From: Actinomycetota bacterium
Lineage (GTDB): Bacteria; Actinomycetota; UBA4738; CALAEC01
Length of the DNA: 45,275 nucleotides
Direction: 5' to 3'
NCBI GenBank assembly: GCA_035697085.1
Contig: DASSDP010000140.1
Coordinates: 1-45,275 of the forward strand
Shown piece by piece: positions 1 through 45,275 of this stretch (positions are counted from its first letter, which is position 1; every line of letters starts with the position of its first letter). Both the position numbers and the translations under genes were made by a program. The notes under the pieces are model-generated. The model was given only the letters and a program-made list of their open reading frames with translations, did no database searches and was not told where the DNA came from.

Positions 1-483
1 GGCCTCCCCAGCGAACGCCAGCGTCACGGTGTTCTTCGCACCCCGGACGAAGGCACCTCCGAACCCCTCCAACTTCTCGAAGTTCAGGAAGTGGAACGTG
101 AACCGGTCCGGGTTCCCGGCACGGAGCCACAGGAAGACCGCCGCCAGCACCACCGCCTGGATGCCGAGGATGGCGCCAGCAAGCGCCTGCTCCCTGGCCC
201 GCTTCGTGGGCATGCGCTTGTAAATGGAGAACCCCACGCCGATAGCGGCGATGCCCATGGCGATCCCGGTCAGTAGAACAACAGCGGTGGCATCCGACTG
301 GAAGGCCGTCACGATGGCCTCGTACGGGGTGAACCCGTGAGCCGCAACCACGGCCAAGGGACCGAGTATGGCCAGGGCGATCGACGCGCTTCCGACCAGA
401 AGAGTCGCAGCTGATAGCGGCACCTGAAGGCCGTCGCGGATCCAGGCGGTGAATCGCTGGCCGCGGCTCTCTACTACCTCCAT
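1..483 (-). CDS. Polar amino-acid ABC transporter permease, N-terminal part (gene continues beyond window edge)
   Basis: Absent from the ORF track because there is no stop inside the window. Manual reverse translation from ATG 483..481 is open to base 1: MEVVESRGQRFTAWIRDGLQVPLSAATLLVGSASIALAILGPL...FLNFEKLEGFGGAFVRGAKNTVTLAFAGEA. It has several hydrophobic helices, then a stretch resembling the start of the His/Glu/Gln/Arg-type permease core. It lies directly downstream of a family-3 binding-protein gene. Confidence 0.55.
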   Translation of the reverse strand, partial: MEVVESRGQRFTAWIRDGLQVPLSAATLLVGSASIALAILGPLAVVAAHGFTPYEAIVTAFQSDATAVVLLTGIAMGIAAIGVGFSIYKRMPTKRAREQALAGAILGIQAVVLAAVFLWLRAGNPDRFTFHFLNFEKLEGFGGAFVRGAKNTVTLAFAGEA

Positions 484-554
484 GTCCCCACTCCCGGAAC
501 GCGAAAGGGCCCGCGTCTGGACTTCTCGACGCGGGCCCTATCCCCCTCCTGCTC

Positions 555-1409
555 CTACGCCGGCTGGAACTCCGGCGGAACCTCCACGCCGGGGAAGTAC
601 GTCTCGAAGATCGTCACGTACGTGCCGTCGGCGATGATCTCCGCGAGCGCCGCGTTCGCCGCGTCTCGAAGGTCCGGATTGTTTGGCGAGAAGGCGAACC
701 CGTATTTCTCATCCGTGTCGATGGGCTCGACGATCTCAAGACCGGTGAGGTCCTTGATGAGCTCGGCCGAGGAGGGCTCGTCGTTCACCACCGCTACGAC
801 GGCGCCGGCTTCCAGATCCCGGAAAGCATCCGGCGCTGCCTGGAAGGTCTTCAGCTCCACGCCCTGCGGGACCAGGTTGTCCTTGGCGTATTGGGCTCCG
901 GTGGTCCCCTTCTGAACGCCGACGATGTCACCCTCACCCAGATCGGCCTGCGAGGTTATGTCGGGCGTCTCCGCCGTGTTGACCACGAGGGCCTGGCGCG
1001 AGTTGTAGTAGGGGTCCGAGAAGTCCACGACCTCTTCACGCTCCTCGGTGATGGTGGAGGCGGCCGCGACCATGTCGAACTGGTCCGACGCCACCGCGGT
1101 GAAGATCGTGTCGAAGTCCGCACGGACCCACTCCACCGTGAGCCCCAGGCGTTCGGCGATCGCCTCGGAGAGATCGACGTCGAAGCCGACCTCGTCGCCG
1201 CCTTCCACCGATTCGAACGGCGCGAAGTCGAGGCACGACCCCACCTGGAGGACGCCCTCCTTGATCGTTGGGGGTGGCGCCTCTTCCGTCGGTGTCGTCT
1301 CCGTCGGTGTCGTCGGTTGCGATTTCGGCTGTGTGTCCTCGGCACAGGCCGTGGCCACCAGCATCAGGGCGGCAACCAGCCCCAGTGCCCAATAGCGACG
1401 TTTGCTCAC
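555..1409 (-). CDS. Amino-acid ABC transporter substrate-binding lipoprotein (family 3 SBP)
   Basis: 284-aa ORF. Lipoprotein-type signal MSKRRYWALGLVAALMLVATAC, then a Thr/Pro-rich linker. The body is polar amino-acid-binding-protein-like (GFDVDL, DMVAAASTIT, VQKGTTG). The GTG start is preceded by GGAGAGGAGG. Confidence 0.85.
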   Translation of the reverse strand: MSKRRYWALGLVAALMLVATACAEDTQPKSQPTTPTETTPTEEAPPPTIKEGVLQVGSCLDFAPFESVEGGDEVGFDVDLSEAIAERLGLTVEWVRADFDTIFTAVASDQFDMVAAASTITEEREEVVDFSDPYYNSRQALVVNTAETPDITSQADLGEGDIVGVQKGTTGAQYAKDNLVPQGVELKTFQAAPDAFRDLEAGAVVAVVNDEPSSAELIKDLTGLEIVEPIDTDEKYGFAFSPNNPDLRDAANAALAEIIADGTYVTIFETYFPGVEVPPEFQPA

Positions 1410-1451
1410 GGGACCCCTCCTCTCCTAGGTTTCCTCTCTACCGTGGCCGTC

Positions 1452-1480
1452 ACTCTATATACGCTGGCGACGCCCGGCAA
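1452..1480 (-). promoter_or_regulatory. Candidate sigma-70-type promoter for the polar amino-acid transporter genes
   Basis: The minus strand reads TTGCCG - 17 nt - TAGAGT (TANNNT-type -10). It sits about 45 nt upstream of the GTG start at 1409, in the 107-nt gap after the oxidase gene. Confidence 0.3.
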
Positions 1481-1516
1481 CGCTTGGGCAATGCTAGTTG
1501 GAAGGGGCGTCGGGTC

Positions 1517-2563
1517 TCAAACCGCAACTGCAAGGTCGGCCAGACGCTCCCCGATCACGGGAGCGAACTTGAAGCCGTGACCGCTGCACGGCGAGCCGAT
1601 CACGATGGGGCCCCTCCGCTCCAGGATGAAGTCCTCATCCGGAGTGTTCGTGTACAGGCATGTCTCCGTCTTGTGGGGCCGGGGGTCGGCTCGAGGGAGC
1701 CTCCGCGCGACCCAGGCAGAGAGCCGTGCCACCGCCTGCTCGTTCACCGCACCTTCCTCTTCGGGGTGCCGGATCGTCGGCCCGGCGTGGTGCTCGGCCA
1801 CCTTCCAGCTGCCCGGGGGGCTGTGCAGCGCGTAGATGGGCGGATGATCAGACCAATCGATCATGCTCGGCGGTAACGTTCCACCCGGAAGCCGAAAGTA
1901 CGCCACGGTCTCTCGCGACGGCGTCGTGGGGATGTCCATTCCCACCCCTGCAAGGAGCGACCGGGCCCATGCCCCGGCCGTGACGACGGCCACCCTGGCT
2001 CGATACGCCCCGTCGTCGGTATCGATCAACGCGCTGTCGCCAGCAACAGCGAGCGAGGTGACCCTGGTCCGCTCTCGCACCTCGACTCCGTGCCCTTGTG
2101 CTGATGCGACGAACGCCCGGACGGACCCTTCGGCGGCCACGATCCCGGCATCGGGCTGGAACAGCACTGGCTCGGCCGGCGGGATCGACAGGAACGGGAA
2201 TCGACCGCCGACCTCGGCGCCGTCGATGAGCTCACAGGCGGCGCCGAGAGTCTCCAGGGCCCGGCGGTGGGTGTGCAGAGCTTCGCCCAGGTCCAGGCCG
2301 CCGGTGGTAGTGAGCAGGTCGCGTCCCGACTCCCTTTCCAGCTCCCGCCACAGCGGGAGGGCCTCCTTGGCCATCCCCACGTAGATGGGGTCGTGGTACG
2401 AGAATCGGAAGATCCGGGATGTCCCGTGGCTGGAGCCGCGAGTGTGCCCGAGCTCGAATTGCTCCAGCAGAACGACTTCCCGGCCACGCCTGCCGAGGGC
2501 CCGCGCCGTCGCGGCTCCCATCACTCCCCCGCCGATGACGACCACGTCGGTCTCCGCTACCAC
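1517..2563 (-). CDS. FAD-dependent amine oxidase, monomeric sarcosine oxidase / N-methyltryptophan oxidase / pipecolate oxidase family
   Basis: 348 aa. N-terminal dinucleotide fold VVVIGGGVMGAATARAL, followed by GSSHGTSRIFR. The C-terminal GSPCSGHGFKFAPVIGE is typical of the MSOX/SolA family. The gene overlaps the upstream cyclodeaminase-family gene by 7 nt. Confidence 0.8.
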   Translation of the reverse strand: MVAETDVVVIGGGVMGAATARALGRRGREVVLLEQFELGHTRGSSHGTSRIFRFSYHDPIYVGMAKEALPLWRELERESGRDLLTTTGGLDLGEALHTHRRALETLGAACELIDGAEVGGRFPFLSIPPAEPVLFQPDAGIVAAEGSVRAFVASAQGHGVEVRERTRVTSLAVAGDSALIDTDDGAYRARVAVVTAGAWARSLLAGVGMDIPTTPSRETVAYFRLPGGTLPPSMIDWSDHPPIYALHSPPGSWKVAEHHAGPTIRHPEEEGAVNEQAVARLSAWVARRLPRADPRPHKTETCLYTNTPDEDFILERRGPIVIGSPCSGHGFKFAPVIGERLADLAVAV

Positions 2564-3483
2564 TGCCCCCGCTCCAGCACCGCGCCGGCCACGGCCAGGT
2601 CCTCGAATGCGACGCCGACCGACTTGAACACCGTCACGTCATCGCTCGATGTGCGAACCATCGCTCCCCTGACGACCTCGCCGAGATCCGCGGAGATGTC
2701 CGAAGCCGTGATCAACCCCTCGCCGATAGGGATGAGCAGGTCGCCGGCCTCCGCCAGTGCCGCCTCTCGCGTTTCAACCACGATCTTTGCCCGCCCGATG
2801 GTTTCGTCGTCCAGTTCCCGCGTCTCGGGACGATACGCGCCCACCGCATTCACGTGGGCTCCGTCGGAGAGGAGCCTACCGTCGAACACCGGCGAGGGGC
2901 TGGTGGTGCAGGTGCAGACGATGTCGGCCTCGTCCACCACTTCCGGTCCGGCCACGGCCGCGTCCAGGTTCAGCGTCCGGGCCCGCTCGGCCAGGCGTTC
3001 AGCGGATTCCAGAGACCGTGACACGACTCGAACACGCTCGATCGGGCGCACGGCCACCATGGCGTCCAGATGAGCGTTGGCCTGGACCCCCGCGCCGAAG
3101 ATCACCAGTCGCGCGGACTCGGGCCGAGCCAGGTGCCGTGTGGCCACCGCCGAGACCGCGGACGTGCGCAACGCCGTCAGGGCGCTTCCCTCAAGGGTGA
3201 GCCGGGGCTCCAGGCTCTCGGGCGAGAACAGCACATAGACGGAGTGAAGGAACGGCAGCCCCCGTCCGGGATTCTCCGGGGCAACCGTCACCAGCTTCAC
3301 GCCCACACCCTGTTCTCCACTTGCGGGCATGAGGAGGAGCTCCCCTCCGGGGACCTCGACGTGGTTCCTCAGCGGTGTCTCAGCGCGGGCAGCCGACTCA
3401 AAGGCTCGTTCCAGCACGTCGATCGCTTGGGAAACCGGGAGGATCCGTTCGAGCTCCCGCCCGCCGATGTGCGGGAGCGTCAT
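2557..3483 (-). CDS. Ornithine cyclodeaminase / mu-crystallin family protein
   Basis: 308 aa. Family-typical layout with an NAD fold LVIFGAGVQANAHLDAM. Overall similarity by eye to OCD, lysine cyclodeaminase and ketimine reductase proteins. The start overlaps the livF stop (ATGA). Confidence 0.8.
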   Translation of the reverse strand: MTLPHIGGRELERILPVSQAIDVLERAFESAARAETPLRNHVEVPGGELLLMPASGEQGVGVKLVTVAPENPGRGLPFLHSVYVLFSPESLEPRLTLEGSALTALRTSAVSAVATRHLARPESARLVIFGAGVQANAHLDAMVAVRPIERVRVVSRSLESAERLAERARTLNLDAAVAGPEVVDEADIVCTCTTSPSPVFDGRLLSDGAHVNAVGAYRPETRELDDETIGRAKIVVETREAALAEAGDLLIPIGEGLITASDISADLGEVVRGAMVRTSSDDVTVFKSVGVAFEDLAVAGAVLERGQW

Positions 3484-4220
3484 TCGAGGACGCCGAGATA
3501 CGCCTCCTGCATCAGGGGGTTGTCTCGAAGTGCCTGGGCGGTATCGGAAAGAACGATCCGCCCCGTCTGGATCGCGTAGCCGCGGTGGGCCACTGAGAGG
3601 GCCATGTTGGCGTTCTGCTCGACGAGGAAGATCGTGGTTCCCTGCTGGTTGATCTCCTTGATGGTCTCGAAGACCTGTTCCACCAGGATCGGTGCGAGTC
3701 CCATCGAGGGCTCGTCCATGAGGAGGACCTTCGGCTTGGCGGTGAGGGCCCGGCCGATCGCCAGCATCTGCTGCTCGCCTCCGGAGAGCGTGCCCGCCTT
3801 CTGGCTGAGGCGCTCCTCCAGCCGGGGGAAGAGCTTCAACACGCGCTGGATGTCCTCCTGGATACCCTCCTTGTCGTCTCTGAGGTTCGCCCCGATCTCC
3901 AGGTTCTCCCGGACAGTCATCTTGGCGAAGAGACGCCGGTTCTCGGGAACCATCGTGATTCCCTTGGCCACGACCTCGGTCGTGTTCAAACCGTCGATCC
4001 GCTCGCCGTCGAGGACGATCTCCCCCGCGCTCGGCTTGGTCATCCCGAGGATCGTACGAAGCGTTGTCGTCTTGCCCGCTGCGTTCGAGCCGAGCATGCA
4101 GACGATCTCCCCGGAACGGATGTCGATCGAGACTCCTTCCAGGACGCGCACCGGACCGTAGCTTGTGAACACGTCCTTCAGGGAAAGGATCGACCGGTCG
4201 TCGGTCTTCGTGTCCATCAT
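3480..4220 (-). CDS. livF: Branched-chain/HAAT-family amino-acid ABC transporter ATP-binding protein LivF
   Basis: 246 aa. Walker A GSNAAGKTT, signature LSGGEQQML, Walker B LLMDEPS. 4-nt overlaps with both neighbouring genes. Confidence 0.9.
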   Translation of the reverse strand: MMDTKTDDRSILSLKDVFTSYGPVRVLEGVSIDIRSGEIVCMLGSNAAGKTTTLRTILGMTKPSAGEIVLDGERIDGLNTTEVVAKGITMVPENRRLFAKMTVRENLEIGANLRDDKEGIQEDIQRVLKLFPRLEERLSQKAGTLSGGEQQMLAIGRALTAKPKVLLMDEPSMGLAPILVEQVFETIKEINQQGTTIFLVEQNANMALSVAHRGYAIQTGRIVLSDTAQALRDNPLMQEAYLGVLE

Positions 4221-4993
4221 TTCTGCTTCCCCAGGTAGGCCTCGATCACTCGCTCGTTGCTGGAGACCTCTTCGTAGGTCCCCTCCGCGATCTTGCGACC
4301 GTAGTCCAGCGCTACCACGCGCTCCGAGATGCCGCTGACCACTGCCATGTCGTGCTCGATGAGCACGATCGAGTATCCACGTTCGTCCCGGAGGCGAGCG
4401 ATGAGCTGGATCAGGTCCTTCTTCTCCTGGGGGTTCATGCCGGCCGCAGGCTCGTCCAGGAGCAGCAGCTTCGGCTCCGTGGCCATGGCCCGGGCGATCT
4501 CGAGCCGTCGCCGGTCGGCGTAGGCGAGCTCCGACGCGAGTTGGTCCTCTCGGAAACCCACGAGGCGGTCTCCGAAGAACGCCAGCATCTCCCGCGCTTG
4601 TGCCTGGATGTGCTCCTCCTCCCGGCGGGTGGGACCGAGGGCGAGGACCGCGCCGAGCACCCCGGATCGGGTCCGGGCGTGCTGTCCCACCATGGCGTTC
4701 TCCAGCACGGTCATGGCGGGGAACAGCCGGACAGCCTGGAATGTTCGGGCGATACCCAGCCTGGTGATCTGGTTTGGCTTCAATCCGTTGAGACTGTGCC
4801 CATCGAAGCGCATCGTGCCCTCATCGGATGGGTAGAACCCCGTGACCACGTTGAACAGGGTGGTCTTTCCCGCGCCGTTCGGCCCGATCACGCCCACGAT
4901 CTCGCCCTGGTCTGCGCGGAAGTCGACGCCGTCCACTGCCCGGACGCCTCCGAACCGCTTGGACAGGCCGGTGACCTCGAGCAGGGGGCTCAC
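4217..4993 (-). CDS. livG: HAAT-family ABC transporter ATP-binding protein LivG
   Basis: 258 aa. Walker A GPNGAGKTT, Walker B LLLDEPAAGMNP, LivG-type N-terminus MSPLLEVTGLSKRFGG. Confidence 0.9.
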   Translation of the reverse strand: MSPLLEVTGLSKRFGGVRAVDGVDFRADQGEIVGVIGPNGAGKTTLFNVVTGFYPSDEGTMRFDGHSLNGLKPNQITRLGIARTFQAVRLFPAMTVLENAMVGQHARTRSGVLGAVLALGPTRREEEHIQAQAREMLAFFGDRLVGFREDQLASELAYADRRRLEIARAMATEPKLLLLDEPAAGMNPQEKKDLIQLIARLRDERGYSIVLIEHDMAVVSGISERVVALDYGRKIAEGTYEEVSSNERVIEAYLGKQK

Positions 4994-6801
4994 TTCTCGT
5001 CACTCCCGCCCGCGGTGACCACCGGGGCCGCGGTGTCTTCGCCGGCGCGTTTAGCGAACTGGGCCTCCTCCTCGTCGACCTCGTGGAGCTCGCGGACGCG
5101 GCGCTTGTTCGGGACGAGACCCTCGGGCTTGTAGATCATGATGGCCACCAGGATGGCCCCGTAGAACAGCAGCCGGTATTCGGCGAACTCTCTGAGGAGC
5201 TCCGGGAGACCGACGAGCACAATGGAGCCGACGATCACTCCGGGGATGCTTCCCATCCCCCCCAGGATGATCACGGCGAGGACGTTGATCGAGACGATGA
5301 GCTTGAAGCTGTTGGGGAAGACCGAGCCGATCTTCACAGCGAAGAACGCGCCGCCCAGCGAGGCGATCCCGGCTCCGATGGCGAAGGCCAGGAGCTTGTA
5401 CTTGATCACGCTGATCCCCATGGCCTCGGCCACGGACTCGTCCTCCCGCATGGCGGCCCACGCCCGCCCGACGCGAGAATCCACGAGACGGTAGGAGATG
5501 AACGCAGCGAGAAGCACCGCGGCGAGGATCAGGAAGTACAGGTTGGCAGGTTTTCGAAGCTCCAGCGTTGCCGGTGGTATGTCATCGGGAGCGATGATGC
5601 CCTGGGCCCCTCCGAGCCACGGTCGCAACCAGTCGGATGCCACCAGCACCCGGATGATCTCACCGAACCCGAGCGTCACGATGGCCAGGTAGTCCCCCCG
5701 CAGTCGGAGCACCGGGGCACCGATCAAGACCCCGATGATCACGGCGAGGATGACCACGATCGGCAACGCCACCCAGAAGTTCGTGAATCCCTTGTCGCCA
5801 AGATCCAGTTGGGCCACACTGACGCCCGACTCCGACACGAGGAACGAGGAACGGAAGGTCAGAATCGCCGTGACATACGCCCCCACGGCGAAGAAGGCCA
5901 CATAGCCCAGGTCCAACAGGCCCGCGTATCCGACCACGATGTTCAGTCCGAGACCGAGAAGGACGTAGATCCCGATCGTGGTGAGCACCTCGCTCACGCG
6001 GAGGCCGGCCAAGGAAGGAAGGAAGAGCAGGAACAGGATGAACAGCGCGATGGTGCTCCACCGGAGCACGGATCGCTGTTGGGTCGGAAGCTGCCGGACC
6101 CGTTCTCTGACGAGGTCGCCCCTTCGTGTCCACGCTGTCAATAACCCGGCGACAACGACGAACACGATGATCGCTCCGGTGACGGTCAGCCCCCGGGATT
6201 GGTAGAGCCACGCTGTGTCCACCCCCAGGCCCTCGATGATCACCCGGAGCAAGGGTTCCATCAGGCTCACCAGCAGTGTGGCCACGAACCCGACCATGAG
6301 CGGCCGGCGATTGTTGCGATCCAGAAGGTGGACGGAGGCAGCGACCGCCCCCAGAGCCGCACCGAGGCCGATCAGCAACGCCGAACCGGCGCCCAAGCCT
6401 CGACCGAACAGCAGGATGTCGTCAAGCAGCACGGCCCTGATCTCCGGCGTGATCTCCGTAACGATCAGCCCTCCTTCGATGAGGGCCTTCATCGCCGCGA
6501 CGAATAACGCGACCACGGCGCCTGCGACCCCCCCAGTCAGGACTCCGAGACCGATGCGCCTCGCCGGGTCGGGCTGCTGTTCGGATGTGCCTCGCGCCGC
6601 CCGGTACGCCGCCGCGAGGATGACCAGAAGAAGGAACGTGTAGCTGAGCTGAAGGATCCCTTCTCCGTCCGCGGTTGTGAGCACGTTTCGAGTGTGGAAC
6701 CGGAGGATGTTCCCCGTGGCAGCGAGATAGATCCCCACCACGCCGGCGATGACGCCAATGATCACGGCCCGCCGCGTCGGGGTTCGGACCTTCTCGGCCA
6801 C
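4990..6801 (-). CDS. livM: HAAT-family ABC transporter permease LivM with long extra N-terminal membrane region
   Basis: 603 aa. The C-terminal ~350 aa are LivM-like (LGLNIVVGYAGLLDLGYVAFFAVGAY...). The first ~240 aa form an additional hydrophobic multi-helix region. Confidence 0.85.
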   Translation of the reverse strand: MAEKVRTPTRRAVIIGVIAGVVGIYLAATGNILRFHTRNVLTTADGEGILQLSYTFLLLVILAAAYRAARGTSEQQPDPARRIGLGVLTGGVAGAVVALFVAAMKALIEGGLIVTEITPEIRAVLLDDILLFGRGLGAGSALLIGLGAALGAVAASVHLLDRNNRRPLMVGFVATLLVSLMEPLLRVIIEGLGVDTAWLYQSRGLTVTGAIIVFVVVAGLLTAWTRRGDLVRERVRQLPTQQRSVLRWSTIALFILFLLFLPSLAGLRVSEVLTTIGIYVLLGLGLNIVVGYAGLLDLGYVAFFAVGAYVTAILTFRSSFLVSESGVSVAQLDLGDKGFTNFWVALPIVVILAVIIGVLIGAPVLRLRGDYLAIVTLGFGEIIRVLVASDWLRPWLGGAQGIIAPDDIPPATLELRKPANLYFLILAAVLLAAFISYRLVDSRVGRAWAAMREDESVAEAMGISVIKYKLLAFAIGAGIASLGGAFFAVKIGSVFPNSFKLIVSINVLAVIILGGMGSIPGVIVGSIVLVGLPELLREFAEYRLLFYGAILVAIMIYKPEGLVPNKRRVRELHEVDEEEAQFAKRAGEDTAAPVVTAGGSDEK

Positions 6802-6802
6802 C

Positions 6803-7921
6803 TCAGGCTCTCTTCTCTTCCGGAGCCCCGAGGATCCCGCCCGGCCGGAATATCAATACCAGCACCAGGATGCCGAAGGCCACCACCGGCTGGAGCTGGT
6901 TCGGCGAGTCGATACCCGCCCCGGTGAGGAACAGGATAGGCCCCACGGCCTCGAAGACCCCTAAGAGCACACCACCGATCGCGGCTCCGGCGATGCTTCC
7001 GATCCCACCGAGCACGGCTGCGGTGAACGCCTTGATCCCCGCGAAGAACCCCATGGTGAAGATGACCTGGTTGAACAGGAACACGTACAGGATCCCGGCC
7101 GCACCGGCAAGGAGGCCTCCGATGGCGAACGTGGTCACGATGGTCCGATCCACGTTGATCCCCATCAAGCTGGCGATCTCCTTGTCCTCCCCCACCGCTC
7201 GCATCGAACGCCCGGTCCTGGTGCGGGCGATGAAAAGATAGAGCCCGATCATGAGGGCGAGCGCTCCGAGGATCACCACCACCTGAGCCCTGGCCACGGC
7301 CGCCCCAAACATGGTCCAACTCCCCTCCATGATGTTGATCCTGGGGTACGCACGGGCCTGGGCGCTGTACAGTCCTCGGAACGTGTACTGGAGGAACAGC
7401 GAGGCCCCGATCGCCGTGATCAAGGGAACGAGGCGGGGAGCGCCCCGCAGGGGACGGTAGGCCACGCGCTCGAGGAGGAGGGCCACGGTCATCGAGGTGA
7501 CCATGGATACCAGGAAGAGGATGCCGATCGACAGGATCGGATTGGAGTTCAGGACGCCGTGCTCCTCCAGGGCGAAGGCTGCGAAGAGCGCCGTGAATGC
7601 CCCGGCCATGAACACCTCGCCGTGGGCGAAGTTGATCATGAACAGGATGCCGTACACGAGGGTGTAGCCCATAGCGATCAGGGCATAGACGCTTCCCCGG
7701 GCTACCCCGTTGATGACGAGGTCGATCCAGTTCGCGCCGGTGAACCGGCCGGTTCGAAGCGTGGACGCCGTTCCGATCACGACCCCCAGGACGATGGCGA
7801 TCGAGAGGATCACCAGGATCGTGCCCCTGACAGGGATGCGCTCGGGAAGCGCAAGGCGACGACGCCTCGGCGCCGAAGGCGGAGGCGGGGGCGCTTCCCT
7901 CTCAGCCGTCTGTTCTGCCAT
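6803..7921 (-). CDS. livH: HAAT-family ABC transporter permease LivH
   Basis: 372 aa. LivH-like core (YALIAMGYTLVYGILFMINFAHGE). It has a Pro/Arg-rich N-terminal extension plus an extra helix. Confidence 0.85.
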   Translation of the reverse strand: MAEQTAEREAPPPPPSAPRRRRLALPERIPVRGTILVILSIAIVLGVVIGTASTLRTGRFTGANWIDLVINGVARGSVYALIAMGYTLVYGILFMINFAHGEVFMAGAFTALFAAFALEEHGVLNSNPILSIGILFLVSMVTSMTVALLLERVAYRPLRGAPRLVPLITAIGASLFLQYTFRGLYSAQARAYPRINIMEGSWTMFGAAVARAQVVVILGALALMIGLYLFIARTRTGRSMRAVGEDKEIASLMGINVDRTIVTTFAIGGLLAGAAGILYVFLFNQVIFTMGFFAGIKAFTAAVLGGIGSIAGAAIGGVLLGVFEAVGPILFLTGAGIDSPNQLQPVVAFGILVLVLIFRPGGILGAPEEKRA

Positions 7922-7941
7922 TCCTGATCCGAATCGTAGGG

Positions 7942-7970
7942 CTATGGGTGGGCCGTCGGCCCACCCATAG
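7942..7970 (-). promoter_or_regulatory. Perfect 13-bp inverted repeat (3-nt centre) between the binding-protein gene and livH
   Basis: CTATGGGTGGGCC-gtc-GGCCCACCCATAG, read directly. It lies 29 nt after the binding-protein stop and 21 nt before the livH start. No U-tract follows. Confidence 0.45.
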
Positions 7971-7998
7971 CGAACCTACCTAGCTCAGATCCCTCTGC

Positions 7999-9288
7999 CT
8001 AACCTTCGAGACAGAGCTCCTCGGTGTAGATCGGGTCACCGAAGTCGCCGCCAGCCACCTGGTGGACAGACATCGTGGCGCACGGCAGGCAGTCACCGTT
8101 CTCGTTGCAGGTGAAGTTGCCGACGATTCCCGGAGAATCCGTCACTGAGAACAGTGCGTCCTTCAGCGCCGTCCGAGGGATCTTGAACGTGCCACCATCG
8201 TCGAATCCAACCGACTCGATCGCGTCCGCTATGAGGTTCATGGCGTCGAACGAGTGCGCGTGGAACACCGACTGGGGCTCCTCTCCGAACGCCTCCTGGT
8301 ACGCGGGGAGGAACTCGTTCTCGTAGAACTCGGGGTCCGCAAGCGCGGTGAGGTCCGGTCCCGAGATGTACACGCCCTCGGCGTTGTCCGCTCCGGCCGC
8401 CTCGATCCAGTCCGGAGTGAACATGCCGTCAGATCCGGCCAGATCGGTGTCGGATAGACCCCCAACAGTCCGGGCCTGGGCGGTGATGAGGCCACCCTCC
8501 GCCACGAAGATCGGGTAGTACAGCCCGTCGATCTGGTCGGCGGCGAGGTCCGTCAGCAGGGGCTTGAAGTCGGTGTCACCGACCTGCACGGCCTCCTGCC
8601 TGGCGATGGTGCCGCCGAGGCCGCTGAACGTGTCCGCGAACACCTGCTGCAGACCGTCAGCGTATGGGCTCCCGTCGTGGATGGTGGATGCCGTCTGCCA
8701 TCCAGCCTCGTTGAACGCGAAGTTCGCCACGGCCGCGCCCTGGATCGAGTCGTTGTGCGCGGTCCGCAGGTAGAACGGCTGGTGCGTCGCTGGGTCGGTC
8801 AGCGCCGGCCCAGTGTTCGACGGCGAGATGATCACGATCCCCGCGTCACTGAGGATGGTGTCGGCCACTCCCAGCGCGGCGCTGGAGCAGCTCGTCCCGA
8901 TGACCGCCACGATCTGCGGCTCGGCAGCGAGTGCCGTGGCGCCCGCCTGTCCACCCTCGGCAGAGCAGCCGTCGTCCTGGTGGTTGAACTCCACCGGATG
9001 GCCGGCGATCTCACCGGGGGTGTCGCGGAAGTCCATGGCCAGGACGGCGCCGTTCTGGCTGTCCTGCCCCAGGCTGGCGTTCTCGCCAGAGATCACGAGC
9101 AGGGTGCCGATCTGGATCGGGTCGCCCTCGGCGATCTCCACGCAGCCGAACTCGTCGGCGCCGCACAGATCCTTTCCTGGGGGGGCCGTTCCGTCGCCGC
9201 CCTTGGGCGTGTCCTCGCCCGCGCACGCTGCCGCAATCAGCGACAACGCCGCGAACATAGTGAGCAAAGCAAACTTATGTTTCTTCAT
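7999..9288 (-). CDS. Liv-type (type 1 periplasmic binding fold) amino-acid ABC transporter substrate-binding lipoprotein
   Basis: 429 aa. Signal/lipobox MKKHKFALLTMFAALSLIAAAC. Leu/Ile/Val-binding-protein-like body. The start is preceded by AAGGAGGAG. It is the first gene of the liv-type operon. Confidence 0.85.
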   Translation of the reverse strand: MKKHKFALLTMFAALSLIAAACAGEDTPKGGDGTAPPGKDLCGADEFGCVEIAEGDPIQIGTLLVISGENASLGQDSQNGAVLAMDFRDTPGEIAGHPVEFNHQDDGCSAEGGQAGATALAAEPQIVAVIGTSCSSAALGVADTILSDAGIVIISPSNTGPALTDPATHQPFYLRTAHNDSIQGAAVANFAFNEAGWQTASTIHDGSPYADGLQQVFADTFSGLGGTIARQEAVQVGDTDFKPLLTDLAADQIDGLYYPIFVAEGGLITAQARTVGGLSDTDLAGSDGMFTPDWIEAAGADNAEGVYISGPDLTALADPEFYENEFLPAYQEAFGEEPQSVFHAHSFDAMNLIADAIESVGFDDGGTFKIPRTALKDALFSVTDSPGIVGNFTCNENGDCLPCATMSVHQVAGGDFGDPIYTEELCLEG

Positions 9289-9518
9289 TGACTCCTCCTT
9301 GTGCGAGCTAGTGAACTTACCAACCGAAGTGGGACCGATCCCTCAAATGCGTTTCCCCCCTTTCCTCTCTACCCAACGGTCCCTGCCTCCCAACAGGTCG
9401 AGCATGTTTACCACAGTCGGGGTGCCCGAGGCTACCTGACCGCGCCACTCCCCTCTGCATAGGTGTACGCCCGAGCAGCCGCCGAGGACGGGCCGTCGCC
9501 AGCCCTATACTCGCCTCG

Positions 9519-9601
9519 GCCGGGGTGGTGGAACGGCAGACACGAGGGCCTCAAAAGCCCTTGGGCGAAAGCCCGTGAGGGTTCAAATCCCTCCCCCGGC
9601 A
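9519..9601 (+). tRNA. tRNA-Leu, anticodon CAA
   Basis: Acceptor stem GCCGGGG/CCCCGGC with discriminator A. D-arm GTGGTGGAACGGCAGACAC. Anticodon stem AGGGC/GCCCT with loop CTCAAAA, giving anticodon CAA. Long variable arm GGGCGAAAGCCCGT. T-arm GAGGGTTCAAATCCCTC. No encoded CCA. Confidence 0.9.
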
Positions 9602-9622
9602 CGCTCCCCGAGGGTCCGGCCC

Positions 9623-10201
9623 CTACGGCCCCGTCGGCTCCATGGGAGGCGGTGGGGGTCCCGGCGGTGGGGGCGCGGCTGGCATCACCGGCTCGGGTCG
9701 CTTGGCCAGCAACCCCAGCAGGCCTCCGACCGCCCCGATCGCCGATCCAACAAGCACGATGTAGAGCCCTATCCCCGTCTTGACGGAGACGTTGAACTGG
9801 TCGAGAGCGTCTCGAACCTGCTCAACGGAGACCCCGGCGGTCTGCGCCGCTCCGGCCTCGGCGATGGCATCCAGACTTTCATCCTCGATGCCGGTGATGT
9901 CGATGATGGCCGCGTAGAGCATGAACCCGGCTGCGAGCAGCGCCAGCACGGCCGCCACCACTCGGAGACCCCGGGACCTGGCCATCCAGATCAGCACGCC
10001 CAGAACGATGAGGGCGATGCCGACTCCGAGGAACAGCTTCCCGTCAGCGGTGTCGAGGCCGCCCACGGTTTGGGAAGGGATGGGTAGCTCGCCGGCCTCG
10101 ACCTTGGCGAACGGGAGAATGGCCCCGATCGCCATTGCCACTCCGCCGAGAATGGTCAGCCCTGCCGCGGCCGATGGCCGCTTCACCTCCGTGCCGTTCA
10201 T
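9623..10201 (-). CDS. Hypothetical 4-TM membrane protein with proline-rich C-terminal tail (paralog A)
   Basis: 192 aa. Four hydrophobic segments, ADGK loop motif, tail PPPPGPPPPPMEPTGP. SD GGGGAGG lies 6 nt before the ATG. Paralogous to the adjacent upstream gene. Confidence 0.7.
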   Translation of the reverse strand: MNGTEVKRPSAAAGLTILGGVAMAIGAILPFAKVEAGELPIPSQTVGGLDTADGKLFLGVGIALIVLGVLIWMARSRGLRVVAAVLALLAAGFMLYAAIIDITGIEDESLDAIAEAGAAQTAGVSVEQVRDALDQFNVSVKTGIGLYIVLVGSAIGAVGGLLGLLAKRPEPVMPAAPPPPGPPPPPMEPTGP

Positions 10202-10231
10202 CCGGTACCTCCCCGATCGATGGTCATGTGA

Positions 10232-10744
10232 TCAAGACGAAGCCGGTTCGGGTGGCTGCTCCGGTGGAGGAGGAGCCGGCATGGGTGGCTCCATGTCCCC
10301 GGAGTGCATAGGAGCGGCCTTCCCTCTGGCGATGAGGCCCAGCGCTCCACCGATGAGCGCGAAGGCGCTTCCCACCGCGACGGAGTACAGGCCGAGGCCC
10401 ACGTCCACTTCCGGGAGCTTCGCCACGTCCGCTACGTCGACGATCGTTGCGTACAGGATAATCGCCGCGGCGACCGTGGCAATGACACTGAGGATCCGAG
10501 TGCCGAACAGCGTCAGGCGAAGGCCCCGGATCAGAACGGCGATCACCACCAGGCCGATGCCCACACCCAGGTCGAACTTCCCATCGGCGTATCGAAGGCC
10601 GCTCGACGTCTGGCCTTCGAATGGCCCCCCCGCGGAACCCGCGACGAACGGAAGGATGGAACCGAGCACGACCAGCACCCCACCAAGACCGATGAGACCC
10701 ACCGCCCACGGGGAGCTGCCACCGCTTCTGGTTCCTTGCATCAT
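10232..10744 (-). CDS. Hypothetical 4-TM membrane protein with proline-rich C-terminal tail (paralog B)
   Basis: The ORF is open to 10789. I prefer ATG 10744 because AGGAG lies 7 nt upstream and the N-terminus MMQGTRSGG aligns with MNGTEVKRP of paralog A. Shared motifs: ILPF, ADGK, LGVGI, LYAxIxD, GxGLYxVxVGSA, MEP. Confidence 0.65.
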   Translation of the reverse strand: MMQGTRSGGSSPWAVGLIGLGGVLVVLGSILPFVAGSAGGPFEGQTSSGLRYADGKFDLGVGIGLVVIAVLIRGLRLTLFGTRILSVIATVAAAIILYATIVDVADVAKLPEVDVGLGLYSVAVGSAFALIGGALGLIARGKAAPMHSGDMEPPMPAPPPPEQPPEPASS

Positions 10745-10826
10745 CGAGTGACTCCTGGATGAAGAGGGGACTCGGGCAAAGTCCGCCAATTGTGACCGTC
10801 GTGGTATGTGGCGTCAAACGGAGACG

Positions 10827-13800
10827 TCACCTGACGGCTTCGGGCCCGAGGAGCGTTCGAAGCTCGGAGAGAAGCCCCACCGAGCCGTCGACCCGGTAGC
10901 CCTCGCCGAGCCGGAGCGTCTGGCCGCCGACCTGCGAGACGAGCCGAAGGACCACCGGAAGCTCGCCCGGGTGGCCCGCCAGTACCTCCTTCAGCCTGAC
11001 CACGAGGCCGTCGGTGCACTGTTGGGAGGGAACTTCCAGCGTGACGGGGGCCTCGATCTGCCGCGCGCCATCGCCGCCGGCTCCTTCCAGCGGGCGGACC
11101 TCGGACGCCACCAGCTGCAGCTCCCGTCCTCGGAGGTCAACTCGTCCTCGAACCATGATGACGGCGTCGACAGCGATCACATCCTGGGTTCGTTCGTACA
11201 GCGAAGGGAACACGATCACCTGCACGCCTCCGGCAAGATCCTCCAGGCGGAAGATCAGGTAGGCCTCGCCCTTCTTGGTGTACCGCCTGGCAAGCGTGGT
11301 GACGATGCCCCCGACGGTGACGATGTCGCCGTCGCCGAGCGAGGCGAGCTCCGAGATCTCGATGTCCGTCTGCGCTTCCAGCTGGCCGCGCACGGCAAGC
11401 AGAGGGTGGTCGGTCACGTACTGCCCGAGCATCTCCTTCTCGTGCCGAAGCAAGGCGGGCTTCTCGAACTCCTCGGTGGAGAGCACGGACTCGTCGATCT
11501 CGTATTTGGGACCCTGTCCTCCGAACAACGAGAACTGCCCGGCTGCCTCCGCCCGACGGTCGGCGAGGATCGGAGCGGCCACCTTCTCGTACGTCTCGAG
11601 GAGACCCCGCCGCCGGTAGCCGAGGGATTCGAACGCTCCAGCCAGGATGAGGCTCTCCAGCACCTTCTTGTGAAGGATCCCGGGATCTACCTTCCGGCAG
11701 AAGTCCGTGAACGTGACGAAGTCTCCCTTGGCTCGGCGGGCCTCGATGATGCGGGCGACGGCTCCGGCGCCGACGTTGCGCACGGCCGACAGACCGAAGC
11801 GGATGTCCGGACCTGAGGATGCGAAGTCGATGTCGGAAGCGTTGATGTCCGGCGGAAGGACCGTGATGCCCATGATCCGGCACGCGTTCAGGTAGAACGG
11901 CTTCCTGTCCTTGTCGTCCTTGACGCTGGTGAGAAGGGCGGCCATGTACTCCACGGGATGATGGGCCTTCAGGAACGCAGTCTGATAGGCGATGAGGGCA
12001 TATCCGCACGCGTGGGACGCGTTGAATCCGTAGTCGGCGAAGGGAACGATGAGGTCGAAGATCTGCCGAGCCAACGGCTCTTCATAGCCGCGGTCCATCG
12101 CCCCCGAGGTGAACTTCTTCCGGTGCTCCGCGATCTTGTCCCGCTTCTTCTTCCCGATCGCGTAGCGGAGCGAGTCGGCCTCTCCCATGGTGTAGCCGGC
12201 CAGCCGGACGGCGATCTCCATCACCTGTTCCTGATACACGATGATCCCGTAGGTGCTCTCGAGCACCGGCTCGAGGTCGGTGTGGGGGAACGTCACCGGC
12301 CGGCGTGTGTGCTTCCGCTCCGCGTACTCCACGTGCATGCCCTGGCTGAGCGGTCCGGGACGATACAGGGCCACCAGGGCCATGAGGTCCTCGAAGCGAT
12401 TCGGGGCCAACTGCTGGATCAGCGATCGCATCCCGGCCCCCTCGAGCTGGAAGACTCCCGTGGTGTCGCCACCGCGGAGCATCTCGTAGGTGGGCTCATC
12501 GTCGAGGGGGACGTGGTCGATGGCGACATCCACCCCTTGCTCACGAAGCATCTTCACCGTGTCATCGATCACGGAGAGGGTGCGGAGGCCGAGGAAGTCC
12601 ATCTTCAACAGGCCCAGCTCCTCCACCCCGTGCATGTCGAACTGGGTGACGATGCGCCGAGAGTCGTCGCGAGAGTCCTTTGAGAGCTTCAGAGGCAGGT
12701 AGTTGACGAGGGGGGCGTCACCGATGACCACCCCTGCGGCATGCACCGAGTCCTCCCGGCGCAGTCCCTCCAGGGTCCTGGCGTTGTCGATGATCTCCTT
12801 CGCTTCCGGCTCGTTCTCGTAGCTGTCCCGGAGCTCGTGGGATTGCTCCAGGGCGTCTTCGATCGGCTTCTCCCGGCCGAGCACTGCCGGGGGGTACATC
12901 TTGCAAAGGCGATCCCCCACCGAGGCCGGATACCCGAGGACCCGGGCCGCATCCCGGATCCCCTGCTTCCCCTTGATCGTCTGGAAGGTGATGATCTGGG
13001 CGACGTGATCGGACCCGTACCGGTCGGCCACGTATCGGATGACCTCATCCCGACCGCGCTCGTCGAAGTCCATGTCGATGTCGGGCATCTGTTTCCGCTG
13101 AGGGTTGAGGAAGCGCTCGAAGATCAGTCCATAGCGAAGGGGATCGATGTCGGTGATGCTGAGGCAGTACGAGACGACGGACCCTGCGGCTGAGCCGCGT
13201 CCCGGCCCCACCCGGATCCCCCGCTCCCTGGCGAAGCGCATGAGGTCCCATACGATGAGGAAGTACCCGGCGAAACCCATCGAGCAGATGATCGTGAGCT
13301 CGTGCTCCAATCGGTTTCGGATCTCCTGGCTGACCTTGCCATACCGGCGGATCGCCCCTTCCTGAACGAGATCCCGGAGGTGCTGCTCGAGTCCCTTTCC
13401 CTCCGGTGGCTCGAACCTCGGGAGGTGCAGTTCCCCAAAGGACAGCGACAGCTCACACGACTCCGCGATCTCGAGGGTTGCGTCGCATGCCTGGGGCAGG
13501 TCGCGGAACAGCTCCCGCATCTCCTCGGAGGACTTCACGTAGAACTCCTCCGTGTCGAACTTCAGGCGGTCGGTGTCCGCGAGGACCTTGCCGGGCTGCT
13601 GGATGCACAGGAGGACGTCGTGGGCCCGGGAGTGCTCCTTCTCCGAGTAGTGGATGTCGTTGGTGGCCACCACAGGGAGCCCGAGGTCGCCGGCCACCTT
13701 GAGGAGCATCGGTGTGACTCGCCGCTGGTCGTCCAGCCCGTGATCCTGTAGCTCCACGTAGAACGAGTCCCGCCCGAAGATGTCGCGGTAGGCGGCGGCT

Positions 13801-14282
13801 GCGGCTTGGGCCTTCTTCTCCTGCCCGGCCAACAGGTGCCGGCAGGTTTCGGAGGCCAGACAGCCGGAGAGCCCGATCAGCCCGGCGCTCCACTCGGCTA
13901 GGAGGTCCTTGTCGATCCGGGGCCGATGGTAGAAGCCCTCGATGTGCGCCGCGGTGACCAGGCGTAGGAGGTTCCGATAGCCCTGTTCGTTGCGAGCGAG
14001 GATCGTCAGGTGTCGATAGTTCTCGTCGTTCTCACCCGGGGTGCGGTCGAATCGCGAACCCGGGGCAACATACGCCTCCACGCCGATGATCGGCTTGACC
14101 GACGAGGCCACGCCCGCCTTGTAGAAGTCGAGCGCCCCGAACATCGTCCCGTGGTCGGTGAGGGCAAGGGCGGGCATGCCGTAGCGTTCTGCCTTCTCGA
14201 AGAGCGCTCCGACCCGGGAAGCGCCGTCGAGCAGGGAGAACTCGCTGTGCGTATGGAGGTGGACGAATCCGGCCCGGCCCAT
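10827..14282 (-). CDS. dnaE: DNA polymerase III alpha subunit DnaE
   Basis: The ORF is open to 14402. The PHP-domain start MGRAGFVHLHTHSEFSLLDGA begins at ATG 14282, with GGAG 5 nt upstream. Full-length Pol III alpha similarity throughout (1151 aa). Confidence 0.95.
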   Translation of the reverse strand: MGRAGFVHLHTHSEFSLLDGASRVGALFEKAERYGMPALALTDHGTMFGALDFYKAGVASSVKPIIGVEAYVAPGSRFDRTPGENDENYRHLTILARNEQGYRNLLRLVTAAHIEGFYHRPRIDKDLLAEWSAGLIGLSGCLASETCRHLLAGQEKKAQAAAAAYRDIFGRDSFYVELQDHGLDDQRRVTPMLLKVAGDLGLPVVATNDIHYSEKEHSRAHDVLLCIQQPGKVLADTDRLKFDTEEFYVKSSEEMRELFRDLPQACDATLEIAESCELSLSFGELHLPRFEPPEGKGLEQHLRDLVQEGAIRRYGKVSQEIRNRLEHELTIICSMGFAGYFLIVWDLMRFARERGIRVGPGRGSAAGSVVSYCLSITDIDPLRYGLIFERFLNPQRKQMPDIDMDFDERGRDEVIRYVADRYGSDHVAQIITFQTIKGKQGIRDAARVLGYPASVGDRLCKMYPPAVLGREKPIEDALEQSHELRDSYENEPEAKEIIDNARTLEGLRREDSVHAAGVVIGDAPLVNYLPLKLSKDSRDDSRRIVTQFDMHGVEELGLLKMDFLGLRTLSVIDDTVKMLREQGVDVAIDHVPLDDEPTYEMLRGGDTTGVFQLEGAGMRSLIQQLAPNRFEDLMALVALYRPGPLSQGMHVEYAERKHTRRPVTFPHTDLEPVLESTYGIIVYQEQVMEIAVRLAGYTMGEADSLRYAIGKKKRDKIAEHRKKFTSGAMDRGYEEPLARQIFDLIVPFADYGFNASHACGYALIAYQTAFLKAHHPVEYMAALLTSVKDDKDRKPFYLNACRIMGITVLPPDINASDIDFASSGPDIRFGLSAVRNVGAGAVARIIEARRAKGDFVTFTDFCRKVDPGILHKKVLESLILAGAFESLGYRRRGLLETYEKVAAPILADRRAEAAGQFSLFGGQGPKYEIDESVLSTEEFEKPALLRHEKEMLGQYVTDHPLLAVRGQLEAQTDIEISELASLGDGDIVTVGGIVTTLARRYTKKGEAYLIFRLEDLAGGVQVIVFPSLYERTQDVIAVDAVIMVRGRVDLRGRELQLVASEVRPLEGAGGDGARQIEAPVTLEVPSQQCTDGLVVRLKEVLAGHPGELPVVLRLVSQVGGQTLRLGEGYRVDGSVGLLSELRTLLGPEAVR

Positions 14283-14363
14283 CACGCTCCGAAACGCTAC
14301 GTCCCGGCTCCGACACCACGCCCCCGGACCGTCGGTGTGGAAAACCTGGGGATAATCACATAG

Positions 14364-14393
14364 TTGTAATTCTGTCGGGGCAAACTCTATACT
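14364..14393 (+). promoter_or_regulatory. Candidate promoter for the PD-(D/E)XK nuclease gene
   Basis: TTGTAA - 18 nt - TATACT in the AT-rich dnaE/nuclease divergent gap. The ATG at 14426 is preceded by GGAGG. Confidence 0.35.
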
Positions 14394-14425
14394 TCGACAC
14401 AAGGCTGGTCAAGCCCGGAGGTCCG

Positions 14426-15541
14426 ATGAGGCTCTCGTACTCGAGCATCAAGACGTATGAGACGTGCCCGGCGAAGTACAAGTACGAGTACGAGGAGCGC
14501 CGGCCGACGACATCGTCACCGGCGATGGCCTTCGGGGATTCCCTCCACCGGACCCTCCACCGGTTCCACGACCGTCCCGTTCCGGTCGCGCCGACGCTCG
14601 GGGATCTGTGGGAGTTCCTCGACGATGAGTGGGTCTCGGACGGGTTCCGAGACGAGTCCGAGGAGCGCCTCTATCGAGAGCACGCCCGGCAGGTTCTGGA
14701 GGCGTACCACCGGGAGAACGCCGACTCGTTCCGGATCCCTGCGGCGCTCGAGTATCGATTCCGGATCGAGGTGGAGGGAGTGGAGCTCGCCGGGATCATC
14801 GATCGCCTGGACCGACTCCCCGGCGGCGGCTACGAGGTCATCGACTACAAGACCAACAGGCGCCTCCCACCACGGAGGTCGGTGGATGCCGACCTTCAGC
14901 TTTCCCTTTATCACCTGGCCGCCCGGGAGATCTGGGGGATCGAGCCGGAGCGGCTCACGCTGTACTTCCTCCTCCCCGGGCACCGGATGACAACGTCGCG
15001 CTCCCCCGCCGACCTGGACCGGCTGCGGCAACGGGTGGCCACGGTTGCCGAGCGCATCGAGGCCGGATTCTTCGAGCCCCGCGAGAACCCGTTGTGCAAC
15101 TGGTGCGACTTCCAGCCGGTGTGCCCGGTCTTCCGCCATCGGTACGAGCGCGAGGATGCCCCCAGGATCGCGGAGATCGTGGACGAGTGGATCGCCCTGA
15201 AGCGGGAGGACCGGGATCGGTGGCGGCGGATGGAGGAGCTCGCTCGAACGATCAAGGCATACGCGGAGGAGCACGGGTTCAAGAAGCTGTTCGGATCCGA
15301 CGGCGCCATCCAGCTCGTGGAGCGGCTGGAGACGGCCCCCGACCCCGAGGCCGTTCGGAGGTTGCTGGAGCCGCTCGGACTGTACGACTCGGTCCTGGCC
15401 GTGGACCCCAAGCGCCTCCACGACCTCATCCAGAAACGGACGCTCCCGCCCACCGTCGAGGAGGCGCTGTTGTGTTCCCGTGAGGACGTCCGGAGGACCA
15501 CGGCGCTGTACCTGCGCGAGCCGGCACGCGCCCGCCGGTAG
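14426..15541 (+). CDS. PD-(D/E)XK nuclease family protein (RecB/Cas4-like, Fe-S cysteine set)
   Basis: 371 aa. N-terminal SYSSIKTYETCPAKYKYEY. Catalytic-type IIDRLD...YEVIDYKT. QLSLY motif. Cys cluster C14 plus CNWCDFQPVC. About 130-aa C-terminal extension. Confidence 0.8.
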   Translation: MRLSYSSIKTYETCPAKYKYEYEERRPTTSSPAMAFGDSLHRTLHRFHDRPVPVAPTLGDLWEFLDDEWVSDGFRDESEERLYREHARQVLEAYHRENADSFRIPAALEYRFRIEVEGVELAGIIDRLDRLPGGGYEVIDYKTNRRLPPRRSVDADLQLSLYHLAAREIWGIEPERLTLYFLLPGHRMTTSRSPADLDRLRQRVATVAERIEAGFFEPRENPLCNWCDFQPVCPVFRHRYEREDAPRIAEIVDEWIALKREDRDRWRRMEELARTIKAYAEEHGFKKLFGSDGAIQLVERLETAPDPEAVRRLLEPLGLYDSVLAVDPKRLHDLIQKRTLPPTVEEALLCSREDVRRTTALYLREPARARR

Positions 15542-16426
15542 TCAGGCCCGGGCTCGCTCCAGCGCTGTCCACAGGTCCTCAGGCAGGGGCTCTTCCACCT
15601 CCAACCGCTCCCCCGTGCCGGGATGATCGAAGGCCAGACGCCATGCATGGAGGAAGGGCCGCGTGAGTCCCAGGCCGACGGCGTCGTGGCCACCCCCACC
15701 GTACGTGCGGTCGCCGAGGATCGGATGCCCCAGTGCGGAGAGGTGCACCCGGATCTGATGGGTCCGGCCGGTTCTGGGGCGGGCTACCAACAACGTTGCC
15801 GCCGGGAGACGCTCCCGAACTTCGAAGTCGGTCGAAGCCTCGACGCCGCTGGTCCGCTGCACAGTGATTCGCGCCCCCCGGCGCCCCAGGGGGGCGTCGA
15901 CCTCGAACGCGTCGTGCTCCACGGAGCCTCGGACCAGAGCGAGGTACTCGCGCTTCACCTCACGGGTGGCGAGCAGTCGCCGCAGTCCTGCATGTGTCTC
16001 GTCGTCCTTCGCCACCACGAGCAGCCCGGACGTGCCGGCGTCGAGCCGGTGGACGATGCCCGGGCGGTCGTCTCCTTTCGACAGTGGGATGCCCATTCCG
16101 AGAAGACGGTTCACCAGGGTGCCGGTCCGCCTCGAGGCCGTGGGGTGGGTCAGCATCCCAGCCGGCTTCGCCACCACTAAAAGATGCTCGTCCTCGTACC
16201 GTACGGGAACGCCGCCCTCTTCGGCGGGCAGCTCGCCCAGGGGACGGAGGTCCGCAGCGATCCGTTCTCCCCCGGAAAGATGGAAGGACTTCGGTTTCGT
16301 CTCGCCATCGACGAGGACACGACCGTCCGCGATGGCACGCTGGATGTCCGCACGAGGCAAACCGGTGATCGCGGCGAGCACGGCATCGAGCCGCCCGGGT
16401 CGGCCCTCGACCTCGATGGCCGCCAC
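15542..16426 (-). CDS. RluA-family 23S rRNA pseudouridine synthase (RluD-like, S4 domain + catalytic domain)
   Basis: The ORF is open to 16537, but that part overlaps lspA. GTG 16426 lies 5 nt after the lspA stop. S4-like RLDAVLAAITGLPRADIQRAIADGRVLVDGE. Catalytic HRLDAGTSGLLVVAK. Confidence 0.85.
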   Translation of the reverse strand: MAAIEVEGRPGRLDAVLAAITGLPRADIQRAIADGRVLVDGETKPKSFHLSGGERIAADLRPLGELPAEEGGVPVRYEDEHLLVVAKPAGMLTHPTASRRTGTLVNRLLGMGIPLSKGDDRPGIVHRLDAGTSGLLVVAKDDETHAGLRRLLATREVKREYLALVRGSVEHDAFEVDAPLGRRGARITVQRTSGVEASTDFEVRERLPAATLLVARPRTGRTHQIRVHLSALGHPILGDRTYGGGGHDAVGLGLTRPFLHAWRLAFDHPGTGERLEVEEPLPEDLWTALERARA

Positions 16427-16431
16427 AGCGC

Positions 16432-16914
16432 CTATCCCGTCGGCTCGGCTTCGGTCCGGGAACCCCGGGCCCCGGTGAGGAGAAGAAGGGCAGCACCGAG
16501 CACGATGCAGCTGTCGGCGACGTTGAACACTGGCCATACCTGGAAGTCGATGAAGTCGACGACCTCACCGGAGATTCCGGATCCTCGAACGACCCGGTCG
16601 GTCAAGTTTCCCAGGGCACCGCCGAGCACCAGCCCGAGGGCCACGGCGGCAGCAAGGGACGGTGGGCGCCTGGAGGCGACCAGGATGATCGCGATCACCA
16701 CGATGCTTGCACCGACGAAGAGCCAGGTGGCCCCTCCGAACAGGCCGAACGCACCGCCGGGGTTGGTGGTGTATCGGAGCTGGAGCACCCCGGGGATGAC
16801 GTCGATGGGCGGCCTTCCCTCCAGGTGCCGCTCGGCCGCCAGCTTGGTCACCCGATCCAGGACGTACGCGACGCCGGCGGCCCCATACAGAAGGAGCGTC
16901 AGTTGCCGCTTCAG
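16432..16914 (-). CDS. lspA: Lipoprotein signal peptidase II (LspA); start codon uncertain
   Basis: LspA-like sequence from KRQLTLLLYGAAGVAYVLDRVTK through NPGGAFG to VDFIDFQVWPVFNVADS. The ORF-track N-terminus (to 17151) is an Arg/Ser/Pro-rich overlap with the DksA gene. The only SD-placed candidate start is a CTG at 16914. Confidence 0.8.
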   Translation of the reverse strand: MKRQLTLLLYGAAGVAYVLDRVTKLAAERHLEGRPPIDVIPGVLQLRYTTNPGGAFGLFGGATWLFVGASIVVIAIILVASRRPPSLAAAVALGLVLGGALGNLTDRVVRGSGISGEVVDFIDFQVWPVFNVADSCIVLGAALLLLTGARGSRTEAEPTG

Positions 16915-16924
16915 CGCGAACCTC

Positions 16925-17317
16925 CTACCGGGTCCGCTCCTCCGCCTGCTTGTCCTTGATGCAGAGGCTGGCGTACGGAAGGGCCTTGATCCGGGCCTTC
17001 TCGATCGGCTTTCCACAGCGCTCGCAGAGGCCGTAGGTCCCCGCCTCGATCCTGGCCAGCGCCCGATCGATCTTCTCGATGAGGTCTCGGATGTTGTTGG
17101 ACAGCGAGAGGTCCCGCTCGCGCTCGAAGGTGAAGGTGCCGGAGTCGGCATACTCCTCGTCGAAGGACACCTCCCCGGACAGTTCTGACTGATTCGTCCC
17201 GAATGAGGATTGCTCGATCTCCGTGAACTGCTTCTGGAGCTCTTCGCGCTCCTTTAGAAGCAGCTTCTTGATGTCGGTGAGCTCCTTCTTCCCGAAGGGG
17301 CTTTTCGTGACTGCCAT
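16925..17317 (-). CDS. DksA/TraR-family C4-type zinc-finger protein
   Basis: Probable start MAVTKSPFGKKEL at 17317; the ORF is open to 17356. Coiled-coil region, then CERCGKPIEKARIKALPYASLCIKD. Confidence 0.8.
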   Translation of the reverse strand: MAVTKSPFGKKELTDIKKLLLKEREELQKQFTEIEQSSFGTNQSELSGEVSFDEEYADSGTFTFERERDLSLSNNIRDLIEKIDRALARIEAGTYGLCERCGKPIEKARIKALPYASLCIKDKQAEERTR

Positions 17318-17419
17318 GGCGCGGCGGACCGTAGCACGGGCCCCAGGGGGCCGCAACGGACCCCCGGGCTCAGCAAAGCAACAGCCTTCTCAGCTGACTG
17401 AAGGGGATTTGAGGGGCGA

Positions 17420-17425
17420 TACAAT
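17420..17425 (+). promoter_or_regulatory. -10-like hexamer TACAAT upstream of the ileS leader
   Basis: TACAAT lies about 10 nt before the first T-box helix. No convincing -35 at 16-19 nt spacing. Confidence 0.35.
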
Positions 17426-17435
17426 AAGGAGTGAA

Positions 17436-17711
17436 GGCGACGATGGGAACGAGTAGGGGGAGCGCCTCCGCCCGAGCGAGCCGGGGATGGTGGAAGCCCG
17501 GCGGCGAGGTCCCTCGAAGATCATCCCTGAGCCGCGAGCCTGAACCGCCACCTGCAGGGCCGGGGGTGCAGTAGGGGGAGCCGGGTCCCGCCCGTGAGCG
17601 CGGGAGCTCGTGGAGGCGAGCAACGAGAGGGTGACGCCGTGAGGCGTCGCCAAAGCGGGGTGGTACCGCGGGGCCAGAGCCTCGTCCCGGCATCGGGGAC
17701 GAGGTTTTTTT
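17436..17711 (+). promoter_or_regulatory. T-box riboswitch leader, isoleucine specifier (AUC), transcription-attenuation type
   Basis: Hand-folded Stem I has these elements: GA/K-turn GACGAUG...UGAGCC; AGUA element; AG bulge GAGCGAG; distal hairpin CCGGG-GAUGGUGGAAG-CCCGG; and specifier loop GAAG-AUC-A (AUC at 17520-17522, followed by a purine). Stem III is GACGCC-gtga-GGCGTC. The conserved T-box GGGTGGTACCGCG is at 17658-17670. A terminator hairpin plus T7 follows. Confidence 0.85.
17680..17711 (+). terminator. Intrinsic terminator of the ileS T-box leader
   Basis: CCTCGTCC(C)-ggcat-(G)GGACGAGG followed by TTTTTTT (17705-17711). Its 5' arm can alternatively pair with the T-box sequence to form an antiterminator. 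Confidence 0.7.
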
Positions 17712-17712
17712 C

Positions 17713-20888
<3,176 letters not shown>

Positions 20889-20892
<4 letters not shown>

Positions 20893-21422
20893 CCGGGTCT
20901 GCACACTCCGCAGGGGATGTGCCCAAGCCGGTTGGCCACGGCGCGCTTCATGTTGACCGACGAATCCCCCCGAGCAAGCTCGCAGCTGGGGAGGTGATAC
21001 GTGCCCCGATCCGACACGACCACGTCGGGTCCGAGGACCCCGGCCACGGAAGAATCCCAGGTCATCGGTGGGGCTTCGCTCTCGGCGACGTGGCGCTCGG
21101 CGAGAGGACGATCAACGATCCCCACCAGCGACTCTCTTGCCAGAGGGCTGCCTTCTCCTGCCGGGTCGTTCCCCTCGTCTGCCCTCGCCGAACGTGGCGG
21201 CGTCATCGGCGCCGACCGCCACTCGTCCACGCGACTCTCCGGGACGCCTTCCCCCTCCGGTGGTTCCTCTGACCGCCTCCGGAGGACGCTCGCGGCCAGG
21301 AAGAGCGCAGCCAGCACGCTGAAGCCGATAGAGACGAAGACCAGGGTCAGGCCGCCCCTGAGAACTCCGAGCCATAGCGAGGCCACAGAGGCGAGCAAGA
21401 AAACGAGCGACAGCACATACAC
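20889..21422 (-). CDS. Hypothetical membrane protein with C-terminal His/Cys motif
   Basis: 177 aa. Two N-terminal hydrophobic helices, an acidic/Pro-rich linker, and the C-terminal YHLPSC-x23-CGVCRP. Its stop shares the palindrome CTAG with the convergent ileS stop. Confidence 0.6.
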
Positions 21423-21470
21423 GGGGCCCTCCGCCTCAGCTGATCTGGCTGCTCTTCCGGTCGGGTCGGC

Positions 21471-22259
21471 CTATTCCTCGCCCCAGAAGAGCTCCCGGAG
21501 CGACGGCTCCTCCTCTCGGTCCTTTCCGCGCTCTCCCTCTTTGGACTCCGCGCGTTCGGGGAACATGTCGCTCGTGGTTTCGGCGAACGGCTGTTCCTCG
21601 GACCCGCTGGAGAACGTTCCCTCCCAGTCGTCGAGGAACGGCTCGTGGGCCTGGGTCGTCTCCGACGTCGATGCCGTCTCACCCATCGGGGCAGACGGAA
21701 CCACCGCAACGGGTTCCTCCGGCATGGTCGGAGGAGAGGGAGGCAGCTCGACCTTCGGGGATTCGGCCGGTTTCGACCCTCGGGCCTGGGTCTTCACGGC
21801 CTCGGCGTGCTCCTGGATCAGCGACGCCAACCGCTGAAGGAAGTCTCGTTCCCGGATAAGGAAGGAGGAGGGGGCCGTCGCTGCCGCAACTGCAGTGACG
21901 CCTTCGGTGGTGCGCTTTCCCGCGTCCTCCATGAGGCGGGCCGCGTATTCGCGGGCCTGCCGAACGGTTTCACCCGCGCGGCGCTCCGCCTCTTTCAGGA
22001 TCTCGGTCGAGGCCATTCCCCCACCGTCCTCGGCTCCCTCCCGCAACCGCTTGTTCTCCTCGTACAAGGACGCCAGCTCCTCGGTGACCTCGTCGAGAAA
22101 GCGATCGACGTCCTGTTCGTTGTAGCCCCGGAACGACAGACGGAAGACCTTCTCCTGGACGTCCGTCGGTGTGAGACGGCGTCGCTCCGGCCCCACCCCG
22201 GGCTCCTCGGTGAACCCGGCAGCCTCGTGCTGTGTCTCCTTCTTTTTCCTCCTCAGCAT
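21471..22259 (-). CDS. divIVA: DivIVA/Wag31-family cell-pole/septum scaffold protein
   Basis: 262 aa. DivIVA N-domain LTPTDVQEKVFRLSFRGYNEQDVDRFLDEV, followed by coiled-coil and an acidic tail. Lies downstream of yggT as in actinobacterial dcw clusters. Confidence 0.9.
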   Translation of the reverse strand: MLRRKKKETQHEAAGFTEEPGVGPERRRLTPTDVQEKVFRLSFRGYNEQDVDRFLDEVTEELASLYEENKRLREGAEDGGGMASTEILKEAERRAGETVRQAREYAARLMEDAGKRTTEGVTAVAAATAPSSFLIRERDFLQRLASLIQEHAEAVKTQARGSKPAESPKVELPPSPPTMPEEPVAVVPSAPMGETASTSETTQAHEPFLDDWEGTFSSGSEEQPFAETTSDMFPERAESKEGERGKDREEEPSLRELFWGEE

Positions 22260-22268
22260 GGAACCCCC

Positions 22269-22538
22269 CTAGAGTCCGAAGGAACAACCGAGAGCAGCCT
22301 GCAAGATCCCGATCGCCACGAACACGATGATCGGCGATAGGTCCATTCCCATGGCTCCCATCCTAATCGGCGGCAGGAGTCCGCGAACGAGTCTCAGTAC
22401 GGGCTCGGTGACGTCGTGCACGATCTCGAAGAAGGCTCCTCCGGCCCCTGAGCGCGGGCCCGGGAACCAGGACATGAGGATACGCACGAACAGGACGAAC
22501 CAATACACCGTGAGGAGAATGCATACGATGCGAGTCAC
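22269..22538 (-). CDS. yggT: YggT-family membrane protein
   Basis: 89 aa, two TM helices, YggT-like RILMSWFP motif. Conserved position between sepF and divIVA. Confidence 0.85.
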   Translation of the reverse strand: MTRIVCILLTVYWFVLFVRILMSWFPGPRSGAGGAFFEIVHDVTEPVLRLVRGLLPPIRMGAMGMDLSPIIVFVAIGILQAALGCSFGL

Positions 22539-22603
22539 AACGGCTCCACCTTCCGGTAATCCCGAGCGGGGAGGCTATCGAACCGAGCGGGCGGCCGCCA
22601 AAT

Positions 22604-23101
22604 CTAGAACTGGTTGTAGAAGCCGCCCTCCCGGAGGCGCTCCCGCTCCTCGGCCGACACCTCCATGTCGTGCGGGGTGAGCAGGTAGACGCGATTCGCC
22701 ACAAGCTCGATCTTTCCTCCCAGTCCGAAGACCAGTCCCGATGCGAAGTCCACGAGGCGCCTGGCGATCTGGTCCTCGGTTCCCTGAAGACTCATGATCA
22801 CCGGGACACCGGCCTTGAACCGCTCCCCCAGCTCCCGGGCCTCGTTGAACCGCTTCGGTTCGGCCCGATGGATGCTGGAACCGGAACCGGGTCGGGATTG
22901 AGGGATCGTGCGCACGATCGCCTCGTGGTGCGTCGCTTCGACGGGCTGGCCCATCGCCGGTTCGGAACGTCCCAGCCGCCGAAGCGTCCCGGCACGAACG
23001 GGCGTGGACATCTCTTCCTCGCCGCCCGGCTCGACATCCTCGTAGTCCTCGTCCTCCACCAAGCCAAGGTACGTGAGCGTCTTCCGCCATGCTCCTGCCA
23101 T
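22604..23101 (-). CDS. sepF: Cell division protein SepF
   Basis: 165 aa. N-terminal amphipathic [19 protein letters not shown]. The C-terminal SepF core has the conserved GVPVIMSL and DFASG motifs. Confidence 0.9.
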
Positions 23102-23111
23102 CGTCGCCTCC

Positions 23112-23783
23112 TTACAGCCGGGGGCCGAAGATCGCCGACCCGACCCGCACCATGGTAGCGCCTTCCTCCACCGCAGCTTCGAGATCCGCCGACATGCCCA
23201 TGGATAGCTCCGTCAGCCCGGGGTGTGCATCGAGAAGTCGGTCCCGCAATTCGCGAAGCGCTCGGAAGCTGGGCCGGGGGTCTTCTCCGAGCGGGGCCAC
23301 CGTCATCAGTCCGCGGCACTCCACCCCGGGACGCCCGGAGAGTCGGTCGATGAACGCTTCCGCCTCGTCGGGGACGACGCCAACGCGGCGACCGGTGAAG
23401 TCCACCTCCACCAGGCAGACGACACTCTGACTTCGTTCATCGGCCAGATCCGCCAGTTTGTCGCCGGCCGTTCCGGGCTCGAGTGTCTGCACGACGTCGG
23501 CCAGCTCCAGAACCCTGGCCACCTTGTTTCGCTGCAGACGCCCGATGAAATGCCACGTCGCGTCGGGCGCCGCCTCCTTCTTTGCCGCGAGATCCTGCAC
23601 GTAGTTCTCCCCGAACTCGGTGAGCCCTGCATCCGCCGCCAGTCTGACCAAACCGGGAACGACCGTCTTCGTCACGCCGATGACCCGAACCTCATCGGAC
23701 CGGCGCCCCGCCCGGTCACAGGCCGCACGGACCCTCTTTCGGACCTCGGCCACTCCCCTCCCGAGCTCAGCGGATTCTAGCAC
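23112..23783 (-). CDS. yggS: YggS/YlmE-family pyridoxal-phosphate homeostasis protein
   Basis: 223 aa. PLP-lysine context [19 protein letters not shown]-terminal [28 protein letters not shown]. Start uncertain (GTG 23783 or the downstream GTG). Confidence 0.9.
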
Positions 23784-23828
23784 TGGAGTTAACAGAAGGT
23801 AACAGAACCCTCTTTTTTTCGTTTTCCA

Positions 23829-24602
23829 TCACATCATCACCGATACCAACGCCTGGCGCCCGGTGGACCCCTCGCTGCGGTACGAGAAGAACCTGTCCGG
23901 ATGGCACGCGGTGCAGAGCTCCGACACCTCGATGCTTCGGACGCCGGCGGCTCGAAACGACCGTCCGGCCGTCCGTGGGAGGTCCAGGTACCGACGGCCT
24001 CTTCGCCGCTCGGTGACCGCGCCGCTCCCCGAACCCGAGGCTACCGCCTCTGCGACCTCGTCGCCCACTTCGTAGTGACAGGGTCCGATCGCCGGGCCGA
24101 TGAGGGCGAGGACGCCGGACGGTCTTTCGAACTCCCCCACCGCCCGGGCCAGGATCCCGGAGGCGACTCCCCGCCAGCCGGCATGGGCCACGACCAGGAG
24201 GCGCTCCTCCGGCGAGGCGAGTGCGATCGGAAGGCAGTCCGCGACGAGCACTGCCAGGGGAAGGTCTCGCTGCGACGCGGAGAGCGCGTCGACGCCGGCG
24301 ATCACCGATCGGGCATCCTCGAATCCGGCACCCGAACGACTCTTCCCCACGCGAGCGAGCGTTGCCCCGTGGATCTGCTCCCCCGTCGCGAACGAAGGGA
24401 GATTCAACGAACGGACCAATCGCTGCCGGTTCCTGACCACGCGGGTTGGAGCGTCCCCGGTCTTCAGCCCCAGGTTCAGTGTGTCGTACGGAGACGGACT
24501 GACTCCCCCGGTTCGCTCCGTGAACGCCGCCAGGAACCCCCTGGACTCCAGGGAGGGAGAGACCAGGGCGTGGGCACCGTTTCCGAGATCTCGCCGGTCC
24601 AT
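23829..24602 (-). CDS. pgeF: Peptidoglycan editing factor PgeF (YfiH / laccase-domain protein)
   Basis: 257 aa. Family motifs QIHGA, VADCLPIAL, HAGWRG, and the C-terminal CTACHPDRFFSYR. Confidence 0.9.
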   Translation of the reverse strand: MDRRDLGNGAHALVSPSLESRGFLAAFTERTGGVSPSPYDTLNLGLKTGDAPTRVVRNRQRLVRSLNLPSFATGEQIHGATLARVGKSRSGAGFEDARSVIAGVDALSASQRDLPLAVLVADCLPIALASPEERLLVVAHAGWRGVASGILARAVGEFERPSGVLALIGPAIGPCHYEVGDEVAEAVASGSGSGAVTERRRGRRYLDLPRTAGRSFRAAGVRSIEVSELCTACHPDRFFSYRSEGSTGRQALVSVMM

Positions 24603-24702
24603 CGAGGTGGAGTGGGGGACGGAGAGAGCCTAATTCTCCAAGGCGGGGGAAGGGCGCCTCGTTCGGCCCTCCTCCGCCCCCACGACTCGAGGGCCAGAGG
24701 CC

Positions 24703-25857
24703 CTAGCTCTTGTCCTTGAGGAAGTCGGGGATGTCCAGGTCGTCGTCGCCGTTGAGGACCACGGTCGCCGGCGCCGCCTGAAACAGGTCATCCTCCTCGT
24801 CCTCTTCCGGTTCTTGCAGCAGTGATGGGAGGGGGATGGATTCCTCCTCTTCCTCTTCGAGCTCGGGTCCGCGCTCCATCTGGAACGCCACAGACGGTCG
24901 CGCCGTCCCGAGTTTGTCGAAACCCGCGGCGATGACGGTCACCCGGCACTCGTCGCCGAGGGAGTCATCGATCACCGCCCCGAAGATGATGTTGGCGTCC
25001 GGGTGGGCCACCCGCGTGATCGCCTCTGCGGCTCGGTTGACCTCATGCAGCGCCAGATCGGATGGGCCGGCGATCGACAGCAACAGACCCTTGGCTCCCT
25101 CGATCGATGATTCGAGGAGAGGCGAGGAAACCGCGTTCCTCGCCGCTTCCTCGGCGCGGTTCTCGCCGGAAGCATGTCCGATCCCCATGAGCGCCGATCC
25201 CGCGCCGCTCATCACGGTTCGGACATCGGCGAAGTCCAGGTTGATGAGTCCCGGGGTCATGATCAGGCTCGTGATCCCCTCTACGCCCTGATACAGGACC
25301 TGGTCTGCCATCCGGAAGGCGTCCAGGACGGAGGTCTCCGGATCGGAGATCTGGAGCAGGCGGTCGTTGGGTACAACGATCAGCGTGTCGACCGAATCCT
25401 TCAGCTCGTTGATGCCCATGTCGGCCTGGGTGGCTCGGCGCTTTCCCTCAAACGAGAACGGGCGAGTCACCACGCCGATCGTGAGCGCACCGAGATCCCG
25501 GGCCACCTGGGCAACCAGTGGGCTCGCGCCCGTACCGGTCCCGCCTCCCTGGCCGGCGGTGATGAAGACCATGTCGGCGCCCTTCAGGAGCTCCTCGATC
25601 TCGGCGCGGTGCTCCTCGGCGGCGCGCCTTCCGGTCTCGGGGTCCGCTCCCGATCCGAGGCCCCGCGTCGTCTCCCGGCCGATGTCCAGCTTCACGTCGG
25701 CTTCGGACATCAGAAGCGCCTGAGCGTCGGTGTTGCACGCGATGAACTCGACGCCCTTCAGTCCAGCCTCGATCATGCGGTTGACGGCGTTGACTCCACC
25801 GCCCCCGATCCCGACGACCTTGATGACTGCCAGGTAGTTCTGTGGCGCCTGCAGCAT
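24703..25857 (-). CDS. ftsZ: Cell division GTPase FtsZ
   Basis: Tubulin signature [30 protein letters not shown]-terminal [10 protein letters not shown] peptide. ATG 25857 has GGAGG 5 nt upstream; the ORF-track GTG at 25881 adds 8 residues. Confidence 0.95.
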
Positions 25858-25987
25858 GCTCGCCTCCGCGTCCTCGCCCACTTCGGCTCAACCCCCGAGC
25901 TCACCTGCGAGAACAGGTGCGGCACTGCTGGGGGGTTAACCTCAACTGTATGGTTATGGTTATGTAAACCTAACTTACAGGGCGAGG

Positions 25988-26016
25988 AATCTACACGACC
26001 CCCGACCTCGTGTCAA
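25988..26016 (-). promoter_or_regulatory. Near-consensus promoter for ftsZ
   Basis: The minus strand reads TTGACA - 17 nt (cgaggtcgggggtcgtg) - TAGATT. This predicts a leader of about 120 nt before the ftsZ ATG. Confidence 0.55.
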
Positions 26017-26097
26017 GCCTGATAGCTCCCCTGCCGACGCGGATTTGAGCTTGCTGCCGCCACGCTCCGATTCGTACAGGAAAGTGCTGAAGTATCC

Positions 26098-27954
26098 TTG
26101 CCGTCGATGAGCGCAGAATCAGTGCCACTCGGGGAACACCCGCCTTCGAAATCACCGGAACAGGCCCCAGTCCCCAAAGACTCTCCGCAGCGACGACGCG
26201 AGGCTCACTACGCCGTGACTCGAGTCCTGTCCAAGGCCACATCGATCGGCGAAGCGGCGCCAAAGATTCTGGGTGCCGTCGGGGAGAGTCTTGGGTGGGA
26301 CGTCGGTGCCATCTGGACGATCGATCGCGGAGTCCTGCGTTGCGTGGACGTCTGGAAGGCGCCCGGTCTGGATGTTCCCGAGTTCGAGGCGATCACCCGG
26401 GAGAAGACGTTCCCGCCAGGCGTCGGATTGCCGGGCCGCGTCTGGTCGACGGGAGCGAGCGCCTGGATCGAAGACGTCGGCCGGGACGACAACTTCCCCA
26501 GAGCATCCATGGCTGCGGCCGAAGGATTGCACGGCGCCTTCGCGTTCCCCATCTCGAGCGGTGCCGGTGTGCTCGGCGTCGTTGAGGCGTTCAGCCGGCA
26601 GGTCCGGGAGCCCGACGAGGACCTGCTCGAGATGATGGCCGCGATCGGCACCCAGATCGGCCTGTTCATCCAGCACCGGGAAGCCGAGGATTCGATTCGT
26701 GCAAGCGAGCGACGGTTCGCGTTCCTGGCAGAAGCGGGCGCGCTGCTGGCAGCGTCGCTCAACTACGAACGAACGCTGGCGAAGGTGGCCCGTCTCGGGG
26801 TTCCGGATCTCGCCGACTGGTGCGCCGTCGACGTCCTGGAACCGGATGGCACCATCCGGCGGCTTGCCGTCGCGCACACGGATCCGGCGAAGGTGGCGCT
26901 GGCGAATCGCATGCGCCGCAGGTACCCGCCCGAAGACGCCGGAGCCGGCCTGGGGAAGGTCCTCCGGACAGGACGTTCGGAGCTCTACCCGCAGATCGCC
27001 CCCGACTCGCTGGAAACAATTGCCTTCGACGATGAACATCTGAACATCCTTCAGTCGCTGGGTCTCACCTCGGGAATGTGGGTGCCGCTCACGGCACGGG
27101 GCCGGACGCTCGGCGCGATCACCTTCGCCAGCTCCGACTCGGGCCGCGTGTACGGTCCCGAGGACCTGAGCCTCGCTGACGAACTCGGCCGACTCGCCGG
27201 CGTGGCCGTCGACAACGCAAGGCTGTACGAAGAGCGAAGCCACATCGCCCGAACCCTGCAGCGGAGTTTGCTCCCGCCGCGGTTGCCCGAGATTCCCGGG
27301 ATCGAGGTGGCCGCGCGCTACCGGGCCGCCGGTGAGGGCAACGAGGTCGGCGGCGATTTCTACGATGTCTTCGAGGTCGGCAAGGGCGCGTGGGCGGTCA
27401 TGATCGGCGATGTCTGTGGCAAGGGGGCCGGTGCGGCAGCGATCACGGGACTCGCTCGCCATACGCTGAGAACGGCCGCCATGAGCGAGTGGCGGCCGAG
27501 AAGGATACTCGTCGTCCTCAACGAGGCCCTGGTCCGAAACGAGACCGACGAGTACTGCACGGTCGCCTTCGCCCGGTTGAGCAGCATGGGAAAGCGTGTC
27601 AGGGTAACGCTGGCGTGCGGAGGTCATCCCCCACCGTTGTTTCTGGGTGCCGATGGAACGGTCGAAGCGGCCGGCCGACCCGGGACCCTGCTCGGCGTCT
27701 TCCCGGACCCGGAGTTCGCCACCGCGGTCCTCGACCTCCAACCGGGCGACGCCCTTCTTTTCTATACCGACGGGGTGACGGAGTCCCGGCCCGGAGTCGG
27801 TCTCAGCGAGACGGCTCTCCGGGACCTCCTCGTGTCACGGACAGGAGACTCCGCTGAGAAGCTGGCCGATGCGGTGGAACGCGCCGCGGTGGAGGCGCAG
27901 CCCGACGGGCCGCGCGACGATATCGCCATCGTCTGTGTTCGGGTGAGCGAGTGA
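26098..27954 (+). CDS. GAF-GAF-PP2C (SpoIIE/RsbU-type) serine phosphatase
   Basis: 618 aa. Two GAF-like regions (WDVGAIWTID...GLPGRVW, and DWCAVDVLEPDG...MWVPLTARGRTLGAITF). PP2C motifs GGDFYDVF, IGDVCGKG, FYTDGVTE, DDIAIVCVRV. The start is TTG 26098 or ATG 26107. Confidence 0.9.
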   Translation: MPSMSAESVPLGEHPPSKSPEQAPVPKDSPQRRREAHYAVTRVLSKATSIGEAAPKILGAVGESLGWDVGAIWTIDRGVLRCVDVWKAPGLDVPEFEAITREKTFPPGVGLPGRVWSTGASAWIEDVGRDDNFPRASMAAAEGLHGAFAFPISSGAGVLGVVEAFSRQVREPDEDLLEMMAAIGTQIGLFIQHREAEDSIRASERRFAFLAEAGALLAASLNYERTLAKVARLGVPDLADWCAVDVLEPDGTIRRLAVAHTDPAKVALANRMRRRYPPEDAGAGLGKVLRTGRSELYPQIAPDSLETIAFDDEHLNILQSLGLTSGMWVPLTARGRTLGAITFASSDSGRVYGPEDLSLADELGRLAGVAVDNARLYEERSHIARTLQRSLLPPRLPEIPGIEVAARYRAAGEGNEVGGDFYDVFEVGKGAWAVMIGDVCGKGAGAAAITGLARHTLRTAAMSEWRPRRILVVLNEALVRNETDEYCTVAFARLSSMGKRVRVTLACGGHPPPLFLGADGTVEAAGRPGTLLGVFPDPEFATAVLDLQPGDALLFYTDGVTESRPGVGLSETALRDLLVSRTGDSAEKLADAVERAAVEAQPDGPRDDIAIVCVRVSE

Positions 27955-28289
27955 CCGACTTTCAGGTGAGCGTCAGCGAGACGGATGGGGTCGTGTCGCT
28001 GTCCCTGACCGGAGAGCTCGACCTGGCCACGGCGGGGCGCCTCGAGTCCGAGCTGCGACGCGTCGAAGGCGGGGGCCCATCCGTTCTGATCATCGATCTG
28101 AGACAACTGCGGTTCATCGATTCGACGGGGCTGCGGCTGATCATCGGGGCCGACGCCCGGGCGCGTGAGGACGGCAGGCGGATGGCGATAGTCCCCGGGC
28201 CGGTGTCCGTGCACAAGGTCTTCGAACTCGCACTGCTCGACAAGCGGCTCGAATTCATCGAGGACCCGTCCACGCTGGAGGGGGCATGA
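27951..28289 (+). CDS. STAS-domain anti-sigma-factor antagonist (RsbV/SpoIIAA-like)
   Basis: 112 aa. Conserved phosphorylatable serine context LRFIDSTGL (Ser58). The GTG start overlaps the phosphatase stop (GTGA). Confidence 0.9.
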   Translation: MTDFQVSVSETDGVVSLSLTGELDLATAGRLESELRRVEGGGPSVLIIDLRQLRFIDSTGLRLIIGADARAREDGRRMAIVPGPVSVHKVFELALLDKRLEFIEDPSTLEGA

Positions 28290-28294
28290 ACGCA

Positions 28295-28316
28295 GCCCTC
28301 AGGCAGGCCTGAGGGC
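28295..28316. terminator. Perfect 9-bp hairpin at the convergent STAS/ftsQ junction (possible bidirectional terminator or RNA-end structure)
   Basis: GCCCTCAGG-cagg-CCTGAGGGC. It spans the ftsQ stop codon and last codons and begins 6 nt after the STAS stop. There is no clear U-tract on either strand. Confidence 0.3.
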
Positions 28317-29006
28317 AGGGGCGGCCGGCGAGCGAACGTCCAGGTACTCGATCTCGATCTGGTTCTTCCGCGCGTATCGAAGCATCGAAGCGAGGGCCGC
28401 GTTCTTTGCGCCGAGCGACTCCGCCTCCCCGTAGAGGACCCTCGCACCGTCCTCCAGTAGCAGCTCGATCTCCTTCCCCACGGACCGCGCCTCCTCCACG
28501 GTCCGCCGAAGCGCCGGCGTCAGCGACGCTGCCACCCGGAGGGGGCCATCGAGCCCACCGGCGCGCGCCCCCACCGCGAGTGATGTCGCGGTGCTGCCCA
28601 GAGAGACGAGGCCAATAGGGGCTCCAATGCCTCGCTCTACGACGACGCCGTCACCGGCAACCGCGGCCCACCCGGCGGGGTCGCGAAGCCAGGCCACCGC
28701 GGCACGCTCGCGCACTTGAAGCACGAGCGTGGAGGGGAGGGACCGTGTGGCTTCCGCGTTCGCGATCCATGGACTGCGCATGAGCGACCGCTGGGTCTCC
28801 TCGAGGGACACCGTGAGCAGGTTGCTTCCCGTATGAGCTCCCGAGAGCTTCACCACTTCGTGGTCGGAAAGCTGTCGGTTCCCACGAACCTCGATCGTGT
28901 TGATGTCGAAGAGCGGGGACGTGAACACGACCCACGCGGAGACTCCGAGCGCGAGGACGGCCACGATCGCCGTCAAGGCCTTCGGAACTTGACGACTATC
29001 GTTCAC
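28299..29006 (-). CDS. ftsQ: Cell division protein FtsQ (POTRA domain)
   Basis: 235 aa. One N-terminal TM helix, POTRA-like FDINTIEVRGNRQLSDHEVVKLSG. Overlaps the murB end by 11 nt. Confidence 0.85.
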   Translation of the reverse strand: MNDSRQVPKALTAIVAVLALGVSAWVVFTSPLFDINTIEVRGNRQLSDHEVVKLSGAHTGSNLLTVSLEETQRSLMRSPWIANAEATRSLPSTLVLQVRERAAVAWLRDPAGWAAVAGDGVVVERGIGAPIGLVSLGSTATSLAVGARAGGLDGPLRVAASLTPALRRTVEEARSVGKEIELLLEDGARVLYGEAESLGAKNAALASMLRYARKNQIEIEYLDVRSPAAPALRPA

Positions 29007-29928
29007 CGAACTGCCCTACCAGGTGCACCTCCGGCTCCAGTTCGGTCCCGAAACGCTCTTTCACCCGTTGCTGAACCATCGTGATGAGCTGGTACACGTC
29101 CTGGGCGGTGGCTCCCGGCGTCGCCACCACGAAATTGGAATGTTTCTCGGAGACTTTTGCTCCACCAACAGAGAGGCTCTTTCCTCCGGCCGCCTCGACC
29201 AGCCGGGCCGCGTGATCGCCGGGGGGATTCTTGAACACGCTGCCGCAGTTGGGTTCGGCCAGGGGCTGCGTCGCTCGCCGCCATTCCCGAGCCTCGTCCA
29301 TGTGCGCGCGGATGTCGGCGGGATCGCCCGGGCGGAGCCGCACCGCTGCGGCCGTGACGACCCCATCCTCCGGAAGGGTGGAGCCTCGATAGGCGAACTC
29401 CACGTCATCGGCAGCGATCCACCGCTTCGTCCCCGCCCTGAGCAGGAAGATCTCGACCGTCTCCACGACCTCATCCAGGGAGTGGCCGTGGGCCCCGGCG
29501 TTCATCCGCACGCACCCTCCAAGCGAGGCCGGGATGGCCACGCCGAACTCCAGGCCGGCCAGGGCATGCGAGAGCGCCACTCCGGCCAGGGCGGGCAGCG
29601 GCATCGCCGCACCTGCCGTCAGGCGTTCACCGTTCCTGGCCGCCCATCGGAACGTGCGCCCCAGACGAAGGACCAACCCCTCGAACCCCTTGTCCGATAC
29701 CAGGAGATTGGAACCCTTCCCGATAACCACGTGGGGGATCCCCGACTCCACGATGGCCCGACCCGCCGCTGCCAGATCCGCATCCGATTCGGCCTCCAGG
29801 TACAAGGCCGCCGGACCTCCCAGGCGAAACGAGGTCAGGGCGGCAAGGGAAAAGTTCTCCCGCAGCCGAGGCTCGGCTGCTTGCCGCATGATGTTCCTGG
29901 CCACGGAGAGCGCCCCGTCCTCGCTCAT
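28996..29928 (-). CDS. murB: UDP-N-acetylenolpyruvoylglucosamine reductase MurB
   Basis: 310 aa. FAD-binding domain (TSFRLGGPA, GKGSNLLV). C-terminal GSVFKNP and SEKHSNF motifs. Confidence 0.92.
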   Translation of the reverse strand: MSEDGALSVARNIMRQAAEPRLRENFSLAALTSFRLGGPAALYLEAESDADLAAAGRAIVESGIPHVVIGKGSNLLVSDKGFEGLVLRLGRTFRWAARNGERLTAGAAMPLPALAGVALSHALAGLEFGVAIPASLGGCVRMNAGAHGHSLDEVVETVEIFLLRAGTKRWIAADDVEFAYRGSTLPEDGVVTAAAVRLRPGDPADIRAHMDEAREWRRATQPLAEPNCGSVFKNPPGDHAARLVEAAGGKSLSVGGAKVSEKHSNFVVATPGATAQDVYQLITMVQQRVKERFGTELEPEVHLVGQFGER

Positions 29929-31385
29929 GGCGCTCTCTCTGCGTGCTCCGAGCTCGCCTTCTCGAACGTGGCGCCGCCCTCCAGTCGCGCCAGCGTCTCC
30001 TCTCCCACCATCGTGATGTCACCGGCGCCGAGCGTGAGGATCAGATCGCCGGAGCGAACCTCCCCGGCGAGAAACGGGGCCACATCTGACCGCCGAGGAA
30101 GGTACACGGCGCGCTTTCCCGGCGACGCTTCCACCAGCGCATCCACCACGAGCTTCCCGCTGATCCCGGGCACCGGCAGCTCTCCGGCTCCGTAGACGTC
30201 GGTCACCACGATCATGTCGGCGCTCGACAGGCTCTCACCCAACTGGCGGGAGAGAGCCGCCGTTCGCGTGTACCGGTGCGGCTGGAAGACTGCGACGACG
30301 CGTCGCACTCTGTCGGTCCGAGCGGCATCGAGGGTGGCCGCCACCTCGACGGGATGGTGGGCGTAGTCGTCCACGAACACGGCGCCACCGGCGCTGCCGC
30401 GGCGCTCGAACCGGCGGCGAACTCCAGTGAATGCCCGCAGGGCCTCCGCCCCCTCCTCCGGCTTCACGCCGACCATGTTCCCAACGGCCAGCGCGGCCGC
30501 CGCGTTCAGCAGGTAATGGCGTCCCGGGATCGGCACCGCGACGTCCACGGTGCGACCCGCGATCGACACGCGGCATCGCCCGCCGTCGTTTGGAAGCTCG
30601 ACCGCCTCGACAACGACGTCGTTGTCGGCGCCCTCCCCATACGTGATCGCCGGCGTCCCGCTCGACTGAAGCACGCGACGCGCTGCCGCGTCATCGCCAC
30701 AGGCCACGACCGTTCCCGCCCGTCGGCAGAAGGCCACGAAGGCAGCTTCGACCTCGTCGCGATCGCTGTAGAAGTCGAGATGGTCCTCGTCCACGTTGGT
30801 CACGACCGCGATCTCGGGCGAGAGAAGCAGAAAGGAGCCGTCCGACTCGTCTGCCTCGGCGACGAAGAGATCACCCTCGCCGGAGCGAGCATTGCTGCCG
30901 CTCTCGTTGAGGTCTCCTCCGATCACGTAGGTGGGGTCGAGTCCGGCCCGCTCCAGGAGCACGGCGATCATGGAGGTCGTCGTGGTCTTTCCGTGCGTTC
31001 CCGCCACCGCGATGCCTCGCCGGTCGCGCATCAGGGCCGCGAGGACCTGGGCTCGGGCGAGCACCGGGACCTCCCGAGCACGGGCCGCCACGACCTCGGG
31101 GTTGTCGGGGGGAATGGCGGTGGACACGACCACGGCGTCTGGGCGATCGAGGTTGGCGGCCGCGTGCCCGAGGCTCACGGAAGCGCCTGCCGCCTCCAGT
31201 TGTCGGATCCCCGAGGACCCCTTGAGGTCGGATCCCGTGACGTGGACGCCTCTGGACAACAGGAGCCGAGCGATGCCGCTCATGCCCGCGCCGCCGATGC
31301 CCACCAGATGGATGGCCCGCATGGCCGACAGGTCGGGGACCGGTAGCGTGGGTATGCTCCCCGGCTTCGGCAGGTACTCGTCCAT
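29925..31385 (-). CDS. murC: UDP-N-acetylmuramate--L-alanine ligase MurC
   Basis: 486 aa. IHLVGIGGAGMSGIARLL. Mur ligase P-loop GTHGKTTTTSM. Confidence 0.93.
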   Translation of the reverse strand: MDEYLPKPGSIPTLPVPDLSAMRAIHLVGIGGAGMSGIARLLLSRGVHVTGSDLKGSSGIRQLEAAGASVSLGHAAANLDRPDAVVVSTAIPPDNPEVVAARAREVPVLARAQVLAALMRDRRGIAVAGTHGKTTTTSMIAVLLERAGLDPTYVIGGDLNESGSNARSGEGDLFVAEADESDGSFLLLSPEIAVVTNVDEDHLDFYSDRDEVEAAFVAFCRRAGTVVACGDDAAARRVLQSSGTPAITYGEGADNDVVVEAVELPNDGGRCRVSIAGRTVDVAVPIPGRHYLLNAAAALAVGNMVGVKPEEGAEALRAFTGVRRRFERRGSAGGAVFVDDYAHHPVEVAATLDAARTDRVRRVVAVFQPHRYTRTAALSRQLGESLSSADMIVVTDVYGAGELPVPGISGKLVVDALVEASPGKRAVYLPRRSDVAPFLAGEVRSGDLILTLGAGDITMVGEETLARLEGGATFEKASSEHAERAP

Positions 31386-31398
31386 GAGCCGCCCCGGC

Positions 31399-32382
31399 CT
31401 AGACGTGGTACACGTTCGTCTTCAGCTCGCTCAGATTGTGGCGTACCCAGTCCGCCGTGGCACGTAACCCCTCCTCCAGTGTGACCTCGGGCTTCCAACC
31501 CGCCCACTCGCGAGCCCTGGTGTTGTCGCATAGGAGTCGCTGCACCTCGCTCCCGGTCGGCCGAAGGCGTTCGTTCTCCACCACGATCTCCTTGCGTAGC
31601 CCCGTGACCTCGAAGAGAAACTCGATGAGTTCTCCGATGGAGATCTCTCGCCCGGAGCCGATGTTGACGACCTCCCCCGCCGCCCGGTCGGACGAGGCCA
31701 CGGCCAGGAAACCGCTCACGGTATCGCTCACGAAGTTGAAGTCCCGGGTCGGCGAAACGGCACCCACACGGATCCGGTCCGCGTCTCCGTACAGCTGGCC
31801 GAGGAGGCTCGGGATCACCGCGCGGGTCGACTGCCTCGGTCCGTAGGTGTTGAACGGTCGGACGATCGCCACGGGGAGCTCGAAGGAGTGGTGGAAGCTC
31901 ATCGCCAGCATGTCCGCTCCGATCTTCGTGGCGGAGTACGGTGACTGCGGCTGCAGCGGGTGGGTCTCGTCGATGGGGACGGACCGCGCGGTCCCGTACA
32001 CCTCGCTCGTCGAGGTGTGCACGATGCGGTCCACCCCAGCTCGGCGGCTCGAGTTGAGAATGTGGTAGGTGCCCGTGACATTCGTCTGCACGTAGCTCTC
32101 CGGCGATTCGTAGCTGTACGGGATGCCGATCAGCGCCGCCAGGTGGAAGACCACCTCCATCCCCTCCACGGCCTGGAGGACCCGCTCGCCGTCTCGAACA
32201 TCACCGGCAAGGATCTCCACATCCTGCTCGCGCCCGTGGAGCCATCCCAGGCGCCCGCTTGGGGTGTAGTGCACCAAGACACGAACCGCGGCTCCCTCGG
32301 CCAGCAGTCGATCGACGAGGTGGCTTCCGATGAAGCCGTCACCGCCCGTGACCAGCACGCGCCGTCCCCGCCAGGAGCTCAC
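31399..32382 (-). CDS. Extended-SDR NAD-dependent sugar epimerase/4,6-dehydratase family protein
   Basis: 327 aa. Rossmann VLVTGGDGFIGSHLV. Catalytic STSEVYG ... YSATK. The GTG start immediately follows the stop of the upstream nucleotidyltransferase gene. Confidence 0.85.
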   Translation of the reverse strand: MSSWRGRRVLVTGGDGFIGSHLVDRLLAEGAAVRVLVHYTPSGRLGWLHGREQDVEILAGDVRDGERVLQAVEGMEVVFHLAALIGIPYSYESPESYVQTNVTGTYHILNSSRRAGVDRIVHTSTSEVYGTARSVPIDETHPLQPQSPYSATKIGADMLAMSFHHSFELPVAIVRPFNTYGPRQSTRAVIPSLLGQLYGDADRIRVGAVSPTRDFNFVSDTVSGFLAVASSDRAAGEVVNIGSGREISIGELIEFLFEVTGLRKEIVVENERLRPTGSEVQRLLCDNTRAREWAGWKPEVTLEEGLRATADWVRHNLSELKTNVYHV

Positions 32383-33090
32383 CTAATCCTCCTCGCTCGT
32401 GGCGTACTCGTGGAGGACGTGCTCGAGGTCCTCGGGGCTTCCGACATCGAACCAGCTCTCCTTGATCGTGAAGATGCGGATGGGAAGGTCCTCATGGAGT
32501 ACCGCATCCAGCAGGTCCGGCATGTCGATCATCGAGTCGTGCGGTACGAGCCGCAGCACCTCGGGCTGGAGCATGTAGATGCCCGCGTTGCACAGGAGGT
32601 CCTGCTCCGGTTTCTCCTGGATCGACACGAGCCGGTCGCCATCCGTGCGGAGCACCGCGTAGGGGATCCGGGCCGCGTACGGAACCGCGGCGATCGTGGC
32701 CGCTCCCCCGTGCTCCTGATGAAACTCGCAGAACGCTCGATAGTCCATCCCGGTCAGGATGTCGGCGGCCATGACCAGGACCGACTTCCCTTTCACCCCG
32801 TCTTTGGGAAGCAGGGACAATGCTCCTGCGGTCCCGAGCGGTTGCCCCTCCCGCAGATACTGAAGGTTCACCCCGAGGTGATCGCCGTTTCCGAGGCGCC
32901 GCTCGAACGCGTCTGCCTTGTAGTTCACCGCGAGGTAGACGTCGTGGATTCCCGCGGACGCGAGCGAAGCGATGATGCGCTCGATGATGGAGGAGGATCC
33001 CACCCTGAGCAGCGGTTTGGGGACCTTGTCGGTGAGGGGGCGGAGCCGCTGGCCTCGGCCCCCCGCCATGATCACCGCTATCGCCGTCAT
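32383..33090 (-). CDS. Sugar-1-phosphate nucleotidyltransferase (NTP_transferase fold, short form)
   Basis: Signature MTAIAVIMAGGRGQRLRPLTDKVPKPLL at ATG 33090; the ORF is open to 33186. GTAGAL. No left-handed beta-helix tail. Confidence 0.85.
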   Translation of the reverse strand: MTAIAVIMAGGRGQRLRPLTDKVPKPLLRVGSSSIIERIIASLASAGIHDVYLAVNYKADAFERRLGNGDHLGVNLQYLREGQPLGTAGALSLLPKDGVKGKSVLVMAADILTGMDYRAFCEFHQEHGGAATIAAVPYAARIPYAVLRTDGDRLVSIQEKPEQDLLCNAGIYMLQPEVLRLVPHDSMIDMPDLLDAVLHEDLPIRIFTIKESWFDVGSPEDLEHVLHEYATSEED

Positions 33091-33198
33091 CGGAGCATCT
33101 TCGTCTCGGATCTCGCGAACCCCCTTCACGCCCGGTTTCCCGACCGCCCGGCGCTCGCGCGAGTATGTCACGCCCCTCCCCGTCACCTGCCGCGTTCC

Positions 33199-34326
33199 TC
33201 ACGCACGAGTCGTGCCCGCCAGCTTCAAGACCCAGGCCGCCAGGTCGTCGGCGGCTGAAGGTCGAGCAAGACGCTTCGCATCTGACGACATGCGGGTCAG
33301 GTTCGCCTCGTCACCAAGGAGCTTCTCGGCGATCGCTCCGATCCGGTCAGCGTCGGCCTCGGCGTCGGGAACGATGACGGCGCCACCCGCTCGCTCCAGC
33401 GGCCGGGCGTTCATCGTCTGATGGTCACGTGTTGCGTGTGGATAGGGAACGAGGATGGCGGGGAGGCCCACGGCGGCGAGCTCGGCCACCGTCCCGGCCC
33501 CGGCGCGGCACAGGGCCAGGTCGGCCGCAGCGTAGGCGAGGTCCATCCGATCGATGAACGCGACACATCGAGCGACGTCGGACGCCCCTCGACGCTCCAG
33601 TTCGGCCTGCACGGCCTGGGCGTGCCTCGCCCCGGTCTTCATGAGGATTCGGAGATCGCTCCGCTCACTCCACCTGCTTGCAAGATCAACACCGACCTCG
33701 TTGAGACGCATCGCACCGAGGCTTCCCCCGAGCACCAACAGCACCCGGGAGTGTGCCGGAAGGTCGAATGCGTCCCTGGCCTCACGCCGGAGGGAGGGGC
33801 GAGCCAGCCCGGCGATGGATGGATCGAGGGGCATCCCCACGGTCCGCGGCCGGGAGGATCGAGGGAAGAACGGCGCGGCTTCCTCGAATGCCAGGGCGAC
33901 GTGCCGGGTCAACCGGGCCGCGACCCGGTTCGACAGTCCGGGAACGGCGCCCGACTCGTGGAGCAGCGACGGAAGGCGAAGCGGGCGAGCCGCAGCGAGG
34001 ACAGGAAGGCTCGCGTAGCCACCCATCCCCACGACGGCCGCAGCACGCTCTGCTCGAAGGATCTTCTTGGCCTGTCCGGTGGCACGAACGAGCGAGACCA
34101 ACGAAGCAACGGGCCCGAGGCCGATGCGGCGCACGAACGGCTTCATGTCGACGAGGTGCAGCGCGTACCCGCGCTCCGGAATGATCGATTGCTCCAGCCC
34201 TCTCGGAGTGCCGATGAACGACACGGACGTTGCCGGGTCGCGTCGGCGCAGCGCGTCGGCAAGCGCGAGCCCGGGAAAGATGTGGCCGCCGGTGCCGCCG
34301 GCCGCGATCACGATCGTGCCTGCCAC
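33199..34326 (-). CDS. murG: Undecaprenyl-PP-MurNAc-pentapeptide GlcNAc transferase MurG
   Basis: IAAGGTGGHIFPGLALA motif. GTG 34326 lies 4 nt after the ftsW stop; the ORF-track start at 34410 overlaps ftsW. Confidence 0.92.
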   Translation of the reverse strand: MAGTIVIAAGGTGGHIFPGLALADALRRRDPATSVSFIGTPRGLEQSIIPERGYALHLVDMKPFVRRIGLGPVASLVSLVRATGQAKKILRAERAAAVVGMGGYASLPVLAAARPLRLPSLLHESGAVPGLSNRVAARLTRHVALAFEEAAPFFPRSSRPRTVGMPLDPSIAGLARPSLRREARDAFDLPAHSRVLLVLGGSLGAMRLNEVGVDLASRWSERSDLRILMKTGARHAQAVQAELERRGASDVARCVAFIDRMDLAYAAADLALCRAGAGTVAELAAVGLPAILVPYPHATRDHQTMNARPLERAGGAVIVPDAEADADRIGAIAEKLLGDEANLTRMSSDAKRLARPSAADDLAAWVLKLAGTTRA

Positions 34327-34330
34327 GGAC

Positions 34331-35608
34331 CTACCCGGCCGGTTTGCCTCGCGCGCGCCCCGACCCCGCACGTCCCCGCCCCACCGACACCAACACACCC
34401 ACGGCCGCAAGCGAGACGACGAGCGACGAGCCTCCGAACGACACGAACGGCATGGGAACGCCGGTGATGGGAAGAAGACCGGTCACGGCGCCGAGATTCA
34501 CAACGGCCTGGAGGCCGATCCAGGCGGTGATCCCCGCGGCAAGCAGCTGACCCAGCCTGTCGGGTGCTCGCAGAGCGATGCGGATCCCCGAGTAGACGAA
34601 CAGACCGAACAGCGTGAGCACCAGAAGCGCCCCGACGAGACCCAGCTCTTCCCCGATGATCGAATAGATGAAGTCCGTGTGCGCGTTGGGAAGCGCGAGC
34701 CATTTCTGGCGACTGGCCCCGAGGCCGACCCCGAACAATCCACCGGAGCCGAGACCGATGAACGACTGCAATGCCTGGTACCCGTTCCCTTGCGGATCCG
34801 CTGCCGGGTTCCCGAACGACATCAACCGTGCCCATCGGTACCCTTCCGCGTAGATCGCCGCGAACCCAAGAGCCAGGGTGGTTGCTCCGCCCAGCGCCAG
34901 GTGCTTCAGCCGTGCGCCGGCCACGAACATCATGGCGAACGCGGTCCCTCCGATGATCACGGCCGTCCCGAGATCCGGCTGGAGCAGGATCAGGGCGCAT
35001 ACGAGGCCCACGACCGGAATGATGGGGATAGCGAGGGAACGAACCTCGTGGATTCGCTTCCACCGCCTGGCCAGGACGGCGGCGACGAATGCGACCACGG
35101 CGAGCTTCGCGAACTCCGAAGGTTGCACGGTGACCGGGCCAACCGCGAGCCATCGTGAGGATCCACCCGCCACGGTCCCTGCGGCAGGGTGAAGCACCAG
35201 GGCAAGGAGGAGAACCGCGCCCAGCAGCACGGGCCCGCACAGCCGCTCCCAGGCTCGATAGCGCATCCGAGCGGTCAGGGCGCCCAGGGCCACGCCCGCC
35301 GCGGCGTACGCCACCTGCCGGTTGAAGAACAGGAAGCTCGAGCCGAACCGGTCGAAGGCGGAGACCGACGAGGCGGACAGGACCATCGCCAGCCCGATCA
35401 GAAGGAGGGAGGCGGTGGCCACCAACAGGAGTGCGACCGCACGGTCCGGAGCTCCCGCACTACGGGGAGTGGGGCGCCGCTTAGGACGCTCCCCCGGTTG
35501 CACCACTCGGAGGCGGGCCTTGGACGGTTGCTTTCTCGCGTGCCCTCGCTTGGCGTCGCCTCGGCCTGTCTTGCGGGTCGACCGTCGCGTGGCCGTCGTA
35601 CTAGGCAC
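34331..35608 (-). CDS. ftsW: SEDS-family peptidoglycan glycosyltransferase FtsW
   Basis: Multi-TM SEDS sequence (PSEFAKL, TDFIYSIIGEELG). The GTG at 35608 overlaps the murD stop (GTGCCTAG). The ORF-track extension to 35767 overlaps murD. Confidence 0.9.
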   Translation of the reverse strand: MPSTTATRRSTRKTGRGDAKRGHARKQPSKARLRVVQPGERPKRRPTPRSAGAPDRAVALLLVATASLLLIGLAMVLSASSVSAFDRFGSSFLFFNRQVAYAAAGVALGALTARMRYRAWERLCGPVLLGAVLLLALVLHPAAGTVAGGSSRWLAVGPVTVQPSEFAKLAVVAFVAAVLARRWKRIHEVRSLAIPIIPVVGLVCALILLQPDLGTAVIIGGTAFAMMFVAGARLKHLALGGATTLALGFAAIYAEGYRWARLMSFGNPAADPQGNGYQALQSFIGLGSGGLFGVGLGASRQKWLALPNAHTDFIYSIIGEELGLVGALLVLTLFGLFVYSGIRIALRAPDRLGQLLAAGITAWIGLQAVVNLGAVTGLLPITGVPMPFVSFGGSSLVVSLAAVGVLVSVGRGRAGSGRARGKPAG

Positions 35609-37016
35609 GGGCGGCCCCCCTGTGGTCCTGAACCGCTCGAGCCGCCGAGGCGAAGCGCTCGCCGCGTTCCGCGTAGTCGGTGAACATGTCCTGGCTGGCA
35701 CAGGCCGGTGCCAGCAGCACCGTCCCGCCGGGTTGAGCCAGGTCGAACGCCTGGGCGACGGCCTCATCGATCGAGCTGGCCAATCGGACTGGGGTCAGGC
35801 CGCGGAATACCGCCGCAACTTCCTTCGCCGCTTCTCCGATGGCCACCACGGCCTCGATCCGCGGCGCCGCCGAGGCCAGCGGCGCAAGGTCCACTCCCTT
35901 GCTCAATCCGCCGGCGATCAACACGACCCGCTCGTGACCCTGGATGGACGCCAGAGCTGCGTGCGGGTTGGTCGCCTTGGAATCGTCGACGAATCGGACT
36001 CCCGCGATCTCAGCCACTAGGTCGCCGCGATGCGGGAGTGGCCGAAAGCGTCGGAGCGCCTCGGCCACTTCCTGTGCCGGCAGACCGAACGAGATGGCCG
36101 CGGCAGCTGCGGCCGCAACGTTTGCCAGGAGCCACGGCGTCTGCCACGGCATCGGACCGAGGTCTCGCTCTTCGTCCAGCCGGCTGACGAGGTGGCCGCC
36201 GACGTAGCCGACTTCGCCGTCCCGGGGTTCCGCGAGCGTGAACCAGACCAAGCGGCAGGACGCCTCTCGGGAAACCTCGGCGGCCTGGGCGTCGTCCCTG
36301 TTTCCCACGTGGACGTCGTCGCCGCGCTGCAATTCGAAGATCCGCCGTTTGGAATCCCGGTACGCCTCGAAGGTTCCGTGCCAGTCGAGATGGTCGGGAG
36401 CGAGGTTCAGGAGGACCGAGACGCGTGGGTGGAAGCTCCGGTGGAAGCGAAGCTGGAAAGACGACACCTCCACCGACAGGGCGGCGTGGTTCTCCCCCGC
36501 GGCGACGGAGAACGGATAGCCGACGTTGCCGCAGGAGATGGCGTCGAGCCCGGCGGTTCGCATGGCCCCCGCGATCATCTCTGTGGTCGTGGTCTTCCCG
36601 TTCGTTCCGGTCACTGCGACGTAGGGGCAGTGCGCCAGCCGCGCTCCGAGCTCGAGCTCGCTCCAGATCGGGATGCCTCGCTTCCGGGCCCACATCAGCA
36701 CCGGGGCTCCGTCGGGAACCCCCGGACTCGTCACCACCAGGTCGGCCTCCTCGAGATCTGACGGCCGGTGCCCTCCCGCCGCCACGCGAACGCCGGCGCC
36801 CTCGAGCCGTCCGGCCTCCTCCGCCACCTCCTCCCGCGGCCGGCTCTCCGTGACCAGCACGGCCGCGCCTCGCGCAGCCAGGGCCAGGGCCGCAGCCATC
36901 CCACTCGACGCCAGTCCCACGACCACGACGTTCTGGCCAGCGCCCGGAACCGCTCCCTTGGCAAGAGCCGCTTCGTTCGAAGAGGGGCGATCTCGGTCGC
37001 GCGCCAACGGGCTCAC
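35601..37016 (-). CDS. murD: UDP-N-acetylmuramoylalanine--D-glutamate ligase MurD
   Basis: 471 aa. VVVVGLASSGMAAA Rossmann-like N-domain. P-loop GTNGKTTTT. GTGA overlap with the mraY stop. Confidence 0.92.
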   Translation of the reverse strand: MSPLARDRDRPSSNEAALAKGAVPGAGQNVVVVGLASSGMAAALALAARGAAVLVTESRPREEVAEEAGRLEGAGVRVAAGGHRPSDLEEADLVVTSPGVPDGAPVLMWARKRGIPIWSELELGARLAHCPYVAVTGTNGKTTTTEMIAGAMRTAGLDAISCGNVGYPFSVAAGENHAALSVEVSSFQLRFHRSFHPRVSVLLNLAPDHLDWHGTFEAYRDSKRRIFELQRGDDVHVGNRDDAQAAEVSREASCRLVWFTLAEPRDGEVGYVGGHLVSRLDEERDLGPMPWQTPWLLANVAAAAAAAISFGLPAQEVAEALRRFRPLPHRGDLVAEIAGVRFVDDSKATNPHAALASIQGHERVVLIAGGLSKGVDLAPLASAAPRIEAVVAIGEAAKEVAAVFRGLTPVRLASSIDEAVAQAFDLAQPGGTVLLAPACASQDMFTDYAERGERFASAARAVQDHRGAARA

Positions 37017-38077
37017 GGGACCCCGCCCCGGGTCAGGAAGTCCGCATAGAAGAGACCGAGGCCGAACACGACGGCGAGTCCGGCGATGATCCAGAACCGG
37101 ACGATCACGGTGAACTCGTGCCAGCCAAGAACTTCGAAGTGGTGATGGATCGGAGCCATCCTGAACAGCCGCCGGTGGAACACTCGGAACGAGACGACCT
37201 GAAAGATGACCGAGGTCGTCTCCAGGACGTACAGCCCCCCCAGGATCACCAGAAGCAACTGGGTATTCGTGGCGATGGCCAGCGCAGCCATCAGCCCACC
37301 GATGGCCAGCGATCCCGTGTCACCCATGAAGATCCGGGCCGGCGCGGCGTTCCACCACAGGAAGCCGGCGATCGCCCCCATCGCCCCGGAAGCCACGATC
37401 GCAAGATCCAGCGCCGTATCCACGTCGACCCCGTAGCAGCCGGGCCCCGGATTGGCCACGCACGTGTGACGGAACTGCCAGAACGAGATGATCACGTAGG
37501 CACCCATCACCATGGCGCCCGATCCTGAGGCCAGGCCGTCGAGGCCGTCCGTGAGGTTCACGGCGTTGGCTGTTGCTGCCAGCATCAGGAAGACCCACAG
37601 GAGAAAGATCACCGTCCCCAGCTCGACGCCGGTCTCCCTGATGAACGAGAGCTCGGTGGAGGCTGTGGTCAGCCGGGTGAGTGCGAGTCCGAACAGGACG
37701 GCGACAAACCCCTGTCCGGCGAGCTTCGCCGCCTTTCCCAGCCCCAGGGAGTGCCGATCGGCTCTCCTGATCTTCAGGAAGTCGTCGATGAACCCCACCA
37801 GCCCGAGGCCCGCGGCGGCGCCGATGACCAGGACCGCGGTACGGGTGAACGGACCGATCGTCAGGGCGGTCACCAGATACGCGAACGTGAGGCCGCCGAT
37901 GATCACCACCCCGCCCATCGTGGGCGTCCCCATCTTCTCGATGTGTTGCGGGTAGTGCGGGCCGGGTTCTCTCACCCGCTGTCCCCATCCCAGCACGCGG
38001 AACAGGCGGATGGCCACGGGGGTGCCCAGTAGCGTGGCGAACAATCCAATGGCCGCTGCCACGAGGATCGCGGTCAC
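37013..38077 (-). CDS. mraY: Phospho-N-acetylmuramoyl-pentapeptide transferase MraY
   Basis: 354 aa, polytopic. Motifs TPTMGG, NLTDGLDGLA, FMGDTGSLAIGG, PIHHHFE. Confidence 0.95.
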   Translation of the reverse strand: MTAILVAAAIGLFATLLGTPVAIRLFRVLGWGQRVREPGPHYPQHIEKMGTPTMGGVVIIGGLTFAYLVTALTIGPFTRTAVLVIGAAAGLGLVGFIDDFLKIRRADRHSLGLGKAAKLAGQGFVAVLFGLALTRLTTASTELSFIRETGVELGTVIFLLWVFLMLAATANAVNLTDGLDGLASGSGAMVMGAYVIISFWQFRHTCVANPGPGCYGVDVDTALDLAIVASGAMGAIAGFLWWNAAPARIFMGDTGSLAIGGLMAALAIATNTQLLLVILGGLYVLETTSVIFQVVSFRVFHRRLFRMAPIHHHFEVLGWHEFTVIVRFWIIAGLAVVFGLGLFYADFLTRGGVP

Positions 38078-39447
38078 GCCGCGTTACCTCGGAGAGCCTC
38101 GGCCAGGCGCTCCAACCCGGCCCGGCGAGACGCCTTCACCAGCACGACGTCTCCCGTCCGGGCCGCCGACCGTACCGACGCGAGGGCCTCCTCGACCGTC
38201 TCGCAGGCTGTGACGCGCTCCGGCTCCACTCCTTCCCGGGTGGCTCCCACGGAGATCCGTCGCGCCGACGTTCCCACGGTGATCAGCCGCTCGATCCCGA
38301 GGCGAGCCACGAGTTCCCCGACGCGCTCGTGTTCCTCGCCGGAGATACGCCCGAGCTCGGCCATCTCCCCGAGCACGGCGATGCATCGTCCTTCCCCGGC
38401 CATCCACCGCGCCGCCTTCAACGCGGCGGCCATCGACGTCGGGTTGGCGTTGTACGCATCGTTCACCACTCGAACGCCATCACCGGTGTCGAAGACTTCC
38501 ATTCGCCACGGAGAGATCCGCGCTTCCTTCAGCGCCGCGGCGCATTCGCCGGCGGACAACCCGAGGGCCACCCCGCCGCCGCAGGCTGCCAAGGCGTTCC
38601 ACGCCATGTGCTCGCCGGGGACGGCAAGCTCCACACGCTCGCTCCCCTCGGGAGTGTGAAGGGTGAACGATGCCATGCCGTCTCCATCGAGGGAGAGCTC
38701 CTCGCCCCGAACCGCCGCGTCGGGCGCGGTGCCGTAGAGCAGCGTCCGCGCCTGCGTCCGCCGGCTGAAGTCGCGAACAACGGGGTCGTCCGCGTTCAGG
38801 ACCGCCGTTCCGTCTTCGGGGAGAGCCTCGACGAGCTCGGCCTTCGCCCTGGCAACTCCCTCGAGCGAGCCGAACATCTCCAGATGGGCCGGGCCGACGT
38901 TGGTGACCACCCCGACGATCGGGCGGGCCACCTCGGCGAGGAGCGAGATGTGGCCGCGCCCTCGACTTCCCATCTCACACACGACCACTTCGGTGTCCTC
39001 GGAACCCGAAAGCAGGGTGAGCGGCACGCCCACCTCCGTGTTGAACGACCGAGGGCTGGCAACGACCCTGTACCGGAGCGCCAGCACGGCTGCGGTGAGG
39101 TCCTTGACCGAGGTCTTCCCCGTGGAGCCGGTGATGGCCAGGACCTTGGCGCCCATGTGGGCTCGCTCGTCGGCCGCCAGCGCCAGCAGGGCACGGCCGC
39201 TATCAGCGACCACGACCACCGGCTCTCCGTTGCCACCTTCCCGAGCGACCAAGGCCGCGGCGGCTCCGCGACGGAACGCGTCGGCCACGTAGTCGTGGCC
39301 GTCGACGCGCTCCCCGGGGAGAGCAACGTAGAGATCGCCGGATCGGACGTCCCGGCTATCGGTCACGACTCCGCTGACGGAACGGTCGCCACCGACCAGC
39401 CGGCCGCCGACCGTTGCGGCGACCGCGGAAAGAAGGCGTTCTCTCAC
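38074..39447 (-). CDS. murF: UDP-MurNAc-tripeptide--D-alanyl-D-alanine ligase MurF
   Basis: 457 aa. P-loop GSTGKTS. Mur ligase middle and C-terminal domains. 4-nt overlaps with both neighbours. Confidence 0.92.
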   Translation of the reverse strand: MRERLLSAVAATVGGRLVGGDRSVSGVVTDSRDVRSGDLYVALPGERVDGHDYVADAFRRGAAAALVAREGGNGEPVVVVADSGRALLALAADERAHMGAKVLAITGSTGKTSVKDLTAAVLALRYRVVASPRSFNTEVGVPLTLLSGSEDTEVVVCEMGSRGRGHISLLAEVARPIVGVVTNVGPAHLEMFGSLEGVARAKAELVEALPEDGTAVLNADDPVVRDFSRRTQARTLLYGTAPDAAVRGEELSLDGDGMASFTLHTPEGSERVELAVPGEHMAWNALAACGGGVALGLSAGECAAALKEARISPWRMEVFDTGDGVRVVNDAYNANPTSMAAALKAARWMAGEGRCIAVLGEMAELGRISGEEHERVGELVARLGIERLITVGTSARRISVGATREGVEPERVTACETVEEALASVRSAARTGDVVLVKASRRAGLERLAEALRGNAA

Positions 39448-41033
39448 TCTCGATCCCGCCCTTGGCTCTCTCGGCCCGCAGGCGCCCGGGTCACGTGGGC
39501 GGCCCCGCCTTCACTCGCCCACCCCAGGTGTCCCAGCTCCTCCGCCGCCACGACTCGGTCGTCGAACGGGACGACGCGGTCGGCGAACTCCTGGCCCGTC
39601 TCATGACCCTTCCCCGCGATCACCACGACGTCCGCGGGCCGCGCGGCCTCCAACGCCAGGCGGATGGCCGAGCGGCGATCGGGCTCGACGATGTAGGCGC
39701 CCCCTCCCCTGCGGGCACCCGGTTCGATCTCGGCAATGATCGCCTCAGGATTTTCGGATCGGGGGTTGTCGCTGGTGAGCACGGCCAGATCCGACAGCCT
39801 CGTGGCGGCCTGGCCCATGAGCGGTCGCTTTCCCCGATCGCGATCCCCTCCACAGCCGAGGATCACGATGAGCTTTCCTCCGGCCAGAGGCCGCGCGGCA
39901 CCGAGCACGTTCTCGACGCTGTCCGGTGTGTGCGCGTAGTCCACCAGGACCTGAAATGGCTGTCCCGCCTCCACCGGCTCCAGCCGGCCGGGGACGCCGC
40001 GGAGGAGGCCGATGCCGCGGGCGGCAGTGGCGTCGTCGATGCCAACCTGGCGTGCTGCAGCCATCGCTGCAAGACAGTTGTGCACGTTGAACGCGCCCCG
40101 AAGCCGGGAGCGAACGGTCGTTCCATCGACACGGAACGACACTCCGTCGGCTCGGGCCTCAACGTGAGTGCCCATCAGGTCCGCCCCGGGTCCGACTCCG
40201 TACGTGATCGTGGGAAGGTCCTCGCGGAGGAGGGTTCGTCCCTCGGGAGAGTCGTTGTTCACCGCGGCCCGATCGGCAACCTCCGGAGTGAACAGCCGGG
40301 CCTTGGCCCGAAGGTATGCCTCGAGGGTGCCGTGATAGTCGAGGTGATCCTGAGAGAGGTTGGTGAACACGGCGCAGGTGAATCGGGCGCCGGCCACGCG
40401 GTGTTGGTCGAGCCCGTGGGACGAGACCTCCATGGCGACAGCCCGGATGCCGTCATCGATCATGCCGGCGAGGAGGCGGTGAAGGTCGGGAGCCTCCGGG
40501 GTGGTCCGATCCAGCGGAACCGTTCGCCCGTTCAGCCGCAATCCCGTGGTGCCCACGACGGCCGGAGCGAGGCCGGCTGCCCGGAAGACCTCCTCGAGCA
40601 CGTACGTCGTCGTGGTCTTCCCGTTGGTCCCCGTGATGCCGACCAGGATGAGACGCTCGGCCGGTCGCCCGTAGAACTCCGCGGCGATCGCTCCCATGGC
40701 GCCGCGGACCGAAGGGACGCGCACCTGCGTCACGTCCTCGGGAAGGTCGAGCCATCGTTCGACCAGGACGGCAACCGCGCCGTGCGAGACGGCCTCGCCC
40801 CCAAAGTCGTGCCCGTCGTGGGTTCGACCCGGGACGCAAAAGAACAACCCGCCCGGCCGGGCCTCGTCGGATCGATACCCCACGCTTCCCACTGGAATCG
40901 TTGCCCGTCCGCGGACCTCCGACGGATCGATCGCGGCGAGCAGATCCGACAACTTTCGAGGAGTGGGTTCCAAGGAGTTACGCCTCGTTCGCACGGTCCG
41001 AGTGGACTGGCGCGATTCTAACAAGGTGCTCAC
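39444..41033 (-). CDS. murE: UDP-MurNAc-L-Ala-D-Glu--2,6-diaminopimelate ligase MurE
   Basis: 529 aa. P-loop GTNGKTTTT. The DNPR motif (LTSDNPRSE) indicates meso-DAP specificity. Confidence 0.92.
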   Translation of the reverse strand: MSTLLESRQSTRTVRTRRNSLEPTPRKLSDLLAAIDPSEVRGRATIPVGSVGYRSDEARPGGLFFCVPGRTHDGHDFGGEAVSHGAVAVLVERWLDLPEDVTQVRVPSVRGAMGAIAAEFYGRPAERLILVGITGTNGKTTTTYVLEEVFRAAGLAPAVVGTTGLRLNGRTVPLDRTTPEAPDLHRLLAGMIDDGIRAVAMEVSSHGLDQHRVAGARFTCAVFTNLSQDHLDYHGTLEAYLRAKARLFTPEVADRAAVNNDSPEGRTLLREDLPTITYGVGPGADLMGTHVEARADGVSFRVDGTTVRSRLRGAFNVHNCLAAMAAARQVGIDDATAARGIGLLRGVPGRLEPVEAGQPFQVLVDYAHTPDSVENVLGAARPLAGGKLIVILGCGGDRDRGKRPLMGQAATRLSDLAVLTSDNPRSENPEAIIAEIEPGARRGGGAYIVEPDRRSAIRLALEAARPADVVVIAGKGHETGQEFADRVVPFDDRVVAAEELGHLGWASEGGAAHVTRAPAGRESQGRDRE

Positions 41034-42754
41034 GGCCGCTGTGCGGACGGCGGAGGCGGAAGGGGATGTGCGGACGGAACGTGCTGCTGGGTGAGCGCAA
41101 ACCGCGTCACTTCCTGAAACAGCGGAGCGGCCGCGATGCTCCCGTACACGGTTTCCGGTTCATCCAGGATGGCCGCCACCACGAGTCGGGGCGCAGATGC
41201 CGGTGCGAAGCCCACGAAGGATGCGACGTATTGGTCGCTGTACCCGCGAGCGTCCTCGAGGGGCTTCCGGGCCGTTCCGGTCTTCCCCGCGACCCAGTAT
41301 CCGGGGATCTGGGCCTCCGCTCCGGTCCCCGCCTCGACGGCGTACGAGAGCATCGAAGTGATGGTTCGAGCGGTCGAAGCCGAGACCACCCTCCGACGGT
41401 CCGGCGGCGGGGCCGGCTGGAACGTCCCCTCGCCGTCGATGACACCGCGGACCAGTCGGGGACGCACCCACATGCCCCCATTCGCGATGGTGGCGTAGAC
41501 CGCCGCGATCTGGAGCGGCGTCACCGCGATCCCCTGTCCGATGGGGATAGTGCCGATGCCCGTTTCCCACCACTCGTCGGTGGGGGGAAGGATCCCCTCG
41601 CCTTCGCCCGGGAACCCGATCCCCGTTCGCCTTCCAAACCCGAATCGCTTCAGGTAAGCGTTGAGACGATCCTTCCCCACCCGTTGAGCGACCTGGATGG
41701 CCCCAACGTTGCTGGAGAACGCCACGATATCGGCGAGCGTCATGCGCATCGGACGATGGGGGTGGGCGTCGTGAAACACCTTCGGCCCCACCCGGCGATG
41801 GTCCGGAACCCGGAAGATCTCCCGCGGGTCCACGATCCCCTTCTCCAGCGCCACCGAGGCGGTGATGACCTTATTGACGGAACCCGGCTCGTAGACATCT
41901 GTGATCGCCCGGTTCCGAAGGGCATCGGCAGGCGCCTCGGTGGCCAGGTTGGCGTCGAACGACGGATACGTGGTCATGGCCAGGATCTCTCCTGTAGCGG
42001 GATCCATGACGATCACGCTCCCGCCCCGAGCCTTGTTCTTCTTGACGGCTCTGGCCAGCGCCCGTGCGGCCCGGTACTGGAGGTCACGGTCGATGGTGAG
42101 GACGAGGTCGGCTCCGGGGACGGCGCGCACGTTCCGGCTCTCACCCTGGGGGATCAGGTGGCCGGCGGGATCCTTCTCCACGACGAGCTCGCCGGCTCGA
42201 CCGGCCAGGATCCTTTCGTACTGAAGCTCGAGCCCGGCCAACCCCACACCATCGAGTCCCACGAATCCGACCACGTGACTTGCGAGCCCTCCCGACGGGT
42301 ACTGCCGTCGGCTCTCGTCCAGGAGCCCGATCCCCGGAAGCCGGAGGCGGTCGATCTGCTCGGCCACCTCTGGGGCAACCCGTCGAGCCAGGTACACGAA
42401 CGAGCCGTCGTGCTGGAGCTTCTGCCACAGTTCCGCCGAGCTGACGTCCAGGATCGGCGCGATCGCGGACGCGGTCTCGGAGGCGTTGGGGACGAGCTCC
42501 GGGTTGGCGTAGACGCCCTTGGCTGGAAGCGAGATAGCCAGGTCGTTGCCGTCGCGGTCGTAGATGCTGCCACGGGTGGCCGGGAGGACGATGTGGCGAA
42601 CTCGTTGATCTCGGCCGAGCGCCATGTAGCTGGGGGCATCTCGCAGCTGAAGCACGAACAGGCGAGCGGCCACCGCCGCGAAGCCGATGGCGAAGACCAG
42701 GAACAACGCGGCGAGCCGAAGAGCCGGCGGCCGGCTCTCGGCCCGGTGGCTCAT
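41030..42754 (-). CDS. ftsI: Division-specific class B penicillin-binding protein (FtsI/PbpB)
   Basis: The start MSHRAESRPPALRLAALFLVF at ATG 42754 overlaps the ftsL stop (ATGA). Transpeptidase motifs SVNK, SSN, KTGTA. The ORF-track extension to 43264 is an out-of-frame overlap of ftsL. Confidence 0.92.
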   Translation of the reverse strand: MSHRAESRPPALRLAALFLVFAIGFAAVAARLFVLQLRDAPSYMALGRDQRVRHIVLPATRGSIYDRDGNDLAISLPAKGVYANPELVPNASETASAIAPILDVSSAELWQKLQHDGSFVYLARRVAPEVAEQIDRLRLPGIGLLDESRRQYPSGGLASHVVGFVGLDGVGLAGLELQYERILAGRAGELVVEKDPAGHLIPQGESRNVRAVPGADLVLTIDRDLQYRAARALARAVKKNKARGGSVIVMDPATGEILAMTTYPSFDANLATEAPADALRNRAITDVYEPGSVNKVITASVALEKGIVDPREIFRVPDHRRVGPKVFHDAHPHRPMRMTLADIVAFSSNVGAIQVAQRVGKDRLNAYLKRFGFGRRTGIGFPGEGEGILPPTDEWWETGIGTIPIGQGIAVTPLQIAAVYATIANGGMWVRPRLVRGVIDGEGTFQPAPPPDRRRVVSASTARTITSMLSYAVEAGTGAEAQIPGYWVAGKTGTARKPLEDARGYSDQYVASFVGFAPASAPRLVVAAILDEPETVYGSIAAAPLFQEVTRFALTQQHVPSAHPLPPPPSAQRP

Positions 42755-43212
42755 CGCTCCCCCCCGAGAACCCCCTTCAACGCAAGAACGGAATCGGTGG
42801 CGGCGGCCGACGGTTGCGGCCCCCGGCCGACCGCAAAAAGACGAAGCATCTCCACTTCCTCCGGCAGGACCAGCCCGGCCTTCCGCGCGGCGTCGACGAT
42901 GCGGTCGGGCGCCGATAGCTCGGCCACCTCGAGGCGAAGGCGCCCGTAGCTCGCTTCGAGCCGGTCGGCCTCCGCGGACAGATCGGCGATGCGAAAGGAC
43001 TCCTGAGCCACCAGAGCCTGGGCGCTCACGAGTCCGACGACGGTCGCCGCGACCATGAGGAGAGAGAAGAGCAGGAACGGAACACGCCGCCGGCGCTGGA
43101 TGGGACGAGGCGTCGGCCTGGGAGCCGGCCTGGCCCGCCGGGAGACCGGCGCTGGGCGACGGACGCGCGCTGGCGGCCGTGCCTTCGGAACCCTTGGAGC
43201 GGGAACCGCCAT
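42751..43212 (-). CDS. ftsL: FtsL-like septation protein (bitopic, coiled-coil)
   Basis: 153 aa. Basic Pro/Arg-rich N-terminus, one TM helix (FLLFSLLMVAATVVGLV), then a coiled-coil region. Conserved position between rsmH and ftsI. Confidence 0.8.
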   Translation of the reverse strand: MAVPAPRVPKARPPARVRRPAPVSRRARPAPRPTPRPIQRRRRVPFLLFSLLMVAATVVGLVSAQALVAQESFRIADLSAEADRLEASYGRLRLEVAELSAPDRIVDAARKAGLVLPEEVEMLRLFAVGRGPQPSAAATDSVLALKGVLGGER

Positions 43213-44081
43213 CAGGCCGCTTCCTTCTCCGCCGCCCGCAGCTTCGCGGCCCGAGCCCTCGCATTGCGGGCCATCTCGGCAGCGCTCGGGCGAATGGGTT
43301 TCTTCGTCAGCGAGCGGAGGCGCTCCTCCCCCGCCACGAATCGCTTGACGATCCGGTCCTCGAGCGAGTGGTACGAGATCACAACGAGGCGACCACCGGG
43401 AGCGAGGAGCTCAATCGTCTGGGGAAGGGAGACGGAGAGCTCCTCGAGCTCCCGGTTGACCTCGATCCGGATGGCCTGGAACGTTCGGCGCGCGGGGTGG
43501 GGTCCTCCCCGTTTCTTGGGAACGGCCGACGCCACCACTGCGGCAAGCTCCGCGGTCGTCTCGATCGGACCGCGCTCCCGAGCCCGAACGATGGCTCCCG
43601 CGATCCGGCCGGAGAACCGCTCCTCACCGTACTGGCGGATCACCCGGGCCAGTTCGTCCTCGGGATAGGTGTTCACGACGTCTCGGGCGGTCGTCCCTTC
43701 GTGGCCCATGCGCATGTCGAGCGGCCCCTCGGATCGATACGAGAAGCCGCGCTCGGGCTGGTCGAGATGCATGGAGGAGACACCGAGGTCGTACAGCGCG
43801 GCGTTCGTTGCGCGAGTACCGGTCTCCCTGACGATCCGCTCCACCTCAGAGAATCGCCCGTGCACTCCGACGAAGCGGTCACCGTACGGAGCCAACCGCT
43901 CCGTCGCTCCGGACAGCGCCTCTCGATCTCGGTCGACCCCGATCACGCGGCCGACCCCAGCAGCCAATAGCGCCTCCGCGTGGCCTCCGAGGCCGACCGT
44001 CAGATCCAGCACCGTCTGCGATTCCGACAACAGCCCAACCACCTCCTGGACGAGAACGGGTTCGTGCCGCTCTCTACCCAA
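43212..44081 (-). CDS. rsmH: 16S rRNA (cytosine1402-N4)-methyltransferase RsmH (MraW)
   Basis: 289 aa. HEPVLVQEV N-terminus, SAM-binding TVGLGGH, DLGVSS motif. The only possible start is TTG 44081, because there is an in-frame TGA 4 codons upstream. No own SD. Confidence 0.92.
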   Translation of the reverse strand: MGRERHEPVLVQEVVGLLSESQTVLDLTVGLGGHAEALLAAGVGRVIGVDRDREALSGATERLAPYGDRFVGVHGRFSEVERIVRETGTRATNAALYDLGVSSMHLDQPERGFSYRSEGPLDMRMGHEGTTARDVVNTYPEDELARVIRQYGEERFSGRIAGAIVRARERGPIETTAELAAVVASAVPKKRGGPHPARRTFQAIRIEVNRELEELSVSLPQTIELLAPGGRLVVISYHSLEDRIVKRFVAGEERLRSLTKKPIRPSAAEMARNARARAAKLRAAEKEAA

Positions 44082-44178
44082 GTACCCGGATCACCCACTG
44101 TGCGAGGGCCACGTACGAGGCCACCACCCCGGCCATCAAGGCCATGAGGCGCAGGCTCTGCCCGATCTCCCGAAGCAT
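44074..44178 (-). CDS. Candidate 34-aa hydrophobic small protein between mraZ and rsmH
   Basis: ATG 44178 is preceded by GGGGAGGAGG at about 8 nt spacing. Product: MLREIGQSLRLMALMAGVVASYVALAQWVIRVLG, one predicted TM helix. The stop overlaps the rsmH TTG start by 8 nt. Confidence 0.45.
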   Translation of the reverse strand: MLREIGQSLRLMALMAGVVASYVALAQWVIRVLG

Positions 44179-44195
44179 GGTTCTCGCCTCCTCCC

Positions 44196-44645
44196 CTATC
44201 GCTCGGGCACGAGGGCGCCCGACGAGTACGATCCGCCGTGCGATTCCCGGTACCGTCGCCACTCCGCCCCGTCCCAGATCTCCAGACGGTCCGAGACGCC
44301 GACCACCGCTACCTCTCGCCCCAGGTGCGCGTTCTCTCGCAGGGTGCGTGGCAGGACGAGTCGCCCCTGGGGATCGAGGTCCACCCGATCGGCGTTGCCG
44401 AAGAACATCCGCGCGTACGCACGGTTCGCGGGCTCGGAGATCGGGAGTGCCTGGACCTCTTCCTTTCTCCGATCCCACTCCTGCCGAGGAAAGGCGAACA
44501 GGCAGCCGTCCTGGCCGAGCGTCAGGTACACGCCTTCCTCGAACGCACCGCGGAACTTCGAGGGCAGCGAGATGCGACCCTTGGTATCGACCTGGTAGTG
44601 ATGCTCGCCGAGAAGCTCGGACAACGTGGGGCCCTCCCCCTCCAC
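44196..44645 (-). CDS. mraZ: Transcriptional regulator MraZ
   Basis: Two SpoVT/AbrB-like repeats (VDTKGRISLPSKFR and DPQGRLVLPRTLR). GTG 44645 is the longest start. TTG 44624 has GGAGGG 7 nt upstream and gives a more typical N-terminus. Confidence 0.92.
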   Translation of the reverse strand: MEGEGPTLSELLGEHHYQVDTKGRISLPSKFRGAFEEGVYLTLGQDGCLFAFPRQEWDRRKEEVQALPISEPANRAYARMFFGNADRVDLDPQGRLVLPRTLRENAHLGREVAVVGVSDRLEIWDGAEWRRYRESHGGSYSSGALVPER

Positions 44646-44677
44646 AGTGCCCCACTTTTATGCCACTTCCACTCCAC
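44642..44677 (-). repeat. Array of GTGG boxes at helical spacing immediately upstream of mraZ (putative MraZ operator)
   Basis: The minus strand reads GTGGAGTGGAAGTGGCATAAAAGTGGGGCACTGTGG. CCAC on the plus strand starts at 44642, 44652, 44663 and 44674 (spacing 10, 11, 11), with an extra copy at 44669. Confidence 0.45.
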
Positions 44678-44711
44678 TAGGTCAAGGTGGTGAAGCGAAT
44701 TACAGTGATGT

Positions 44712-44740
44712 AAGTTAGGAGCTGTTAACTCAAGAGTTAA
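44712..44740 (-). promoter_or_regulatory. Candidate mraZ (dcw) promoter
   Basis: The minus strand reads TTAACT - 17 nt - TAACTT (TANNNT-type -10). It lies in an AT-rich island about 65-95 nt upstream of the mraZ start. Confidence 0.4.
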
Positions 44741-44741
44741 C
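44724..44741. repeat. Inverted repeat GTTAACTC-aa-GAGTTAAC overlapping the candidate -35 of the mraZ promoter
   Basis: 8-bp perfect arms with a 2-nt centre, read directly. Strikingly AT-rich for this genome. Confidence 0.6.
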
Positions 44742-44781
44742 ACGAGTAACGCCGCGGAGAAGGGTTGGCTTGCTCCCGGAG

Positions 44782-45264
44782 TTAGCTGAGGTAGGCCTCC
44801 CATTCCGGCTCGAGGCGACCAATGAGCAGCCGGAAGCCGTCCCGAGGAGCGAAGGGGTCGCGCCTCAGGTTGATGCCCACTTCGTGGGGGAGACGGTTCT
44901 CCTTGCGCGAGTTGCATCGGCGGCAGGCAGCCACAACGTTCTCCCAGACGTGCTCCCCTCCCCGTGATCGGGGGATGACATGGTCGACGTTCTCTGCTGC
45001 TGCACCGCAGTACTGGCAGGTCCATTCGTCACGGGCGAACACTGCTCGGCGAGTGAGCGAGGCCCGCGCCCGGAACGGAACCCGGACGTAGTAATTCAGC
45101 CTGACCACCGAGGGCGCCTCAATCTGGAGCCGCTCGGAGTGGAACACCACACCATCGGTCTCCAGGATCTGGGCCTTGTCCTTGAGGACGAGAACGACCG
45201 CCCGCCTCGCGGTCACCACCGCGAGGGGCTCGAACGATGCGTTCAGGACCAGTGATCTCCCCAT
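44782..45264 (-). CDS. HNH endonuclease family protein
   Basis: 160 aa. CQYCG...DHVIPRSRGG...NVVAACRRCNSRK (HNH with two CxxC pairs). It ends 136 nt upstream of mraZ on the same strand. Confidence 0.85.
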   Translation of the reverse strand: MGRSLVLNASFEPLAVVTARRAVVLVLKDKAQILETDGVVFHSERLQIEAPSVVRLNYYVRVPFRARASLTRRAVFARDEWTCQYCGAAAENVDHVIPRSRGGEHVWENVVAACRRCNSRKENRLPHEVGINLRRDPFAPRDGFRLLIGRLEPEWEAYLS

Positions 45265-45275
45265 GTTCGCTTCCC

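Follow-up and report, generated by a model that had tools for sequence, protein, structure and literature searches.

In Bacillus, the partner-switching systems RsbU/RsbP-RsbV-RsbW-sigmaB and SpoIIE-SpoIIAA-SpoIIAB-sigmaF combine a SpoIIE-family PP2C phosphatase, with an N-terminal sensor region, and a single-domain STAS antagonist with its serine in a DS(S/T)G motif; the genes of the phosphatase and the antagonist are adjacent. The sensor is the RsbU N-domain, PAS or the membrane region of SpoIIE. SpoIIE itself is physically tied to FtsZ; it has ten transmembrane segments and, in its center, a region dedicated to FtsZ binding. In M. tuberculosis, Rv1364c (3KE6) unites PAS, PP2C, kinase, and STAS domains in a single chain, and RsfB (8IH8) is encoded away from its kinase/anti-sigma partner (UsfX-SigF), a precedent for action in trans.

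The dcw cluster is among the most rigidly ordered of bacterial gene clusters. In actinobacteria, its canonical end is murC-(murB)-ftsQ-ftsZ-yfiH-yggS-sepF-yggT-divIVA, with ftsQ directly upstream of ftsZ and co-directional. The stretch analyzed here (the window, 45,275 nucleotides from an Actinomycetota bacterium) carries all these genes in the same order, but a phosphatase–STAS pair is wedged between ftsQ and ftsZ on the opposite strand. This placement is genuine, uncommon, and conserved; a role of the pair in controlling division is hypothetical. The ORFs and domains agree with the original prediction that ftsQ ends at 28299, that ftsZ starts at 25857, and that two plus-strand genes fill the 2.4 kb between these minus-strand genes. 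The features of the region are as follows.

24703–25857, minus strand: ftsZ (Tubulin and FtsZ_C domains; 384 amino acids from ATG 25857)
25932–26024, minus strand: nearly invariant block upstream of ftsZ (95%–97% nucleotide identity with loci L002–L005; the flanks diverge, dS ~1)
25952–25971, minus strand: AGGTTTACATAACCATAACC, clade version of a widespread actinobacterial ftsZ upstream element (regex search)
25988–26016, minus strand: putative sigma-70-like promoter toward ftsZ (−35 TTGACA at 26016–26011, 17-nt spacer, −10 TAGATT at 25993–25988)
26093–26098, plus strand: TATCCT, candidate −10 (TANNNT), 8 nt before ATG 26107
26107–27954, plus strand: GAF-GAF-PP2C (SpoIIE/RsbU-type) phosphatase, soluble (Pfam domains GAF1 at ~26239–26673, GAF2 at ~26812–27210, PP2C at ~27382–27945)
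27951–27954, plus strand: GTGA overlap of the phosphatase stop and the STAS start (the genes also overlap by 4 nt in L002, L003, and L004)
27951–28289, plus strand: single-domain STAS protein of the anti-sigma-factor antagonist type, 112 amino acids (Pfam STAS, TIGR00377)
28295–28316, no strand assigned: GC-rich palindrome with a 9-bp stem and no U-tract, across the ftsQ stop codon and 5 nt past the STAS stop
28299–29006, minus strand: ftsQ (POTRA_1 and FtsQ_DivIB_C domains), convergent with the STAS gene

The ftsZ ORF extends to 25881, where an in-frame GTG is the less likely start; GGAGG lies 5 nt upstream of ATG 25857, and this start agrees with the 385-amino-acid gene calls in orthologous contigs. 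Between orthologous loci, FtsZ is 97%–99% identical in amino acids (dN/dS 0.01–0.02). The usual adjacency of ftsQ and ftsZ in Actinomycetota, taken for granted in the original prediction, is borne out by an FtsZ search of GTDB, in which the matches listed are distant Actinomycetota (FtsZ 60%–77% identical) rather than close sister groups of the clade. In the 75 informative loci listed, ftsZ lies a median of 1135 bp from the last mur gene (3139 bp in the window), and PP2C and STAS homologs are absent from the vicinity of ftsZ throughout; in none of the 80 other Actinomycetota genomes among the matches listed is the pair found at the ftsQ–ftsZ site. A GTDB scan with FtsQ as query gave no relatives. 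Compared with the canonical cluster, the window has two clade-specific insertions, the inverted PP2C–STAS pair and a co-directional pair between murG and murC that encodes a nucleotidyltransferase and a LegB-like dehydratase. Literature searches returned neither a description of a PP2C–STAS pair in a dcw cluster nor a link of such a pair to dcw; the system is of a known kind, in a location undescribed so far.

The phosphatase ORF (26098–27954) encodes 618 residues from TTG 26098 or 615 from ATG 26107. The methionine at the latter is conserved in orthologs, and ATG 26107 is therefore the likelier start; of the 618-residue protein first proposed, the GAF-GAF-PP2C architecture stands (Pfam) and the start probably does not. 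Residues 429–616 match SpoIIE/PP2C (PF07228) with E = 4.8e-42 and 144.5 bits (cut-off 25). As predicted, the metal-binding motifs are intact: GGDFYD, GDVCGKG, YTDG, and DDIA-V are all present, align with the phosphatase domains of Rv1364c and P. aeruginosa RssB, and are invariant in 16 orthologs except for one Ile of DDIAIV. Six cysteines are also invariant in these 16 orthologs. The closest solved relatives are the phosphatase domains of Rv1364c, RssB, and SpoIIE. The GAF domains occupy residues 41–375, and there is no hydrophobic segment (maximum Kyte–Doolittle value 1.5 in a 19-residue window). In a PDB profile search, the GAF region matched the GAF domains of Nlh1/Nlh2, a phosphodiesterase, and DevS; these matches are weak and allow no ligand to be inferred, and a ligand assignment was dropped.

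The translational coupling of the two genes through GTGA is confirmed. The STAS protein matches Pfam STAS with E = 2.5e-16 and 59.8 bits (cut-off 22.6) and passes the NCBIfam cut-off for anti-sigma factor antagonists (TIGR00377, 58.3 vs. 53.45 bits). Its proposed phosphorylatable residue, Ser58 (codon TCG, 28122–28124) in FIDSTGL, aligns with the serine of the DSSG motif of SpoIIAA (FMDSSGL) and is invariant in 121/121 homologs; D57, S58, T59, and G60 are all invariant or nearly so. The closest solved relatives are RsfB and SpoIIAA.

The pair thus shares with the Bacillus systems the SpoIIE-family PP2C with an N-terminal sensor region, the single-domain STAS protein with its serine in DS(S/T)G, and the adjacency of the two genes. 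It differs in its sensor (tandem GAF domains), in its inverted position inside the dcw cluster, and in having no kinase/anti-sigma or sigma gene in the operon or in the 45 kb. Its scores come nowhere near the equivalog cut-offs of SpoIIE, SpoIIAA, and RssB; for SpoIIE proper (TIGR02865), the phosphatase scores 37.6 bits versus a cut-off of 490.8. Rv1364c and RsfB are the closest solved PP2C and STAS proteins, respectively, but identities are low (E-values 1e-10 to 1e-20), the mycobacterial genes lie outside dcw, and the fused Rv1364c contrasts with the separate phosphatase and STAS proteins of the window.

The absence of a kinase or sigma gene from the window, already noted in the original prediction, was checked in two ways: Pfam scans of all plausible ORFs in the 45 kb gave no HATPase or sigma domain, and tblastn searches with RsbW-like kinase queries, taken from the nearest cassettes, gave no match in the window or in the orthologous loci (20 kb). 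A kinase gene lies beside the pair in none of the 11 clade loci. Of a complete partner-switching operon (phosphatase, antagonist, kinase/anti-sigma, sigma), only the first two members are present, and no cognate kinase/anti-sigma gene occurs in the window or the orthologous loci. The paralogs among the named matches all belong to other assemblies; the NCBI assembly of the window (HET677... accessions) contributes no close one.

The nearest outgroup pairs (L095, L097, and L099, from uncultured Actinomycetota; STAS 50%–55% and phosphatase ~53% identical over the GAF-GAF-PP2C region) are all three-gene PAS-GAF-PP2C/STAS/HATPase_c_2 cassettes outside dcw. The gene order is that of the window, with the phosphatase and STAS genes overlapping or abutting, but the cassettes have an N-terminal PAS and a third gene for a 126–136-residue HATPase_c_2 kinase, and they lie in unrelated neighborhoods. 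The kinases resemble SpoIIAB and RsbW, yet no sigma gene is nearby. The dcw pair therefore looks like a copy of such a cassette without PAS and kinase. Three paralogous PAS-GAF-GAF-PP2C proteins (P0105, P0111, and P0024), found by phosphatase similarity alone, have no STAS or dcw neighbors; they are thus uninformative on the pair and were dropped.

Since Ser58 and the metal-binding motifs are invariant, the pair most likely is still a classical partner-switching input. We consider it probable that it is a two-gene input branch, specific to the clade and vertically inherited, that feeds a partner-switching network whose kinase is encoded in trans. The tandem GAF domains would sense a small molecule or the redox state (six cysteines are invariant) and turn on the metal-dependent PP2C domain; the phosphatase would strip the phosphate from Ser58 of the co-translated STAS protein, which, once unphosphorylated, would bind a kinase/anti-sigma factor of the RsbW/SpoIIAB type, whose gene lies at another locus, and so set free an alternative sigma factor. 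The trans-acting kinase, the sigma output, and the GAF signal are inferences, like both promoter assignments below. It counts against this explanation that there is no kinase or sigma gene in the 45 kb or in the 20-kb orthologous loci, and that the named matches include no close paralog from the same assembly. The pair may have arisen from a three-gene cassette (PAS-GAF-GAF-PP2C, STAS, RsbW-like anti-sigma kinase), a copy of which, minus PAS and kinase, would have been fixed in the ftsQ–ftsZ spacer just upstream of the ancestral ftsZ promoter block.

Related loci, defined by a STAS protein at least 64% identical, have the pair at the same position and in the same orientation in 11 of 11 cases (L001–L005, L086–L090, and L100). 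The synteny comparison called for at the outset thus gives an insertion conserved within the clade, against 0/80 other Actinomycetota among the matches listed. Both ORFs are intact in all full-length loci. The pair is under purifying selection comparable to that on murB and murC (dN/dS 0.09–0.32 vs. 0.12–0.14, at dS 0.7–1.1), with values of 0.09–0.15 for the phosphatase and 0.12–0.32 for the STAS gene, both lower than for ftsQ. Could the pair be a neutral or decaying passenger, a functionless remnant of a hitch-hiking cassette? The kinase and PAS of the closest relatives are indeed missing, but intact ORFs, dN/dS this low at dS ~1, and invariant catalytic motifs and Ser58 make such a remnant hardly credible, and the dN/dS data effectively refute it. 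The pair is a genuine, selected, clade-conserved opposite-strand insertion between ftsQ and ftsZ. It is not a recent mobile insertion, as its base composition is that of its neighbors and direct or inverted repeats do not flank it; a mobile-element origin was dropped for these two reasons. In L023, the same spacer holds IS elements, and in L056, from an unrelated MAG of the Frankiales, it holds a PAS-GGDEF gene.

The loss of the kinase may also be read as a change of target, with the phosphatase acting on different substrates, such as proteins phosphorylated by Ser/Thr kinases, or the STAS protein working independently of phosphorylation on a non-sigma partner, as HsbA of Pseudomonas and SypA of Vibrio are STAS proteins with non-sigma outputs. 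A kinase gene adjoins the pair in 0/11 loci, and the ancestral-type PAS is also gone, which suggests rewiring. Against this, neither Ser58 with its DSTG context nor any metal motif of the phosphatase varies, and the genes are still translationally coupled, as expected if an enzyme–substrate pair still cycles phosphate; besides, orphan antagonists with kinases encoded elsewhere are common in Actinobacteria, like RsfA and RsfB of M. tuberculosis, both served by UsfX. We give re-targeting little credence. The non-sigma STAS target put forward in the original prediction finds no favor in the comparisons either, as the closest non-dcw relatives end in an RsbW/SpoIIAB-like kinase and the phospho-serine and the phosphatase active site are invariant. 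Fewer assumptions are needed for ordinary partner switching, with the kinase acting in trans.

As predicted, ftsZ has its upstream region in common with the phosphatase operon, a divergent region of 240 bp. Within it, a block of ~95 nt is ~96% identical across loci; we read it as the retained ancestral ftsZ promoter region. The putative promoter inside the block (TTGACA-17-TAGATT) has 10/12 matches, with 0.1 sites expected in shuffled sequences. A AGGTTGACATAACTATAACC-like element, searched by regex with at most four mismatches, is found 50–240 nt upstream of ftsZ in ~25 other, module-free Actinomycetota loci among the matches listed, and a cloned 41-bp fragment with the M. smegmatis ftsZ P1 promoter contains such an element (PMC3139271). 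A hairpin model for this element was, by eye, inconsistent across lineages, and it is therefore left as a DNA-level promoter element. Rfam on 25700–28500 gave a single chance-level match (radC, E = 0.99), so that the conserved leader block corresponds to no known RNA family. Own ftsZ promoters appear to be the ancestral state, and hence at most read-through from ftsQ has been lost. Plausibly this read-through is the only loss to ftsZ, the block partly matching the mapped M. smegmatis ftsZ P1 region, and ftsZ would be transcribed from its own retained promoters. Of the proposed severing of ftsZ from mur-ftsQ, the physical interruption of co-directional dcw transcription stands, but the ancestral promoter block appears to have been kept.

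On the module side, the window and L002, L003, and L004 share a TANNNT hexamer 6–9 nt ahead of the conserved ATG, amid diverging bases; the mRNA of the phosphatase operon may thus have a very short leader or none. The core promoter of the module would lie ~75 bp from the ftsZ promoters, facing the opposite way. A plus-strand sigma-B/F-like promoter in the block (GGTTAA-N12-GGTTAT) was dropped, its −35 part not being conserved in orthologs.

At the other end, the gap between the STAS gene and ftsQ is 9 nt (−4 to ~22 nt in orthologous loci), and with so tight a junction the transcripts should overlap. The palindrome at this junction (−21 kcal/mol, z = −2.9, both strands) has z ~0 in L003 and L004 and is absent in L002. 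It results mostly from the last ftsQ codons (L-R-P-A-stop). For this reason, and because its z-score stands out in the window alone and a U-tract is lacking, it was discarded as a conserved bidirectional terminator.

These arrangements bear on a coupling of the module to division, in which the STAS protein or the phosphatase would target part of the divisome or a sigma factor dedicated to division, or in which back-to-back promoters and antisense ftsQ read-through would tie expression of the module to that of ftsZ. A GAF-sensed signal would then tune division, in functional analogy with the SpoIIE–SpoIIAA link between septation and sigma-F in Bacillus. Several observations point this way: the pair is held at the site by the whole clade under purifying selection, the start of the module and the −35 element of ftsZ are ~90 bp apart within the divergent region that both share, the junction with ftsQ is tight and convergent, the kinase of the closest relatives is missing at the dcw locus, a different signaling gene (PAS-GGDEF) sits in the same spacer of the Frankiales MAG, and SpoIIE, a PP2C of the same Pfam family and likewise with a STAS antagonist as its kind of substrate, binds FtsZ. 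All this evidence, however, is positional, and at dS ~1, vertical descent by itself would be expected to preserve the gene order even if it had no function. The tie to ftsZ is genomic in the window and physical in SpoIIE; in place of the membrane and FtsZ-binding parts of the latter, the window phosphatase is soluble, with GAF domains over its N-terminal two-thirds. The ancestral ftsZ promoter block is intact, the two core promoters appear separate, and the literature found does not tie such a pair to dcw. We therefore regard a coupling to division in this broad sense as unlikely. Doubtful to a greater degree is a division-coupled partner switch, with the phosphatase and the kinase-less STAS protein acting on the divisome or a division-specific regulator, or co-controlled with ftsZ; such a switch would have evolved independently of SpoIIE–SpoIIAA, yet connect septation and gene expression in a comparable way. 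The coupling of a GAF ligand to division, as originally proposed, is not upheld, given its basis in position. The location would rather reflect insertion into a tolerant spacer than a function in division, although the fixation of the pair by ftsZ throughout the clade and the PAS-GGDEF gene at the same spot leave room for a real division link.

Because dcw order is so rigid, a selected, inverted signaling operon at ftsQ/ftsZ is an unusual natural experiment. The more secure lesson is that the ftsQ–ftsZ spacer tolerates insertions while the ftsZ-proximal promoter block, which is kept here as in the canonical cluster, stays intact; one element of this block is shared by much of the phylum and has seemingly attracted little notice so far. 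Partner-switching cassettes, further, can lose their kinase and persist as orphan input branches. To our knowledge, Actinobacteria are without the classical FtsZ regulators; if the placement is functional, it would offer a route for a small-molecule or redox signal into actinobacterial division.

The window comes from an uncultured Actinomycetota MAG and covers its region of division and cell-wall genes (dcw). The minus strand carries, in this order, mraW, ftsI, murE, murF, mraY, murD, ftsW, murG, nucleotidyltransferase, LegB-like dehydratase, murC, murB, and ftsQ. Beyond a 2.4-kb interruption, the same strand continues with ftsZ, yfiH, yggS, sepF, yggT, and divIVA. The interruption and its borders are as follows:

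24703–25857, minus strand: ftsZ
26098–27954, plus strand: ORF of a GAF-GAF-PP2C phosphatase (Pfam SpoIIE domain, 4.8e-42; GAF_2, 2.2e-27)
27951–28289, plus strand: STAS protein of 112 aa (Pfam STAS, 2.5e-16)
28299–29006, minus strand: ftsQ

The phosphatase and STAS genes share a GTGA overlap. For the phosphatase, the ATG at 26107 is the likelier start, with the Met at that position kept across orthologs. What the original prediction had read directly from the sequence (two plus-strand genes, GTGA, domains, motifs, Ser58, and the absence of kinase and sigma factor genes) is confirmed throughout. Pfam searches with every plausible ORF detect neither a HATPase nor a sigma domain in the window, and the kinases of the closest related cassettes, used as tblastn queries, have no match in the window or in the orthologous loci.

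Several other features of the region deserve mention. The ORF upstream of mraW, at the usual mraZ site (44074–44655, minus strand), has no Pfam match and is followed at the window edge by an HNH endonuclease gene (44782–45264, minus strand). A conserved ORF of ~175 aa between ileS and divIVA, also with no Pfam match, is present in the window (20889–21422, minus strand) and in three related loci (L002, 4360–4893; L003, 4784–5299; L004, 870–1397). The gene murB lies within dcw, between murC and ftsQ (28996–29928). Among the GTDB loci listed, this placement occurs in Acidimicrobiia-type and unclassified Actinomycetota contigs (e.g., L007, L010, L013, L021, L032, L075, L084) and in no Streptomyces, Micrococcales, or Propionibacteriales, which may mean that the window's lineage belongs to a deep-branching class. 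One of these contigs, L007 (CAZJSY010000031.1), is labelled uncultured Burkholderiales and is probably mis-binned or mislabelled; its dcw end (murB-ftsQ-ftsZ-yfiH-yggS-sepF) is of the actinobacterial type, and it also has the element that lies upstream of ftsZ in actinobacteria.

The homologs of the phosphatase form a tight group (75%–95% identity, about 600–625 aa), beyond which identity falls sharply to about 50% in a very large PAS-GAF-GAF-PP2C family. Those of the STAS protein lie between 64% and 93% identity (about 40 clusters), with the next ones at ≤55%. In every inspectable locus of the tight group (L001–L005, L086–L090, L100), the pair occupies the ftsQ–ftsZ spacer with its orientation unchanged, so that the synteny comparison in relatives shows a conserved insertion; five of these loci (L086–L090) were retrieved via FtsQ and are hence unbiased towards the module. 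In agreement with the view that ftsQ and ftsZ are normally adjacent, no PP2C or STAS homolog occurs near ftsZ among the 80 GTDB genomes listed (FtsZ query, matches at 60%–77% identity, a sample outside which the immediate sister lineages fall). The last mur gene and ftsZ are separated by a median of 1135 bp among the listed GTDB loci and by 3139 bp in the window. Literature searches found no published account of such a pair in dcw.

Kept gene order is the default at this divergence and is by itself no sign of a functional tie to the neighbours. In comparisons with six orthologous loci (dS 0.7–1.1), dN/dS is 0.09–0.15 for the phosphatase and 0.12–0.32 for the STAS gene, with 0.12–0.14 for murB and murC, 0.16–0.25 for ftsQ, and 0.01–0.02 for ftsZ. 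Because of these values, both module genes are seen to be maintained by selection, which contradicts the idea of a decaying passenger and leaves it barely credible.

Other lineages also carry extra genes in dcw. In a Frankiales bacterium MAG (L056, JAOPWV010000183.1), a co-directional PAS-GGDEF diguanylate cyclase gene (3393–4415) lies between ftsQ (2561–3319) and ftsZ (4699), and the conserved element upstream of ftsZ comes directly after it; this makes it an independent example of signalling genes at this site. In the complete genome of Actinomycetota bacterium CA-103832 (L023, CP192092.1), the spacer holds two minus-strand transposase-like ORFs (5125–7547), which, from their translated sequences only, we take to be of the IS110 and IS256 families. 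In Glycomyces, murC and ftsQ are separated by a siderophore-interacting protein gene (SIP, FAD_binding_9) on the opposite strand (L009, 6144–7121; L011, about 6157–7128), another lineage-specific insertion. The window itself has a second clade-specific insertion, co-directional on the minus strand between murG and murC (31399–33186), with a sugar-1-phosphate nucleotidyltransferase and a LegB-like NAD-dependent 4,6-dehydratase (438 bits vs. a cut-off of 475); L002–L005 and L087–L088 have kept it, and none of the 80 GTDB loci listed has it close to ftsZ.

The divergent region between ftsZ and the phosphatase gene is 240 bp long and contains a block of 95 nt (about 25932–26024) that keeps 95%–97% identity among loci with nearly saturated synonymous sites. 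Inside the block is a minus-strand promoter match, TTGACA-17-TAGATT, with AGGTTTACATAACCATAACC downstream from it (core element 25952–25971, minus strand). Transcripts of ftsZ are predicted to start near 25981 and within or downstream from 25952–25971. Variants of AGGTTTACATAACCATAACC, with the consensus AGGTTGACATAACTATAACC, precede ftsZ by 50–240 nt in about 25 further Actinomycetota loci without the module (L007, L008, L015, L016, L020, L027, L029, L044, L046, L048, L050, L054, L056–L058, L060, L062, L064, L069, L072, L076, L078, L081–L083). There, AGGTTGACATAACTATAACC is followed by a CTCAACTTGAGGGTTAAGG-like sequence, and a TACNGT hexamer is conserved further upstream, often with a GACAC motif. 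The element is conserved phylum-wide; it has no Rfam match, and no paper that we found describes it as conserved. In M. smegmatis, the ftsZ P1 promoter was cloned as a 41-bp fragment that contains this same sequence, and three of the four ftsZ transcripts of that species start in the ftsQ–ftsZ spacer (PMC3139271). The insertion is predicted to lie upstream of the ancestral ftsZ promoter region and to have left it intact, since the block and element are conserved and are common to module-free loci and M. smegmatis P1. The proposal that ftsZ is severed from mur-ftsQ survives in part: Read-through from ftsQ is plausibly lost, and lost alone, but ftsZ retains its own promoter block. A TANNNT hexamer of the plus strand (TATCCT, 26093–26098), conserved 6–9 nt before the phosphatase ATG, suggests a separate, leaderless-type candidate promoter, with a predicted transcript start at about 26107.

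At the other junction, the ftsQ stop codon of the window lies within a GC-rich 9-bp palindrome (−21 kcal/mol, z = −2.9). As a conserved terminator it is rejected, being weak or absent in orthologs and having no U-tract; the convergent STAS and ftsQ transcripts therefore probably overlap.

The phosphatase motifs GGDFYD, GDVCGKG, YTDG, and DDIA-V align with the phosphatase domains of Rv1364c and P. aeruginosa RssB and are invariant in 16 orthologs, except for one Ile in the last motif. Six cysteines are invariant in the same set (Cys82, 242, 440, 487, 507, and 613, in the 618-aa numbering), one in each GAF domain and another within GDVCGKG, and redox sensing is possible. No hydrophobic segment was found in the phosphatase, which scores far under the equivalog cut-offs for SpoIIE and RssB. 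In profile searches against the PDB, the GAF domains give weak matches only (Nlh1/2, phosphodiesterases, DevS) and, therefore, no ligand can be inferred. The STAS protein is above the TIGR00377 cut-off, and among solved structures the anti-sigma antagonists RsfB and SpoIIAA come closest to it. Ser58 aligns with the serine motif DSSG of SpoIIAA; it is unchanged in 121 of 121 homologs.

A genuine link of the pair to division, as first proposed through a GAF-sensed signal, is unlikely. The pair is fixed beside ftsZ, uses a common divergent control region with it, and comes without its kinase; a PAS-GGDEF gene occupies the same spacer in the Frankiales MAG. However, the IS elements in the spacer of L023 fit a merely tolerant site, and the phosphatase lacks everything that ties SpoIIE to FtsZ.

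The closest pairs inspected outside the clade (L095, L097, L099; STAS 50%–55% identical, phosphatase about 53% over the GAF-GAF-PP2C region) are, in all three cases, three-gene cassettes in neighbourhoods unrelated to dcw: PAS-GAF(-GAF)-PP2C, STAS, and then a HATPase_c_2 protein of 126–136 aa resembling SpoIIAB/RsbW. In contrast, the dcw pair has neither the PAS domain nor the kinase gene, and the place that a kinase gene would take is occupied by the 3′ end of ftsQ, which lies −4 to about 22 nt from the STAS gene. The module has the base composition of its neighbours and no flanking repeats were found, which points to an old, settled insertion.

Taken by themselves, both proteins belong to well-known families and are unremarkable; what is new is only where their genes lie. 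That the pair has been re-targeted and acts independently of a kinase is improbable. The best-supported reading, and one we consider reasonably probable, takes the pair to be an orphan branch that feeds into a classical partner-switching network. The GAF domains would sense a signal and activate the PP2C domain, the phosphatase would strip the phosphate from Ser58, and the dephosphorylated STAS protein would capture an RsbW-type kinase/anti-sigma factor encoded elsewhere. Retention of the phospho-serine, the active site, and translational coupling argues that the phosphate cycle persists. The antagonist RsfB of M. tuberculosis is encoded apart from its partner and offers a precedent for a dcw STAS protein that would act away from its partner gene.
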